A stretch of DNA of 64,000 bases from a virus: the IMG/VR virus record IMGVR_UViG_3300046387_001332; one strand, 5' to 3'. The notes under the pieces are model-generated. The model was not told where the DNA came from and did no database searches. It was given only the letters and a program-made list of their open reading frames with translations. A program made the translations under genes and the position numbers. This document shows positions 1-64,000 of this stretch, piece by piece; positions within the stretch are counted from its first letter, which is position 1, and each line of letters opens with the position of its first letter.

Positions 1-1475
1 TGTACGTGTTGTCTTCTTTTATAGAACACATACTTGGCATCATCACCTGCGTTACCATATTCCTTCATTTTATTCTTAAACTCAACACGTTGATTAAACC
101 ATTGATCAAGAATCGCAGGAATAAGTCCGACCTTTTCTTTTGTGTACATTACACCATTGCTACTAATAGCAAGATTGTTTTCCTTCAAAAATGTTTTGAA
201 TTCGTCTGCTGAATAATTGTCACCACGAAATCCAACCTCAGTTTGCTTGCCATCACAGAAATCTTCAGGACTCCAATTATCAACAACACCCACTTTAGTT
301 TCAGGTGATATATTTGTTGACATAATGATAGAAGGATACAGAGACGTCAAATCTAAGTCAAACACCCACTTGTATTTACCGGGTGTCGGTGCGGCCACAT
401 ATGCACCACTAAACTTCTTTGATTCATCACCTTTGATTTCATTGAATCGTTCACGACCTTCTGGGTCTTTGTTTGGTGCAACTAAGTTATGTCTGCGAAG
501 ATACGTAAGCAACGCACCTTCAAGATAACGAGACGAAAACAAAATGTCTTCATATGGAACGTGACCCACATGACAAATACTACGAGTTAACTCAATGAGT
601 TCCATCTTTTTGTCAATCTCCACAACAATCTTTACGTCATTCAAATTGTATTCAATAAACTTCTCAATGTCTGAAGAAAACAAATCATCAAGATTACCTT
701 CGTATTCAATTTTTCCGATGCCGACTTCTTTACGACCAATGGCATCTAACCGATATGTTGGTTCAACCGAGTATGTAAAGTTTTTGTACAACACAAGATA
801 ATCCAAGCAACTGACACCCGCAATCACGATGCGTTTCTTGAATGGATGAAAGTATGCGTGGCCAATCGGACTCAAACGATTTGCTTCTTCTTGTCCTAGT
901 ACTCTTGCGAGTCTGCGATACAAATAAGGAACATCAAATCCATCAATGTTCCAACCTGTTAATATTGTCGGACTAATCTCTTGATAGAAATCAAGAAAAT
1001 GAGAAAGTAATGCTCGTTCATTGTCATAAGAATAAACTGATACTTCATCGTTGGAGTAATCGGTGATTTTATTCTCTTTATCAAGAATCAACACCACATA
1101 ATTATTGGTGCAACTATCGTGCCACGCAATAGCAGTAACAGGATTGTTTGCTTTTTCTGTATCAGGTAAATCACCTTCCATACTTACCTCAATATCAAAG
1201 TTCATTACGCAATGACCGGTGCTTGGTTCATCATCGTCTTCGTACAAATCAATTAAATTACGAGTTTCAATCGGTACATCCGATTCAAACAAACCTGTAT
1301 CTTCATACCGATATCGTGTTACCTTTTCTAACTTGTCACCATACATACTGCGATACATTCCGTTCGGAGACTTTTTGTATGCGTATGGTTTATTCTTGAA
1401 TGTTACGAGACCTTTTTTATCGTCCCACAGATAGACCGTGTGATCTTTTTTATTTACGAATATGTTTTGATACAT
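1..1475 (-). CDS. Family B DNA polymerase (C-terminal part runs off the window start)
   Basis: Manual translation from ATG at 1475 (MYQNIFVNKKDH...) is open to the window edge. It contains ExoI FDIEV, ExoII GWNIDGFDVPY, ExoIII YNLNDV, GAYV and polymerase motif A DLTSLYPSII. Absent from the ORF track because there is no stop in the window. Confidence 0.95.
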   Translation of the reverse strand, partial: MYQNIFVNKKDHTVYLWDDKKGLVTFKNKPYAYKKSPNGMYRSMYGDKLEKVTRYRYEDTGLFESDVPIETRNLIDLYEDDDEPSTGHCVMNFDIEVSMEGDLPDTEKANNPVTAIAWHDSCTNNYVVLILDKENKITDYSNDEVSVYSYDNERALLSHFLDFYQEISPTILTGWNIDGFDVPYLYRRLARVLGQEEANRLSPIGHAYFHPFKKRIVIAGVSCLDYLVLYKNFTYSVEPTYRLDAIGRKEVGIGKIEYEGNLDDLFSSDIEKFIEYNLNDVKIVVEIDKKMELIELTRSICHVGHVPYEDILFSSRYLEGALLTYLRRHNLVAPNKDPEGRERFNEIKGDESKKFSGAYVAAPTPGKYKWVFDLDLTSLYPSIIMSTNISPETKVGVVDNWSPEDFCDGKQTEVGFRGDNYSADEFKTFLKENNLAISSNGVMYTKEKVGLIPAILDQWFNQRVEFKNKMKEYGNAGDDAKYVFYKRRQHV

Positions 1476-1483
1476 TGAATACT

Positions 1484-1512
1484 ATAGTATCTTGTTTTAT
1501 ATAAAAAGTCAA
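1484..1512 (-). promoter_or_regulatory. sigma70-type promoter (TTGACT-N17-TACTAT) upstream of DNA polymerase
   Basis: Near-consensus -35/-10 boxes with 17-nt spacer; the -10 ends 8 nt before the ATG. Confidence 0.55.
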
Positions 1513-2036
1513 GCACCTGTGCTTCCGAATCCACCTTTTCCACGATCAGTCTCTGATAACTCTTCTACGACTTCAAATTCAACTTTGTGAGTTTCTGCAA
1601 TCACAAGTTGTGCAATACGTTCACCCTTTGTGTAAATTTTGTCCATATTAACTTCTGTGAGCAATGGAATGGTTGCTTGGTGTCCTTGAATACGTGCATA
1701 CATATCTTCTGGTTGTGTAATATATTTAAAACGCACAAGCAACTCTCCACGATAACCACAATCAATCAACCCAACTGAATTTGCAAGCATAAGATTTTTG
1801 TTGCTGATACTACTTCTTGGAAAAATATTAGTATGATAAACTTTATCGTCAACACACGGTTCGATATATAAATCTGTGTGATACTGAATATAATCTATTC
1901 GTGACCATGCTTTTGCTTCTTCATCATATTCACCCGAAATTGCTGGATGTGATGATGCAACTAAATCATATCCTACATCGTATTGCGTTAAATTTTTTGG
2001 TACAATGGTTCCAGTATTTTTTATCTTAATTTTCAT
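1509..2036 (-). CDS. dut: Trimeric dUTPase
   Basis: Motifs GYDL, PRSS, GLIDCGYRGE, ERIAQL and C-terminal RGKGGFGSTG. Confidence 0.95.
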   Translation of the reverse strand: MKIKIKNTGTIVPKNLTQYDVGYDLVASSHPAISGEYDEEAKAWSRIDYIQYHTDLYIEPCVDDKVYHTNIFPRSSISNKNLMLANSVGLIDCGYRGELLVRFKYITQPEDMYARIQGHQATIPLLTEVNMDKIYTKGERIAQLVIAETHKVEFEVVEELSETDRGKGGFGSTGA

Positions 2037-2502
2037 TTAGATATAATACTGCATCTTCAAAGGTGTTGACAACCTTAATATTATTTTCTGTTGCTTCGTG
2101 TTCAAGCATCCCTCTCCAAAATTTAATTGTTCCCCACATATGATTTTGATTTATTTCCAACAAATTTTGCTTATGTCGTTCTTCATCAATAGTTACAAGT
2201 ACATTAGGTTTGATAGGCCATTCCCAAAAACTTCTTGCACTCCACACTTCGGGTATACTTAAAATTATATCATTTTCATTTGTATAATTCTCAAGAACTT
2301 TCCAAGAATCACGTGAAAACTGAACTGCAACATCGTGTTCATCAATTAAAGGTGAAGAATATATTTTGTCGGAAAACTCTTTTTTGTCAAAGTGAGACGG
2401 CCATCCAATTGCTTCTCCTATTATTTTATCACAATCTACAAAGTTAAGTAATTTGCTATGATATGTTTTTCCCGAATGTCTAACTGCTGATAATATTTTC
2501 AT
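2026..2502 (-). CDS. Hypothetical P-loop kinase-like protein
   Basis: N-terminal Walker A-like AVRHSGKT followed by DCD, as in NMP/shikimate kinase-like proteins. Confidence 0.4.
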   Translation of the reverse strand: MKILSAVRHSGKTYHSKLLNFVDCDKIIGEAIGWPSHFDKKEFSDKIYSSPLIDEHDVAVQFSRDSWKVLENYTNENDIILSIPEVWSARSFWEWPIKPNVLVTIDEERHKQNLLEINQNHMWGTIKFWRGMLEHEATENNIKVVNTFEDAVLYLNEN

Positions 2503-2839
2503 CTGAATAATATTTGTTTATTAATTTTACGATAACATCTCCGTGACAAGGTTTGGGTTTACACCAACATCCTAATCGTTTTCCTTTTAATCCTTTAAGT
2601 GCTTCTAATAGTTTAGGAGACGATTCTAGATATTCTTCGTAACTTTGTATTGCTTCTGATTTGCTTCCAACGAAATACTTGGCAAGAGTTCCTTTTTTTG
2701 AAGAATAAGGATTACCCCACAAAGAAGGCCTTCCAATATAAACATCATATTCGGACTTTTTGCAATGTACTATTTGCGTTGTATTTGTTGTTGTTTCTAA
2801 GTTAGAATAAAATGATAAATTAACTGCTTTTTTTGTCAT
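2480..2839 (-). CDS. DUF4326-family protein
   Basis: YDVYIGRPSLWGNPY and LKGKRLGCWCKPKPCHGDVI motifs. Confidence 0.8.
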   Translation of the reverse strand: MTKKAVNLSFYSNLETTTNTTQIVHCKKSEYDVYIGRPSLWGNPYSSKKGTLAKYFVGSKSEAIQSYEEYLESSPKLLEALKGLKGKRLGCWCKPKPCHGDVIVKLINKYYSDENIISS

Positions 2840-3161
2840 CCAAATCTATGTCAGTATCTTTATCAAAATTTTCTACATCGGTGAACAATTCTTTTACAAA
2901 ATCAAACTCTAATTGCTGATTTTGGAATTCTGGTTGATTTACATCTGCGTAACTTGTGTTTGTTGGATTATTATTTTCATCAACAAATTCAAGGTGTCCG
3001 TCAAAATGAAATCCCGCACCTCTTAAAAACAACTCAAATGCATTTAATACTTCTCCGAGAGTTTCATCTGCGGTTGTGTGTCTTGTTCTTGAAACAAGAT
3101 TATCGTCAGAATCTCTCCAAGTATAATCAAATGTAAATTTTGCTGTATTATCGTATTTCAT
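2820..3161 (-). CDS. Hypothetical protein
   Basis: 113-aa ORF in gene-dense run, preceded by ATATTTAT motif; FELFLRGAGFHF segment resembles small phage hypotheticals. Confidence 0.65.
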   Translation of the reverse strand: MKYDNTAKFTFDYTWRDSDDNLVSRTRHTTADETLGEVLNAFELFLRGAGFHFDGHLEFVDENNNPTNTSYADVNQPEFQNQQLEFDFVKELFTDVENFDKDTDIDLDDKKSS

Positions 3162-3203
3162 ATATACATAAATATATACACAATAATAACAAACGTAAAG
3201 TCT

Positions 3204-3413
3204 TTATTTTTCAGTCTTCGTCTGAAGTGTGGATGCTTTTATTATTAGTTGCAAATATAATTGCAAAAATGCTACACCTAACCAATTCCATAATGTATAT
3301 TCTATGTTCAATTGAAAGACAGCATTCACCGACCAAATAAATCCAAGTGGTAAAATAATTAAACCAAGAATACCCACAAGAAATGTTGCTAATTTAGTTG
3401 TATCAACTTCCAT
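3204..3413 (-). CDS. Small membrane protein
   Basis: Two hydrophobic segments; overlaps upstream ORF. Confidence 0.6.
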   Translation of the reverse strand: MEVDTTKLATFLVGILGLIILPLGFIWSVNAVFQLNIEYTLWNWLGVAFLQLYLQLIIKASTLQTKTEK

Positions 3414-3705
3414 TTTTTTTTCTTATTTCACAAATTTTTTCATGCAATAATTTTAAATCATCGTATGTCATTCCAAATATTGCTTCCACTCCTTCAACCA
3501 TTTTATTAAATGGTAACTGAGTTCCGACTTCGTCAGGATCACCCTCGGATTCTGTTATTTTATATTTAAGGTCAAGTGTATCATCCTGAACTTCTTCAAG
3601 TTTACACAATGTCATATGCTCGTACAATGCAACAAAGTCATCAACAGAGCAAGTTGTTAGAAAGTCAAGTGACTCTTGTTCAATTTTATTTTCTTTGGAA
3701 TCCAT
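3403..3705 (-). CDS. Hypothetical protein
   Basis: 100-aa acidic ORF in the same-strand run. Confidence 0.6.
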   Translation of the reverse strand: MDSKENKIEQESLDFLTTCSVDDFVALYEHMTLCKLEEVQDDTLDLKYKITESEGDPDEVGTQLPFNKMVEGVEAIFGMTYDDLKLLHEKICEIRKKNGS

Positions 3706-3759
3706 TTTTTTAAGTTAAGGTTATGTATTTATATAAATATATATTATATTGTTAGATTG

Positions 3760-4977
3760 TCAATTCTTTTTCCAAATCCAAATAGGTTCTGCAAAAGCAA
3801 CATCTTTCGTTTCTTCGGTAATTTCTTTGAGGTCTTCTGAGAAATATTCACTTTTGGCATTACCAGCACCACCTGAATTAAATCGTTTCGTCATTTCCAT
3901 TCCAATGCAACCAAGATATTCAAGTCTTTGGGATTTAATAAAGTCATTCATTGGATTTGTAATTTCAACATAATCGTTGATAGGAGCATTAAAAACATCT
4001 GCTATGTTTATTGCAAGAATACCATTCTTTTTTATTGTCGGAATTATTTTACCAAGTGTGGTGTGAAGAAATCTCTCGTTCCAATCATCTATCTTTTTAT
4101 ATCGCACCCACGATTGTGTATCATCTTCCGAATACTTTTCTGTATTAAAATATGGTGGACTTGTAAACACCGTATCAAAGTAATTTTCGTATTGCAAGTA
4201 ATCTACATCTTCAGCAGGACTTTCTATTAAGTCTGCTTTTCTGTTCTGTTCAAAAAAGGTAGAATACTTTTCGTAGAACTGAATTTGCTTTTGGTAATTA
4301 GGATGATTAAGTGTATTGGGATCAATGCCAACATAATGCTCTGTGGTTTCACCTGTGTAAAATCCTGCTAATCTATCACCCCACCCTGCACTAAAATCTA
4401 ATACTTTTTTGCTTTGAAAGTGATCGTAAAATGCTTTTGCTACTGCCGGTTTGAATTGTGATGCGACATACTTACGAAGAGTTGTAGCAACACGTAGAGT
4501 ATTAACATCAACTTGGTTAAGAACTTTATCAAGTGTCCAATAAGCACGAACGATTGTTTTAATTCCTTTAACCGTTTGCCAAGTTTTCCAACCACTTGGT
4601 GTTCTTGTCCAATCGACTTTCCAACGAGTTTCTACATGAAATGGATTAGAAGCATTGTTACCAGAATTGTTTCTTTTCAATAGAAACTGAGAGCCTTTAT
4701 AGTTTAAATGGTAATTACTTTTTCTTTCGTTACGAGGAAACCACTTTTTTTCTACAAGCACATCGTTGTGCTTTATTCCTTTTAACTTGTTTAAACTATC
4801 AAAAGTTTGTCTGTCTGTAATTTCAGGTAACGGAGCAGGATATGTGTGCAATACCTTTGCAAGTTCTTCTACAACATCTTCTTTTTCATACGTTTGCATG
4901 ATGTCTTTCCATTCTTCCTCTTCAATGAGGAGATATGGTTTCATGTTGTAGAACTTTTTAAAGTAGTTTTCTAACAT
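3760..4977 (-). CDS. Amino-group (N4-C/N6-A type) DNA methyltransferase
   Basis: SAM-binding LDFSAGWGDR followed by catalytic FTSPPYFN and EPIWIW. Confidence 0.8.
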   Translation of the reverse strand: MLENYFKKFYNMKPYLLIEEEEWKDIMQTYEKEDVVEELAKVLHTYPAPLPEITDRQTFDSLNKLKGIKHNDVLVEKKWFPRNERKSNYHLNYKGSQFLLKRNNSGNNASNPFHVETRWKVDWTRTPSGWKTWQTVKGIKTIVRAYWTLDKVLNQVDVNTLRVATTLRKYVASQFKPAVAKAFYDHFQSKKVLDFSAGWGDRLAGFYTGETTEHYVGIDPNTLNHPNYQKQIQFYEKYSTFFEQNRKADLIESPAEDVDYLQYENYFDTVFTSPPYFNTEKYSEDDTQSWVRYKKIDDWNERFLHTTLGKIIPTIKKNGILAINIADVFNAPINDYVEITNPMNDFIKSQRLEYLGCIGMEMTKRFNSGGAGNAKSEYFSEDLKEITEETKDVAFAEPIWIWKKN

Positions 4978-5741
4978 CAGAAGATATCAGACTCGTCCAA
5001 TTCAGATTCATGCGGTGTAGAAGGATCAATATTTTCTTCCTTAACCGGTTGTTCTTCATAATTCAACACAGTTTCGGCACTTGACTTACCTTCTTGCTTT
5101 GCTTGTTGCTTTTTAAGTTTATGTTGCTGAAGATGATATGAAATTTCATCGTCATACATTTGCTTTCCGTCTGTACCTAATGTAGTTGCTTCTCCGTTAG
5201 CAGCCCGTAAAACTGCGATTTGAGAAACTGCGTCTTCTAACTTAGCACGTTTTTCAGTTACTGGATTATTATCTTCGTATCGTACTCTATCAGTTGAAAT
5301 ATTTGTTTCGGTTTTTTCTTGTTTCTTTTTGACTTGAGTTTTTTCGGTGACTATTTCAATATTCTCTGCTTTAGATAATTCTTCTTCAATGGAAGTTTTG
5401 TTATTTTGGGGTTTTTCAAGCAAAGAATTTATTTGCTCTTCCGAAACTTCTTTGCTGGGTGCAGTAGTAGGACTTGATTTTACGATGTCATCTGAAGTAA
5501 TATTAATAGTATCAAATGAATCATCAGGTTTTTTTTCAGTTCTAACTTTAGATAATTGTTTTTGGAACACAGAAAGTAATCCACCTTTTAATGATTCTGA
5601 CATTTTAGATTCATACTTCTCTTTCTCTTCCACAGGTTGAGATTGCTTTTGGTGTGCTTCTTCGGGAGAAATATTTTTATTTTGCTGAGAATCTGTGGCT
5701 GCTTTTTTCTCAAAATTTGAATCTAAGTTTTGGAAAGTCAT
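4977..5741 (-). CDS. Hypothetical charged low-complexity protein
   Basis: 254-aa E/K/Q/S-rich ORF; ATATTTAT motif just upstream. Confidence 0.65.
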   Translation of the reverse strand: MTFQNLDSNFEKKAATDSQQNKNISPEEAHQKQSQPVEEKEKYESKMSESLKGGLLSVFQKQLSKVRTEKKPDDSFDTINITSDDIVKSSPTTAPSKEVSEEQINSLLEKPQNNKTSIEEELSKAENIEIVTEKTQVKKKQEKTETNISTDRVRYEDNNPVTEKRAKLEDAVSQIAVLRAANGEATTLGTDGKQMYDDEISYHLQQHKLKKQQAKQEGKSSAETVLNYEEQPVKEENIDPSTPHESELDESDIF

Positions 5742-5756
5742 TTATATAAATATATA

Positions 5757-6011
5757 TTAATTAACTTTTTCAAACAACAAAGTTGGTCTACCAATTTCAC
5801 CCTCAATCTTACCAGCAGGTTGAATTGTACCAGATTCAAGTGCTTTTTTGACACGGAATCGTAGGGTAATGGGAACGGCAGATGGATGTGCTTGTTCTAA
5901 ATCAGAGATACTAAATTTACCAGTTGGCCAATTTACCACAAGTTTTTTCTTCTTAGTTGATACAGAAGTTTCAACACTTATTTCTTTTTTAATATCATTT
6001 TCTGTTGTCAT
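5757..6011 (-). CDS. Small winged-helix-like protein
   Basis: Helix-helix-beta hairpin pattern ending GEIGRPTLLFEK (GRP wing motif). Confidence 0.45.
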   Translation of the reverse strand: MTTENDIKKEISVETSVSTKKKKLVVNWPTGKFSISDLEQAHPSAVPITLRFRVKKALESGTIQPAGKIEGEIGRPTLLFEKVN

Positions 6012-6028
6012 TTTATGCTCCTATTCTA

Positions 6029-6214
6029 TTATGATTTAGATTCAGCAACTGATGCTTTTCTGTATTCCGTTGCAAGTTTTTTAATTTCACCAATTGCTTT
6101 TCTTGCACGGGTACCAGATACTTTGGTTCCAGACTCTGCGTTTTTTTCATGGTTTTCCTCAAAGTCATTAAAAAGTGACTTGATTTCTTCATATAGTTCT
6201 TTTGATGTTTTCAT
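6029..6214 (-). CDS. Histone H1-like (Hc1-type) nucleoid protein
   Basis: GTKVSGTRARKAIGEIKKLATEYRKASV matches the bacterial histone H1-like/Hc1 N-terminal consensus. Confidence 0.75.
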   Translation of the reverse strand: MKTSKELYEEIKSLFNDFEENHEKNAESGTKVSGTRARKAIGEIKKLATEYRKASVAESKS

Positions 6215-6271
6215 AAGTTTTTATAGGGTTTAATATTATTATTATAGATTATTTTTAGTTTAGCAAGTATT

Positions 6272-6688
6272 TTATGCAAAAAATATTATAAACTGCTCTG
6301 CGTCAGATGTTACTGACATATGTCTGAATGCCCATCTGTTTTCTTTCATGTTATTAACAAACTGAGCATATGCTTCGGGAGTTTTTTCAATTGTGAAATA
6401 CTGACCCGCAACATTCTTTACTTGCAGTCTTTGAATTATTTCTTTTAGATTTATTTCATTAGGATGTTTCTCCAAAAAAGAATTATTAAGTTGTTCTACT
6501 TTTTCTGGATTTGCTTTGTAGTGATCAATTAATTTTGATTTACAACTGCATTCCGGATCAACTGAATAACTTAATGCGTGTTCTTCGTTCTCTGGAAAAG
6601 TCTTGATATATTCCTCTTGATAACTAAAAGAAGTTCTTAGTAACTCTAGCATTATGCCTAAGTTAATGTGATTATCATTTGAATTCAT
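6272..6688 (-). CDS. Hypothetical protein
   Basis: 138-aa ORF with CxC; upstream TTGACG-N17-TAATAT. Confidence 0.6.
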   Translation of the reverse strand: MNSNDNHINLGIMLELLRTSFSYQEEYIKTFPENEEHALSYSVDPECSCKSKLIDHYKANPEKVEQLNNSFLEKHPNEINLKEIIQRLQVKNVAGQYFTIEKTPEAYAQFVNNMKENRWAFRHMSVTSDAEQFIIFFA

Positions 6689-6774
6689 AAATATTATATT
6701 ATATCAAATGGAACAATCCGTCAACCTAAATTTATGTATTGTATTTTTTAACCGATAATGATATTATTTCCACA

Positions 6775-7383
6775 ATGTATGAATATGTAAGCAGTTCTGA
6801 TAATCTAGTTCTTTTACTGACCCACTATTGGACCCCGTTAAACGTAACATCTGTGAAGGAAGGTCTAAAAAAATTAATGGGTGCAAAAGAACGATATCAC
6901 AAAACCCGTCCAAAAGTTGTTGCAGTTGCAAGTGACGGAAATACGTGCGACTGGAATACATGGATGGAATATAAACATGGATTCTACAAAAACCAACCTT
7001 TTATTAGATCAGTTAATCATGTTATTCCAGTTCCAACTATTCTTCTTACAACGGCAAATTTTACTTACAATGCAAAAAGAAAACCATCACTTAAATATCT
7101 TTACAAAAAATACGAAGGACGATGTCAAATATGTGGTGAACATTTTCCTCAAAACAAATTGACAATAGAGCACATTAAACCAAAAAGCAAAGGTGGAGAT
7201 AACGACTATTTCAATTTAACTCTCACCTGCGTTAAGTGTAATTCAAGAAAAGGAAGTATATTTCCATACTACGATTACAAGGGGGATATTCTAAAAGCAA
7301 GTCCACCTAAACCGTTTTATGAAGTTGGAAGTGTAGTTCGTGAAGAGTGGAAACCATTTCTTTTTAAAAATTCTTCTTTTTAG
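6775..7383 (+). CDS. HNH endonuclease
   Basis: CQICG...TIEHIKPKSKGG...NLTLTCVKCNSRKG zinc-binding HNH motif; ATG at 6775 preferred to upstream TTG 6739. Confidence 0.9.
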   Translation: MYEYVSSSDNLVLLLTHYWTPLNVTSVKEGLKKLMGAKERYHKTRPKVVAVASDGNTCDWNTWMEYKHGFYKNQPFIRSVNHVIPVPTILLTTANFTYNAKRKPSLKYLYKKYEGRCQICGEHFPQNKLTIEHIKPKSKGGDNDYFNLTLTCVKCNSRKGSIFPYYDYKGDILKASPPKPFYEVGSVVREEWKPFLFKNSSF

Positions 7384-7386
7384 TAT

Positions 7387-7415
7387 TTGACATTTATTAT
7401 AATTTTTAATATACT
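7387..7415 (+). promoter_or_regulatory. sigma70-type promoter (TTGACA-N17-TATACT) for the tRNA cluster
   Basis: Consensus -35, near-consensus -10, 17-nt spacer, about 100 nt upstream of the first tRNA. Confidence 0.7.
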
Positions 7416-7514
7416 ACAGATCATAGTTTTTACTTCCTATGTAGGAAACATAGGCATAACGTCCAATAAGGGGTGTCCAAACCGTACAACGAGAGGGGCA
7501 AATGTTTCTTTTAT

Positions 7515-7589
7515 GCATCGGTGGCGGAATGGTGACGCAAGGGACTGCAAATCCCTACCATGCAGGTTCGAATCCTGTCCGATGCTCCA
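7515..7589 (+). tRNA. tRNA-Cys(GCA)
   Basis: Acceptor GCATCGG/CCGATGC, anticodon arm AGGGA-CTGCAAA-TCCCT, T loop TTCGAAT, encoded CCA. Confidence 0.93.
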
Positions 7590-7602
7590 TAATCACTTTA
7601 TT

Positions 7603-7678
7603 GCCACCTTAGCTCAGCTGGTAGAGCACCTGATTTGTAATCAGGTTGTCGTCGGTTCGATCCCGACAGGTGGCTCCA
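7603..7678 (+). tRNA. tRNA-Thr(TGT)
   Basis: Acceptor GCCACCT/AGGTGGC, anticodon arm CCTGA-TTTGTAA-TCAGG, TTCGA, CCA. Confidence 0.95.
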
Positions 7679-7683
7679 TTTTT

Positions 7684-7760
7684 GTCCACATCGTCTAGTC
7701 AGGTCAGGACACCGGGTTTTCATCCCGGCAACCGGAGTTCGAATCTCCGTGTGGATGCCA
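7684..7760 (+). tRNA. tRNA-Glu(TTC)
   Basis: Anticodon arm CCGGG-TTTTCAT-CCCGG, T arm CGGAG-TTCGAAT-CTCCG, CCA. Confidence 0.93.
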
Positions 7761-7767
7761 TTTTAAA

Positions 7768-7858
7768 GGAGAGATGGCTGAGTGGTTTAAGGCGACGGTT
7801 TGCTAAACCGTTGAAGGAGTATATCCTTCCGCAGGTTCGAATCCTGTTCTCTCCGCCA
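7768..7858 (+). tRNA. tRNA-Ser(GCT)
   Basis: Acceptor GGAGAGA/TCTCTCC, anticodon arm ACGGT-TTGCTAA-ACCGT, long variable arm, CCA. Confidence 0.95.
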
Positions 7859-7905
7859 TTTTTTTTATATAAGTATATATGTATATAAATACATTGTAAT
7901 ACATT

Positions 7906-7981
<76 letters not shown>

Positions 7982-7998
7982 ATTTTAGGAAAATTAAA

Positions 7999-8184
7999 AT
8001 GAAAGTAGAAATAGATAAAGAAACAAACGAAGTAATAATTCGTTTGCCGATAGAAAAAGAACCAAAAGATTCTGCAAGTGGGAAAACAAAAATCATTGCT
8101 AGTTCAAGTGGAAGAAACATTACAACCGAAACATACAACGAAAAGCAGTTGATGGTAACTGCTAGTGTTTATTATAAACCATAA
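7999..8184 (+). CDS. Small hypothetical protein
   Basis: MKVEIDK...SASGKTKIIASS..., ATG after AGGA; the ORF-track start at 7921 lies inside tRNA-Ala. Confidence 0.65.
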   Translation: MKVEIDKETNEVIIRLPIEKEPKDSASGKTKIIASSSGRNITTETYNEKQLMVTASVYYKP

Positions 8185-8215
8185 CTTTTTTGTTATAGAT
8201 ATATATTTATTGTCT

Positions 8216-9139
8216 ATGAAGTCCGAAAATATTGTTTGTGAGGAGTGGAAAGGGTATCGTCCTAATATGCCTGTTCAAGTTGTTGGTGTACAAAACGGAA
8301 AGATTACATCCAACGGTAATGGGGTTGAAATATTTAAGAACCTAAAAGACGCACAGAAGAAGTATTCAGACCTTGATCCTGAAGAGAATACCAAACGATT
8401 TACTTGGGTAATGCGTGGTGAGATCAAAGGCAGAGACGCAGGAAGATTTGAAACTTGGCAAGCAGAAAGAATGTATTCAATGGAAGAACAAGTATTTCAA
8501 GATATAATGAAAGAAGCAAAATTTAATGCTCGTATTCTTCCTGCTAATCTAGAAGACCTTGAAATGAAAACTTTGATTGTTGCAATCGGAAGCACCGTTA
8601 CAGGAATGTTGGACAAAATTAAAAAGAATACAGGTTCTAATGCTAATCCAGTTAGTTTACAAGTTATTAAGGGTGGAGATGCTATAAAGTCTGCACTTAA
8701 AAGTCAAATGGATTTAAAAGGCAAAGAAGCACTTGTAGCGTTTTTCAAAGAAACAAACAAACATTTTGCAGGTAACGCACCTGCATTATCTAGTATAGTA
8801 AGGAAATATAAATTGAAATCTGATAAATATAGTGGTAAGGTATTTGCAGAACAAGAAACAAAATTACGTGAACTTGTTCGTGGTTATTTAAAAAATAAAC
8901 TGAATATGAACGAAGCAAAAAAAAGCAAAATGATTCCTATGGAAAAGTATGGGGCTGCGTTCATGGTTGATAACGGACATCTTATGTCGGTTGCTATGAA
9001 CCGTGATGGTAGTCTTGAAACGTTTGATGGTGATTTGGACTGGGGTGAAGTAACTGCTCCTGAATCTCAGAAGTTTCTTGATGACATCAATAAAAAGTTC
9101 AAGACGAAGTTTAAGATGGATGACTTCGCAGGAAGATAA
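8216..9139 (+). CDS. Hypothetical protein (possibly virion-associated)
   Basis: ATG 5 nt after ATATTTAT; about 307 aa with a mosaic appearance. Confidence 0.65.
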   Translation: MKSENIVCEEWKGYRPNMPVQVVGVQNGKITSNGNGVEIFKNLKDAQKKYSDLDPEENTKRFTWVMRGEIKGRDAGRFETWQAERMYSMEEQVFQDIMKEAKFNARILPANLEDLEMKTLIVAIGSTVTGMLDKIKKNTGSNANPVSLQVIKGGDAIKSALKSQMDLKGKEALVAFFKETNKHFAGNAPALSSIVRKYKLKSDKYSGKVFAEQETKLRELVRGYLKNKLNMNEAKKSKMIPMEKYGAAFMVDNGHLMSVAMNRDGSLETFDGDLDWGEVTAPESQKFLDDINKKFKTKFKMDDFAGR

Positions 9140-9468
9140 TGTTTAAACTAGGTGAATCTAATATTCACGGACACGGTTTAATTGCTACCGAGAATATAAA
9201 AGCAAATACTGATGTTGGTTTGAGTCACTCCGGAATTGGTTTAATAAATGAACGAGTGGTTGTTGGTGAAGCAACTGATATTGGTAACTTTCAAAATCAT
9301 AGCAATACAAATAATTGCGTTAATAAGATTGTCGGCAAAGATTTGCATATGTTTACTATCAACGATGTTAAATGTGGAGATGAACTTACAATTAACTTCT
9401 ACGAAAATACAGACATTTGCATCAACATAGAAAACTCAGAAAGTTGGAAGAAAAGTCAGTTTTTATAA
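9139..9468 (+). CDS. Minimal SET-domain protein (lysine methyltransferase-like)
   Basis: SNIHGHGLIAT, NFQNHS and DVKCGDELTINFY correspond to SET motifs I, III and IV. Confidence 0.85.
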   Translation: MFKLGESNIHGHGLIATENIKANTDVGLSHSGIGLINERVVVGEATDIGNFQNHSNTNNCVNKIVGKDLHMFTINDVKCGDELTINFYENTDICINIENSESWKKSQFL

Positions 9469-9482
9469 TATTTATAGATGTT

Positions 9483-9809
9483 ATGGGAAATCAAAAAGAA
9501 TACAAAGGAAAACCTTTTTCAAAGGAAGACAGAGAACAAGCATTGAAAGACATTGTTCCATCTAACATGGATGATAAAAGAACCGTGTGTAATGTAGTTC
9601 GTTTGATATTTGAAAATGCCCAAGACGAAGCATATAATCTTGGGGCAATTCGTGAATTGGCATTAGAAGCAATGTGGATGGGCAAACGAATGAATGATAA
9701 ATTGACTGAGTATCGTCAGAAGGAAATGTATGAAGAATACATCGACCAAAAAGATAGTCATCTAAATTCCAACTACGATATGTATCCTGCTCAGGGAAAT
9801 TGGGATTGA
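9483..9809 (+). CDS. Hypothetical protein
   Basis: ATG 7 nt after ATATTTAT; RTVCNVVRLI...MGKRMNDKLTEY helical protein. Confidence 0.65.
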   Translation: MGNQKEYKGKPFSKEDREQALKDIVPSNMDDKRTVCNVVRLIFENAQDEAYNLGAIRELALEAMWMGKRMNDKLTEYRQKEMYEEYIDQKDSHLNSNYDMYPAQGNWD

Positions 9810-9842
9810 TTTTGAGTTCTATCCGATATATATTGTATTAGG

Positions 9843-11399
9843 ATGGAGTCACACAAATGCACAAAAAAAGAATGTAAATATCCTATAAGTTGCGAACACA
9901 ACGATTTGTGCATGGAGAATGAAATGCAAAAAAGTGTTTCTTCAAAGAAAATCAAAAAAACCTCAACTCAAAAAGTTGGGGTTATTTTGTGTCATGGTTT
10001 TTTATCAAAGCACGAACAAATGGTCCCTCTTAGCAATTTCATTTACGAAAATTTTAATTGGGAAACTCATCTTGTTGAGTTAAGTGGTCACGGATACGAT
10101 GCTGATAATATTACCAAGGTAACTTGGAATGATTGGGTTGATGATGTGAAAAACAAGTACAACAAAGTTTCCAAAGAATGTGATACAATTTACTTTATTG
10201 GATTTTCTCTTGGTGGTTGTGTTGGTGCTTATGTATCTACTTTAAAAAGTGTAAGATTTTCTGGAATGGTGTTAATCAATTGTCCATTTGGTGTTAAGAA
10301 TGTATTTAATAAACTTTTACCAGGTGTTATGATTTACAATAAAATTTGTAAGAAACTCAATCTTCAAAAAATAATGCTTGAGTGTATTTCTAATGATAGT
10401 GAAATGCCAGAGTTAAACCAACCATTAATTGATTTGTCCGCAACAAATGAACTTCGTAAAATGTCTAACGTTTCTAAAACTATATTAGATAGAATATTAT
10501 GTCCTGTGTTTCAAATACAAGAATACAACGATCCAACTGTTTTTTATAGTAGTGGTGTTCGTGCATTTAAGAAGATTGCATCATCCTATAAGAAATTATT
10601 TACCACAAAATTAAATACACATCTTACGATTTACGACAAAGGATTAGAGTGTAGTGTGTTTTGTAAAATAAAACAATTTCTGACGGAAATGGAGAAAAAT
10701 AAATTTATTAATATTGCTCATCGTGGAGCAAGTGGTACTTGTACAGAAAATACACTTTCTGCATTTGAAAAAGCAATTGAGTTTAATTGTGATATGATTG
10801 AATTTGATGTTCAGCATATTAATCACAACTTCTGCGTGTTTCATGATTATACGGCAGAAAGAATGTTTGGGTTAGATAAAAAGATGAGTGATTTGTCATC
10901 GGATGAATTTGATAAACTTATTTATGCTAATTGTGAACGCATACCCACTTTACAACAAGCACTTGATTGTATAAATGGTAGGTGTGGTGTGAATATTGAA
11001 GTTAAAGATAGTAGCATTGCAACTAATATTGTGTCAGTTGTAAGAGATTATCAAAAAAAGAAACAATGGCAGAATGTTGATATTGTATTGAGTTCTTTTA
11101 GTTGTGCAACCGTCAATTTAATTAGAAGAACCGGTGATGATATCAAAGTATCCCAATTATTCCACGAAGGTAACGTCACACTACAAGACATAAAGAATTT
11201 TAGAAAAGACTACTTTGAAAAAAATATATATTCTGTAAATTTATATATAGAAGATATTACACAACCCATTGTTGAGTATTGTAATGAAAATAACATGAAA
11301 ATATATGTATATACCGTAAATGAACTTCGTGCTATAAGATATTTGCGTGAATTGGGTGTGGATGGTGTATTTACAGATTATCCCGAAAGAATACAATAA
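9843..11399 (+). CDS. Alpha/beta-hydrolase (esterase/lysophospholipase-like) fused to glycerophosphodiester phosphodiesterase
   Basis: HGF oxyanion motif, LSGHG, GFSLGG nucleophile, DPTV and His; C-terminal IAHRGASG..ENTLSAF, IEFDV, HD, NIEVK, YTVN, GVDGVFTDYP. Confidence 0.88.
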   Translation: MESHKCTKKECKYPISCEHNDLCMENEMQKSVSSKKIKKTSTQKVGVILCHGFLSKHEQMVPLSNFIYENFNWETHLVELSGHGYDADNITKVTWNDWVDDVKNKYNKVSKECDTIYFIGFSLGGCVGAYVSTLKSVRFSGMVLINCPFGVKNVFNKLLPGVMIYNKICKKLNLQKIMLECISNDSEMPELNQPLIDLSATNELRKMSNVSKTILDRILCPVFQIQEYNDPTVFYSSGVRAFKKIASSYKKLFTTKLNTHLTIYDKGLECSVFCKIKQFLTEMEKNKFINIAHRGASGTCTENTLSAFEKAIEFNCDMIEFDVQHINHNFCVFHDYTAERMFGLDKKMSDLSSDEFDKLIYANCERIPTLQQALDCINGRCGVNIEVKDSSIATNIVSVVRDYQKKKQWQNVDIVLSSFSCATVNLIRRTGDDIKVSQLFHEGNVTLQDIKNFRKDYFEKNIYSVNLYIEDITQPIVEYCNENNMKIYVYTVNELRAIRYLRELGVDGVFTDYPERIQ

Positions 11400-11425
11400 A
11401 TCTATTTTGATATATATTTATTGTC

Positions 11426-13054
11426 GTGGATATTGTAGAACATTATTTGAATAAGTCTTTGATTACATCTATTGAGTATGAAGATGTTTTGTGTGAACTT
11501 GCTTTACACGATTTGTTTAAACGTGACAACAAGCAAAGGTTCATTGACAAAGTTGATAGCAACGAAGTTCTTGATGATAAAAATAATCCTCTTAAAATAA
11601 AAAGTGGTACTACTGCTTTGTGGAAAGATATGAAGAAGCAACTTTTATCAGCAACAGACAAAGATGGAATTGCCGATTGGGGTGGTCGTGGTGACACTAA
11701 AATAAAACAACTATTTGGTGTTCCTATTAGTAAAATAGGTAAATCACAAAATGATATGAGTGGTGGTGCGAGTAGTGGTAATCCAAGTGGAGAAGATTGG
11801 GAGGCAATGATTGCTATTGGTCTTGCTACTATTGAAAAGAAAGACCCATCAAAAGAAGTTCCCGATGAGTGGTCACGAATAGAAAGAAAGGGGTTTTGGG
11901 ATAGTGAATTTAATCGTGACATTGCAGAAAAGATTGCAAGTGCATTTAAGAAAAACGGATATGCACCCATTTCACAAACTGGTAGTGGAAAGGGTGGTGC
12001 GGGGGTATCAAGTGAATGGGGAGAGATATTTAAAGAATACGGAAGTGGTAGTATGAACAAAACTCCAAAGACTGATATCAAGGGTGGTTCAAAGAAAATT
12101 TCATTAAAGAAAGCAGGTGGTTCTCAAGCAATGAGTGCCAAGCAAGCAGAAGCAGCTTCTACATTCGGAGCAGCTGTTAGTATGTATGGTAAAAATTATC
12201 CGAGTAGTGTAAATAAAATCTTAGATTCATTTAAAAGTTCAATTCTTGATTTATCTGAAAGTGGTTATCGTGGTAGTATATCTGCTCTTGAAAAAGACAT
12301 CAAAGCAAGTGAAGGTGATCCAAAGAAAATGAAGAAACTTAAACCCGTGGTTGATAATTTAAAGCAAGCAAGAGATGATGGTAAGTTTATTACATCTGAA
12401 ATGAATCGTTTGTTTTTAAGTGATTCAAAATTCAAAGACTTATTTGTATTTGAGGCAGCTACCGGTTCTGTTAAGTTTGGAGATTCATCGGAAAGTCGTG
12501 CTGATACTATGGTGGAAATTGATACTGATAGTGGTAAAATTACATCACAATACAAAATGAATTCTCCAAGTGATATCTCTTCGTTGGCAAGTCAATACAA
12601 GTTTTATTTGTCATTCAAAACAAGTGGTAATAGCACTCCTTATATGGCACTCCGAGGAAATATGGAACAAGACCCAAAGAAGGTTACTGCGTGGATGAAG
12701 AAGCAGGTTGTAGAAAATAAAAACTTTTCAACGATATGTCCAACATTTTCTACTATTATTCAAGAAGGTTTTAAACAAGACGATTTTGGAAAAAGATTAT
12801 TAACCGAATCTAGTTATCAAAATCTCAATGAATGGCAATTACTTAAAAAAGTTCGTGACGGAATAACATCTGTTAGCAACAAAGTAAAGGACCGTTTTGT
12901 TAAAATATGGAATTGGATTTCTGAACGAGTTTCTGTTGCGTTTAATTGGTTAAAGAAACAAGGAGCAAAAGCACTTGTTTATCTTCAAAAGTTTTTTGGA
13001 GTGAAACTTGACAAATGTGGAATAAATGGAAAAATAGAACTTTTCTCTGCTTAA
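11426..13054 (+). CDS. Hypothetical protein, possible PD-(D/E)XK nuclease-like domain
   Basis: 542 aa; EDWEAMI...TPKTDI...KISLKK pattern; GTG start 4 nt after ATATTTAT. Confidence 0.5.
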   Translation: MDIVEHYLNKSLITSIEYEDVLCELALHDLFKRDNKQRFIDKVDSNEVLDDKNNPLKIKSGTTALWKDMKKQLLSATDKDGIADWGGRGDTKIKQLFGVPISKIGKSQNDMSGGASSGNPSGEDWEAMIAIGLATIEKKDPSKEVPDEWSRIERKGFWDSEFNRDIAEKIASAFKKNGYAPISQTGSGKGGAGVSSEWGEIFKEYGSGSMNKTPKTDIKGGSKKISLKKAGGSQAMSAKQAEAASTFGAAVSMYGKNYPSSVNKILDSFKSSILDLSESGYRGSISALEKDIKASEGDPKKMKKLKPVVDNLKQARDDGKFITSEMNRLFLSDSKFKDLFVFEAATGSVKFGDSSESRADTMVEIDTDSGKITSQYKMNSPSDISSLASQYKFYLSFKTSGNSTPYMALRGNMEQDPKKVTAWMKKQVVENKNFSTICPTFSTIIQEGFKQDDFGKRLLTESSYQNLNEWQLLKKVRDGITSVSNKVKDRFVKIWNWISERVSVAFNWLKKQGAKALVYLQKFFGVKLDKCGINGKIELFSA

Positions 13055-14644
13055 TTACTTCTTGTAAAACACAAAGATAGGTTCGTACTTTTGCAACTCT
13101 CCGTTTATCTTGCAACAATTCTTAACCGTTTCTGCTTTAACACCACGCATTGTTGTCATAAGCATTTTAAGAGTTTCTACATACTCAAGTCCGTATTCCG
13201 CAAGAATATCACGACTATCTTTTTCTAATGGCATAAATCCATCTCCGTCTGCAATGTCTGCAATATTCCAAAGTAAGTATCTATCGTTCTTCAAATACTC
13301 GGCAGCCGTTTTCAAAGTAGGACGAAGAAAGTTGTCTCTCCAATCTTCGTACTCTGGAAACTTTTTGAAACTCTGAGATTCATCTGCTGAATATTGCTCA
13401 CGATTAAAATAAGGTGGACTCGTAAAAACCAAATCAAGTTTACCTTTGTATTTTTGGAAACTTGGATTCTTGTGAATTTCTTCACTTCCGTTCTGATAAA
13501 CATCATAAGTGTTACGATGACCAAAGAACGGATTACCTCCGTTTGTTTTATCATTAAAGAAGTCAGCAAGATATTCATAACGACTTTGATTTAGTTCGTC
13601 TATATAATTGTCTGTATTTGGATCAGTTCCTATATAATGAATTTGACGATCATGTACTGACATAGCACCTAGAATACGACCACCCCAACCAGAACTTGGG
13701 TCATATATATGGAGATTGCTTTTATCTTGAATGTGGTCTGTGTATTTCTGATATATATATTTTGCAGTCAACGGAGGAAAGTTTACTGCTGGTTGACTAA
13801 GACCCAACTTAAATGCTTCCATTGCTGACGGAAAGATTCTTGAGTTCTTGTTATAGTAACGGATGCTGAATTTGAATTGTACTTCCTTTTCATCTTCAAT
13901 AACGACATCATTTATATTTTCTATATCGTCACCGAAGTTTGCAGTTCTTTCTAAATTTCTAATGTTGTTTATTTCAAGCAAACCTTCTTTGTGTAATTTT
14001 CTTATTTGCTTTGCCGTAAGCATCAAACTATTTTGTTCATACGAATCAAAGTTTTTTTCTGTGAACAACTCAATAATCCAAAAGTCGTTATCTGGATGAA
14101 GATGCTTTTCTTTGACGAAGTTGCGAATCCACTCTTCTCCGTTTTGTGTTGGACACGGAACATCGAAGTCATTCTTGCCGATAGTTTTTCCGTGAGCATA
14201 AAACGAATCCCTACGAACAGTTCGTCTCATACAAGTATGAAAACTTTCTCGTTTCTCTGGATTAGCAAAACAATCATATACACTCCAAGATGTATGCTTA
14301 CTAGAACCTATTTTGGTTTTAAGCATCGTTGGAAAAAACTGATCAACTACGGTTGCGAACTTGTTAAAGTTTTTGATGATAGTATCAGTTCCATCCATTT
14401 CATCTGTATGCTGAAACTTGTAAACATCGTAACCAGGTAGCTTATTAAAGTTTGCTATAATATCTTTTTCGTTTTTACCTGTTCTTGGTGGAAGACCTTC
14501 ATTGTCCCAAGTGTCCACGATATAAGTTCTAAGTTCATCAATCCACTGTTCCAATTCTGTACCATTCTTTTGCAATAGTTCGTGGAATGTAATATTAACC
14601 TTACACTCTGTTAAATTATTCTTTTCGTAAAAGTATTTTTTCAT
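13055..14644 (-). CDS. Amino-group DNA methyltransferase-fold protein
   Basis: YDPSSGWGGR SAM-binding motif, FTSPPYFN, YEPIFVF; ATG at 14644 overlaps the upstream stop (ATGA). Confidence 0.8.
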   Translation of the reverse strand: MKKYFYEKNNLTECKVNITFHELLQKNGTELEQWIDELRTYIVDTWDNEGLPPRTGKNEKDIIANFNKLPGYDVYKFQHTDEMDGTDTIIKNFNKFATVVDQFFPTMLKTKIGSSKHTSWSVYDCFANPEKRESFHTCMRRTVRRDSFYAHGKTIGKNDFDVPCPTQNGEEWIRNFVKEKHLHPDNDFWIIELFTEKNFDSYEQNSLMLTAKQIRKLHKEGLLEINNIRNLERTANFGDDIENINDVVIEDEKEVQFKFSIRYYNKNSRIFPSAMEAFKLGLSQPAVNFPPLTAKYIYQKYTDHIQDKSNLHIYDPSSGWGGRILGAMSVHDRQIHYIGTDPNTDNYIDELNQSRYEYLADFFNDKTNGGNPFFGHRNTYDVYQNGSEEIHKNPSFQKYKGKLDLVFTSPPYFNREQYSADESQSFKKFPEYEDWRDNFLRPTLKTAAEYLKNDRYLLWNIADIADGDGFMPLEKDSRDILAEYGLEYVETLKMLMTTMRGVKAETVKNCCKINGELQKYEPIFVFYKK

Positions 14645-15498
14645 TGTCTCCAAAAGTGTGATGCACAAGCACCACCAAGATTATAGAATAGTACATCTCC
14701 GTCTAATTTGCAACCATTTTCTGTTAACCAACTCCACGCCTTTTTGTCCCAATTACCATTACAAGGAAACGGAGTTTCACACCAATCCATATCATCAAAA
14801 AAGTCGTGAGGTGTTTCGTGTATTTGAGTTTGATTACGATCATACACATTCCACTTCTTTAACATATTTGCAATAGATGACTTACTTGCAGTTGTGATCA
14901 AGTGAGCATACTTTTTATCTTTTTCTGACTGAACTCCAAATGTTTCAAAGTTCATAAATCCTTGTAGAATACCAGAAGGTGTAACACCACTTCCTGCATT
15001 TATCACCAAATGCTTAAAGTTTTTTTTCTGCATTATGCTTTGGGTGCGTTCTCTAAAATAAGTTATATACTCGGAGTGATTAAATGCGTAAGGCATCATT
15101 TGGTATTTTTCTTTTTCTGCAAGAATTCCTACACTACTTATTACGATGCTGAGAATATTTGGTTTCATCGGAACAAGTTCTGCTCCTAAACTTTCTATTT
15201 TTTCAAGTGCTTTTTTTGGATAGTCTTTGGTGTCTGGATAAGCAATCTTGATCTTAAACCCCAACTCTTTTCCGATATATGCTAATGCCCATCCACTATA
15301 ACTTACACGAACTGATAAATGTATAATGGGTTTGTCTTTAGATAACTCACCACTTTCAAGAACTCTGCGAATACCTTCCATTTTTGCCCACGGAGGTAAA
15401 TCCATATTTCCGTTTAGTAAATCGTCACGTTTTACATAAACTTTTTTTTCTCCACACAAATGTTCTTCAAGTGGAGTATCAAAATTAAAGGAGAGCAT
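14641..15498 (-). CDS. Fold-type II (TrpB/PALP-like) PLP-dependent enzyme
   Basis: TPLEE, VYVKRDDL, Schiff-base Lys in WAKMEG, SYSGWALA, phosphate loop AGSGVT. Confidence 0.8.
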   Translation of the reverse strand: MLSFNFDTPLEEHLCGEKKVYVKRDDLLNGNMDLPPWAKMEGIRRVLESGELSKDKPIIHLSVRVSYSGWALAYIGKELGFKIKIAYPDTKDYPKKALEKIESLGAELVPMKPNILSIVISSVGILAEKEKYQMMPYAFNHSEYITYFRERTQSIMQKKNFKHLVINAGSGVTPSGILQGFMNFETFGVQSEKDKKYAHLITTASKSSIANMLKKWNVYDRNQTQIHETPHDFFDDMDWCETPFPCNGNWDKKAWSWLTENGCKLDGDVLFYNLGGACASHFWRQ

Positions 15499-16690
15499 CT
15501 AAATGTTTTTGTTCACATTCAATATCCATTATTACGTGGAAACGATAATTCTCTGAATTGTTTACAACCCAATGAGGTTTTCTTTTGTCCATATAATAAT
15601 ATTCTCCCGTCTTTAAACGAAAGTCTTCTGTTTCACCATCAAGTCCAACTTGGGTGAATATACACTCTTCGTCAACTTGAATAGGAAAATGAATTCTTAA
15701 CGAACGACCAAGTTTTGGTCCATTCTTTGTTTGGTAATCCCAACTATCGTGACCAATATCGGTGTGTCTTTGAATCACTCCATTTTTTGGTTCTACTCTT
15801 GTGATAACCAACCAAGTACATTTTTCTACTGATGTAATTTCATTTACAATCTTTGCAAGTTTAGGAAGTTTCTCAAGAATTGTATAATCAACTTCACTGT
15901 TAGGGTTGATCGGCACAACTTCAATTGTGTACCAAGTTTTTTCGGGTCCTCCGTAGTTTCCATTAATTCCATCGTAACTCCAAGGATTAACTGCTTCTTT
16001 GTAGTCTTTAATTTCTTGAACAAGTTCTGCACATTCTTTTTTGTTGATAGAACTCAACTTCATTTTCTGAATCTTAATGTCTTCATACTTTGAAACACCC
16101 GGTTGTTTCAACTCACCACTATACCAAATACCACGAACCTCAGAACCAACCGCGGTTACTTTACTGCTTAACCAAGTTGCGTTAATTGCATTACACAAAT
16201 CTTTATCTTGTTGAAGTTCCATATTAACATCTGTGAAAAACAAATCACATCTTGTATCAAACAAATCGTTTTCTAGTTCTCGTTTGCTTTCAATGTCTTT
16301 AATTAAATCATCCATATACCCATCTGCATATGCGAATCTTGTAATTTGCAAATCACCTGTCTTAATATGAGCAACTACATCTTCGGCAACATCTTTGATT
16401 CCACGACCAGATTTTGCTTCCGCACAAATATAACTCCAAACAATCTCATCGTTTTCTTTCTTGAAAAACAATCTACCTTTTTGATCTGCTTCCCAAAGGT
16501 TCTTCCAGTTTACTTTCTTGAACGGATCGAGGTTAGGTTCTTTGCAAGCAATTGGTTGATTTTTCCATTGTGGCGGAACATCATATTGCTGATAGAACTT
16601 TGCGTGTTCTCTGAATGAATCTTTTACTTCATCTGAAATGTCATCTTTGACTTTGACCTTTTTTGTTTTCTTTTCTTTTACTGAAACCAT
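15485..16690 (-). CDS. Aspartyl/asparaginyl beta-hydroxylase-like 2OG-Fe(II) oxygenase with unknown N-terminal domain
   Basis: IQRHTD (HxD), LRIHFPI, GEYYYMD, PHWVVN, RFHVIMD. Confidence 0.8.
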
Positions 16691-17487
16691 TTGTTTTCTT
16701 GCCTTTCTAAAATTGCATTATTCACTTTATTCTCTAAACAATTCTCTATAATTTTTTTTAAATTTTCGTGATCGTTTTTTTCTCCAAGGAAATTCCACGA
16801 TGTGTGATTGTAATACTTGACTGAATCTGTTTCAAGAAGTTCTTCGCGTTTAGTCGTACCAAGTGTATCAATGTGAGCAGACTTAATATTACCACCTAAA
16901 AGTGCAGAAAGCAATCCTTCGTTGTCGTGACATTCTGCTCTTGAAATAGAAACAAAGTTTATCCAGCAACATTCTTCAAATAGTTTTTCGTTGAACATAT
17001 TTTTGGTGGAATCATTCAACGGAACGGCTGCAACTATGTTTCTTGTATCCGCATTTGCCATTACTTCTCTGATTAACTTCATATCAGTTTTTGAATCTAC
17101 AACTACAAATGGATTATCACATATTTCTTGAACTTTCTTGGATATTGGTCCATTACCAAATATGATAACACGACCTTCTTCTAATTTGTCTTTAATCCAA
17201 TAAGCACATCCGTTTGTATTAGGACTTGTTGTCACTACACCAACATTGTGCTTTTTACACAACTTTAGATTTACCGAATCTACTCCATGACCTCTGTGAA
17301 CTACCCACTCAAGGTTAGGATACCGATCAAGTGTAGTTTTTCCTACTTTGCTAAATTTGGTTGATATGACCTTAATTTCTTTCGCAGGAATTCCATCTGC
17401 TTTTTGCATTGCACCGAGAATGTGTGCATTTGGAATAAACTTCTCTATATCAACAAGATCGGATTTATCTTTTATTAAGGTATTCAT
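16678..17487 (-). CDS. D-isomer-specific 2-hydroxyacid dehydrogenase-like protein (shortened)
   Basis: [49 protein letters not shown]. Confidence 0.75.
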
Positions 17488-17541
17488 TTTCGTATACTAT
17501 ACTAAACGAATACGCACCAAATATCAAGTATATAATATAAT

Positions 17542-19188
17542 TTATGCTAACTCGGTAACTTTGATTCTCGCAGATACATGACCAAGACTTCTATTTAGAT
17601 ATTCCATTGGAACTTTGTTTTCTACAAACAACTCGTTAAAGTATTGATCAATAGTATCTTGTTCTTTTTTAAGATAATCTGTATGGCATCCTTGTTGAAA
17701 TGTTTTTTTGGGTCTCCAGAGCAACTCATCGGAAATCTCTCCTTCAAATGCTTTTCGCAAAACATATTTCATTATGTTTCCTTTGCCATCTGCTTCATCT
17801 CTGTATCTGGTTGGAATTCTCAAACCAAAATCAATGACTTCTTTATTAAGAAACGGAGTTCTTAATTCTACCTTACCACCATACATCATTGCTTTGTTTG
17901 TTCTAATAAGATTGTTCTTGTGAAGATTGTTTATGAGGTTAACTCGTTTTTGATGCCAGGCAAGTGGATCAGGCCAGCAAAATCTTTTAACATCTCCATA
18001 ACTAGCAAATATTTCATCTGCTCCTTCTCCACCAAATACCACTTTGTATCCTTTGTCTCGGATTTCCCAAGATAAAAATAATTGAGCAACTGCTGGAGAT
18101 ACTTGTGTCCATTTGTGGGTTTCTGATGCCCATATGCTTTCTTTTAAATTATTCTGAATATCTTCTTTACTTACATTAACTTCGTGCAATCTAACACCCA
18201 ATTCTTTTGATGCTATTTTAGCATAATACAAATCATCTTTCAAAGTTTGCTTACGATTAGATGTCACATTCACAACAAATGCTTCAATGTTTGGGTTTTT
18301 CTTTTTAAGTAGGTATGTGATTATGGTGCTGTCTATACCACCGCTTAAAATTGTACAAATTGGAGTATCACTTATTAGTTCATCATCAACTGCTTTTTCC
18401 AACCGTTTTCTAAATTCAGATGCGTAGTAATCAATTCCTTTATCTTCTTTCTCAAATAATTTTAAGTCTGTTTCTGATCGTGTATATAAAGTTGGATTCT
18501 CTGGATTAAACTCTGGTTTGAAATCGTTCCATCTTTTAATCTCACAATTTGTTACTCCGATTAAATTTTCGGAAACCGTTACAATTGTTCCAGGTTCTAC
18601 TACTTTTATTTTTTCTTCTTCACCCCTTGGTGCTTTGCGATTTCTATCTACATTAAAAAACTTCAGTTCTTTGTTTGCTGATTGTAATCCTTTAACTTCA
18701 CTTGAAAAAACAATCTTTTCGTTTTCAAATGCATAATATAACGGAAGTCTTCCGATAAAGTCTCTTCCTAATGTTAACTGATTTCGTTCTACATCATAAA
18801 AAGCAAAACAAAACATTCCATCAAGATTTTTCATTGCTTCTAAAATATTATCACGATTATCAATCAAATAATAAAGTAACAACTCTGAATCACTTCGTTC
18901 AGTCTTGAAATTGTATTTCTTTCTGAGTTTGTTGTTAAACTTTCTAAAAAATGGTTTCCACATTTCTCCGTTGAAGGCCAGCACAAATTTTTCATCTTCA
19001 GAAATAAGTGGTTGATTTGCTGACTCTGATAAATCTTGTATAGACAAACGATTGTGACTCATATAAAAATCATTCTTCTCAAAATGAAATATAACATTGC
19101 CATCTGTTCCCCGATGCATAATTGAAGCAAGACCGTTTTTTACGTCTTGTATATTGTTGAAAGAGTTACCCCCTAATATTCCACACAT
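17542..19188 (-). CDS. asnB: Asparagine synthetase B-like glutamine amidotransferase
   Basis: N-terminal MCGI, HRG, RLSIQD, FNGE, DSE, RD; SGGIDS PP-loop, GEGADE, RTPFL. Confidence 0.9.
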   Translation of the reverse strand: MCGILGGNSFNNIQDVKNGLASIMHRGTDGNVIFHFEKNDFYMSHNRLSIQDLSESANQPLISEDEKFVLAFNGEMWKPFFRKFNNKLRKKYNFKTERSDSELLLYYLIDNRDNILEAMKNLDGMFCFAFYDVERNQLTLGRDFIGRLPLYYAFENEKIVFSSEVKGLQSANKELKFFNVDRNRKAPRGEEEKIKVVEPGTIVTVSENLIGVTNCEIKRWNDFKPEFNPENPTLYTRSETDLKLFEKEDKGIDYYASEFRKRLEKAVDDELISDTPICTILSGGIDSTIITYLLKKKNPNIEAFVVNVTSNRKQTLKDDLYYAKIASKELGVRLHEVNVSKEDIQNNLKESIWASETHKWTQVSPAVAQLFLSWEIRDKGYKVVFGGEGADEIFASYGDVKRFCWPDPLAWHQKRVNLINNLHKNNLIRTNKAMMYGGKVELRTPFLNKEVIDFGLRIPTRYRDEADGKGNIMKYVLRKAFEGEISDELLWRPKKTFQQGCHTDYLKKEQDTIDQYFNELFVENKVPMEYLNRSLGHVSARIKVTELA

Positions 19189-19308
19189 TTTTAAATCCTA
19201 GTTTCATGGTTGACTTATAAATAATTTATGTTATTTTAAGGGTCCATTATAAACTGGATATGTAGCTTTTGCTAGCTAAATCGCGTAAAATCAGCGAGTT
19301 GTGTAAAA

Positions 19309-20211
19309 TTACTTGCTGGTAATCTTCGCAATATAATCTTCAAGTTTTATTTTTGCTTGCCAACCAAGGTGTTGGTAAGTTAAAGAGGGAATTGCTTTTC
19401 CGTAAAATCGTTCACCACGACGTTCTGGAATCATAACGTGTTTATGATTGAACATTTTAGCAACATCAATTATTTTGTGTGGAATACCAGTGCCAAGAGG
19501 ATATTCTCCTTGTTGTCCTTTTTCGGCAGCTAATATAACACCACTTACGATGTCGTTGATATGAGTAAAATCTCTTGATTGCTCTCCTGGTTCTACGACA
19601 GTGAGTGGTTCTCCTTTAGAATATTGCTCTTCAAATATACCAATGACGGTTGCGTAATCACCTGTTCTTACTTGTCCGGGACCATAAGCATTATAGAAGT
19701 ATGTGATTTCAAATTTAAGATCAAACCATTCTGCGTAATTGTTGATAAGTTCAACCATTTTTGCTTTCATCCAAGCATACGGAGAAAGGTTTTCGTCTTT
19801 TCCATCGTTACCAAACTTGCTTGAACTTGCAGAATAAATTAACTTTGCTTTTTTTGCGACACAATAATCAAGAACCATTTTAGTTCCTTGCATATTAAAG
19901 TCCCAACAATTATCAAAAGCATCAAAACTTGTTACGATTCTCGAAAACTCTCCGAAATGAAAAACAACATCTGGTTCAAATGCATCTGCAATATCCATCT
20001 TGGTATTGCTTGCATCAAATTTTTTCGGAATCAAAGTTTGAGTATCCTTATTAAGATAAGTTACTTTTTTACTTTTAATATGATTGCTTTCAAATCCACT
20101 ACTATAATTGTCAATGCTTACAATCTGCACATTCTTGTACTTTCTTAAAAGTTTTTTAATAAGTGCAGTTCCTACAAAACCCGCACCACCTGTTATTAGC
20201 ACCTTTTCCAT
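19309..20211 (-). CDS. NAD-dependent epimerase/dehydratase (extended SDR)
   Basis: TGGAGFVG, SASSS, YAWMK (YxxxK), YFYNAYGP, RDFTHIND. Confidence 0.92.
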   Translation of the reverse strand: MEKVLITGGAGFVGTALIKKLLRKYKNVQIVSIDNYSSGFESNHIKSKKVTYLNKDTQTLIPKKFDASNTKMDIADAFEPDVVFHFGEFSRIVTSFDAFDNCWDFNMQGTKMVLDYCVAKKAKLIYSASSSKFGNDGKDENLSPYAWMKAKMVELINNYAEWFDLKFEITYFYNAYGPGQVRTGDYATVIGIFEEQYSKGEPLTVVEPGEQSRDFTHINDIVSGVILAAEKGQQGEYPLGTGIPHKIIDVAKMFNHKHVMIPERRGERFYGKAIPSLTYQHLGWQAKIKLEDYIAKITSK

Positions 20212-20619
20212 TTACTTTTTTTCTTTAAGTCCGGTTAAATCACTTGAACTTCTTATTTTATCTCCAAGTCCATCAATCATTTCTATTCCGTGTTTCTTAC
20301 AAACAACACTTTCTGGAACTTCACCCACACTTCTATCTCCACCGTTGGCAAAGATGTCGGGTTTAATTGCATCGAGAGAATCACACACACTTTTGTCTTC
20401 GTCAATACTGAGAAATGCTTCATCAACAATTCCAATTGCTTCTACGATTTTTACTCGGTCTACTTCGTCCATAAATGGTTTGCCTTTTTTAAGAACACAT
20501 TGATTGTTGTTGTTTACGATAACAACAAGACGATCACCAAGTTCTTTTGCTAATTCAAGATATTCCAAGTGTCCTACATGAATTGGGTCAAAGTATCCAC
20601 TAACTGCTACTGTTTTCAT
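20212..20619 (-). CDS. Cytidylyl/adenylyltransferase (TagD/RfaE-domain II like)
   Basis: SGYFDPIHVGH (HIGH-like), FANGGDR, SSS. Confidence 0.88.
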   Translation of the reverse strand: MKTVAVSGYFDPIHVGHLEYLELAKELGDRLVVIVNNNNQCVLKKGKPFMDEVDRVKIVEAIGIVDEAFLSIDEDKSVCDSLDAIKPDIFANGGDRSVGEVPESVVCKKHGIEMIDGLGDKIRSSSDLTGLKEKK

Positions 20620-21035
20620 TGTGGTTGATCCATATCTTCGGTCCACTCATAGGGTGGATAGTTTACATCTGCTATGTGTTTTTCTGGACGATCATAATCG
20701 TCTTGAACTCTGACGATATCATCCTCACCAAAATAAGTTCCTGTTTGAACTTCAATTAAAATCATCATTTCATCATCACTTGGGTTTGCCATACGATGCT
20801 TTGCACCGAGGGGAATCAAAACAGTTTCACCTGGTTTGTAATCGTCTGTGACATCATCTAAGGTTATTCTTGCAACACCACTAACAACTGTCCATGCTTC
20901 TTGTCGCTTGTGGTGATACTGATAACTAAGTCTTTGTCCTGGTTTTACATAAATTCGTTTTACTTTGCAGTATTCTGCATCTAAAAGGATTTCATAATTT
21001 CCCCAAGGTCTAATGCTTTCGTCTTGTTCACTCAT
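20616..21035 (-). CDS. Type II phosphomannose isomerase C-terminal cupin
   Basis: RPWGNY, LSYQYHHKRQEAW, EVQTGTYFGEDDIVR. Confidence 0.9.
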   Translation of the reverse strand: MSEQDESIRPWGNYEILLDAEYCKVKRIYVKPGQRLSYQYHHKRQEAWTVVSGVARITLDDVTDDYKPGETVLIPLGAKHRMANPSDDEMMILIEVQTGTYFGEDDIVRVQDDYDRPEKHIADVNYPPYEWTEDMDQPQ

Positions 21036-21041
21036 ATTTTT

Positions 21042-21167
21042 TCATCCCCATCTGTCTGCTAAATCTTGCTCAGATATTTCAGACTTCTTGTATTGTTTAT
21101 TTAAAATTGGTTTAGTCAAAACCAAAAAACTCAATTTGTGTTTCTCAATAAATATTTTACTGCTCAT
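21042..21167 (-). CDS. Small hypothetical ORF (41 aa)
   Basis: MSSKIFIEKHKLSF...DLADRWG fills the gap between flanking genes; below the ORF-track cutoff. Confidence 0.35.
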   Translation of the reverse strand: MSSKIFIEKHKLSFLVLTKPILNKQYKKSEISEQDLADRWG

Positions 21168-21186
21168 ACTAATATATATTCTGCAT

Positions 21187-21807
21187 TTATATATTTGATG
21201 GTCCACACATATAATTAAATTTTTTAATAGAACGTCTATGACGTTGTGCGACTATTGCACCTGAGTGGTAATTGTAGTATTTCCAATAATCTTCATTTTT
21301 CTTTTTAAATGGAAACTTTCCTATGTTTTTTAAACTTTTATATTCTAAATTTAGTTTTTTACACAAAGATTTGTATTCATCATCTAAATTATCAAACTTC
21401 ATGTAGTGATCCATATTTGCTTCACCTTCCTTATTAAAATAGTATGGTTGATTAAATTGAGTGTAATTTCCAATCCAACGAGCAAATTGCTCCTTAAACT
21501 CATATCCATCGAATTTCATTTTAAGCAGTTTGTCTACATTTTCTCTGTGGTTCTCGCCGACCAAACCACCATCTTGCCACCAAAAATAAGAAACCATTCT
21601 GTCCCAAGGATTTCTTGTGATTGTTATTTTGTAGTAATTGTTGAATATTTTTTTACCTACAATATCATATGCATCACGTGGATTTCTATGAGTTGCATCT
21701 ATTAAATCTTCTTCACCACATTGCTCAATTAGATTATACTCAACACTATTACCACCCACTTTCCAAGGTTTGAAAAATATAAACTTATGTTTGTGAGAGA
21801 CAATCAT
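21187..21807 (-). CDS. Sulfotransferase family 2 protein
   Basis: MIVSHKHKFIFFKPWKVGGNSV (5'-PAPS loop variant) and RNPWDRMVSYF (3'-phosphate binding). Confidence 0.8.
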   Translation of the reverse strand: MIVSHKHKFIFFKPWKVGGNSVEYNLIEQCGEEDLIDATHRNPRDAYDIVGKKIFNNYYKITITRNPWDRMVSYFWWQDGGLVGENHRENVDKLLKMKFDGYEFKEQFARWIGNYTQFNQPYYFNKEGEANMDHYMKFDNLDDEYKSLCKKLNLEYKSLKNIGKFPFKKKNEDYWKYYNYHSGAIVAQRHRRSIKKFNYMCGPSNI

Positions 21808-21820
21808 CTTATTAATTAGT

Positions 21821-22390
21821 TTAAAAATTATGTAAAATTTTTTGAAGTGTTTCTGTTAGAACACTATAATAATCAGTAATTTTTTTGTTGGTAAATTGAG
21901 GGGCAAGTTTTAAGTTTCCAGTCTCATAAAACCACTCTTTAGTTTTTTGGTTTGTAAAAATCTCAAACCTATCTTTAAGTTCTGTTGATAAAAAATCTTC
22001 TTTAATTGATGCAATGTCGAAGTCAATAACAGATAGTATTCCATTTGTGTTTAGACATATGTTTTTGCCACTAAGTACCATATCAAGGTGTTGGATGTTG
22101 CTTTTTTTTAGATTCGTAACAATGCATTTTATTTGTTCATTTTTGTTGGAAATTTTGATTTTTTCTCTTATTTTATCAAGTGAATGACCACAATTTGTTA
22201 ATTTGAGTCTATATTTCGTGTCTAGAGAACTTACAATTTTTGGAAAGTGATAAGTGTTCTGACCACATACACACTTAAAGTTTTTTTCTAACAATAATAA
22301 TATTTCTTTTTCAAGTTGATATGCTTGTTTTTGTGATAAACCTCGTAAAATAGTTTTTTCCTCTGATTTTGTAATTTTATATATTTCCAT
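21821..22390 (-). CDS. Kinase-like (APH/Kdo/choline kinase fold) protein
   Basis: HLDM...KNI and VIDFD resemble the catalytic loop and DFG-equivalent. Confidence 0.5.
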   Translation of the reverse strand: MEIYKITKSEEKTILRGLSQKQAYQLEKEILLLLEKNFKCVCGQNTYHFPKIVSSLDTKYRLKLTNCGHSLDKIREKIKISNKNEQIKCIVTNLKKSNIQHLDMVLSGKNICLNTNGILSVIDFDIASIKEDFLSTELKDRFEIFTNQKTKEWFYETGNLKLAPQFTNKKITDYYSVLTETLQKILHNF

Positions 22391-23333
22391 ATATCTCTTC
22401 AAATTTTTCAATAAATGTATGTAACTCTGTTTTTGGTAATTCATTTACTCCGGCTGCTTTTTCACGACCACCACCTGTTGGAAATTGTAGTGCAAGTTTA
22501 CTTGCACCAAATGGGTTTGATTTTGGGGAACGGATACTAATGCGATAGTTATCATCGTTAACTAATGTTAATATTGCAAATGCTTTATCAGGATTATCTG
22601 TGGTTTGCTGATTGCTATAAATTCCGGAATATCTAATAGATGCCTTTGAGTCTGGAAGAAGAATAACTTTACCAGTTTCTGTATCATGTAATATATCCGA
22701 TGAACTTAATTCACTTTCATCACTTTTCATTTGGGTAAATATTTTATTATATACTTCCGACTTCTCTCTGTATTGAAATGGCGATTCGTAGTCTTTTATA
22801 TCAAGATAAACATCTTTGGGATGAACTGTTAAATCAGATTCTTCGTTTCCATATCCATTGTAGTTTAATGTTTCCCCAATTTCTTTTAACTCTAACATAT
22901 GCTCTTTGGTAAAATTTGGATTTAGTTTATCCGCCTGTTCGTGTAAGTTGTCTCCGTATGCTCCACATATTGTCCACGGACGGTATAATCCATCAACATA
23001 TGTGTCCACCAAAATGTTTGTGCAACAATTTGGGTCGGCATCTACAAAAATTTGAAAATTTTCACCAAGTTCTGTTTCACCGGGTTCGTGGTGATCAAAC
23101 CAACGAATTGTGTTTCCATTATTTAGTATTGTATCTACATAATCTTTATTTGATAACAATGATATATCAAATACGGTAAGTTTTGAATTTTTTATGTCAG
23201 TACAATGTCTTAATAATTTTACATCTCGTTTGACACCTGTAAAAACTTCCGAGTCTTTGGGGTAATGCATTCTATATTGATGTAGACTGATTATACCATC
23301 TGCATCTCCATTAAAAAAATCGTAATAACTCAT
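22377..23333 (-). CDS. DHH-family phosphoesterase
   Basis: FNGDADG, FDHH, C-terminal GGGREKAAG (DHHA1-like). Confidence 0.85.
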   Translation of the reverse strand: MSYYDFFNGDADGIISLHQYRMHYPKDSEVFTGVKRDVKLLRHCTDIKNSKLTVFDISLLSNKDYVDTILNNGNTIRWFDHHEPGETELGENFQIFVDADPNCCTNILVDTYVDGLYRPWTICGAYGDNLHEQADKLNPNFTKEHMLELKEIGETLNYNGYGNEESDLTVHPKDVYLDIKDYESPFQYREKSEVYNKIFTQMKSDESELSSSDILHDTETGKVILLPDSKASIRYSGIYSNQQTTDNPDKAFAILTLVNDDNYRISIRSPKSNPFGASKLALQFPTGGGREKAAGVNELPKTELHTFIEKFEEIYGNI

Positions 23334-24211
23334 TTGCCTGTTTTCTTTTTGGTAGGAATTAAAGTTTCAACTTCAGCAGAAACTGCTCTACCCTTGTCGT
23401 TCATCCAATCTTTTTCTGGACGATCAAGTTCTTCGTTTCGTTTTATTACAGCATCTAATATTGGGGTTGGAATCATGTTTTTATCTGCAAATTTTGCTAA
23501 AGCATTTGTATCTTTTGGAAAGCAAGTGCCACCAAAACCACGATGGCCATCATGTCCAGGTACTTTTGTGTGACCACTTCCGATTCTTTTATCTTGAGTT
23601 GCTATACAACGAACATTTTCATAATCAATGTTAAGTTCTGTGCAAATACTTTCAAGTTCGTTGAAAAATCCAACTTTAACACTAAGAAAAACATTTTTAA
23701 GATATTTTATTATTTCTGCTTCACTTGGTTTGCACTGTATTACTTCTTTGTTTATAACACTTCCATCTCCGTTGTTATACGCCAGTTCAAACATACGTTT
23801 CATTTTTTCGTACAAAAACGGATCAGTAGAACCAAGTATCCATTGGTCACATTTTTTGAAATCATCTTTCCAGTTTTTTTCTGTGAGAAACTCTGGCATA
23901 AAGTTTACGTCAAGTTCTTCACTTGTTCCAGGAGGAACGGTAGAACGCAGTACAATATATTTAGAATCATCTATTTCTTGTATTTCCTCACAAACAGCAC
24001 GAACAATATTTAAGTTGGCACTTCCGTCTGAGTTCATGGGGGTGGGTACTGCCACAAATATAATTTCCGACTCCTCTACAAACGTTTCTATGTCTAATGT
24101 ATTGGGTTCTCTTTTTTCGGGTACAACGTCCCACACCAATACTTCAACATAAGGTCTTAATAATGTCATAGCATGACCAACAAATCCGTTACCAACAACT
24201 CCAATTTTCAT
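23330..24211 (-). CDS. ugd: UDP-glucose/GDP-mannose 6-dehydrogenase (short form)
   Basis: GNGFVG, VAVPTP, RSTVPPGT, PEFL, AEIIKY, GFGGTCFPKD catalytic Cys. Confidence 0.88.
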   Translation of the reverse strand: MKIGVVGNGFVGHAMTLLRPYVEVLVWDVVPEKREPNTLDIETFVEESEIIFVAVPTPMNSDGSANLNIVRAVCEEIQEIDDSKYIVLRSTVPPGTSEELDVNFMPEFLTEKNWKDDFKKCDQWILGSTDPFLYEKMKRMFELAYNNGDGSVINKEVIQCKPSEAEIIKYLKNVFLSVKVGFFNELESICTELNIDYENVRCIATQDKRIGSGHTKVPGHDGHRGFGGTCFPKDTNALAKFADKNMIPTPILDAVIKRNEELDRPEKDWMNDKGRAVSAEVETLIPTKKKTGK

Positions 24212-24272
24212 ATTACTTCTCACTTTAGTGTAATATAACCTTTGTTATAATAAGTATTTACTATTATCAGTA

Positions 24273-25082
24273 TTACTTGAATTTTCTTTTTATTCTATCA
24301 ATCGCATTTTTGTCAGAAATATTTGTAGAATTTCCGAGAGATGATCCAAAAATATTCAAAACTTCGTTTTTGGAAAACTTACGATCATCTTGAGATGATT
24401 TAATTGTGTGCTTTGCATCTTGTACACCTCGTATTATATTTGATGTCATTTGACTGCTCGTAATTCCCAACCAAGTTATTAGTCCTGGTATTCTACTTAC
24501 CAACCATGCGATTAATTGTGTAATAATTGGTAGTAATGCAGGACCACCTATTATTAAAACTGCAATTGCACCAACAATACCAAATGTTCCTGTTAACCAA
24601 CCCCACATAGAGTCAATGAATCCGTCTTTTTGTTCTTTTGCTTTTAATTCTCCCAAACTAATAAGTTTTTCTTCTGTATCTTTTAAGTCATGTCCAAGCA
24701 TTTGCTTTCTTCTTGCAAGTGTTATAACATCCTCATCTCTGTCCAATAAATTTTTTACTGCAATTTCATTATCATTAATTACATTATCTATATGTATTTT
24801 ATCCCCTGGTTGTGGCAGACCAACTATTTCTTGTGCTTTTCGTGCTAAATCAAGAGCAACTAAATCTTCTTTTGATTTATTCTCTGACAAGGATAGTGCA
24901 TCAACAGTACCTGATATATATGCACTTGTATGTCTATTTAGTTCTGATTCTTTTCTTGAAATCTCTCCTGCAATTTCTTGCCTGTCTTGTTTTAGTCCCC
25001 AATTTGGTAAAGTGAAACATCCTGAAAAAAAGGTACAACATAAAGTAAGTAGCAAGAAAGTGGTAACTTTTTTTGTCTTCAT
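24273..25082 (-). CDS. Lipoprotein with coiled coil and C-terminal transmembrane segment
   Basis: Basic N-terminus, hydrophobic core, lipobox FSGC; hydrophobic WLTGTFGIVGAIAVLIIGG segment. Confidence 0.6.
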   Translation of the reverse strand: MKTKKVTTFLLLTLCCTFFSGCFTLPNWGLKQDRQEIAGEISRKESELNRHTSAYISGTVDALSLSENKSKEDLVALDLARKAQEIVGLPQPGDKIHIDNVINDNEIAVKNLLDRDEDVITLARRKQMLGHDLKDTEEKLISLGELKAKEQKDGFIDSMWGWLTGTFGIVGAIAVLIIGGPALLPIITQLIAWLVSRIPGLITWLGITSSQMTSNIIRGVQDAKHTIKSSQDDRKFSKNEVLNIFGSSLGNSTNISDKNAIDRIKRKFK

Positions 25083-25084
25083 TA

Positions 25085-25969
25085 TTATATATATGGAGTT
25101 TTTTTAATTTTTACTTTTAGTTTTTCTATCTCAGATACAAAACATTGCTCACTTTGCTTTTTTAAATAAGTTGTTTCTTTTAAAAAATGAACATTAAAGT
25201 TTTCTTCTTTTATTGACTCGCATACAAGAGTATCTGTCATTACATATTGTTGTATTCGTGTTCCTGATTTTTTTAAATGTTTGCAACCTTCCATTATGAA
25301 GGTATCGTCTACTCCATAACCAACGAATTTACTTGGGATGTTTATGTATTTGGCTAATTTTGCTGAAATGGTTGTAAACCACCCACCACCCCATTTAAAG
25401 GTTGGAATGGGTTTTAAATTATATTCATGTTTAAAATTTGATATTTCGGTTTCAATGTTTGCATTTTTGTAATAATTGAGTTCTGTTTTCTTGTATTGAT
25501 CAGCAACTATATAGTCCCAAGTTTTATCCCATAATCTAAGTGTTGTAGAAGTAATTACAAAATCTTTTAAAAACTTGCTAACTTTATTTGTAGTAAGCTC
25601 TATTGATTTTAAAATATTAAGTGTAAAGTGTATATCGCAATCAAGAAAAGTTATGTAGTTATTGTCATCTGTTATTGATAATATTTTTCTTCTAAAGTCA
25701 TTTACTCCAAGTATTTTTGCGTCTGTATCAAGAAGTTGTACATCAATTTTTGATTCAATTGAAACTGCTAAATACAAGTCTATTAAATTACTCAGAGTAG
25801 GGTGATTGTATGATTCCTTGCATATAATACTCGGGTTGCTATTTAGATAACTAATTATTTTGAAATTATCAGGTTTATCAACCTGTTTAATGCTTTCATT
25901 GAGTTGTGTTATTATGCGTTGATAATCATAAACCTCATGTGGAAATAAATGTATAGCAATATAATTCAT
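25085..25969 (-). CDS. GT-A fold glycosyltransferase
   Basis: FLDCDI DxD motif, GGGWFT, GYGVDD. Confidence 0.7.
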   Translation of the reverse strand: MNYIAIHLFPHEVYDYQRIITQLNESIKQVDKPDNFKIISYLNSNPSIICKESYNHPTLSNLIDLYLAVSIESKIDVQLLDTDAKILGVNDFRRKILSITDDNNYITFLDCDIHFTLNILKSIELTTNKVSKFLKDFVITSTTLRLWDKTWDYIVADQYKKTELNYYKNANIETEISNFKHEYNLKPIPTFKWGGGWFTTISAKLAKYINIPSKFVGYGVDDTFIMEGCKHLKKSGTRIQQYVMTDTLVCESIKEENFNVHFLKETTYLKKQSEQCFVSEIEKLKVKIKKTPYI

Positions 25970-27597
25970 TTAAATAACAATTTAAAACTTATCTTTAAGT
26001 ACATTAAATTTTCTTGATTGTTCCTTTTTTCTAAAAAATTATAAATTTTGGTGTAATAATCTTTACTATTTTTTAATATCGATTCTCCTGATATATAATA
26101 GTTTGAAGAATCTGAGTAGGATATGTATTTGTGCAAATGCCTATCTATTAACTTTACATCATTATTTACCAATTGATACTTTATTGTTTTTGTTTTAACG
26201 AATAGTGCAATCCATTGTTTGAAATTTAGGTTTGAACGAGTTATGTGCTTATTATCTTCCTTTATGTGTAGATCATGTCTCAATACAATATCTTTATTAA
26301 ACTGACTTATCATATCTTTTTTGTTTTCAAAATTTTCATGTGACATTTTATCATTCACGAAAAAGAAATTACTTTTTATGTTATCATAATTGTTAATAAT
26401 GAATCTAATATAATATTGTTCGTATGTAAGTTTATTAGCATTATCAAGTTCATTTATGATTGTTGCATTTTCTTTGTAAAACTCGGAAAATTTAACATCT
26501 GATTTTAATTTTACACACACAAAGTGGTGTCCTGATATGTTGGGGGTTTCCTTTTTAAATACCTGCATATTCACTTTGGTTAGATATTCAAAGGGTAACT
26601 CTTTGTTTTTAGTTTTGGAGTATTTAGTAATTAGTGATTTGTATTTATTTTTAAATTGTTCATGGTTTCTTGAATTTAGTAAAAAGTCATCTTCATTCCG
26701 TGATTCAAAATACTTTCTAATTGCACAACTTATATCCGCACGATTTAAAAGTAATTCACCTGACTTTGAATACGAGGTGTCTTTTTCAGGAATAAAACCC
26801 AATTTATCTGGAATTATGTCACGGGTATAATATTTTCTATTCACTTGAGTTCCGTGATATTTTACAAGAATTGTATTGTCTGCACATCCAATTGTTTTTG
26901 TTTTATTGTTTTCGTTATACCATTCTATGTAATTTATTTGCATATTTTTATTTGAACCAAAAATTCGTTCTTGGTTATTTTTTATTTTGTCAATAAAGTC
27001 ATCACTTCGTGTATAACCAAGCAGATTTAAATAGTCACCCCCACCACATATGCATTTATCATATAAAGGTGTTTTGATATTTAGTATGTCCTTGTTATAC
27101 ACATAACCGTATCCAGGTTCACCAATTCTATTGAGTGTATTTTTTATATCTACAATTCCCTGTTTGTAGTAAGATGTCATTGATTTTACGCAAATTGTTT
27201 TTCCGTTGCTTTTTTCTTTGTTAATTGTATTTGCAACTTGTACAATATCATGTGTTCTTAATTCATTTTTTATTTTTTGGATCCAGTTATCGTCCTGAAA
27301 TATAATATCCGAATCTAACCAACCTACATATTTGTACTCTTTCATTAGTTTTGTGATACCAATGTTTAGAAGATTTTCTTTTTTCCAAAAAAATGATTCG
27401 TTTTTAAAAGACACAACATCTCCTACATTTTTGTTAATTCTAAGTTTACACTTTCGTGTGTATGATTCTACAAAAATAATTTTCACACCAGGGTGTGTTT
27501 GTATTTTATCGTAGAATAATAAAAAATTTAAATATTTTGATAAATAATTAAGTGGATTGAAATAACAAACCACAAATGCTATGTCTGATGTATTCAT
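25966..27597 (-). CDS. GT-A glycosyltransferase with C-terminal DUF3431-like domain
   Basis: WKKENLLN, WLDSDI, GGGD, YHG; C-terminal YIRFIINNYDNI. Confidence 0.65.
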   Translation of the reverse strand: MNTSDIAFVVCYFNPLNYLSKYLNFLLFYDKIQTHPGVKIIFVESYTRKCKLRINKNVGDVVSFKNESFFWKKENLLNIGITKLMKEYKYVGWLDSDIIFQDDNWIQKIKNELRTHDIVQVANTINKEKSNGKTICVKSMTSYYKQGIVDIKNTLNRIGEPGYGYVYNKDILNIKTPLYDKCICGGGDYLNLLGYTRSDDFIDKIKNNQERIFGSNKNMQINYIEWYNENNKTKTIGCADNTILVKYHGTQVNRKYYTRDIIPDKLGFIPEKDTSYSKSGELLLNRADISCAIRKYFESRNEDDFLLNSRNHEQFKNKYKSLITKYSKTKNKELPFEYLTKVNMQVFKKETPNISGHHFVCVKLKSDVKFSEFYKENATIINELDNANKLTYEQYYIRFIINNYDNIKSNFFFVNDKMSHENFENKKDMISQFNKDIVLRHDLHIKEDNKHITRSNLNFKQWIALFVKTKTIKYQLVNNDVKLIDRHLHKYISYSDSSNYYISGESILKNSKDYYTKIYNFLEKRNNQENLMYLKISFKLLFK

Positions 27598-28220
27598 AAC
27601 TTTTCATAGTTTTGATCGTAGTTTCTGTGATATCTTGCGTTGGATTCTTCTTGAGTCTTGATGTCCTTGGTATGTATTATTTCATGAAATGTATTTGGTT
27701 CAATGATGTCCATATAATGATGTCCTGTAATAATCTCATGAACTGCTCGGGTCCATCTTATTCGTTTATCATTTTTAAAAAGTCTGGTTTGAAAGTCTGG
27801 ATAATTGATTCTATTTAGGTGATCTCTTTTCCAGTTCCATTTTTTAAGATGCAATTCTGTTATACCATGTACATAATTTACTCTAGGTATTTTTATTAAA
27901 TCTTTATTTTGTTTTTTAACTATTATGTCATGTGCATTTTTGATAAGAGGTTCGGTTGGTAATTCATCTGCATCAAACTGAAAAATGAAATCTTTTTCAC
28001 ACATATCATTTAGTTTATTTTTATGCACACCGTAGTTTCCATTGAGTCTATGTTGTTTGTGTTTATGGTTTTGTATAATTTCAATTGTTTCTTCGTTTTC
28101 AGAAAAATCATCTAGTATTAGAAGTTCATCATTTTCACGTTTAAGTTCTAATATCCTATCTATTAATTTACGAAGTGAGTCAGTTTCGTTGTGTGTGCAT
28201 ATTGCAAAACTAATGTTCAT
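27594..28220 (-). CDS. GT2-family glycosyltransferase
   Basis: ICTHNE, LDDFS, FDADE, PDFQTRLF, VHE. Confidence 0.85.
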   Translation of the reverse strand: MNISFAICTHNETDSLRKLIDRILELKRENDELLILDDFSENEETIEIIQNHKHKQHRLNGNYGVHKNKLNDMCEKDFIFQFDADELPTEPLIKNAHDIIVKKQNKDLIKIPRVNYVHGITELHLKKWNWKRDHLNRINYPDFQTRLFKNDKRIRWTRAVHEIITGHHYMDIIEPNTFHEIIHTKDIKTQEESNARYHRNYDQNYEKL

Positions 28221-28969
28221 GCTTTTCCATTCCCATACATATTTAATTCATTATCTGCGTACTTTTTTAGTTTATTTTTGTTATCATATTTGTCCGCAAA
28301 GTCTTCAATTTCTTTATATTCTTTCAGAAAGTTTCTAACCGTTCCGAATCTGTCTTTTATAATTCTGTTAAATTCCTTAATGTTTAATTTGCTGAGTTTC
28401 ATACCAATTGCAGTTTCTAATATTAGTCGTTCCTGATTTATATCTCTAATTATATCCTCATCAGAAATAAGTGTGTCTTTGTTTTCATAGTCACTAAATA
28501 GAGTTCTGAAATCTAGATATGTGACTTTTACGTTTGACATATCGTTTATTATATATGTTCGGTAGCAATCAAACTTTGTTAATTTTTTTACATGGGTTTC
28601 GTAAAAAGGTCGTGGACGATTAATTAGTTGGTTCACCGGTGCAACAACATCATATCTTCTTTTTATCAATGAAATTGTATCTTTTACCAATATCCTACGT
28701 AGAAAATCTTTAAAACTACCCCAAGGTATAAATTCAAGTGAGAGACCATGTAATTTACTTCTACCAAGTCCTCCTCGGAATGTATTTAATGCAAATACTA
28801 ATCTAAGATATTTTCTTCTTTTTTTTCTACCACCAGATGTTGCGTCATCACTTGTATACATGAATGAAACAATTTGTCCTGGTTTTATTTTAGAACGAGG
28901 AATGCCAACAGAACCACCAACACACTTTTGCAAATAATTTTTGTAATAACTCACTTGAATATATATCAA
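28217..28969 (-). CDS. Hypothetical protein, possibly T4 gp2-like DNA end protector
   Basis: PGQIVSFMY...LVFAL...LHGLSLEFIP...CYRTY resembles the gp2 pattern. Confidence 0.4.
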   Translation of the reverse strand: MIYIQVSYYKNYLQKCVGGSVGIPRSKIKPGQIVSFMYTSDDATSGGRKKRRKYLRLVFALNTFRGGLGRSKLHGLSLEFIPWGSFKDFLRRILVKDTISLIKRRYDVVAPVNQLINRPRPFYETHVKKLTKFDCYRTYIINDMSNVKVTYLDFRTLFSDYENKDTLISDEDIIRDINQERLILETAIGMKLSKLNIKEFNRIIKDRFGTVRNFLKEYKEIEDFADKYDNKNKLKKYADNELNMYGNGKA

Positions 28970-28986
28970 GTGGCAAATGTATTATG

Positions 28987-30183
28987 TTAAATATATTGAC
29001 TGAACAAAGTTTCGTATGACACAGAGATAGAGTCTATATCAAATTTAGTTTTGTTAATTTCTTTTAGTTTCACTGCCTTTGTTTTGTACTTATCGTAGTT
29101 TTGATATACTTCTCGTATCTTTTGAGAAGATACGTCTTTGTCAACTACCATCCATTTTGCCTTTGTACTAAATAAAGATGTTTCTTTAGTAATGTTAGTT
29201 AACTTACCCGGTAGTAAAATAGAATTTTTTTTGTCTATAATGTCAAGGTGTCCTGACCATTTTGTTGCAAGAACTGGTAGTCCACATAAAGTTGCTTCTA
29301 GGATAGGTCTACCGAATCCTTCTCCTTTTGTGTGAGAAATAAATGCTTTAATTTTTGGATGAGTATACACGGAGTGTATTTCTGATTCACTTATATCCCC
29401 ATGTAAAAGATAAATATTCGGTCTACTCTGAGATGGATGTTCTTCAATTATACTTTTTATTTTGTTGGATATTTCAAAATAATCACTAATACTAAAATTT
29501 GATCCAGATGTCTTTAATACCAATGCAGGTTTGTCGTCTGTGTTATTAAATGCTTTTATAAAAGATTCTATGAGTGACTCAATATTTTTTCTACCTCCGT
29601 CATCAGACTCACTTGTGATCCATTGTCCAACTGAAAGAAAACAAAAATCTTCTTTGATTTCATTTAACTCATTGATACTACTACTTGATTCAGAATCTTT
29701 ATAAAATTCAAATGACGCACTTTCTGCGATGACGGAAATTTCGGTAGTCTTGTCTATTTCATTTTCTTTGTACGAGTTTTCAAAAGTTTCTTTTGTAAAA
29801 TTGGACGGAACTATTACATGATCCATTTGATTTAATCCGTTTAGCATACTAGATGGTACATAGTCAACTTCAACACCAGCAGTAATTCCAATATTTATAT
29901 CTGAACCTACCTTCTTGAATTCGGTGGGGAGTCCGAGTTGGATATATACATCGCATCCTGTGTAATGATCTTTTTCGTTTACAAAATGTGGTTTATACTT
30001 TTCACTTAGTTCTTTGTTTAGTCCTGTTTGTGGATTGCTACCCCAGGGTGTAATTGCAAATTTAAGTTCATGTGATGAAAACTTGTTGTACAATACAGAT
30101 GCAATTTCACGGGCATGATCTCCATAACCACTTCTTGATAATAATGGAGATACATATAAAATTCGTTTTTTATCTTTGCTCAT
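28987..30183 (-). CDS. GT4-family (GT-B) glycosyltransferase
   Basis: SGYG, RKN, EGFGRPILEA, WSGHLD. Confidence 0.88.
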   Translation of the reverse strand: MSKDKKRILYVSPLLSRSGYGDHAREIASVLYNKFSSHELKFAITPWGSNPQTGLNKELSEKYKPHFVNEKDHYTGCDVYIQLGLPTEFKKVGSDINIGITAGVEVDYVPSSMLNGLNQMDHVIVPSNFTKETFENSYKENEIDKTTEISVIAESASFEFYKDSESSSSINELNEIKEDFCFLSVGQWITSESDDGGRKNIESLIESFIKAFNNTDDKPALVLKTSGSNFSISDYFEISNKIKSIIEEHPSQSRPNIYLLHGDISESEIHSVYTHPKIKAFISHTKGEGFGRPILEATLCGLPVLATKWSGHLDIIDKKNSILLPGKLTNITKETSLFSTKAKWMVVDKDVSSQKIREVYQNYDKYKTKAVKLKEINKTKFDIDSISVSYETLFSQYI

Positions 30184-31433
30184 ATCTTTTCAAATCTATA
30201 CTTAGGAGAAGGTTTAAATGAATCTATGCTTTTATTAATGCCACCCTTGATTCCGTTAACCATTTGTTCCACAGAAAAATTGCTTTCAACATATTCCCTT
30301 CCAAGTTTACCCTTCTCGTTAAGTTTGTCCTTATCCTGATATAGAGTTATCATAGCAGATGCAAGTGCATCGGAAGATATATAATCTTCATATAAGTAAT
30401 TAGTAGTTCCGTCACCAGTCAAATGTCTAAGTGTGGGTTCTACACCAATGCCCCATGTATTATTGTTGTCAATTTGATCAAGCAATCCACCTGTGCGATT
30501 ACATATTATAGGTGTTTCACACGCAAGTGATTCTAATGTTGCAAGTCCAAATCCTTCGTTACATGAAGCATTTACAGTAACACTTGCAGTATTATACATT
30601 TGAGATAAAATTTCTGGACTAACCTTGGTTGTAGAAAATAATATATTACTATCATTAAATAAGTTATCACACATCTTAATAATGTCGTGTTTATTTTGAC
30701 CGACTTGATTTGTGTGAATCATCATCAATATGTGTTTAGACTCTGACTTGGGGAGGGTGTTACACATTTTATCAAATGCTTCCATGACAACAGGTAGTTG
30801 CTTTCTTCTCATGTTTACATTATTACATAAAAAACAGAACTCACACCCATCACCTAAAAGATTACTTCGTGACTCTACTGAAAATTTATCTTCCTGTTTT
30901 TTGAATGTATTCAAGTCTACTCCATGTGGAACATAGTCACATGAAACATTTCCACCTGTAACTTCTTGAACAATCTGATGTGTTAATTTAGAAATACACC
31001 CAATCCAGTCACAACTATAATAAATACCTTTATTAAAAAACGGAGTAGGGTAATTGTCCCACACATGATAATAGCAGATTGGAATAGTTCTGCGAACTTT
31101 ATTTTCAATTGCATATAACCACTTATAGAACCTTGGGTCCGACATATGTAGAATAGCATCAATCTTTTCTGCTTTACAAATTCCCTCTACAAGTGACTCA
31201 TTACCGTAATTATTATTGCAATACAGTCTTACATAACTACCAGATGTATTGTACATTTGGTCTAATGACTTACTAACATCTACAACTTTTCCATTTTCTG
31301 GATGATTTGTTTTTGATGCCAATTGTATCCAATTGAAGTCAGACAATGTGTTGACTATTATGTCTTTGCATATATTTGCTACACCACTTGGGTATCTTAT
31401 GTCATCTCCAATTAACAATACATTTGGTTTCAT
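30180..31433 (-). CDS. GT4-family (GT-B) glycosyltransferase
   Basis: VPHGVD, RRK, EGFGLATLES, TGGLLDQ. Confidence 0.88.
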   Translation of the reverse strand: MKPNVLLIGDDIRYPSGVANICKDIIVNTLSDFNWIQLASKTNHPENGKVVDVSKSLDQMYNTSGSYVRLYCNNNYGNESLVEGICKAEKIDAILHMSDPRFYKWLYAIENKVRRTIPICYYHVWDNYPTPFFNKGIYYSCDWIGCISKLTHQIVQEVTGGNVSCDYVPHGVDLNTFKKQEDKFSVESRSNLLGDGCEFCFLCNNVNMRRKQLPVVMEAFDKMCNTLPKSESKHILMMIHTNQVGQNKHDIIKMCDNLFNDSNILFSTTKVSPEILSQMYNTASVTVNASCNEGFGLATLESLACETPIICNRTGGLLDQIDNNNTWGIGVEPTLRHLTGDGTTNYLYEDYISSDALASAMITLYQDKDKLNEKGKLGREYVESNFSVEQMVNGIKGGINKSIDSFKPSPKYRFEKI

Positions 31434-31440
31434 TAAATGT

Positions 31441-31469
31441 ATCGTACAAAAATTATCTCAATAAGTCAA
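31441..31469 (-). promoter_or_regulatory. sigma70-type promoter (TTGACT-N17-TACGAT) heading the glycosyltransferase run
   Basis: Near-consensus boxes, 17-nt spacer, -10 ends 7 nt before the ATG at 31433 (nearly leaderless). Confidence 0.55.
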
Positions 31470-31667
31470 CTAATATTTTTTATTGTCAAGAATGGGATTT
31501 GTTTCATCGACCTGTTCTTTAAACTCTTTATCTGTGAGATATAAATGTATTGCACGATTAACCAACTTCTGAAGTGTCATTTCGGAGGTTAGAGTTTCAA
31601 TTTTGAATTCTTTGTACTTGTCAGATAGTACCTTGACAGTAGTTAATTTATAATTTGCATCATTCAT
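31470..31667 (-). CDS. Small ribbon-helix-helix-like protein
   Basis: KLTTVKV beta strand followed by two helices (LQKLVNRAIHLY). Confidence 0.55.
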   Translation of the reverse strand: MNDANYKLTTVKVLSDKYKEFKIETLTSEMTLQKLVNRAIHLYLTDKEFKEQVDETNPILDNKKY

Positions 31668-31725
31668 TTATACATAAATATTGTTGAAAAATAGTTTTAA
31701 TCAAAAAAAATTATAAAAACTAATT

Positions 31726-32343
31726 TTATAACGAATCCCACTTCGGTGGAGTTAATGGACACTTACTGCTAGTGAGTAGTAATTTGCCACTTCCACATCC
31801 ACACTTCATGCATTTAGCAACGTTGGTATTTTTATTTTCCGACCAAAAAGAACATGATCTGCATATCGTAAGACGAGTTTCCCATTGTTTCGCATTGACA
31901 ACAGGTCTTCCACTTTTAGTCCATGCTAATAATGATTGTGCTAAATTAGAGGGCATATCCTTAAATCCTAAATTTTTTGCGGTAGTAACTTGAAACTCTT
32001 CACGACTCATAGATTCTTTGTTATTATTTGAATCATTATTATCAGTTTTAACATCTTTGTTTTCTATGTGTGGTTGCTCAACAACCTTAGATTCTTCACT
32101 TCTCTGAATGGCATCTTGTCTACTACTTTCTAACATTGCTCTAAGTTCTTCTGCCTTCTTGACTTCACTTTCATTATTTTCTTTTACTTCGGTTGTATTA
32201 AATACTGATTTGTCTTGATCGTTTGAATTATCTTCTATTTGACCTCCTGGTTCAAATCCTTTATTTATATACAAACTGTGAACTTCTTCAAATGTAGATT
32301 TGATTACACCCCTCTTTTTATATCTTTGATAATATTTTGCCAT
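31726..32343 (-). CDS. Hypothetical protein with C-terminal Cys-rich metal-binding domain
   Basis: RLTICRSC...KCMKCGC...KCP...KW. Confidence 0.65.
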   Translation of the reverse strand: MAKYYQRYKKRGVIKSTFEEVHSLYINKGFEPGGQIEDNSNDQDKSVFNTTEVKENNESEVKKAEELRAMLESSRQDAIQRSEESKVVEQPHIENKDVKTDNNDSNNNKESMSREEFQVTTAKNLGFKDMPSNLAQSLLAWTKSGRPVVNAKQWETRLTICRSCSFWSENKNTNVAKCMKCGCGSGKLLLTSSKCPLTPPKWDSL

Positions 32344-32385
32344 AACGTTTTAAAATTAATTGTACACTAAATACTTATATAAGAG

Positions 32386-32700
32386 ATGGAAGAAAAAATA
32401 CTAAAAATTCCAAGTGACAACAAATTACTTGAAGATGACCTCAAAAAAGATATAAAAAAGTATATAGACCAAATCTTCATCAGGTTTACTGAGGACATAA
32501 CTATTAACCATATACCCGATAGCATTAAGTTGTTTTCTTTTGATAATACTGAATTACAAGTCATTGTTAAAAAAGCAAGTTATATAGCAAATATAGAAAA
32601 TGCAATCAAAAAATACACGGAGGAAGAAGAGTATGAAAAATGTGCAAAACTGTTAAACCTAATAGACATAATAAATAAAAATAGAAATATAAATACTTAA
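32386..32700 (+). CDS. Hypothetical protein with UVR-like C-terminal motif
   Basis: EEEYEKCAKL. Confidence 0.6.
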   Translation: MEEKILKIPSDNKLLEDDLKKDIKKYIDQIFIRFTEDITINHIPDSIKLFSFDNTELQVIVKKASYIANIENAIKKYTEEEEYEKCAKLLNLIDIINKNRNINT

Positions 32701-32740
32701 GCCGCTATAGTCGCTTTATAAACTACAAGGAGAAAAACTG

Positions 32741-33484
32741 ATGTCAAGGAAAAAGCACAAAGATATTACAAAAAGTATTATTACAGATACTCAACTTCAA
32801 GAAATAATAAGAACTAACGAAGAGATTAGAAAGTTAAAAATAACCCATAAACCATTCACAGACAATCAGAAAAAATTTTTAGATGTTGGTTTAAATGAAT
32901 CAACAAAATTAATGTTTGTTAACGGTCCTGCTGGAAGTGCGAAAACATATATCAGCATATATTGTGGATTGCAATTTTTTAACAATAATGTAATAGAAGA
33001 ACTCGTTTATATAAGAAATGCAGTTGAAAGTTCAGATCACAAATTAGGTTTTTTACCAGGAGCACAAGACGATAAAATGGCTCCGTACTTAGAACCAATG
33101 AAAGATAAACTAGAAGAATTTTTAGATATAGTAGATATAAAATACTTACAGGAAGAAGAACGCATTTATGGACTTCCGGTTGGATACTTACGTGGTGCGT
33201 CTTGGGAAAACAAGTGTGTAATCGTAGATGAAGCACAGAACATGACAGAAAAAGAACTAATCACGATAATGACACGTGTCGGTGAAAATTGTAAATTGTT
33301 TATTTGTGGTGATAATATGCAAAGTGACATTGGCAACAAATCGGGTTTTACAAATATTAAAAGACTTTTTGCTGATGAAGAATCTAAAAACCAAGGCATT
33401 TATAGTTTTGATTTCACAGAAGATGACATAATTAGAAGTGAATTGGTTAAATTTATAGTTAAACGAATAAAAAGTTTAAAATAG
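32741..33484 (+). CDS. phoH: PhoH-like ATPase
   Basis: GPAGSAKT, LGFLPG, YLRG, DEAQN, TRVG, GDNMQSD, DIIRS. Confidence 0.93.
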   Translation: MSRKKHKDITKSIITDTQLQEIIRTNEEIRKLKITHKPFTDNQKKFLDVGLNESTKLMFVNGPAGSAKTYISIYCGLQFFNNNVIEELVYIRNAVESSDHKLGFLPGAQDDKMAPYLEPMKDKLEEFLDIVDIKYLQEEERIYGLPVGYLRGASWENKCVIVDEAQNMTEKELITIMTRVGENCKLFICGDNMQSDIGNKSGFTNIKRLFADEESKNQGIYSFDFTEDDIIRSELVKFIVKRIKSLK

Positions 33485-33548
33485 AAAATATTTATAGAAT
33501 AAAAAAATATATGTATATTTATGTTATATATATTTTCTATAATTAGAT

Positions 33549-35303
33549 ATGGCCAATCAGAAAATTACAGATTTAAACAAGAGTAGCAAATTATCAAATG
33601 ACGATTTGTTCATAGTTGTTGATAAAGACGAATATGCGTCTTCACCATCGGGTGAAACTAAATCAATTACCGCACAAAAACTTGCCGAGCAACTTGCATT
33701 ATTAAAACATGATGATGTGGGGATTAGATTCAGTGAATTGGCAGACGTACCAAACGAGTACACAGAAGCAGCTGGTGGTTTTATTAAAATCAAAGACTCG
33801 GGTGACGGAATTGAGTTTTCAGACTCTCCTGGTCATTCTGAAATATCTGCTGATTATTCTGAATTCTATCAAGATGTCGAGAATTCACAGGAAATTATAT
33901 ATAGAGTGGGTGATGTACTTGCACGTGATTTGGGAACTAATACTTTTAGACACGCATCCTCTGACAATCCTGACACAGCTGAAGTTGTTGGAATAATAAG
34001 AAGAGTTCGTAAAGACCTAGAGGGAAGCATAGAAAGAATAAATGTTGCATTCGGTGGTCATATAAAATTTGAAGAAACAATATTCGTAGAAAAGTTTCAA
34101 ATAGACACATCAGAAATACAGGCGAACGAATCGGTATTGGTTGGAGGAAAAACTTATTTCTTAGGAAGAAATGGAAAAATCGCAGACTTTGATCCTGCTG
34201 AACAATTAAATGATGACGAACCTCATGTCAGCAAACCCTTAATTATCGCAACAGGACCTCAGAGTGGTGTTTTTGTAAATTATCGTGGACTTATATGTGA
34301 AAAAACAGATCAACCAAATAAATTTGTTGTAGAGCATACTGCAAGTTGTAGCAAAATTAAAGTTGGAGACTTTGTAAGAGTTCGCAGAAAAATTCAAAGA
34401 AATATATCGGGTGGATTTGGTGACGCAACCGAAAAAGTATCTGAATTTGAAGGGGTTACAGAAAGTGTGCTTCCGAGTTATCTAGACTTTGAAAGTGGTG
34501 ATAGTCCATATGTGTTGTGTAATTCTGCTTCACAAAACTCACCTGACGAATTGCAAATTGATGATGCATATGGATGTGAAAGTATAGGAATAGTTACAAT
34601 TGCAACTGCGGATTATTTTCAAGTTCAAACAAGTGGAATGGTAAAATTTGAAATGCCAAGTGGTCTGATGATGTCGGAATCGGACACCAACTCAAAACCA
34701 AATGCAATTTTTAAACGAGGGTACACTTATTACCTTGATTCGTTTGATATCACCACCGATGTAAATTCTTATGCAGAACAATCAAAGAAACTAAGACGCA
34801 CCGTATACGATTATACTGCGGATGAAATGGATGACTGGTTTGATAATAGTGTCGGTGACTCTGATATTAAAAATGTAACCAACGGAGTAACTCCATTCAG
34901 AAATACTACAATAAACAATCCTTTTAAAAGAGATCCTGATACAAGAAAAGTAGTATCTTATGCAAAACCATTATTCTACGCAATATCAGAAGATCAGATT
35001 TTACTATTAAGTGATCCGGTTTACCCAACACCATACGATACCTGCAATGCAATTAATCCAAGTGTAAGTGAACCGTGTGTGTCAAAAAAGACCGAGAAAA
35101 ACTTTACTACCACTGTTGATTATGTAGCAGACGAATATTTAAACAAACAATGGCCTGACGCAAGTAAAGGGGATGTTGCAAATGTAAATTCAGTTAATTT
35201 TAATACAGGAACAATACAACTTGAAAAGTACATTAAAACTGAATTTAATGTTACAGTTGGTGGAAACATAAATTATGGTAATTGGGAAAGATCGGAAAAC
35301 TAA
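33549..35303 (+). CDS. Putative virion fibre/decoration protein
   Basis: MANQKITDL N-terminus typical of fibre attachment; two cement/fibre-like repeats (EVVGII...GKTYFL...SKPL). Confidence 0.55.
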   Translation: MANQKITDLNKSSKLSNDDLFIVVDKDEYASSPSGETKSITAQKLAEQLALLKHDDVGIRFSELADVPNEYTEAAGGFIKIKDSGDGIEFSDSPGHSEISADYSEFYQDVENSQEIIYRVGDVLARDLGTNTFRHASSDNPDTAEVVGIIRRVRKDLEGSIERINVAFGGHIKFEETIFVEKFQIDTSEIQANESVLVGGKTYFLGRNGKIADFDPAEQLNDDEPHVSKPLIIATGPQSGVFVNYRGLICEKTDQPNKFVVEHTASCSKIKVGDFVRVRRKIQRNISGGFGDATEKVSEFEGVTESVLPSYLDFESGDSPYVLCNSASQNSPDELQIDDAYGCESIGIVTIATADYFQVQTSGMVKFEMPSGLMMSESDTNSKPNAIFKRGYTYYLDSFDITTDVNSYAEQSKKLRRTVYDYTADEMDDWFDNSVGDSDIKNVTNGVTPFRNTTINNPFKRDPDTRKVVSYAKPLFYAISEDQILLLSDPVYPTPYDTCNAINPSVSEPCVSKKTEKNFTTTVDYVADEYLNKQWPDASKGDVANVNSVNFNTGTIQLEKYIKTEFNVTVGGNINYGNWERSEN

Positions 35304-35305
35304 TC

Positions 35306-35683
35306 ATGGGATCATTATACGATATAGGAAACTTTAGGTACAAGCATTTTACATTTTATTCAACGTGTGGGATGGATGAAAGTGGATGCCAAGACTTTGA
35401 AGATGTTGATAAAGAGATAAAAGGTTTTCTTAACTCGGTGTGGCCATTACATGGATTGTTAATTGGAGATTCATCCGAGGGAGATTATGCGTTTGTAACA
35501 TATGTGAATCAACAGACCGACGATAAACTCGATGTTGTCAAACATATTTCAAAAATACACATCTACACAAGAATGAGCCTCGGTGGAGGAAAAGAACCAG
35601 AGTGGGTAAAGGCCGTTGATCCTGTACCCACACTCGACTCAACTGCGTCATCACAACAAATATCCAGTTCTGATGATTCGTAA
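35306..35683 (+). CDS. Hypothetical protein
   Basis: ORF between structural-like genes; ATG 2 nt after the previous stop. Confidence 0.6.
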   Translation: MGSLYDIGNFRYKHFTFYSTCGMDESGCQDFEDVDKEIKGFLNSVWPLHGLLIGDSSEGDYAFVTYVNQQTDDKLDVVKHISKIHIYTRMSLGGGKEPEWVKAVDPVPTLDSTASSQQISSSDDS

Positions 35684-35701
35684 AATTTAGAAAGAGGAAA
35701 C

Positions 35702-37810
35702 ATGGCAACACTACAAAACAGATCAGCATTTAATTTAAGAGGGTGTCAACCAATTGGTGGTCAGGCACTACAAACTACATCAAGTTCATGTGATGCTGAT
35801 GTTCTTGAGAATATATATGAACAAGTAAAGCAAGCAGCCAAAGACTACAGATGGGAGTCTGAAAGAACTACATTACGAGCAAAACTTACATACAATTGTC
35901 CTAAAGTTGGTGATGCAGTAAGATGGGACCCTAAAATAAATGGATTTAATTTAGCATACGCAATGTATGATACTAACAATCCATCCGACCAAGAGCACCT
36001 AATAGAAGTTGTTGGTATCGTAGAAAGTGTTAGTGTAACCTGCGATGGTTCGGGTAGTGAAATAAACGCAAACGAAACCGAAACAAATGCAGTAATAGTA
36101 ACTTCCGGGAAAGTATCATTTGATCAACTTAAATCAGAATCATATCTTGAAAGTGGGAAAGTTTACTATTTGTGGGACAGAAACCATCCTGCTCATGTTG
36201 CACTTGGTAATAATGTTTCATCTGATGTACATGAACCGATAATCAGTAAACCACTTTTTGTTTCAACAGGAACAAACACCGGAATGGTTTTAAATTATCG
36301 TCCCATGACAGGTTCACCAACGGGTGGTAGAGCACAAACAGAAAAGTATGAAATTGATATAGTAAAAACGGCTGCCGAAGGTGGTGGTTGGTTCATAACA
36401 ATAAAAAACATAGGTGGAATTGCATCAAGACACCCACTAATTGCCCAGATTGACTATAACAGAAGAACCGGACCAAGAGAGTCACTGAATGGTCAAGAGG
36501 TTCATACTATGTTCAAAAACATAGGAATTCTTCATAGCAAGGCAGTTGCCGATCAACATCCAACGGACACACTTGAATCAGAAACATCTTTTTATGTTAC
36601 AAAAAATTCTGAGTTTGGTATTAGTGGAGGAATTTCGGATAATATAATTGATGGACTAAACGGAGTCGGTGAAATTACCGTAACACTTAAGTCAAATACG
36701 GCAAATACCCAAAGTTCATCGTTACTAAAATCATTAATACCATTTCAAACAAGTCCAACTGCTCGTAGATTTCCAAACATCAAAGTACGTGGTGAGTGTG
36801 CATATGCGAGTCAACGAGACAACACAGAATCAGAAGACGAAAACAATTTATACATTGACAACAACGACACGGATATTCCAGACTTGGTTGTTTCTCCATC
36901 TGGTGCATCAACTGCGTATAGTTTTGAAGGTGTAATCTTTGAAATTACACTTGAAAAAGATGCTCAAAATGAAGAAATTTATGTGCCAATGGCAGATGAA
37001 ATGTATTTTAAAATAGATAGTCCAAGTTTAGACGAACCAATTATTAACAAATTTAAACTAACCGCAGAGCAGACTGCCGTAGAAATTATACCAGTCAACG
37101 AACTAGGTGAGGGTATAACAAAAGAAAATGTAACTCTGTCAGTAATAACACAGGACGGAGAAGAACTAAACATTAAACATTGGGGAAGAACCATACAACA
37201 ATCTTCGTATATATGTGATAGTGAAAGATGTTGTGATGAAGATAAAGTTACTGTTGATGTTAATGATGGTCTCACAAATGCTTCTGCAAAACTTGAGGAT
37301 TTATTAGTGGCAGACGGAGATAGTAAATTTATGACAACCGGTGTTAACGGAAAAACAATAGACACAACACCAAGATTACATACACTTGATCCTGAAAAAA
37401 CAATAGACTTACCATCAGGAACACCATCGAATGGATTAAGGTGTACATTTAAAAACGCACGTGAAAACACTATATTCTGTTATCCAAAGAATGTATTATC
37501 GGGAACACAACCCTCATTTATGGCAATTTACTTTAACGAAGCAAGACAAGGTACACTAGGCATAAGAAACGCAAAGGATTACGATCCACGATATATAGCA
37601 ATAGAAATAGGTGGTCAAGATACACTTAATGGTGCAGTTGTTACCGTTACATTAAATTCCGGACAAGAAAATGAGTGTTGCATAGACTTTAAGTTTGATG
37701 GAAGTGCAAACGGAACACACTATACATTCAGAGAACTATATCAAGCAGGATTAATTGTAAAAAGATCAAGCAACTCTGACATATTATTTGGAATAGAGGA
37801 TGGGGTGTAA
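35702..37810 (+). CDS. Putative virion structural protein, paralogous domain to 33549-35303
   Basis: EVVGIVESV...GKVYYL...ISKPLFVSTGTNTGMVLNYRP; GAGG SD. Confidence 0.55.
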   Translation: MATLQNRSAFNLRGCQPIGGQALQTTSSSCDADVLENIYEQVKQAAKDYRWESERTTLRAKLTYNCPKVGDAVRWDPKINGFNLAYAMYDTNNPSDQEHLIEVVGIVESVSVTCDGSGSEINANETETNAVIVTSGKVSFDQLKSESYLESGKVYYLWDRNHPAHVALGNNVSSDVHEPIISKPLFVSTGTNTGMVLNYRPMTGSPTGGRAQTEKYEIDIVKTAAEGGGWFITIKNIGGIASRHPLIAQIDYNRRTGPRESLNGQEVHTMFKNIGILHSKAVADQHPTDTLESETSFYVTKNSEFGISGGISDNIIDGLNGVGEITVTLKSNTANTQSSSLLKSLIPFQTSPTARRFPNIKVRGECAYASQRDNTESEDENNLYIDNNDTDIPDLVVSPSGASTAYSFEGVIFEITLEKDAQNEEIYVPMADEMYFKIDSPSLDEPIINKFKLTAEQTAVEIIPVNELGEGITKENVTLSVITQDGEELNIKHWGRTIQQSSYICDSERCCDEDKVTVDVNDGLTNASAKLEDLLVADGDSKFMTTGVNGKTIDTTPRLHTLDPEKTIDLPSGTPSNGLRCTFKNARENTIFCYPKNVLSGTQPSFMAIYFNEARQGTLGIRNAKDYDPRYIAIEIGGQDTLNGAVVTVTLNSGQENECCIDFKFDGSANGTHYTFRELYQAGLIVKRSSNSDILFGIEDGV

Positions 37811-39180
37811 TGAATAATGATAACGTCACGATTATTGTCCCAATTTATAGACTAATATCCAACAGATTTAATAACTTTTGTTATTTAATCAAAAAATTGA
37901 ATAAACTAGACTGCGATGTGGTGGTTGTTGAACAAGAAAGTGACAAAACTCTGGTAATAGAGCAATACTTATTAAACTACACAAACATTACTCATTTAAT
38001 TTACAAAAGTAATTCCAACAAATTTAATAAATCAAAAATCATAAACTATGCAACCAAGGATGTTTATACCGAATATATATGGATTGTAGACGGAGATTTT
38101 TATACTGATTTTAATTTTGTCTTACAAAGTATTGATACAACAACAGACTTTATACGTCCATTTTCAGAAGTAATCTTTCTCGACAAAGAAGAAACATATC
38201 GTCTTCATTCGAGTGACATTGCACAATTAAACAACGAAACTGAATATAAATCTAATTCGCAAAATGGAAAATTTTCATTTATTGTTAGAAATTCATCTTT
38301 TGTTGATGCCGGTGGAATGAACGAAGATTTTGAGGGGTGGGGGTTTCAAGATTTAGATTTCGTAGAGAACAGACTTAAACCAGGAGTAAGTTTTGGCACT
38401 GTCTCGCAGACGGCATATCATATGTACCACGCACCTGCTTCACGTGAAAATGTAAATATCAATCGTCAACTTTACACAAACTACAATCGGGCTGCGATAA
38501 AACAACTTATATCAAAAAAAATAAAAGAATATAATGGTAAAACAGAAGTTGTATTAAATAAAAAAAGTTTATACCGTGAAAAACATCAAAAAGATGGTAC
38601 TGAACTTGAGACTTATCATCAAGAAACTGAAAAGAAAACACGAATAATAAAAAAATGGAATGAACCAAAGTTTGGTGTAGTATATTCATCAGATTCAAGG
38701 GTATTCTATCCTGGACTTGATGTAATAACCGTAAGAGACTCAAATTCTCATAAATTAAAAAATGTAAATGGTACATTTTCACGTGTTAAAACTGAAAATC
38801 ATTTTTTATATTACTATTACGAATATATTTGTCACATATACGAAGTATTGCCTAATGACAGAACACTGTTATTTGCAAATGATACTTTTTGTAGTAACTA
38901 TAGTGACATAAACGATTTAAATAGTAAGATAAAAAAAGTAAAGAATGGTGAAATACTAGATGTAGAGGAACAAGGTTATACATCTCTATATAAAGAGTTT
39001 AAGCACTCATTGCTCGATAGACCTTTTTCTAAAACAGGATGCTTTTTGGTAAATTCTAATAAAATCTTAAATAAAAAGTTTGATTATTATTATTCACTTT
39101 TAATGCAAATGAAAAACTGGAAACGAGAAGATTTCCAAGCACAGATAAGTGAGTTTAAAAAAGTTTTGTTTGACAAGTAG
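37810..39180 (+). CDS. Glycosyltransferase (GT2/GT7 galactosyltransferase-like) with DUF3431-like C-terminus
   Basis: VVEQ, FNKSKIIN, VDGDF, GGMNEDFEGWGFQD, HMYH. Confidence 0.8.
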   Translation: MNNDNVTIIVPIYRLISNRFNNFCYLIKKLNKLDCDVVVVEQESDKTLVIEQYLLNYTNITHLIYKSNSNKFNKSKIINYATKDVYTEYIWIVDGDFYTDFNFVLQSIDTTTDFIRPFSEVIFLDKEETYRLHSSDIAQLNNETEYKSNSQNGKFSFIVRNSSFVDAGGMNEDFEGWGFQDLDFVENRLKPGVSFGTVSQTAYHMYHAPASRENVNINRQLYTNYNRAAIKQLISKKIKEYNGKTEVVLNKKSLYREKHQKDGTELETYHQETEKKTRIIKKWNEPKFGVVYSSDSRVFYPGLDVITVRDSNSHKLKNVNGTFSRVKTENHFLYYYYEYICHIYEVLPNDRTLLFANDTFCSNYSDINDLNSKIKKVKNGEILDVEEQGYTSLYKEFKHSLLDRPFSKTGCFLVNSNKILNKKFDYYYSLLMQMKNWKREDFQAQISEFKKVLFDK

Positions 39181-39205
39181 CAAACTATAATATAATCTTT
39201 TCTGT

Positions 39206-39874
39206 ATGAATTATACCGAAAAGCAACTTGAAGAAAATTATACTAAATTTCTGCAATTTATTGAAAACACATTTGAAGGAGACAGGCAAAAAAAGTTACT
39301 TCATATGTTTGGAACTGATGATGGGTGTCTTGGTTTACGTGCGTTGATTTCTCCTGCGAGTAGTATTGATAGATTTCACAACGCATATGATGGTGGATAT
39401 ATTGACCATGTTATGGGTGTATGTAAAACGGTTCGTGGGGTTAAAGTTCTACTACAAAGCATAGGTGCAAATATAGACTTTACGGATGACGAAATGATGT
39501 TCGCAGCCTTCAATCACGACCTTGGCAAACTTGGATCACTTGACGGAGAACAATATCAACACAACGATAGTGAATGGCATCGCAAGAATCAAGGAAAGTT
39601 GTATAACATAAATCCTGATATTCACTGGATGTCAGTCACAGATAGATCAATCTGGTTACTTCAGCACTTTGAAATTAAAATAACTGAGAAAGAATTTCTC
39701 GGAATAAAACTTTCAGACGGAATGTATGATGAAGCAAACCCACAATACCTAAAAGCATTTTCAAAAGAAGTGGGGTTGAAAACAGAACTTCCAAGAGTTA
39801 TTCATTGGGCAGATCATATGACTTGTTTGGCAGAAAAGTCCAATATGGATAACATAATGAAGTTTGAACCGTAA
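39206..39874 (+). CDS. HD-domain phosphohydrolase
   Basis: HNAYDGGYIDHV, HDLGK, SDG, IHWAD. Confidence 0.82.
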   Translation: MNYTEKQLEENYTKFLQFIENTFEGDRQKKLLHMFGTDDGCLGLRALISPASSIDRFHNAYDGGYIDHVMGVCKTVRGVKVLLQSIGANIDFTDDEMMFAAFNHDLGKLGSLDGEQYQHNDSEWHRKNQGKLYNINPDIHWMSVTDRSIWLLQHFEIKITEKEFLGIKLSDGMYDEANPQYLKAFSKEVGLKTELPRVIHWADHMTCLAEKSNMDNIMKFEP

Positions 39875-39912
39875 ACTTGACTTTTTTATATATTATAGTA
39901 TATTTATCATTA

Positions 39913-39966
39913 GAGTAATGCTCAAATGAGGTTACTCGGCGGATGCCCAAAACGGGATTCGTAACC
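39913..39966 (+). promoter_or_regulatory. Structured 5' UTR of hsp20 (tandem bulged hairpins)
   Basis: GAGTAA-TG-CTC-AAAT-GAG-G-TTACTC and GCGGA-TG-CCC-AAAAC-GGG-A-TTCGT. Confidence 0.55.
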
Positions 39967-39983
39967 AAATAGGAATAAATAAA

Positions 39984-40481
39984 ATGAAAAACTACGGATA
40001 TAATAAGTCCACAGGAACAGGACTTGGTAAACACGTTCCAAATTTAAGAGACGAATTTTTAACTCCATTCGACTCTATTTTTGACAAAATGGTCAATCAA
40101 GCATTTCCAAACTTCGGACAGGAATTCGGAGTAAACTTTTTTGGAAATAGTTCATATCCAAGAGTAAATGTTGCAGACACGACCAAAGAGGTAAGAATTG
40201 AAGCAGAAATTGCAGGACTTGGAAAAGAAGATGTCTCTGTTGAATATGAAGATGGGTTGCTCACAATTTCAGGTGACAAAAAGACCGAAATTGAAGATCC
40301 AGATGTAAAATATGTTTACAAGGAACTGAAAAGGTCCTCTTTTAAAAGGTCTTTTAAGGTCGATAAAACAACATTAAATGTTAATAAGATTTCCGCAAAG
40401 TTTGACAACGGAATTCTAAATATTACTATTCCAAAAAAAGAAGTAATTGAAACAAAATCAAAGAAGGTTAAAATCCTTTAA
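39984..40481 (+). CDS. Small heat shock protein (Hsp20/alpha-crystallin)
   Basis: YPRVNV, AEIAGLGKEDV, LLTISG, SFKRSF, AKFDNGILNITIPK. Confidence 0.93.
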   Translation: MKNYGYNKSTGTGLGKHVPNLRDEFLTPFDSIFDKMVNQAFPNFGQEFGVNFFGNSSYPRVNVADTTKEVRIEAEIAGLGKEDVSVEYEDGLLTISGDKKTEIEDPDVKYVYKELKRSSFKRSFKVDKTTLNVNKISAKFDNGILNITIPKKEVIETKSKKVKIL

Positions 40482-40507
40482 TTATCTAACTTAAACAACT
40501 TAAAAAT

Positions 40508-40536
40508 AAAAGGGGGTAAATTTACCCTCTTTTTTT
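40508..40536 (+). terminator. Rho-independent terminator after hsp20
   Basis: AAAAGGGGGTAAA/TTTACCCTCTTTT inverted repeat followed by a T run. Confidence 0.7.
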
Positions 40537-40614
40537 ATAACTATATTATATTTATACATATAATAATGTGTGTTGGTAGAATTACGAAAATAGAAAAGGG
40601 AGATATGTATTAAT

Positions 40615-41709
40615 ATGAAGTTATTTACTGCTATTATAGGCGGACTCGCACTTGCAGTAGCAGGAACGGCTGCTTTCTTTTCGGTGCGTGGTATTGGGTT
40701 ATTATTTGCAGGTGCGGCCATTGCAGCCATGGTTATGGCAGGAGTATTAGAGGCAGGAAAACTTGCAATGACTTCATTTTTGTATCGTTATTGGGAAAGA
40801 ATTCCAAGAATGTTAAAATGGTATTGCACAATTGCAGTTGTAGTTTTGATTGGAATTACTTCTTTGGGTATTTACGGATTTTTAAGTGATGCATATGATG
40901 ACACACGATCAAGAGTTGAAATGCACGAAAGTAACATAGAGACACTAAACAAAGAAATAGTAGTTATTGAAACTGAAATTGAAACACTTAAAAACACAGA
41001 TGTAACAGTTGAAGATAAAAAGACCGAAACGATTGCAGGTTTCCAAAAGATATATGATGATTTTGTAGCAGACGGAAGAAAACGACAAGATGCACTTGCT
41101 AATAGAAATAAAACCGACACAGAAGCAAGAGGACTACGCAGACAACAATTAATGGATCGTCTTGCAGTATTAGATAAATCTAAAAGTGAATTAGAATCAA
41201 AGGGTGGTGGGTTATTTAGTAACAATAAAAAGAAAATAGAAGAACTAAGGATAGCACAACAACCTGAAAGAGATTCTATCGCAAAGTCACTATCAGCAAT
41301 AACAGACGAAGAAACTTCCGCAACAAAATCATATAACGATGCTCTTGCAAAAATAGACGATCAGATTTCAAGTGAATACGATAAATTTGTGGAAAAAGTA
41401 AATGGTCTTCGTGATACAACAAACGATTTAGATAATGTAACTATCATAGAAGACAAGTATGATAAAATAAAAGAAAACCAAGCAGATATATTAAAAGAAA
41501 AAGAAGGAATCCGTGCAACCGATATTGGTAGTTTTCGTTTTATAGCAGAATCATTTAATATGCCAGTAGACCAAGTTGTAAAATGGTTTATTATTGTAAT
41601 TGTTTTGGTATTTGATCCCGTTGCAGTTGCACTTGTGTTAGCATACAACATTATGGTAGGCGGAAGAATGACCCTTGGAGAAGAGTTACCGAAAAAAAAA
41701 ATTGGATAG
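40615..41709 (+). CDS. Membrane-anchored coiled-coil protein (DUF4407-like), probably extended by -1 frameshift
   Basis: Three N-terminal TM helices ([17 protein letters not shown]), long coiled coil, C-terminal TM (VFDPVAV); ends in an A10 run. Confidence 0.8.
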
Positions 41710-42416
41710 ATAATTTACCATTTGCTGACCGATTCCAAGAAGATGGTGATTTTATAGAAGATGTAGTTGAAGAAACACCAACTCCAACTCCAACTGAGAC
41801 ACCAACTCCAACACCAAGTCCGTCTCAAACTCCAACACCAAGTCCGTCTCAAACTCCAATTGAGACACCTACTCCAACACCAAGTCCTTCTCAAACTCCA
41901 ACCGAGACACCAACTCCAACACCAAGTCCGTCTCAAACTCCAACACCAAGTCCGTCTCAAACTCCAACCGAGACACCAACCCCAACACCAAGTCCGTCTC
42001 AAACTCCAACACCAAGTCCTTCTCAAACTCCAACACCAAGTCCTTCTCAAACTCCAACACCAAGTCCGTCTCAAACTCCAACTAGGACACCTACTCCAAC
42101 ACCAAGTCCTTCTCAAACTCCAACCGAGACACCAACTCCAACACCAAGTCCCAACATAACACCATCTCCGATAATAGAAAACAAAAAGATACGAAAAGAT
42201 GATGAGAATGTAATTTCAACACCAATGTACGATACAGAACTAGAATCAAAAGGACCGTATTATGTACCTTGGAAAAAAAGTTCAATGGACGCACATAGTA
42301 AATATTTTGCAAAAACAATATACAAGAATAATAAAGGATATATACCAAATAGTACCCTTGGAAATGTACCAACTAAAGAAAAAAAAGAAGAATCTGACAA
42401 TAAAGATGGTAAATAA
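41700..42416 (+). CDS. Start-less -1 frame extension encoding Pro/Thr/Ser-repeat tail
   Basis: Frame open from the A10 run ([12 protein letters not shown]...[16 protein letters not shown]...KDGK*) with no start codon called before 42225. Confidence 0.7.
41775..42150 (+). repeat. Coding tandem repeat (24-nt CCAACACCAAGTCC(G/T)TCTCAAACT units mixed with 18-nt PTETPT units)
   Basis: About 10 copies of the PTPSPSQT unit, unit lengths multiples of 3. Confidence 0.92.
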
Positions 42417-42465
42417 ATTACTTAAACATTGACAAATCAACTATTTAAGGGTTATTATTTAAAAT

Positions 42466-42717
42466 ATGACTGTGTATATTTTTAGTGGATTGGTATTAGT
42501 AGTTCTTATTTTATTGTATATAATTTTTAATTTATATAGAAAAGTTTCGTTATATGAAGAATGGACAATTGAAACACTAAACGAGTTAAACTCTACAGTT
42601 GAAACATGGAAAGAGTTAGACAGTAAACAATTATTTGAAAAAGATGATGAAGTTGGAGTCATCTTTGATGAACTTAATATAACAATAAAAAACCTAGAGA
42701 AAAGGCTAGACAATTAA
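42466..42717 (+). CDS. Small membrane-anchored protein
   Basis: N-terminal TM helix, FEKDDEVG motif; TTGACA at 42429 upstream. Confidence 0.65.
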   Translation: MTVYIFSGLVLVVLILLYIIFNLYRKVSLYEEWTIETLNELNSTVETWKELDSKQLFEKDDEVGVIFDELNITIKNLEKRLDN

Positions 42718-43448
42718 TGGAAGAAGTAAAATTCAAGAAAAAAAGAAAACCAAGATCAAAAAACAAAAAAATATACTTTTCGCAAGATACAGAAGATGCA
42801 ATTGTAGAATATAATAATTCAGAAGATGTAATTTTCAGAAATAATATATACAACGAAAGAATAAGTTACGCATTCGATAAACTAGCGGAAAATATTTTAA
42901 ATACATTTAAGTTTTCTTATTTTCAGTGTAGTCACGAAGAGGTACAACAAGAAGTTGTTAGTAATTTAGTAAGTAATATACACAAGTATAAACAAGGAAA
43001 CGGAAAAGCATTTTCCTATTTTAGTATAATTGCAAAGAATTTTTTAATTTTATATAACAATGGAAACTATAAAAAATTTAAAAGACACGAAAGTGTTGAT
43101 GACGAAGAAATAATTTACGAAAAGAAAGAACTCACGGTCAATCCAAAAAGTGAAACTCATAAAAAAGAATTAAGTGAGTTTGTAACATTAATGATTGCGT
43201 ATTACGATAAACACCTAGAACGATTATTTAAAAAGCAAAATGAATTTAAAATTGCGTGTGCAGTTATTGAAATATTCAGAAGAAGTGACTCAATAGAGAA
43301 TTTTAACAAAAAAGCACTTTATCTGTATATCAGAGAAATGACAGATTGTAAAACACAGAATATCACAAAAGTTGTAAATAAAATGAAAGATATCCAGTCT
43401 CAGTTAACACGGTCATATATTGACAAAGGTTATATTGACATGGATTAA
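42717..43448 (+). CDS. Phage sigma factor (sigma70 region 2 / gp55-like)
   Basis: KLAENI...HKYKQGNGKAFSYFSIIAKNFLI region-2 pattern; lies upstream of the structural module. Confidence 0.65.
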   Translation: MEEVKFKKKRKPRSKNKKIYFSQDTEDAIVEYNNSEDVIFRNNIYNERISYAFDKLAENILNTFKFSYFQCSHEEVQQEVVSNLVSNIHKYKQGNGKAFSYFSIIAKNFLILYNNGNYKKFKRHESVDDEEIIYEKKELTVNPKSETHKKELSEFVTLMIAYYDKHLERLFKKQNEFKIACAVIEIFRRSDSIENFNKKALYLYIREMTDCKTQNITKVVNKMKDIQSQLTRSYIDKGYIDMD

Positions 43449-43494
43449 CTCTTATTCATTACCATAAAAAATATATACATCTATATTTATATTT

Positions 43495-43899
43495 ATGGAT
43501 TCTGATACTGAAATTTTTAAGGGAAAAACATTCTCTTCACTTGTAAAAGATATATACTTCAACTCAAATCACAAAAAAGAGCAAATCAATCAATTGATTA
43601 AAGATTTGCGTGAAATGGTAAAGGATATAGGTTCTGCGACTGTAATTGCACCAATGATAAAAGACTATATAGATGTTGGAGTTAAAAACGATGATCAACT
43701 TGTAAAATTGTCTGCCGTTTTAACTAGATTTATCAATGGTACATCTTCGTCATCAGATGATACGGGAGGCAGTGGTATGCTAACGGAAGGTGAAAAAGAA
43801 GAATTGTTAAATAATGTAAAAAAAGAGTTAAATGATTTAGAAGAAAAATCAGCAAGTATTGATAAACAAATAAAGCAATCAAAGGATGGCATACAGTAA
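43495..43899 (+). CDS. Hypothetical coiled-coil protein
   Basis: 134 aa, PMIKDYIDVGVKNDDQLVKL; ATATTTAT directly upstream. Confidence 0.7.
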   Translation: MDSDTEIFKGKTFSSLVKDIYFNSNHKKEQINQLIKDLREMVKDIGSATVIAPMIKDYIDVGVKNDDQLVKLSAVLTRFINGTSSSSDDTGGSGMLTEGEKEELLNNVKKELNDLEEKSASIDKQIKQSKDGIQ

Positions 43900-46800
43900 A
43901 TTTACGAAAAAATCTGTGACCAAAGAAATTGGCACAAACCACTTGATGACTGTACGCAGGGCATACTCAACTCCGCCTGATTCGGCCGAGTTTTATGAAC
44001 TCGAACCTGCGGTGGTACTTGACATAATTCGTGACGAAAACCATCCTGTCTTTAAGGATAAAAAAACTTGTCCTAAAATTACTGAACTTGAATGGCCAAA
44101 GGGATATAACGACAAAGAAAAACCAGATTATTCATGGATAGGTCGTATAAAGGCAAGAGCAATTGTTAGTCAAAATAAAGCACCTCTTGAAGAACTTACT
44201 TGGATTTTGCCACTTGAAACTGGAATAAAAGAATATCCATTGTTAAATGAAACTGTGGTTATTGTAAAATATATTAATAATATCTACTATACTCGCAGAA
44301 TAAATTCAAGAAATTTTTTAAATAATTCGGCAGATTTTAGAACTGAACCTAGATTCGGAGCAGGTAATCGTCCAAGTAAAACAAATTGTCCAAATTTGGT
44401 AGGTGCCAGAAATCCATCAAACATAAGTCCTGCAAGCAATCAATACGGAGTTTTTCTTGGAAAATATTTTAAAGCAAATAATAAAGTAAGACCACTAAAG
44501 CACTTTGAGGGAGATACTATTATAGAAAGTAGGTTTGGTTCAAGTATTCGTTTTGGTTGCTATGAGGATGATCCGAAAATAGACATAGGAACAAACCAAG
44601 GCAACGGAGATGACTACAGTGGAAACTTGGGAAATCCTATGATTTTAATTCGCAATAGACAGAGACCCAAACGTGGAAACGAGTCGACATTTTCCCATAC
44701 AATTATGGAGGATATAAATGCAGATGGGTCATCAATTCACATTACTTCGGGAAAAACAATACAAAGATTTTCACCAACATTAGTTGGTCCAAAACCAAAA
44801 CCAAATGAAAAACCAAAAAAAGAACCAAAGAACTTTGCTGGATTGAGTAAACTTTCAAGTTCATCGGTTGGAACGGGACAGGTTCCGGGTCCGGGTAGTG
44901 TCAGTCCAAGTCCCACGCAAATGGGTCAGGTTTCGGCTGCTCCATTAAATAGCATGAATGCATCTTCTACCGGTGGGGGTGTTGGTCCAAGTGCAGCCGC
45001 AAGCAAAGCAAAAGCAGGAGACTGGTCGGGATCAATTGGAGCAAGCATGAGTTCTGCGGTTGGTGAAAAAGATGGAACTGCAATTGGTGAACGACTTGGT
45101 AAGATGGGAATGGCAAATGCATCTAAACTTGTAAATGTAGAGGGTGTATCACCAAATCCACGGATGGGGGCAAATGTGTCCGGAAGCATAGGTTCAACCG
45201 GAGTATCGTCATCGTCAAATGTTTACCACTCAATTAATAGCAAGCAAGGAAAATCTAAATTTATTAAGGGAGTTGGTGTCGGAAATTTTTCACTAAACTC
45301 TGCATACGAAAGTGGAATTGAAGGTGCATTGGGAAAGGCACGTTCTGTTGGCAAGTCAACCCTTCTGAATAAAACCAAAGCAGGTAGAGCACTGTCAGCC
45401 GCAAATTCACTTGGAATAGATGTAGACGGAGTAAGAGACTTGGGTATAAATTCAGAAGACAGCCCTATGTTTAAAATATTTAAACTTGCTTCATTCGGGT
45501 TAAAGTCAATTTGTGCAAGTTTAAAAAATAAAAAAGGATTCGGAAGTAAGACAGAAGAATCTCTCGGTTGGATGCTTTCATTTGGAATAAACTTAGAGTT
45601 ACTTGCATTACTTATGGCAATTTTTAGTAGATTGCGGAATTTAAAATTTAACTTTGGTGCAATGTTTGGCTTGGATTTAGATAAGTTTACATTTGATTTA
45701 TGTGATTGGGTAAATCAAGTTGAGTTTGGGAATTCATTGACAGACACTTTCAAAGGAGAAGCAACTAAGTTAGTAGATCCACTCGACCCACGTGCAAAAG
45801 TGAAGGCAGTTGGTGATGATTTAAGTTCCAAGGGAATTTTGAATCCGTTTGCACGTAATGATCCTGATTTTAAACAACAATACTCTGCTATAATTACCGA
45901 GGAAGAAAAAGCAAAACTAAAAGCAGCCGGTTCATCTTTTGGTTCTATGGGTTTGTCATTAAACAAAGGAAGTGAGCAAGTTGCGACTATGGGATTTGAT
46001 CCAATAAGTGGGTTATTCCGACAAAAAGAAGCAGGAGCATCAACACAACTTAATTTTGGCAAAGCAAATGTTGCATCGGTAAATGTAGCAAAAAATGCAG
46101 GAGCAATAGATTATGCATCCTTTGGTGAGGGAGTTTCATTTGACGCAGGAGTAGGAATTGGGGGAACTGCACTTTCGGGTCTAGGTTCTATTTCACAAGA
46201 TTCTTCACAGAGTTCAAGTGCAAATAATACAAATCAACAAAGCCAACCACAACAAAGCCAACCACAACAAAATCAGACTCAACCAGAATCACGACCAAGT
46301 GCATCTAATAATAGATCAGGACAAACGAATGTTGGTTCAAGCGGGTCACCGCAAACACAACCAACAAGTTCATCTTCGTCTAGCACAAGCACACCAAGCA
46401 ATGTTTCTTCAAAACCAACAACAACACGACCAAGTGCAGGACAACAAAAAACCGCAAACGAAAATCCAGATTCGGTAAATTCATTTCACACAGGCCAACC
46501 AATCACACGTTCTGACATAAAAGGCACACCAATTGAAAATGCCGACTTAAATGCAGTTGCACTTTTACATCCAGAAGACTACAAAACACTTACGGATAAA
46601 AAAGCAGTAAAACAATCCATAAAGCAAGCACAACAGGCACGACAAAACACGTTTAATGCTGAGATGGAAAAGACCGAAACAGAAGCAATGGAACAGGCCG
46701 GAGGAAATTTAATGTTTGGAAAGCAATTACCTGAGTTAAGTGGAAACCAAATCTTGATTAACTCGGAACGAGTTATGTTTTCATCAAAAACCGGAGAAAT

Positions 46801-47128
46801 GGTTACATTTGCAAAAGGAAAACTTGGTTTCGCAACAGACAGTGAAATGACACTTAATGCAGTAAAGAGAATTGTAACAACAACATCTCAACATACATCT
46901 GTTGTTAGTCCAACCATTCACCTTGGGGCATATACAACCACACGTCATCCTGTGTTGAAGGGAGATATTACCACAAATTGGTTGTCAAGTTTATGTGGGT
47001 GGTTATCAAGTCATGTTCACAATGACCCATATATTACCACCGGTCCTCCTGCCCAACAAGGAACACTTGCGGGATTAAGAGCAAGGTTACCTACATTACA
47101 TAGCACAAGAGTGTGGATAGATGGTTAA
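43886..47128 (+). CDS. Baseplate central spike/hub (gp5/gpV-like) with large insertion
   Basis: N-terminal OB-like (GRIKAR, PLLNETV, EGDTIIESRFGSSIRFG), C-terminal beta-helix-like GNQILINSERVMF and HVH tip motif; upstream of gp25/gp6-like genes. Confidence 0.65.
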   Translation: MAYSKFTKKSVTKEIGTNHLMTVRRAYSTPPDSAEFYELEPAVVLDIIRDENHPVFKDKKTCPKITELEWPKGYNDKEKPDYSWIGRIKARAIVSQNKAPLEELTWILPLETGIKEYPLLNETVVIVKYINNIYYTRRINSRNFLNNSADFRTEPRFGAGNRPSKTNCPNLVGARNPSNISPASNQYGVFLGKYFKANNKVRPLKHFEGDTIIESRFGSSIRFGCYEDDPKIDIGTNQGNGDDYSGNLGNPMILIRNRQRPKRGNESTFSHTIMEDINADGSSIHITSGKTIQRFSPTLVGPKPKPNEKPKKEPKNFAGLSKLSSSSVGTGQVPGPGSVSPSPTQMGQVSAAPLNSMNASSTGGGVGPSAAASKAKAGDWSGSIGASMSSAVGEKDGTAIGERLGKMGMANASKLVNVEGVSPNPRMGANVSGSIGSTGVSSSSNVYHSINSKQGKSKFIKGVGVGNFSLNSAYESGIEGALGKARSVGKSTLLNKTKAGRALSAANSLGIDVDGVRDLGINSEDSPMFKIFKLASFGLKSICASLKNKKGFGSKTEESLGWMLSFGINLELLALLMAIFSRLRNLKFNFGAMFGLDLDKFTFDLCDWVNQVEFGNSLTDTFKGEATKLVDPLDPRAKVKAVGDDLSSKGILNPFARNDPDFKQQYSAIITEEEKAKLKAAGSSFGSMGLSLNKGSEQVATMGFDPISGLFRQKEAGASTQLNFGKANVASVNVAKNAGAIDYASFGEGVSFDAGVGIGGTALSGLGSISQDSSQSSSANNTNQQSQPQQSQPQQNQTQPESRPSASNNRSGQTNVGSSGSPQTQPTSSSSSSTSTPSNVSSKPTTTRPSAGQQKTANENPDSVNSFHTGQPITRSDIKGTPIENADLNAVALLHPEDYKTLTDKKAVKQSIKQAQQARQNTFNAEMEKTETEAMEQAGGNLMFGKQLPELSGNQILINSERVMFSSKTGEMVTFAKGKLGFATDSEMTLNAVKRIVTTTSQHTSVVSPTIHLGAYTTTRHPVLKGDITTNWLSSLCGWLSSHVHNDPYITTGPPAQQGTLAGLRARLPTLHSTRVWIDG

Positions 47129-47169
47129 TATATGCAATAGGTTAATATATATGTATAGAAATATTTATT

Positions 47170-47586
47170 ATGAAAAAGACAGAATTAGTAAACATTATTA
47201 AACAAGCAGTGCGGGAAGAACTACGATCATCTCTTCCTGAGTTATTATCTGAGATCAAAACACAGACAAATACACAGAAAATAAAATCTACTAAAAAAAG
47301 AGAAACTGATCCAGTTTCTCTTGCAAAGCAGGTTCTCAAGACCGAACAAACAATAAAACCACAACGTACATTTAGTAAAAATGAAGCAATAAATAAAATA
47401 TTAAATGAAACCGTAGGTGGAATACCACAAGAGGGGTCAAATGTGTCAAGTGGAATGGGTCAAAACTTTTCTGACACAAATGGTAATGAGGTTTCTTTAG
47501 ACGCATTACCAGATCATGTTTCCAATGCGTTAACACGAAATTATTCAGAGGTATTAAATCTCGTTGATAAAAAGAAAAATGGCTGA
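47170..47586 (+). CDS. Hypothetical protein
   Basis: MKKTELVNIIKQAVREEL..., ALTRNYSEVL; ATATTTAT upstream. Confidence 0.7.
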   Translation: MKKTELVNIIKQAVREELRSSLPELLSEIKTQTNTQKIKSTKKRETDPVSLAKQVLKTEQTIKPQRTFSKNEAINKILNETVGGIPQEGSNVSSGMGQNFSDTNGNEVSLDALPDHVSNALTRNYSEVLNLVDKKKNG

Positions 47587-48049
47587 TGATTATGTAAATG
47601 AATCCGTTCCACTTGGAATTAAAATACCATATCATAGAAATGATCTGGACGGATACTTTGCACAAAATAGATCAACATTACTTAGATATAAAACTAATTT
47701 AATGATGCTATTATTAACAAATAAAGGTGAACGACCAATGATGCCAACATACGGTTCCACTTTGCGAGAAATATTATTCGAGCAAAATACAGCCGATGCG
47801 GTAGATGGACTTTTAGAGGATTCGATAACAGAGGCAATTGAGAGGTGGATGCCCGATGTACAAATTGATACCTTGGAAATTACACATGGATCAAATGATT
47901 TAATAACTGAACTTGATAGCATGGGAAACGAAGTAAGAAGAGTTGTTGGAAATGATACAAATGAATATACGGTAAATATAAATCTTATATTTTCTATAAA
48001 AGAAATACCTGAATCTGAACAAGATTTGCAACTTACAATAGGGGTCTAA
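47579..48049 (+). CDS. Baseplate wedge protein gp25-like
   Basis: LLLTNKGERPMMPTYGSTLREILFE, AIERWMP. Confidence 0.85.
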   Translation: MADDYVNESVPLGIKIPYHRNDLDGYFAQNRSTLLRYKTNLMMLLLTNKGERPMMPTYGSTLREILFEQNTADAVDGLLEDSITEAIERWMPDVQIDTLEITHGSNDLITELDSMGNEVRRVVGNDTNEYTVNINLIFSIKEIPESEQDLQLTIGV

Positions 48050-48050
48050 A

Positions 48051-50021
48051 ATGGAGAGTGACAATTACAACGCAGTAACAAAAGATAAAGACATAAATTA
48101 CCTTAGTCGTGATTTTGCAAGTTTTAAAGAAAACCTTGTTCAGTATACTAAAACCTATTTTCCAGGTACACATACAGACTTTTCTGAAAACTCAACGGGA
48201 ATGATGTTTCTTGAATTGGCATCATATGTAGGGGATGTATTATCTTATTATATAGATTATCAATTTAAAGAAAGTTTTCTTCAATATGCAACTGAAAGAA
48301 AAAATATTTTAACTCTTGCAAATTATCTTGGATACAAACCAAATGCTTCTAAACCAGCATCTACAATTGTTGACATAATGCACATTGTTCCATCCAAATT
48401 AGATGAAGATGGTAAAAACGTTCCGGACATGAAATACGCACTAAATATTCAGTCTGGAATGGAAATAAGATCCTCCGCAAATACAGAGGTAGTCTTCAGA
48501 ACAACAAATAGTGTCCAATTTGCAGAGAATACAACCGAGTCACCACTCCAAATAACTGTATTTGAAAGAGATTCATCGGGTCAAGTATTGTTTTATTTAC
48601 TCAAGAAAAGGGTTCATACAACGGCCGGCACACTTACCAAAAAAACAGTTGCTGTGGGGCAAGCATCTGAATTTTTTGAAATAGAATTAACAGAACCAAA
48701 TGTACTTGAAATAGTATCAGTAAAAGATTCCGATGGAAACATATACCACGAAGTTCCCTACATGGCACAAGATTTAGTTTTAATTGAGCAACAAAATACT
48801 CAAAAGTCATTTCCAAACTATGCTCAATATTCAGCAAGTACTCCATATGTTCTAAAATACATCAAGACATCAAGAAGGTATATATCTCATGTAAACACAA
48901 ACAATTCAGTAACACTTGAGTTCGGCAAAGGTTCGGATAAGGTTGATGACAACATAATTTCACCAGACACCACCAACATAAATAGAAACATAAACATTAC
49001 AAAAAGTTCACTCGACATGGGATTTGATCCAATGAACTTTTTAAAATCAGATTCTTATGGGTCTGCCCCAAGCAACACACAGATAACGGTTCAATATTAC
49101 ACAGGTGGTGGTACAGAATCTAATGTAAAATCAAATGTACTAAATGCAATTGGTACTGTAAATTATGCCGACACAAATGAGTATCTTTCTGCTCAAGAAA
49201 AATTAGTCCTACAAACTGTTAAAAATAGTTTGATAGTTAATAATCCCGATCCAGCACGGGGTGGTGGTGGAGAAGAAACCGATGAAGAAATTCGTCTAAA
49301 AGGTCTTGCAAACTTTTCATCACAAATGAGAGCGGTCACAAAAGAAGATTATGTAATTAGATGCTATGCAATGCCAAGTAAATACGGCAGTGTTGCAAAG
49401 GCATTTGTAACCAAGGACGGGATATTAGATACAAAGTCACAAATAGATGCAATAAAATCTTCAACTATGGGAGACACGGACGTACAACCAAGTGGACTAA
49501 ATACGGTATATGGTGAAATAAACAATCCGTTTGCTGTAAATCTATATATTTTAAGTTATGACGAAAATCAAAAATTGGTAGCACCAAATGAACTTGTTTT
49601 AAACAACTTAATAAATTATTTATCAAACTTTAGAATGCTAACGGATGGCATAAATATATCAAATGCATTCATAATTAATATTGGAATTTATTTTGAAATA
49701 AGTGTATTTCAAAGTTTTAACAAAAAAGAAGTATTATTAAATTGTATCAATAAAATTACAGAACATTTTAATATAACGACTTGGCAAATTTCACAACCAA
49801 TTGAAATTGGTAGTGTAGAACTTTTATTGTCAAAAACAAAAGGTGTAAAGTCAGTAGCACGACTTGACTTTATAAATTTAACAATAAATGATGGAGATTA
49901 TTCCGAAAACGAATACGACATAGAAGGAGCAACTATTAACAAAGTAATATATCCATCACAAGACCCGTCGATATTTGAAATAAAATATCCATCGAGAGAT
50001 ATAATTGGGAGGGTTGTATAA
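48051..50021 (+). CDS. Baseplate wedge protein gp6-like (baseplate J family)
   Basis: YLSRDFASFK, DFSENSTGMMFLE, GGGEET, QMRAVTKEDY. Confidence 0.85.
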   Translation: MESDNYNAVTKDKDINYLSRDFASFKENLVQYTKTYFPGTHTDFSENSTGMMFLELASYVGDVLSYYIDYQFKESFLQYATERKNILTLANYLGYKPNASKPASTIVDIMHIVPSKLDEDGKNVPDMKYALNIQSGMEIRSSANTEVVFRTTNSVQFAENTTESPLQITVFERDSSGQVLFYLLKKRVHTTAGTLTKKTVAVGQASEFFEIELTEPNVLEIVSVKDSDGNIYHEVPYMAQDLVLIEQQNTQKSFPNYAQYSASTPYVLKYIKTSRRYISHVNTNNSVTLEFGKGSDKVDDNIISPDTTNINRNINITKSSLDMGFDPMNFLKSDSYGSAPSNTQITVQYYTGGGTESNVKSNVLNAIGTVNYADTNEYLSAQEKLVLQTVKNSLIVNNPDPARGGGGEETDEEIRLKGLANFSSQMRAVTKEDYVIRCYAMPSKYGSVAKAFVTKDGILDTKSQIDAIKSSTMGDTDVQPSGLNTVYGEINNPFAVNLYILSYDENQKLVAPNELVLNNLINYLSNFRMLTDGINISNAFIINIGIYFEISVFQSFNKKEVLLNCINKITEHFNITTWQISQPIEIGSVELLLSKTKGVKSVARLDFINLTINDGDYSENEYDIEGATINKVIYPSQDPSIFEIKYPSRDIIGRVV

Positions 50022-51265
50022 TGAACTTATTTTATTACCCAAGCAAAGACACTACAATATATAAATTAAAATCTAAAAGAGAGTTAAACTACGGAAACTC
50101 TGAAATATTAGAAATAACCAACACACACAACAATAGTAATGGTCATAATTTAAGTCAGATTTTAATAAAGTTTGATATACCAATCGACACAGACACACTT
50201 GAGTCTTATTTAGATTTCAGTGCTGAGTTAAACTTAAAAATAACCCATGTTGAAAATATTGATAGTGGAAATTTTCTTGAAGTTTTTCCTATTAATTGTG
50301 AGTGGACAGAGGGAACGGGTGCGGGTGTGGATTATGATCCTGTGTATGGTCCAACCAACTGGTTATATTCATCTGATGTAAAGTGGTTGCATGATAACGA
50401 TGGCATACTTGGTGCAACTTATTTTGATAAAAAAATAGATTGTTGTGGAAACTATAAAAATATAAACACAGGAATAGAACTTACAGAAAAAACATCTGAT
50501 CTTAGAATAAATGTTACTGATATAGTAAAGTATTGGATAAAAAATGATATTGAAAATAATGGATTTGTATTAAAGTTAAGAAATGAAAGTGTAACTAATC
50601 AATTTGGGAGTATTAAGTTCTTTTCATCTAGTACTAATACTATTTATTCCCCACGTTTAAAAGTTTCATATGATGATTTTGAGTTTTTAGAAGTAAAAAC
50701 GGAGGTTAAAACGGACAACGATTTAAGTGGGTCGTTAGGAAGTGGGTCGTTAGGAAGTGGAACACTTAAACATGAGTGTGATGGGGGAGACGGTTTAGAC
50801 TTTGAAGAATTTGACATTGATAAAGTAATCACCGAATCTTGTGATTTCTACAAAACATTTAGTAGTGAAAAAATTGAGATAGAGAATTTGGAAGAACTTA
50901 CAGGTGATGTTCATGTAAAAATAAAAAATATTAAAAAAGAATATAAAGTTTCGGAGATTATAAAATTTAGACTTGGGGTGCGTAATAAAAATCCCATTAA
51001 AAAAATAAAAAAGAGGGCTGTTTATACCGCATCGTATTACACCACAAACGAACTTTATTATTCAATTATTGACGCAGAGACGCAAGAGGTAATAATTGAC
51101 TTTGACAAATATTCACGAATAAGTTGCGATACAACTGGCCATTATTTTAATATATCTTTTTTAAATATAAGTCCCGGTAGGTATTACAAATTCTTGATAT
51201 TAGTAAAATCAGAAGAGGGTGACTACATAACAGAAGAACAAAGAACATTTCACTTATCTATATAA
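50021..51265 (+). CDS. Structural protein (DNRLRE/CBM96-like domain)
   Basis: KDTTIY, NYG, ILIKFD, WTEGTG, NVTDIVKYW, NNGFVLK, PRLKVSY. Confidence 0.6.
   Translation: MNLFYYPSKDTTIYKLKSKRELNYGNSEILEITNTHNNSNGHNLSQILIKFDIPIDTDTLESYLDFSAELNLKITHVENIDSGNFLEVFPINCEWTEGTGAGVDYDPVYGPTNWLYSSDVKWLHDNDGILGATYFDKKIDCCGNYKNINTGIELTEKTSDLRINVTDIVKYWIKNDIENNGFVLKLRNESVTNQFGSIKFFSSSTNTIYSPRLKVSYDDFEFLEVKTEVKTDNDLSGSLGSGSLGSGTLKHECDGGDGLDFEEFDIDKVITESCDFYKTFSSEKIEIENLEELTGDVHVKIKNIKKEYKVSEIIKFRLGVRNKNPIKKIKKRAVYTASYYTTNELYYSIIDAETQEVIIDFDKYSRISCDTTGHYFNISFLNISPGRYYKFLILVKSEEGDYITEEQRTFHLSI
50725..50760 (+). repeat. 15-nt tandem repeat AAGTGGGTCGTTAGG (SGSLG linker)
   Basis: 2.4 exact copies. Confidence 0.8.
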
Positions 51266-51861
51266 TGAAAGAAATACCACAAATTTTAAAAGAATCAAAT
51301 TTCAGTCAAGATAAAATTCAATCGTTATTTACAGAGGAAACCCTAGATGTAAATACAGATGGATTTGGTGTGATAAATTTTTCTCAAAACGAAGTAACAA
51401 ATGATTCTAATTTAGAGGATTATTTTCTTACAATAAAAACAGAAAAAAGAAAAATAGTTCCACCCAAAATAGAGTCGTATGCAACAACAGATGTAATTGA
51501 ATTTCAAGGAGAAATACAATCATTTGAAGAAGCACCTATTGAAGAAAACGAAGACTTGGTGAATATTGAGGAAGACTTAGATGACGCAATTAATAACGAG
51601 CAAATGCTACAAGCACAAATTGATGAACTCAGTTCAAAATTAGACGAAGAAATGGCAAGAAACATTAAATTTAGTGAAGATTCTGCCGAAATGTATCTGG
51701 CTGCAAGAGATACAATAATAGCACAAAGAATTGCAGCGGGTGAAGGAGCAGGTTCTGATGACTTTGAGGATATTTTTCCATTCTTACCAAAGTCATCAAC
51801 CGAACGAGATACTTCAACTGCGAGAGTAGAGTCGTTTCCTTTTATGGGAATAAATCAGTAA
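51265..51861 (+). CDS. Hypothetical acidic coiled-coil protein in tail module
   Basis: Coupled (TAATG) ORF between structural genes. Confidence 0.65.
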   Translation: MKEIPQILKESNFSQDKIQSLFTEETLDVNTDGFGVINFSQNEVTNDSNLEDYFLTIKTEKRKIVPPKIESYATTDVIEFQGEIQSFEEAPIEENEDLVNIEEDLDDAINNEQMLQAQIDELSSKLDEEMARNIKFSEDSAEMYLAARDTIIAQRIAAGEGAGSDDFEDIFPFLPKSSTERDTSTARVESFPFMGINQ

Positions 51862-54800
51862 ATGGCAACTAATTTACAATATATTCAATCCGAACCGTCG
51901 GATGATAAAAAACTTACAAGAGGTTATTTTGTAAACAAAGACACTCTAGATCTTTCGTATGAACTGAACCCAACGGAATATATTTTTGGAAAAAGTCCAA
52001 AAGACACCCTTGAGTTCACTGTGTATAATTTAGACCAAGAAAAACTTGGGTGGAAGAATATCGAGGACACACCGGTGTATGAAAATCAAGTTCTAAATTA
52101 CACAGATTACAATGGAGATTTTATTTCAGGAACAACTCAGGTATTTTCTCAGAACTACTCATTAATAGGAAATGAGGTTTTTGTATCACCAAGTGCTGAC
52201 TTGCAATCTCTCGAACTTGATCGTGGGAGTTATTATATAAGGTATAGTTTTTTAAATAATATATGTGGTTCTTTTGAAAATCCAACAAAACTTGTAATAG
52301 CAGAAATATCACAAACCAGAACCGAGGTTAAAATTATACCCGAGTGTTTAAAGACATCATCAAACCCAAGTGACGCATCTTTGACATTCGAATACTTAAA
52401 TTTAATAAATAAAAGAATTCCTGGACCTTCACTATACAATTTCACAGAAAACTTTATTAAAAAAATAGATGTAAGGGATTTATCTTTTCAAGACGAAATT
52501 GCATCTCTTGTAGAAAACTACGAAGATGTATTAAATAAATCTAAACAAGTATTGGGTACTGATTTAGTAAAAGATGTTTATGAATCAATAGAAAGCATAA
52601 ACAAAAAACTGATAGATCTTTACAAAAATATTTTACTATCAAAATATAATAATGTATTTACACAAAGTGATTACTATTTTGAATTTTTAAATTCTATTAA
52701 TTACTTGGTGAGTGTTCACCCAAGATTAGGAGACTCCCAAGTTGATGAAGATGTTATAAATTTTTACAAAACAGTTTTAATTTCACTATTTGATGTAGAT
52801 TATTTAAACTCTTTGTTTGTAGATAGATTTGATACATATTTAAATAATTATATAAATTTTGGAGAAGGTGAAAAGTATCCGTTGATTTCAGTTACACCTA
52901 CATTAGAAAATCAAAGTGATGAACAAAAACACCAACCTTGTATTTTAAAATTATTTGATCCACTACCAACTAACATAGCAGTAGGTCAAAAACTTTATTT
53001 GTCGTCGTCAATTTACTCTGATGATGTAATGCAAAAAACTAATTTTTTTAAAACAAGCAAAGTATCTGCTTTTAAATTAAGAGGACCCGACAGATTCAAG
53101 ATAATATCAACGAGTGGAACGACTCAACTAAATCGAGACGAGTTACAAAATGAGACTGAACCAAAACTTGATAAAGCAACTAAATCAATATCAAATTATT
53201 TTTCGGAAGATATAAATGTAAATAACCACGACTACTCGGACTTTAAAGATTTCGTAAAATTTTCATCAGCAAGCAAACAACTTGAAATATTCATAGCAAA
53301 GCATTCTAAAATCTCAGATTTAATAAATAAAATAGATGCTATTGAATACGATATTCTATCATTACAAAAAAGAATAGAAAGCAATCTTGCAACAGAAGAA
53401 GATGCTTCTGATGCGATTAATATATTAAAAAAGATTGATTTGGATAATTACAAAAAAAGTCTCGATGAATTACTTTATTCTTTAACCGACTATGAAAGAT
53501 TTTTGTTTTATGAAGAGTCTGACAATGCGTTTCCAAGAAACGAGTACATTTACATATCTGGCATAACAGGATTAAACGAAACTGCGAATGGAAGATATAT
53601 TAAGTATGGATACAACGACGGAAAATATGATTTTAAACACACAAACGGAAATTGGTTTATATGGTGGGAAGTTGAAGAAGCATCTTGGATTTTATCTGAT
53701 ACTCGTTATTTCAAATTATCAAATTGGATAAAAATAAACGAAGATTCTTATTATTTTACATATAACATTTCTGAACTTACAAGTGAGGGATTTAATGAGT
53801 CTGATAGAATTGTATCTAATCGTGAGTTAGTACGTGTAGGACCCGAAATAGGAAAAATAGCACCGGACTATATATCCACAAGAGCAAAAGAGTGGACTCA
53901 GTCATTATCATATCAATGGTTTCAAAAAAAGCATAAAGAAGCATCATACTACGACAGAGAAAACTACGAATCGTTGGCAATGAACATTCCTGAGTTTTTA
54001 AGAAGAAACGAAGAAAATGACGAATTTATTGATCTTTTAAATTTGGTAGGATTGCACTTTGATCATATTAATGGATACATAGAAAATTTAGGAAATTCAA
54101 GGAAAATAAGAAATAAAAATACAAAAGGAATACCAGATAAATTAATTTATTATTTTTTACAATCACTTGGAATAAATTTTGCAGGACAAAATATAAATCT
54201 CGATGATATACAAAAAAGCAATGTAAATGACAAAGAGACACAAACATATCGTAGAAATCAAATTTGGAGAAGAATCCTAAATAATCTACCGTATATTTTA
54301 AAAACAAAAGGAACATTATCTTCAATAACGGCATTGTTAAGGTGTTACGATATTCCTGATCATTTATTTAGCATACGAGAATACGGAGGTGCATCTGAAT
54401 ACTCTGACAAAGAAGGTGACTCGGCATTTACATTTGACACATATGATTATGGTCTAAGCATTTCACATGAAAATCAGTATATTCAACTACCGTGGTCATA
54501 TGAAAATAAAAAAGCAAGTTCTCTTGAACTAAATATTATATTTGATTCCAGTATCAATAATGGTTCTCACCGTGTAAAGCTAATAGAGGGTGAGAGTTGG
54601 GAACTTGGGGTACAGTTCTTAGCAGAAAACGATGGAGATTATGGTAGATTTTATATGCGTGTCGGTGAGCATGAACAAATGTGTCCTTCGGAATTAAAAA
54701 ATCCTGTTTATATGTGGTTTGAAGAAGGTTTTGATATTTTAGTTCAGAGAAGTGAATCATTTAACAGATTAAAACGAAAAACAATATCTTTGTATGTTAA

Positions 54801-57800
54801 AAGAAAAGTAGATAACAAAATTGTATTTAGTGAGAATACTGATATTATTATTGATGAAAAAAATTACGAGTCGTTTTCAAACGATGACTATATTTTTATA
54901 GGAAACTATACCGACCACACATACAAAGGAGTTATAAACAGGTTGAGGGTTTATGCTTCACCCATTTCTGAAGATAAATTTGAAAACCACGTATTATTCT
55001 CTCAATCATATAATATATCTGATTTCTATAATCTCAGAGATACTTTATTATTTAAAAGTAATCTTGATTATCCACTTGATCTGTCGGACACCGCAAACTA
55101 TAAAACTGGATATGGAATATTAAATAATAGTGCATTTAGCAAAGATTTAAAATCTCATGCAAGGTGTTTTAATTTTATTAAGAAAGAATTTCCCTTTGAT
55201 TTCGTGGGTAGGTACAAAAAAGAAATTGCCGATTTACCCGGATATGGAAACCATGCTTTCAATAATAATAAAATTAGAAACGAATCACAGGAATTAATCT
55301 CAACTTTAAACCCAAGATTTAGTGCTACAAAAAAATCATTAGACAGAGCTGGTAAAGATTCAAATACAGTTGGTTTGTTTTTTGGTTCTAGTATACCCTT
55401 AAACGAAGAAATAATCAAATTTTTTGGAAAATTTAAATTAGGAGATTACATTGGAGACCCATCCTATTATGATAAACGTAAATATAAGGAATTGGAAAAT
55501 TTAAGAAAAGTGTTTGTAAGAGAGGGGTTTTCTAAAATAGATTGGTCAAATTATCTTAATACATTGAAAGCATATTTAGACGAATCTTTATTTGAAAATT
55601 TTGAAAAATTATTACCCGCAAGAAGTCGTGTTATTGCCGGATTGGTAGTAGAACCAACAATACTAGAACGATCTAAATTTAAAGGAATCAATGTCGATAA
55701 TGAAATTCAAACCAATTATCAAAATATTACGATAGTAAATTCAACTGATAAAATAAAACCACTTAAAAACATTAGATTATCAGGTAGAAACAAAAATAAA
55801 GATATTGTATCATTTGCAAATGAAAAAGTTTTTGTAAATAAACCCGACAATGAAAACAAACTGTGTATTACCGCAGATAGTATGTATAAGAAAGTTGTAG
55901 GTAAAACTAACAAGACAAGTTTATACAATAATTTTTATGGAGAATTAAACTCCAACTCACTTGAATCTGATATACCGACATTCGGTCATGTATTTAAAGA
56001 CGGAAACTTATATAGAACAGAATACACATCTAATGAATTTTATTATGACACTCGGTGGAAATCTGGATTGGTTGATTATACTATATTAACAAAATTTTAT
56101 ATAGATATAAAAATACTAAAAAAAGATACAATTAATGTAGATGAAAGACGTTTAATAAGTTCGGCCGAGGGAAGATATACTTCCCAACGAAATGTAAACA
56201 AAAAAATATGTTTTAAAAACTCAGCAAATACTTGGTTTATTTATTACGAACCTTATGTAGACCAATGGGTTTTGATTAAATACGACCCAAGAAAAGTTAG
56301 AAACACGGAAACACTTCTATCAGATGGATCAATAATAAGATTTTATGCAAATGTAGATTCCGATAAATATTTTCCATCTGACTTTAATATTGTTGTGCCA
56401 AATGAAATATCTAAATTATTAGGTAATTTTACAATTTGGAGTCCATTTTTTTTAAATAACAAAAAATCAGGACCTTTAAATTCCTACAAAAAATATGAAC
56501 TAAGCACAGGTGTAACTTTTAACTCTAATAAAAGAATGAGATTATCAGGAACTGTAAACGGAGTAATTGATTGTCAAATATCTGGTTTATTTAACGGAAC
56601 ATATACACTTATATCAAACATAAACGGAGAGGAGGTAATAGAACGAAAGACTGGTGTAATTAGATTTAGAAATCAAAAAATAAAAGTTAGATTAGAAGGA
56701 TTTTTCACAGGTATTCTTGAAAACGGTTTTGTTGGAAACAAAAATACAGATTCTAAGTTTATTTTAAGTGACGGACTTTACAATAATCAAAGATTTGGTG
56801 GGTGTTATTTTAGCAAAAAATATATGTTTGGAGATATAAATGAAATAGTAGAAAATCATCCAGACAATGTAATAGTAAACTTAGATTTATACGATCCAAC
56901 TAAAGTAAATAAATCTAATTACAACTTTAAAAATCAAGTGTTGGTAAAAACACCAAAGTATGTAGGTTTTAATTTTTCAAACATAATAAATTCTACTAGA
57001 AAATTAGAAATAAAAAAAGAATCAGAAAATAAAATATTTTATGAAAACGGAATTCCAATGAGGAATACCAAGGTCAAATATGAAAATAGTTTTATTCACA
57101 AAACACGTGATGTTTTAATTAACCCACTGATTACTAAGTTAAAATTTAACACTAATGTTAAAATAGAAACTACTGAAATAAAAAATATTAAAGTAATTGC
57201 ATATCATACCTCTTATGTAGACAGAGATTTAAATAAAGAATTAGAATATAGAGTAAAATTTTTAAGAGAAAGTGAACAGGAGAATATTGAATTTTTGCTT
57301 AAGTTTGTATACGACAGAAAGCAAGAGTTGTATAATTGCAATTTTAATTTATTTTCTTCTGGATTAAACTTGGAAGAAAACAAAGTTTATTCATCTTCAT
57401 TTATAAGTCCTGATATTGTAATTGAAAATGATTTAGAACTAAATAACTTATCTAATGAAATCTATTCCAATACAGAACTTAATATAAAACTTACTAAAAA
57501 TGATTTTGAAAGTGAGTTAAATACCGGAAGATATTTGATTTTAAAATACAACAATTCTGAGTTTGACGATCACTTTATTTACTTAATGTGTTTAATGGAT
57601 GATTCAGTTGATCATATACTTAATTTAAGTTCTAACAATTTTATAGAGAATACAAAAGATCAAATATCATATGGGGGTATCAATTATTACAGAAATGAAG
57701 TAATAGATGGATATGATGTAAAATCTGACATTATAGAAATTATCCAAAACAAACATAAACTATTGGACCAAACACTTGATATAGGTGACGATGTTACTCT

Positions 57801-60800
57801 TGAGGTATCTGCTAATAGTAAAATGAAATATTATTCAGCAGTAAATCGTGAGTTAAATAATGATGCCGACGATGATGAAGAGGCAATTATATACACACAC
57901 GATACACTTGATGCAATTTCTAATATTAGCATAAATGATAAATTTTTATCTTATAGTTGTGAAATAAGACCACTTTTAAATCAAGCATACTATAATGAAA
58001 GCAATTCGTTAACAAAATATTTTCATGTAATCGGAACTGATGAATATAAAGGATTTTATATAAATGACTTTAATGGCAGATGGATTACTGCAAATGGTCA
58101 ATATTTTAGAAGTTACAGAAAAAACAAAAAAAATTCTTATATACATGAATCTGGAAACTGGTTAGTCTTCTATAGCATAACTAAACCAAATTGTAAAAAG
58201 GACTCAATAAAAGGTGCGTGGGTTTTGTTAAAAATAGATTCCACAAACTTTGCGGAAAAGGAAGAAGGTGAATTGTTTACAGATCAATTTATATGGATGT
58301 ACGGATTTAAACAATCCGAATTTAATGGAAATGTAAATAACGATTCTAATGAAATTTCTAGTGTAAAGTTTAGTACAAATTTTGGAACGGGACCAACTGA
58401 CACAGATTTATTATACGAGTCAAATATAGATTTATACGAAGACTTATCTAAAGATGAATTGTTTATTCAAACTGAGTCAACCAAGTCTTCTCGTAAAATT
58501 ATAGACTCTTCGTTTACAATAATACCTGTAAAGGATAAATTTCGATTTGCAGATAAATATGCAGTCAACTATATTGGTGCCAGAAACAATATATTAGCAT
58601 GGTCTGTGATAATAAAGTCAGTCGAGAATAAACTACCACCGAGGGCAGTGTATTCAAAGGTTTATCCGGAAAAGGATTTAGATGTAACAGTTGAAGTATC
58701 GTATGAAAATGCGTTTGAAAAAATTCTTCCAAAGGTAAGATTACTTGGTTCGGATGTACGTACATCAACAATAAATAAAATAGAAGGAACGTATTACAAA
58801 ACAACAAAAATTATTAACAAATATCCTGTTTTTAGAAATGCACACGACTATTACATTTATTATGATACATACACAGACAAAGACGGATCAATGAATGTTT
58901 GGGTAGTTGGTGATGAAATAATACCATTAACCGATCCAGTAAATTCGATTGTAAACACAGGCAAAGTAATTTTTATATCAGATTCGGGTGCGTGTGTAAC
59001 TGATGAGTTTTATTTTAGACTTGGATACGACTTGACTCCAAATATATTTTCATATAACGACAGAGACTTGGTTGTGGCAGAGGGGTTTAGAAATGCAAAA
59101 CTACTTGACGACAGAGACACGATAATTGAGTGGGGTGCTAGAAGAAACATAGATGCGTGTTCTGTGTGTGATGATAACAATTCGTCTTCGTATTCGGTAA
59201 AAATAATACCAGAAAATGCATCTTCTTTGTATATAGGTCCACGAATACAAGTTGATGATATAAGTGGGGAGCTAAACATCAGTATCAAGTGTAACAGACT
59301 AGATTGCACAGGTGACCTTTTTGATTTTTACGGGAACTACAAGAAATCCGATCAGTTTGGGGATTTTCAAAATCCCGTATACTTTAACAACAATACCGAA
59401 AATGTTCAATTTGAAATTACCGACACGGGTTGGGAACTTGGATATAATGTGGTTATATTTAATGATACTGTTAGTTTTATAAGTTCAAAAAATAAAAGAG
59501 TCAAAAATTTTGATTTGAAATACGAATATCCAAAATATGGAACATATATTGCAGACACGGGAAGTGTGGTTAATATTGAAATAGAAAAAGACGAATATGA
59601 TGATGTAGTTTTACTATCAAGTTCGGATGAAGTAAAATTCAACAATAAAATTTTTACAAAATCACATCAGTTACATAACCAAAGAGGTGTCTGGCACTGT
59701 AATGAAGAATTATTTATTTATTATTTTAGAAACGAAATAAACAATAAAGAGGGGTGGTGTGTTAATGACATATTGACCAACAAGAATGTAAAATATAAAC
59801 AAAACATAAGACTTAATAGCAATGGTCGTGACCTTGATGAAATATATGGTGTTTATTATATGGAACGAGGTGGTGTAATAGACTTCAATATAGAAAATTG
59901 TTTGGTTGCAAATGCAGAAGTTTTATTTACTACAACAGGACGAGAAAGTATAAATTCTACAAAACAAATAAATGAATCTGATCCAAACTCGTTCGCATAT
60001 AGAGTAAGTACCCGTGGGTCATCAAAAGTTGACACAGATGCATTTGAAGTTAGAAAACTTACCTCGTCTTCAAGTAACTTAATTGAGACATATATCCCAT
60101 TTCAGTTTAAATATAAACCATCGTGCTTTGAACGAGATGTAAGAAACAATCCAGTTTTTAAAATAGAAACAAACGGAAAGTTTGACTCAAATGAAAAGTT
60201 AAAAATAGACATAAACTATTTAGATTTTCAAAACACGATAAGTGTTGAAAATAAACTATTAGACTCGTTTGATCGTGTAACCGGTACAAATAAACTTAGC
60301 AGACATATAGAGTTATATAGAAACGACACAGATCAAGACACATCAAGCACTCGTTCTATTGTGAAACATTTAATTGGAAAACAAATTTCTGATAATATGC
60401 CAGAAATTAAAAGAATTAATTTAAATATAGATTTGGATGTTGATTACTTTAGAGACAGAACACGAATCTATGATAATGAGTTTTTAATAGAAGAAGATGA
60501 AGACTTGGTAGAATCTTTTAGAGATGACGGAGACGAAGAAGATGCGAAGGTTGATCGTATCGTAGAAATAAAACAACTAAACAAATATAAAGTAAACACA
60601 GAATATAGATTGTGTGATGTTAATAGAATAAAAACACCTGGTAAATTAGTATCTCAGACAAAATCAAAACTACACAAAAGTAGTAAACGGAGATTGTTTA
60701 GAAGAAATAGTATAAATGATGTAAATTCAACTATAGATATGTTTTCTGGTGATACAAACAAAACATCTCCAATAATAAGGACAAGATCAGTTTTTGACCG

Positions 60801-62106
60801 AGTCGGAGTGGAAAGTGGTTCACCAGACTCATTTTGGTTTATTGACGACATCCCTGTTGAGTCACAACAAGATTATTCGGAAGAACCCACACCAATTAAA
60901 GGTTGGTCCGATATTAATATTGAAGTTCGTGATAATCTCGAATTACATTATGTATTTAATAATTCACGTGAAATAAATTATCCAGAAACACCAACACCTT
61001 CACCTTCACCTTCACCATCTAGGTCTAGGACGAAAACAAAAACAACTACTCAAACGAAAACAAAAACTAAAACCCCAACATATACACCCACACCAACAAA
61101 AACACCCACACCAACACCAACTAAAACTCCAAGTATGTCAGCATCATTGTCCTATTCAAATACAAAGTCAATATCGTATAGTAAGTCAATAAGTTATTCA
61201 AAATCGAGATCATATACCGATTCCGGTACTCCAACAAGATCTTCATCTAGGAGTATATCATATTCAAAATCAGAAAGTGCTTCAAAATCATATTCACAAT
61301 CAAAAACACCAACATTAATACTTCCAAATAGTTTTGATGTAACTCAGGACGGAATGACACTTAGTTCAGTGATTTATATAACAGGTGGTCATTTATTAAA
61401 TAAACAAATATTTGCAAGTTTGGCAGAAGTATCTGGTGTTGATCCAAATACATTCAACAACGCATCATTGAGTGGTGCTTACGCCCTTACCACATTTGCA
61501 AACGGTGGAAGGTGGGAACACATTGATTCTGAAAATGGAATAAGACTACAAATTTATCGTGACAATCAAAACTGGTGGTATATTGCGGTGATTGATTATG
61601 CAAATGTAAAATTTAATAAACCGATATTTTTTGCTAGAGATATTAGTGTACGTCCTGAAACATTTGATAATTGGACACAGGACAAGCCATTAGAGTGGGG
61701 TCAACTATTTACCCATCCTGAATTATTTGCAAATGTACCCACAAGTCTAAAAGATAAAGCAAACACATATAATGTAGATTCACAAAAAGAAATTCCATTT
61801 GATGTTGATCCAGACTCTCCGTATGTAATAACTTTAAAAATAAAACCAATTACTGGCTCATCATCAATGGCAGATGTAATTACAGAAAGTGATGTTGTGT
61901 ATTTTCACGATTGGCAACTAGACTCAAGTGTATGTGATAATTACGAAAATGCACTCAACTTTACTTATAGAATAACTGAAGTAGTATCTAAGAATCCAGA
62001 CGGGTGGACACTTAAATTACAAAATACAATGTTTACAAATCCAACATTTATGTGTCCGATTGAGGTAATACAGAAATTTGGATATGTAACGATAATAAAG
62101 GCATAA
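51862..62106 (+). CDS. Giant (3414 aa) baseplate/tail-associated structural protein
   Basis: EISQTRTEVKI, IPEFL...FDHI, WRRILNNLPYILKTKGT..LLRCY (baseplate wedge/gpI-like), LamG-like segment, repeated aromatic modules, Pro/Thr/Ser tract. Confidence 0.7.
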   Translation: MATNLQYIQSEPSDDKKLTRGYFVNKDTLDLSYELNPTEYIFGKSPKDTLEFTVYNLDQEKLGWKNIEDTPVYENQVLNYTDYNGDFISGTTQVFSQNYSLIGNEVFVSPSADLQSLELDRGSYYIRYSFLNNICGSFENPTKLVIAEISQTRTEVKIIPECLKTSSNPSDASLTFEYLNLINKRIPGPSLYNFTENFIKKIDVRDLSFQDEIASLVENYEDVLNKSKQVLGTDLVKDVYESIESINKKLIDLYKNILLSKYNNVFTQSDYYFEFLNSINYLVSVHPRLGDSQVDEDVINFYKTVLISLFDVDYLNSLFVDRFDTYLNNYINFGEGEKYPLISVTPTLENQSDEQKHQPCILKLFDPLPTNIAVGQKLYLSSSIYSDDVMQKTNFFKTSKVSAFKLRGPDRFKIISTSGTTQLNRDELQNETEPKLDKATKSISNYFSEDINVNNHDYSDFKDFVKFSSASKQLEIFIAKHSKISDLINKIDAIEYDILSLQKRIESNLATEEDASDAINILKKIDLDNYKKSLDELLYSLTDYERFLFYEESDNAFPRNEYIYISGITGLNETANGRYIKYGYNDGKYDFKHTNGNWFIWWEVEEASWILSDTRYFKLSNWIKINEDSYYFTYNISELTSEGFNESDRIVSNRELVRVGPEIGKIAPDYISTRAKEWTQSLSYQWFQKKHKEASYYDRENYESLAMNIPEFLRRNEENDEFIDLLNLVGLHFDHINGYIENLGNSRKIRNKNTKGIPDKLIYYFLQSLGINFAGQNINLDDIQKSNVNDKETQTYRRNQIWRRILNNLPYILKTKGTLSSITALLRCYDIPDHLFSIREYGGASEYSDKEGDSAFTFDTYDYGLSISHENQYIQLPWSYENKKASSLELNIIFDSSINNGSHRVKLIEGESWELGVQFLAENDGDYGRFYMRVGEHEQMCPSELKNPVYMWFEEGFDILVQRSESFNRLKRKTISLYVKRKVDNKIVFSENTDIIIDEKNYESFSNDDYIFIGNYTDHTYKGVINRLRVYASPISEDKFENHVLFSQSYNISDFYNLRDTLLFKSNLDYPLDLSDTANYKTGYGILNNSAFSKDLKSHARCFNFIKKEFPFDFVGRYKKEIADLPGYGNHAFNNNKIRNESQELISTLNPRFSATKKSLDRAGKDSNTVGLFFGSSIPLNEEIIKFFGKFKLGDYIGDPSYYDKRKYKELENLRKVFVREGFSKIDWSNYLNTLKAYLDESLFENFEKLLPARSRVIAGLVVEPTILERSKFKGINVDNEIQTNYQNITIVNSTDKIKPLKNIRLSGRNKNKDIVSFANEKVFVNKPDNENKLCITADSMYKKVVGKTNKTSLYNNFYGELNSNSLESDIPTFGHVFKDGNLYRTEYTSNEFYYDTRWKSGLVDYTILTKFYIDIKILKKDTINVDERRLISSAEGRYTSQRNVNKKICFKNSANTWFIYYEPYVDQWVLIKYDPRKVRNTETLLSDGSIIRFYANVDSDKYFPSDFNIVVPNEISKLLGNFTIWSPFFLNNKKSGPLNSYKKYELSTGVTFNSNKRMRLSGTVNGVIDCQISGLFNGTYTLISNINGEEVIERKTGVIRFRNQKIKVRLEGFFTGILENGFVGNKNTDSKFILSDGLYNNQRFGGCYFSKKYMFGDINEIVENHPDNVIVNLDLYDPTKVNKSNYNFKNQVLVKTPKYVGFNFSNIINSTRKLEIKKESENKIFYENGIPMRNTKVKYENSFIHKTRDVLINPLITKLKFNTNVKIETTEIKNIKVIAYHTSYVDRDLNKELEYRVKFLRESEQENIEFLLKFVYDRKQELYNCNFNLFSSGLNLEENKVYSSSFISPDIVIENDLELNNLSNEIYSNTELNIKLTKNDFESELNTGRYLILKYNNSEFDDHFIYLMCLMDDSVDHILNLSSNNFIENTKDQISYGGINYYRNEVIDGYDVKSDIIEIIQNKHKLLDQTLDIGDDVTLEVSANSKMKYYSAVNRELNNDADDDEEAIIYTHDTLDAISNISINDKFLSYSCEIRPLLNQAYYNESNSLTKYFHVIGTDEYKGFYINDFNGRWITANGQYFRSYRKNKKNSYIHESGNWLVFYSITKPNCKKDSIKGAWVLLKIDSTNFAEKEEGELFTDQFIWMYGFKQSEFNGNVNNDSNEISSVKFSTNFGTGPTDTDLLYESNIDLYEDLSKDELFIQTESTKSSRKIIDSSFTIIPVKDKFRFADKYAVNYIGARNNILAWSVIIKSVENKLPPRAVYSKVYPEKDLDVTVEVSYENAFEKILPKVRLLGSDVRTSTINKIEGTYYKTTKIINKYPVFRNAHDYYIYYDTYTDKDGSMNVWVVGDEIIPLTDPVNSIVNTGKVIFISDSGACVTDEFYFRLGYDLTPNIFSYNDRDLVVAEGFRNAKLLDDRDTIIEWGARRNIDACSVCDDNNSSSYSVKIIPENASSLYIGPRIQVDDISGELNISIKCNRLDCTGDLFDFYGNYKKSDQFGDFQNPVYFNNNTENVQFEITDTGWELGYNVVIFNDTVSFISSKNKRVKNFDLKYEYPKYGTYIADTGSVVNIEIEKDEYDDVVLLSSSDEVKFNNKIFTKSHQLHNQRGVWHCNEELFIYYFRNEINNKEGWCVNDILTNKNVKYKQNIRLNSNGRDLDEIYGVYYMERGGVIDFNIENCLVANAEVLFTTTGRESINSTKQINESDPNSFAYRVSTRGSSKVDTDAFEVRKLTSSSSNLIETYIPFQFKYKPSCFERDVRNNPVFKIETNGKFDSNEKLKIDINYLDFQNTISVENKLLDSFDRVTGTNKLSRHIELYRNDTDQDTSSTRSIVKHLIGKQISDNMPEIKRINLNIDLDVDYFRDRTRIYDNEFLIEEDEDLVESFRDDGDEEDAKVDRIVEIKQLNKYKVNTEYRLCDVNRIKTPGKLVSQTKSKLHKSSKRRLFRRNSINDVNSTIDMFSGDTNKTSPIIRTRSVFDRVGVESGSPDSFWFIDDIPVESQQDYSEEPTPIKGWSDINIEVRDNLELHYVFNNSREINYPETPTPSPSPSPSRSRTKTKTTTQTKTKTKTPTYTPTPTKTPTPTPTKTPSMSASLSYSNTKSISYSKSISYSKSRSYTDSGTPTRSSSRSISYSKSESASKSYSQSKTPTLILPNSFDVTQDGMTLSSVIYITGGHLLNKQIFASLAEVSGVDPNTFNNASLSGAYALTTFANGGRWEHIDSENGIRLQIYRDNQNWWYIAVIDYANVKFNKPIFFARDISVRPETFDNWTQDKPLEWGQLFTHPELFANVPTSLKDKANTYNVDSQKEIPFDVDPDSPYVITLKIKPITGSSSMADVITESDVVYFHDWQLDSSVCDNYENALNFTYRITEVVSKNPDGWTLKLQNTMFTNPTFMCPIEVIQKFGYVTIIKA
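60985..61310 (+). repeat. Pro/Thr/Ser/Lys low-complexity coding tract (TPTPSPSPS, TKTKT, SISYSKS repeats)
   Basis: Visible in DNA and protein. Confidence 0.85.
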
Positions 62107-63135
62107 ATGGAAACAGAACACACAACGCATTTACATTATAGTGTAAAGGACCTTTCTGGAAAAAAAAGAAAAGGACACTTACACGGAAAAATAATTGATG
62201 GTGGTGCAACCCGTGATACATCAAAGTTCGCACATCTTGGAAACGACATAACAAATATTGAACTAGAGGAAGGTGAAGTTTACACACCAAGTGATTATGT
62301 TGATGTAATAGGTGGTTCTGATATCTTGACTAACTCACTGACAATTGCAATGTGGATAAACTTTCGTGGAGAAAGCAATCCAAAAGAATCATTAATTCAT
62401 ACACGTGGAGACTCTGACAAATTTTCATTTATGGTAAATATAAATGATTCCGAAGGAGATGACGAATTAACCGGTTTACTTGGATACACATGGAATAATT
62501 CAAAAGAAAATGTATCAACAAGTGAAGGTGCAAGTACAAAGTGGAAATATCCGTTTGTTTCATTTGAAGAACAAATTCCAAAAAATAAATGGACCTGGTT
62601 GGTCTTAATGCTATATCCATCAGGAACAACTCGTCTTTTTGTTGATAATGTATATAAGTCAGTATATGACGAGGGTTATATTCGTGATAAACTATTATTA
62701 AAGGATATAGAAATAGGTAGATTCAGTGGTTATGTTGATTCAATTTATTTATTTTCTGACAATCTTGATTATGGTAATGTTGAACTAGGAGAGTCTGCAA
62801 AATACGATTTGGAGTACTTATATAATACAAGTAGAACAACTCCATTGCAACCAAAGGTTATACAACGACCCCCTAGAAAAAAGACTTTATATGAGGGAAT
62901 ACCCTTTTATTATATGCAGGATGATGAATATTTAGAAGCAAATTCTGAATATAATAATAGAACACAAAGCAGAGTTGATGGGGGTGAGTATCTTCACAAT
63001 GTGATAAGATCACAAACTCAGGAAAATTTGAATTTACAAAAATATGAAGTAAACGGTGGACCTAATTCAGGTGCCCGTGTATTTGCTGATAATAAATTTA
63101 TGTCTTTTGTTGGTGAACTTAGAGAAAATAGTTAA
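62107..63135 (+). CDS. LamG/concanavalin A-like domain structural protein
   Basis: LTIAMWIN, NKWTWLVL, RLFVDN, IGRFSGYVDSIYLF. Confidence 0.7.
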   Translation: METEHTTHLHYSVKDLSGKKRKGHLHGKIIDGGATRDTSKFAHLGNDITNIELEEGEVYTPSDYVDVIGGSDILTNSLTIAMWINFRGESNPKESLIHTRGDSDKFSFMVNINDSEGDDELTGLLGYTWNNSKENVSTSEGASTKWKYPFVSFEEQIPKNKWTWLVLMLYPSGTTRLFVDNVYKSVYDEGYIRDKLLLKDIEIGRFSGYVDSIYLFSDNLDYGNVELGESAKYDLEYLYNTSRTTPLQPKVIQRPPRKKTLYEGIPFYYMQDDEYLEANSEYNNRTQSRVDGGEYLHNVIRSQTQENLNLQKYEVNGGPNSGARVFADNKFMSFVGELRENS

Positions 63136-63204
63136 TTGATGTGTAAAAAAAACTAATATATAAATATTTATTAAAACAGAACGAACTAAATATATATATT
63201 TATC

Positions 63205-63864
63205 ATGGGTTATCTAAATAACGAAACAATAACGGTTGAAGCAACTTTAACAAAAAGAGGAAGAGAACTGCTTGCATCCGAGTCTGGACTTAACATCACA
63301 AGTTTTGCACTTGCAGATGATGAAATAGATTATACATTATACGATCCAAATCATCCAGGTGGAACTCAATACTACGATGCGGCTATTAGAAGTGTACCTG
63401 TATTTGAACCACTTACAGACGAAACACAAGCACTTAAGTATAAACTTGTAACACTTCCACCTGGAACGCAATACATACCATTAATCAAACTTGGACAACA
63501 AAGCATTACACTTGATAAGAACTATAATGGTGTAGTTTCAATTTCTCCGACAACTGATCCTGTATATAACACAACACTTGGATATACAGCTGTTTTATCA
63601 GACAGACGGGTTGGCACACTTACAGGTTCGGGTGTAGACGGAACGGCTGCGTCATCATCTGCATTGTTTCTTGGTGACACTTCAAGTGAACAGGCACAAA
63701 CTGTAGTTGGATTGACATTTACATTTAGACCAAATGCTTCTATTGATAAAGATAGAACCGCAACATTAACAATCATTGGTAACGAAAGTGGTGGTTCGGT
63801 TACAATACCAGTTCGTGTATTTACAGACGCAATGGCAGAAAGTGGAATATCTGAATCATTATGA
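63205..63864 (+). CDS. Conserved phage tail/baseplate structural protein
   Basis: MGYLNNETITVEATLTKRGRELLA...FALADDEIDY...LKYKLVTLP; Ig-like C-terminus. Confidence 0.65.
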   Translation: MGYLNNETITVEATLTKRGRELLASESGLNITSFALADDEIDYTLYDPNHPGGTQYYDAAIRSVPVFEPLTDETQALKYKLVTLPPGTQYIPLIKLGQQSITLDKNYNGVVSISPTTDPVYNTTLGYTAVLSDRRVGTLTGSGVDGTAASSSALFLGDTSSEQAQTVVGLTFTFRPNASIDKDRTATLTIIGNESGGSVTIPVRVFTDAMAESGISESL

Positions 63865-64000
63865 TATATAAACAAATAGAAGAAACCGATAAAGTATTTG
63901 GTCGTTCTCAGAAAATATCTTCAGGAAGTTTTACAGAAGGTTTTCAATTATTGGGTATGCACATTGATGAAAGAGAATTAAATTCTGAACTTACAAAATA
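63861..64000 (+). CDS. Partial ORF (runs off window), likely structural
   Basis: ATGA overlap with the previous stop; MIYKQIEETDKVFGRSQKISSG... open to the end. Confidence 0.55.
   Translation, partial: MIYKQIEETDKVFGRSQKISSGSFTEGFQLLGMHIDERELNSELTK

Follow-up and report, generated by a model that had tools for sequence, protein, structure and literature searches.

A methylase-linked five-gene cassette with a gp52-type PLP enzyme as a candidate for an undescribed viral DNA hypermodification pathway

Gene cassette and its encoded proteins

The window, a 64,000-nucleotide stretch of DNA from the virus record IMGVR_UViG_3300046387_001332, carries a run of five co-directional genes on its minus strand between positions 13055 and 19188 (Table 1). 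A sequence-only reading of this DNA had ordered them as an AsnB-like amidotransferase, a 2-hydroxyacid dehydrogenase, an oxygenase, a fold-type-II PLP enzyme and an SPPY methylase-fold protein (MT); the open reading frames, all recovered at the same positions, and their Pfam matches bore this out. As in that reading, the dehydrogenase and oxygenase genes share 13 nt and the oxygenase and PLP genes 14 nt. The remaining overlap, between the PLP and MT genes, is 4 nt as described if the MT begins at ATG 14644, and 28 nt with the TTG of the mechanical ORF; homologues of the MT start at the residue encoded by the ATG. The AsnB-type gene is separated by 54 nt from the dehydrogenase gene and by 120 nt from an upstream epimerase gene. 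Motif inspection and alignments revealed that all five proteins retain their catalytic residues.

Table 1. Position and identification of the cassette genes and of related features in the window
Feature	Coordinates	Strand	Basis
AsnB-type glutamine-dependent amidotransferase, 548 aa	17542..19188	-	Pfam, TIGR01536, 1ct9, phrog_16728
Short D-isomer 2-hydroxyacid dehydrogenase-family enzyme, 269 aa	16678..17487	-	Pfam
Two-domain GNAT-fold + 2OG/Fe(II) oxygenase protein	15485..16690	-	Pfam, structure model
Fold-type-II PLP enzyme, M6 gp52 family, 285 aa	14641..15498	-	phrog_7093, tblastn, Pfam PALP
SPPY methylase-fold protein (MT), 529 aa from ATG 14644	13055..14644 (mechanical ORF 13055-14668)	-	Motifs, model, fusions
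MT-fold paralogue, 405 aa, in replication module near dUTPase and DNA polymerase	3760..4977	-	Identity, Pfam, PHROG
GT2 and two GT4 glycosyltransferase genes (context)	27594..31433	-	Pfam Glycos_transf_2, Glycos_transf_1, weak GT4-conflict match

The PLP enzyme scores 35.9 bits against a Pfam PALP cut-off of 35 and its best PDB match has an E-value of 0.055, with a full-length match to phrog_7093 at 9e-24. A tblastn search of 50,697 phage records returned only M6/YuA-like phages and phages of Bordetella, Rhizobium, Sphaerotilus and Stenotrophomonas. The match in Pseudomonas phage M6 (E 1e-12, 94% coverage) falls between the gp51-like and radical-SAM genes, i.e., within the gp51-gp54 cluster, of which gp52 is a PLP decarboxylase of C-alpha-glycinyl-thymine in DNA (PMC8989533). 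The Schiff-base Lys39 aligns with K36 of gp52, and a family-specific C-terminal motif, PFPCN..WD.KAW..LFWN.GG, is common to both proteins. These alignments identify the PLP enzyme as a specific gp52 homologue, closer to gp52 than to any metabolic PALP enzyme, and a reading of the cassette in terms of DNA hypermodification is thus better founded than the sequence-only reading could know.

The MT combines an N-terminal domain of ~290 aa, which has no match, with a class I SAM-dependent amino-alkyltransferase domain, of which Pfam N6_N4_Mtase covers only the motif-IV region at 24.3 bits, below the 26.7 cut-off. Motif I (DPSxGWGGR, near residue 323) precedes motif IV (SPPY, 417-420), which rules out the permuted beta class of PF01555. 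The SAM motifs are ordinary, with an acidic motif II residue, and an invariant Arg directly follows the glycine loop. The predicted structure (pLDDT 92.5) is nearest to the tRNA m2G methylases Trm11, TrmN and Trm14 (VIA Z 15-16), followed by METTL5 and PrmC; in BFVD it matches viral proteins that carry N4-cytosine or DNA methylase annotations. The family comprises 3,694 cluster representatives and includes fusions to PALP in both orders: MT + PALP in P0165, whose MT part is 40% identical to the window MT over its full length, and in P0253, and PALP + MT in P0189, which is flanked by two ParB_N genes within an integrative element. The paralogue elsewhere in the window is ~31% identical to the C-terminal domain of the MT, scores 26.5 bits with N6_N4_Mtase and belongs to phrog_12517 and phrog_498; its orthologues adjoin DNA polymerase in distant relatives.

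The oxygenase had been described as resembling 2OG-Fe(II) Asp/Asn beta-hydroxylases, which holds for its C-terminal part: residues 269-391 match Pfam Asp_Arg_Hydrox, the Asp/Asn beta-hydroxylase family, and the domain (~200-401) carries H309-x-D311, H373 and R383 in an RHxD...H...R pattern invariant in 18 homologues. Its closest folds are proline 3-hydroxylase, a nucleoside-antibiotic hydroxylase and AspH (VIA Z 15.4, 14.8 and 13.5). The description is corrected by the predicted structure (pLDDT 81.6), which contains an additional N-terminal GNAT-fold domain (~residues 22-195; VIA Z 12.4 to GNAT acetyltransferases). The dehydrogenase matches Pfam 2-Hacid_dh and 2-Hacid_dh_C, with GxGxxG, R183, D207 and H228 invariant across six phage homologues; its PDB matches, glyoxylate reductase and PGDH, are weak. 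The AsnB-type protein matches Asn_synthase and GATase_6/7 (E 1e-51), exceeds the cut-off of the asparagine-synthase equivalog TIGR01536 (278.9 against 267.1 bits), has E. coli AsnB (1ct9, E 2e-47) as its closest solved relative, and possesses Cys2 at the N-terminus (MCGI) and the PP-loop SGGIDS. It had no tblastn match in any cyanophage record.

Neighbourhood of the methylase-fold gene in related phages

Across a very large marine phage family, the MT-fold gene is a core component of the replication module extending from DNA polymerase to clamp loader. Among the 29 loci that extend 7 kb or more upstream of the MT, 26 have a gp52-like PLP gene. Of 37 such PLP genes, 13 lie immediately beside an MT-fold gene, and the two genes stay together across at least five different gene orders. 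Lack of a conserved neighbourhood, which the sequence-only reading had set down as evidence against itself, was found in part: phages with a 90-95% identical MT lack the four accessory genes or have others in their place, yet a gp52-like PLP gene is retained in the 26 loci. The oxygenase gene also occurs alone in some relatives, and many loci have PLP and MT genes without a GNAT-oxygenase. In one relative (L067) the order is DNA polymerase, MT-like, x328, PLP, dehydrogenase, AsnB, oxygenase, RecA; in another (L074) it is AsnB, dehydrogenase, PLP, MT2, oxygenase, DNA polymerase. In two further loci (L049 and L053) the order is ThyA-like, AsnB, PLP, dUTPase, and MetK and a SAM-lyase-family gene belong to the same module; a thymidylate-synthase-like gene is found in only a few relatives.

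Six loci (L002, L003, L005-L007 and L012) carry a related cassette after the same epimerase gene, encoding a GNAT-2OG oxygenase, a 156-aa Cys-His-Asp protein, a PLP enzyme and an SPPY MT that is 92-95% identical to the window MT. They share the core of GNAT-oxygenase, PLP enzyme and MT with the window; however, their oxygenase and PLP enzyme are only distantly related to its own (22-25% identity; 5e-4 pairwise), and in place of the small thiol protein the window encodes the dehydrogenase and the AsnB-type amidotransferase. The window carries an AsnB + dehydrogenase variant of a methylase-linked cassette.

In the window, the cassette is located between the MT and a co-oriented 12-kb island of nucleotide-sugar and glycosyltransferase genes, including UDP-glucose dehydrogenase. 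The MT could accordingly be an ordinary orphan anti-restriction DNA N-methylase, and the other four proteins auxiliary metabolic or glycan-tailoring enzymes that serve the adjacent island, with free amino acids, 2-oxo acids or nucleotide sugars as substrates, and whose genes lie near the MT because they share a hypervariable insertion site with it. Polysaccharide pathways use AsnB-type enzymes to amidate uronic acids, the oxygenase has its best fold matches among free-proline hydroxylases, the accessory genes are exchanged among near-identical phages, and the island directly abuts the MT in L008 and L009. A single genome fragment can hold up to four or five MT-fold paralogues; the MT stands without a PLP gene on a 115-kb fragment from a close relative, and a 54-kb fragment has MT-fold ORFs at four places, again with no PLP gene, as would be expected of ordinary multi-specificity DNA methylases. 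Service to the glycan island had also been named in the sequence-only reading as telling against DNA modification, and the position in the window fits it; in five relatives (L016, L049, L053, L067 and L074), however, the cassette genes have DNA polymerase, dUTPase and RecA around them, and sugar genes are absent from the vicinity. Chance insertion hardly explains the MT-PALP fusions, and gp52 is a closer relative of the PLP enzyme than any metabolic PALP protein is, so that we regard this explanation as unlikely. Homologues of the GT2/GT4 set, 29-36% identical and in the same order, lie downstream of MT genes in the replication module of distant phages, and a further tailoring step by these glycosyltransferases is possible.

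Proposed pathway and its comparison with known systems

Based on the gp52-homologous PLP enzyme, the fusions in both orders and the location of the relatives' cassettes, which lie with replication and nucleotide-metabolism genes and apart from glycan genes, we propose that the cassette represents one form of a post-replicative, methylase-linked module for the hypermodification of DNA bases, present in a large family of T4-like phages that are marine and uncultured, a proposal to which we give an even chance. It appears likely that the module modifies DNA, and it is a probable new, undescribed pathway with a decoration larger than methyl, as the sequence-only reading had suggested. In this scheme, the SPPY enzyme would use SAM to alkylate a base of the phage DNA at an exocyclic amino group, for which the 3-amino-3-carboxypropyl part of SAM, rather than methyl, would be the most economical amino-acid source; that the MT-fold enzyme is itself what attaches the larger-than-methyl group is nonetheless doubtful. 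The PLP enzyme would bind the tethered side chain as a Schiff base through its free alpha-amine and decarboxylate it or, once it is hydroxylated, eliminate from it. The side chain would be hydroxylated by the GNAT-2OG oxygenase, the dehydrogenase would interconvert the resulting 2-oxo and 2-hydroxy group, and the AsnB-type enzyme may convert a carboxylate to a carboxamide.

The closest parallel is the 5-NedU thymidine pathway of M6 (Lee et al. 2021, PMC8989533), with which the cassette shares the PLP family, a replication or nucleotide-metabolism neighbourhood and, as proposed here, the sculpting of an amino-acid-like group after attachment to the base; the same study drew attention to amidoligase and glutamine-amidotransferase genes, left unexplained, in metagenomic clusters related to that of M6. 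In contrast to M6, the constant partner is a SAM-binding SPPY methylase-fold enzyme, and queries with M6 gp51, gp53 and gp54 for the 5-hmdU DNA kinase, the aGPT-Pplase/amino-acid:DNA transferase and the radical SAM isomerase gave no match either in the window or across 80 related loci, in agreement with the sequence-only reading for the first two. CmoA was likewise not found in five related records, one of them complete, so that the gp52 paradigm would operate here without its usual installer. In the 5-carboxymethylcytosine pathway of Synechococcus phage S-B43, a methylase-fold enzyme (CmoX) transfers a non-methyl group to a DNA base and an asparagine-synthetase homologue (CmoY) then amidates the carboxylate on DNA, and the CmoY homologues of one sub-cluster have retained a glutaminase domain like that of the window AsnB; CmoX, however, belongs to the C5-cytosine methylases, has a catalytic Cys (SPPC) and requires Cx-SAM made by CmoA (PMC12783734), whereas the SPPY motif of the MT is of the amino-alkylation type. 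With the (D/N/S)PPY amino-methyltransferases (DNA m6A/m4C enzymes, Trm11/TrmN/Trm14, METTL5, PrmC) the MT shares the class I Rossmann fold, motif I, acidic motif II and SPPY (Z 13-16), and it differs in its conserved N-terminal extension, the invariant Arg, the fusion or linkage to a PLP enzyme and a Pfam score under the cut-off.

Mom of phage Mu, a GNAT enzyme, takes glycine from tRNA and attaches it to N6 of adenine in dsDNA (PMC13219725). By analogy, the oxygenase's GNAT-fold domain is another candidate for the installing step, and the cassette, too, probably directs an amino-acid-derived group to an exocyclic amine of a DNA base. The likeness is one of fold: Mom acts alone, without PLP or SAM enzymes, and the window domain is fused to a 2OG oxygenase. 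If this domain attached the amino-acid handle from aminoacyl-tRNA or acyl-CoA, the MT would only N-methylate the base or the appended amine or amide, as (D/N/S)PPY methylases such as PrmC do with amide nitrogens, and the AsnB and Asp/Asn-hydroxylase-type enzymes, in keeping with their family assignments, would act on a tethered Asp/Asn-like residue. This too is improbable, as the PLP enzyme would have no substrate in the MT-PALP fusions and in the many PLP + MT loci that lack the GNAT-oxygenase.

Returning to the PLP enzyme, which the proposed module places on DNA, it could instead act on the cofactor, either decarboxylating SAM so that the MT transfers aminopropyl as spermidine synthases do, or destroying SAH or SAM to relieve product inhibition or starve host methylases. 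A PLP enzyme needs a free alpha-amino acid, which SAM and SAH both offer, the fusions fit cofactor channelling equally well, and MetK and the SAM-lyase-family gene occur in the relatives' module. We know of no PLP-dependent SAM decarboxylase. Moreover, gp52, the sole characterised member of the family, acts on a DNA-bound amino acid (PMC8989533). Such a function would leave the oxygenase, dehydrogenase and AsnB without a role, and we consider it very unlikely.

Finally, tRNA bears aminocarboxypropyl modifications and the best solved neighbours of the MT domain act on tRNA (Trm11, TrmN, Trm14) or, as the m6A enzyme METTL5, on rRNA (Z 13.7-15.9), yet a tRNA or rRNA target is still less credible given the place of the MT gene between DNA polymerase and clamp loader, the ParB_N genes beside fusions, the DNA-methylase annotation of its viral structural neighbours and the action of gp52 on DNA.

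Cassette layout and enzyme assignments

We read the five-gene cassette as a variant of a methylase-linked DNA hypermodification module, a reading that in our judgement could equally well prove right or wrong. The window comes from an uncultured tailed phage (GC ~33%) with genes for a family B DNA polymerase, dUTPase, PhoH and baseplate wedge proteins. Related contigs in IMG/VR come from aquatic metagenomes and reach 177 kb in length. Pfam bore out the five gene labels of the sequence-only reading. The overlaps of 13, 14 and 4 nt that it had reported also hold, the 4-nt overlap only when the gene for the methylase-fold protein (MT) starts at the ATG used by its homologues. A nucleotide-sugar and glycosyltransferase island of 12 kb lies upstream of the cassette on the same strand. 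In a promoter and terminator scan, promoter-like sites were rarer than in shuffled sequences and no convincing operon boundary was found.

Coordinates of the cassette genes and other features of the window
Feature	Coordinates	Strand	Basis
AsnB	17542-19188	-	ORF + Pfam
2-hydroxyacid dehydrogenase (DH)	16678-17487	-	ORF + Pfam
Oxygenase	15485-16690	-	ORF + Pfam
PLP enzyme	14641-15498	-	ORF + Pfam
MT	13055-14668 (ORF); ATG 14644 = homologue start	-	ORF + Pfam
MT paralogue	3760-4977	-	
542-aa gene	11426-13054	+	
Two GT4 and one GT2	27594-31433	-	GT4: weak matches to 'GT4 in conflict systems' (PF20706)
Stand-alone SET-domain protein, 109 aa	9139-9468	+	Pfam SET, E 5e-8
HNH endonuclease	6739-7383	+	Pfam HNH + HNH_5, E 1e-13
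DUF4326 protein	2480-2839	-	
Alpha/beta hydrolase fused to glycerophosphodiester phosphodiesterase	9843-11399	+	Pfam GDPD, E 1e-34

The AsnB protein starts with MCGI, which supplies Cys2 as the nucleophile, and contains the PP-loop SGGIDS. It scored 278.9 against TIGR01536, above the equivalog cut-off of 267.1, and 281 against PRK09431, below the cut-off of 499; among solved structures, E. coli AsnB is closest to it (1ct9, E 2e-47). Based on these features the protein is a predicted glutamine-hydrolysing asparagine synthetase B, with aspartate as a candidate substrate. The DH is short, and keeps GxGxxG and the invariant Arg, Asp and His.

The oxygenase belongs to the 2OG/Fe(II) Asp/Asn beta-hydroxylase family (PF05118, 35.5 bits against a cut-off of 22.6), and its invariant residues H309, D311, H373 and R383 make up the HxD...H iron triad and the 2OG-binding Arg. 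Its structural model (pLDDT 81.6) has two domains: residues 22-195 adopt a GNAT fold (Z 10.7-12.4 to GNAT acetyltransferases), and the double-stranded beta-helix is nearest to proline 3-/4-hydroxylases (Z 14.7-15.4), with a nucleoside-antibiotic hydroxylase at Z 14.8 and AspH at Z 13.5. In two related loci (L075:8185-9351 and L076:6803-7969) this GNAT-2OG oxygenase shows unusual conservation, being 64-80% identical where the other cassette genes are only 35-45% identical. It is also present on a 32-kb and a 53-kb fragment, both incomplete records, that have neither MT nor PLP.

The fold-type-II PLP enzyme matched Pseudomonas phage M6 in tblastn (E 1e-12, 26% identity, 94% coverage). The M6 ORF that it matches has an unannotated ORF on one side and a radical SAM gene on the other, followed by a small ORF at the gp54 position, and a thymidylate-synthase homologue is nearby. 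This arrangement corresponds to the gp51-gp54 thymidine hypermodification cluster of Lee et al. (PMC8989533). Purified gp52 from this cluster decarboxylates C-alpha-glycinyl-thymine in DNA, and K36 is its proposed Schiff-base lysine (PMC8989533). K39 of the window enzyme occupies an invariant column that aligns with K36, G171 within GSGV is invariant, and the C-terminal signature PFPCN..WD.KAW..LFWN.GG is common to both proteins. The window enzyme matches phrog_7093 over the full length (E 9e-24, positions 5-278 of 279), and phmmer with gp52 recovered the PLP enzymes of the relatives at up to E 2e-24. Across 50,697 phage records, relatives were confined to M6/YuA-like Pseudomonas phages and related Bordetella, Rhizobium, Sphaerotilus and Stenotrophomonas phages, and metabolic PALP enzymes bore only a marginal likeness (solved structures, E 0.055). 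Full-length homology, the Schiff-base lysine and the glycine-rich phosphate loop place the window enzyme in the gp52 family, as a putative decarboxylase of an amino acid bound to a DNA base. Sequence searches of the PDB gave marginal matches only for the PLP enzyme and the oxygenase, and none for MT.

MT was modelled (pLDDT 92.5) as an N-terminal domain of ~290 residues without a match, also in an Atlas look-up, followed by a class I methylase domain. Across 64 sequences S417-P-P-Y420, D323 and G327 are invariant or nearly so, and motif I (DPSxGWGGR) stands ~95 residues before motif IV (SPPY). MT carries motif IV, (D/N/S)PP(Y/F), and the SAM-binding motif I of N6-adenine/N4-cytosine methyltransferases, with DNA as a candidate methylation target. 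Assignment to the PF01555 beta class was rejected, as the score of 24.3 bits covers only profile positions 2-59 and is below the gathering threshold of 26.7, and motif I precedes motif IV whereas the beta class has the reverse order. According to VIA-align, which told more than Foldseek against the PDB (generic class I methylases only, low TM), the best solved neighbours of the model are the tRNA m2G enzymes Trm11, TrmN and Trm14 (Z 15-16), followed by METTL5 and PrmC; all are (D/N)PP(Y/F) N-alkylating enzymes. The best predicted viral structure matches have automatic N4-cytosine or DNA methylase annotations, and NCBI homologues are all named hypothetical. The family is very large, with 2,248 hits in a word-indexed search and 3,694 cluster representatives at 50% identity in an exhaustive search. 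The MT paralogue of the window lies near the dUTPase and polymerase genes; close relatives contain tandem MT copies of ~70% identity, with L004-L008 among the paralogue-bearing loci.

Fusions and gene neighbourhoods of the methylase-fold family

The longer matches of the exhaustive MT search included proteins in which MT is joined to a PALP domain, either with MT first (P0165, 829 aa; P0253, 816 aa) or with the PALP domain first (P0189, 796 aa). Their PALP parts align with the window PLP enzyme all the way from TP.EE..KRDD at the beginning to LFW..G at the end, and P0165 shares 40% identity in its MT part with the window MT across the whole length. The gene for P0165 is next to a ribosomal protein gene on an element that carries an integrase, and the gene for P0189 is between two ParB_N genes with an integrase adjoining; ParB_N domains are frequent companions of DNA methylases (PMC12783734). 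The existence of both fusion orders is good evidence for a common substrate of MT and the PLP enzyme. A dedicated search for longer or fused relatives starting from the PLP enzyme was negative, which is weak evidence by its own grading, and the predicted complex of MT and PLP enzyme scored 0.00, uninformative in either direction.

Distant relatives whose MT is 44-47% identical have a common backbone. A variable slot is followed by dUTPase and a SAM-lyase-family gene; then come an MT paralogue, DNA polymerase B, the unnamed gene x239, MT, sometimes a third MT, and the clamp loader; then often MetK and a PD-(D/E)XK nuclease; and lastly GT4, GT4 and GT2. This common backbone marks MT as a core gene of the replication module. 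Within the module the accessory genes move about, and the cassette was found inside replication modules in at least five arrangements.

Gene arrangements in the window and in loci of related phages
Locus	Gene order
Window	AsnB, DH, oxygenase, PLP, MT
L071, L073, L079	MT, AsnB, extra 701-aa gene (seen in L071), DH, oxygenase, PLP
L074	AsnB, DH, PLP, MT2, oxygenase, DNA polymerase
L067, L068	MT-like, x328, PLP, DH, AsnB, oxygenase (L067: DNA polymerase + RecA at flanks)
L016	DH, PLP, x239, MT
L049, L051, L053, L060	ThyA-like, AsnB, PLP, dUTPase
L002, L003, L005-L007, L012 (MT 92-95% identical)	divergent oxygenase, 156-aa protein, divergent PLP-like protein, MT

Conservation of the gene neighbourhood, which the sequence-only reading had named as a check, was upheld in part: of the 29 non-redundant loci that extend 7 kb or more upstream of MT, 26 have a gp52-like PLP gene, but the accessory genes are swappable and PLP is sometimes absent. 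Direct adjacency to an MT-fold gene was seen for 13 of 37 gp52-like PLP genes. An epimerase gene directly adjoins MT in L008 and L009, and no PLP gene was found in the incomplete 115-kb record behind L009 or in the incomplete 54-kb record behind L015, which has MT-fold ORFs at four places. The window is the variant with DH and an AsnB-type amidotransferase in place of a small thiol protein (156 aa). Our literature search found no description of a methylase-linked PLP module; new here are its AsnB and DH variant and the at least five arrangements in replication modules.

Candidate routes to a modified base

To our knowledge, the known phage routes to amino-acid-like DNA groups all proceed from hydroxymethyl- or carboxymethyl-pyrimidine, or via Mom. 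A PLP enzyme requires a primary amine next to a carboxylate. SAM would be the likeliest source of such a handle, because minimal systems consist of MT, PLP and small unknown genes, and SAM is the only amino-acid-bearing molecule that MT certainly binds. The MT fold would move the 3-amino-3-carboxypropyl part of SAM onto an exocyclic amine of a base, and the gp52-like enzyme would then process this handle on DNA. The extra enzymes of the window could act by hydroxylation (oxygenase), PLP-dependent elimination to a 2-oxo group, reduction (DH) and carboxylate amidation (AsnB); this order is chemically coherent, and we offer it as a guess. We infer that aminocarboxypropyl transfer by MT is the most economical reading, while the computed features fit methyl transfer equally. 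MT could indeed be a plain methylase, in keeping with the several MT paralogues per genome and with its occurrence without PLP.

A wider proposal, which we consider rather unlikely, would make the SPPY protein the first DNA aminocarboxypropyl/aminopropyl transferase, attaching the C4 amino-acid portion of SAM to an exocyclic amine of A, C or G. Swappable PLP, GNAT-oxygenase, DH and amidotransferase genes, and possibly the downstream glycosyltransferases, would diversify the handle into combinatorial decorations widespread in marine T4-like phages. 
A pathway with a SAM-binding amino-alkyltransferase fold and a gp52-type PLP enzyme as its constant parts would be chemically new among routes to DNA hypermodification. 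It would have a bearing on restriction and CRISPR evasion, virome sequencing bias and new DNA-modifying enzymes for biotechnology, and the swappable genes provide a natural variant series for working out the chemistry. Since MT belongs to the core replication genes of abundant ocean phages, marine viral DNA could commonly carry such a modification.

The accessory genes could instead serve the glycan island, which the cassette adjoins in the window, and their swappability would suit such a use. Known DNA glycosylation clusters, however, also include glycosyltransferases and sugar-nucleotide genes (PMC13326640), and the GT4-GT4-GT2 set travels with the MT genes of distant relatives, where it is kept downstream of them, so the island is not decisive; it may itself belong to the DNA-modification region rather than to a surface glycan pathway. 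A small-molecule cycle of the beta-hydroxyaspartate type (hydroxylase, dehydratase, reductase) is coherent chemistry but was rejected, as it leaves the gp52 homology, the MT fusions and the replication-module context unexplained.

Among known systems, the closest to a methylase-linked module is M6/ViI thymidine hypermodification, with which the cassette has the PLP enzyme family and the sculpting logic in common; that pathway encodes a kinase and a transferase, whereas the cassette has neither. The sequence-only reading had likewise seen no 5-hmdU kinase or aGPT-Pplase: phmmer with M6 gp51, gp53 and gp54 at E 10 gave no match in all window ORFs and the 80 related loci, and Pfam scans of the window ORFs from 1-33 kb returned no 5-hmdU DNA kinase or aGPT-Pplase/amino-acid:DNA transferase. 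A general 5-hm-pyrimidine route seems unlikely from the ThyA family search, PF00303 having no match in three of four related records. Weak PF00303 matches (26-27 bits) immediately precede AsnB-PLP in a few distant relatives (L049, L051, L053 and L060), and the window covers only 64 kb of its genome. In L053 this is a 232-aa thymidylate-synthase-like gene (L053:695-1393, 26.7 bits) upstream of AsnB-PLP-dUTPase; the ThyA-like gene may encode a pyrimidine hydroxymethylase/hydroxylase feeding another branch of the pathway.

The CmoX route was also rejected. CmoA (TIGR00740) had no match in five related records, one of them 100% complete, or among the window ORFs scanned, and PF00145 occurred in only one of the five, ~14 kb from the cassette. 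That these searches turned up none of the classical installers counts against the hypermodification reading, as does the restriction of the ThyA-like gene to a few relatives. CmoX has a C5-methylase fold with its catalytic Cys in SPPC, in contrast to SPPY in the window MT. CmoY is an asparagine-synthetase homologue that ligates glycine to carboxymethylcytosine in DNA, and for a sister cluster whose members have a glutaminase domain the predicted reaction is amidation of carboxymethylcytosine (PMC12783734). The window AsnB is related to CmoY by family only, and no CmoY-type cyanophage match to it was found in the phage records. Mom is a GNAT protein that moves glycine from charged tRNA onto adenine N6 (PMC13219725), with R111 and S124 as catalytic residues, and oxygenase residues 22-195 share the GNAT fold. 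The CmoY and Mom precedents make these enzyme classes plausible on DNA, and by analogy with Mom the GNAT domain of the oxygenase is a second candidate installer.

Genes around the cassette

The 542-aa gene meets the MT gene tail to tail, their ends coinciding exactly, and in close relatives it accompanies MT with an identity of 31-98%. Pfam, PHROG and NCBIfam gave no match for it; its Atlas neighbours are viral hypotheticals, and the nearest named clusters are restriction endonucleases (HaeIII, MspI) at sub-threshold values of 0.79-0.81. The gene may encode a nuclease that partners the modification.

A SAM-lyase-family protein (PF23780, L053:4307-4936) and a full MetK (L053:13777-14946) are encoded in the same replication module as MT genes, and the presence of both in distant relatives suggests that the phage manages its SAM supply. 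The replication module of the window also holds the HNH endonuclease and DUF4326 genes; the hydrolase-phosphodiesterase fusion lies between the replication genes and the cassette. In L014:968-4698 and L015:5481-9211, DNA polymerase B is apparently divided into two ORFs with a 320-aa ORF of unknown family between them; a mobile element may have inserted there, or the layout may be intein-like.
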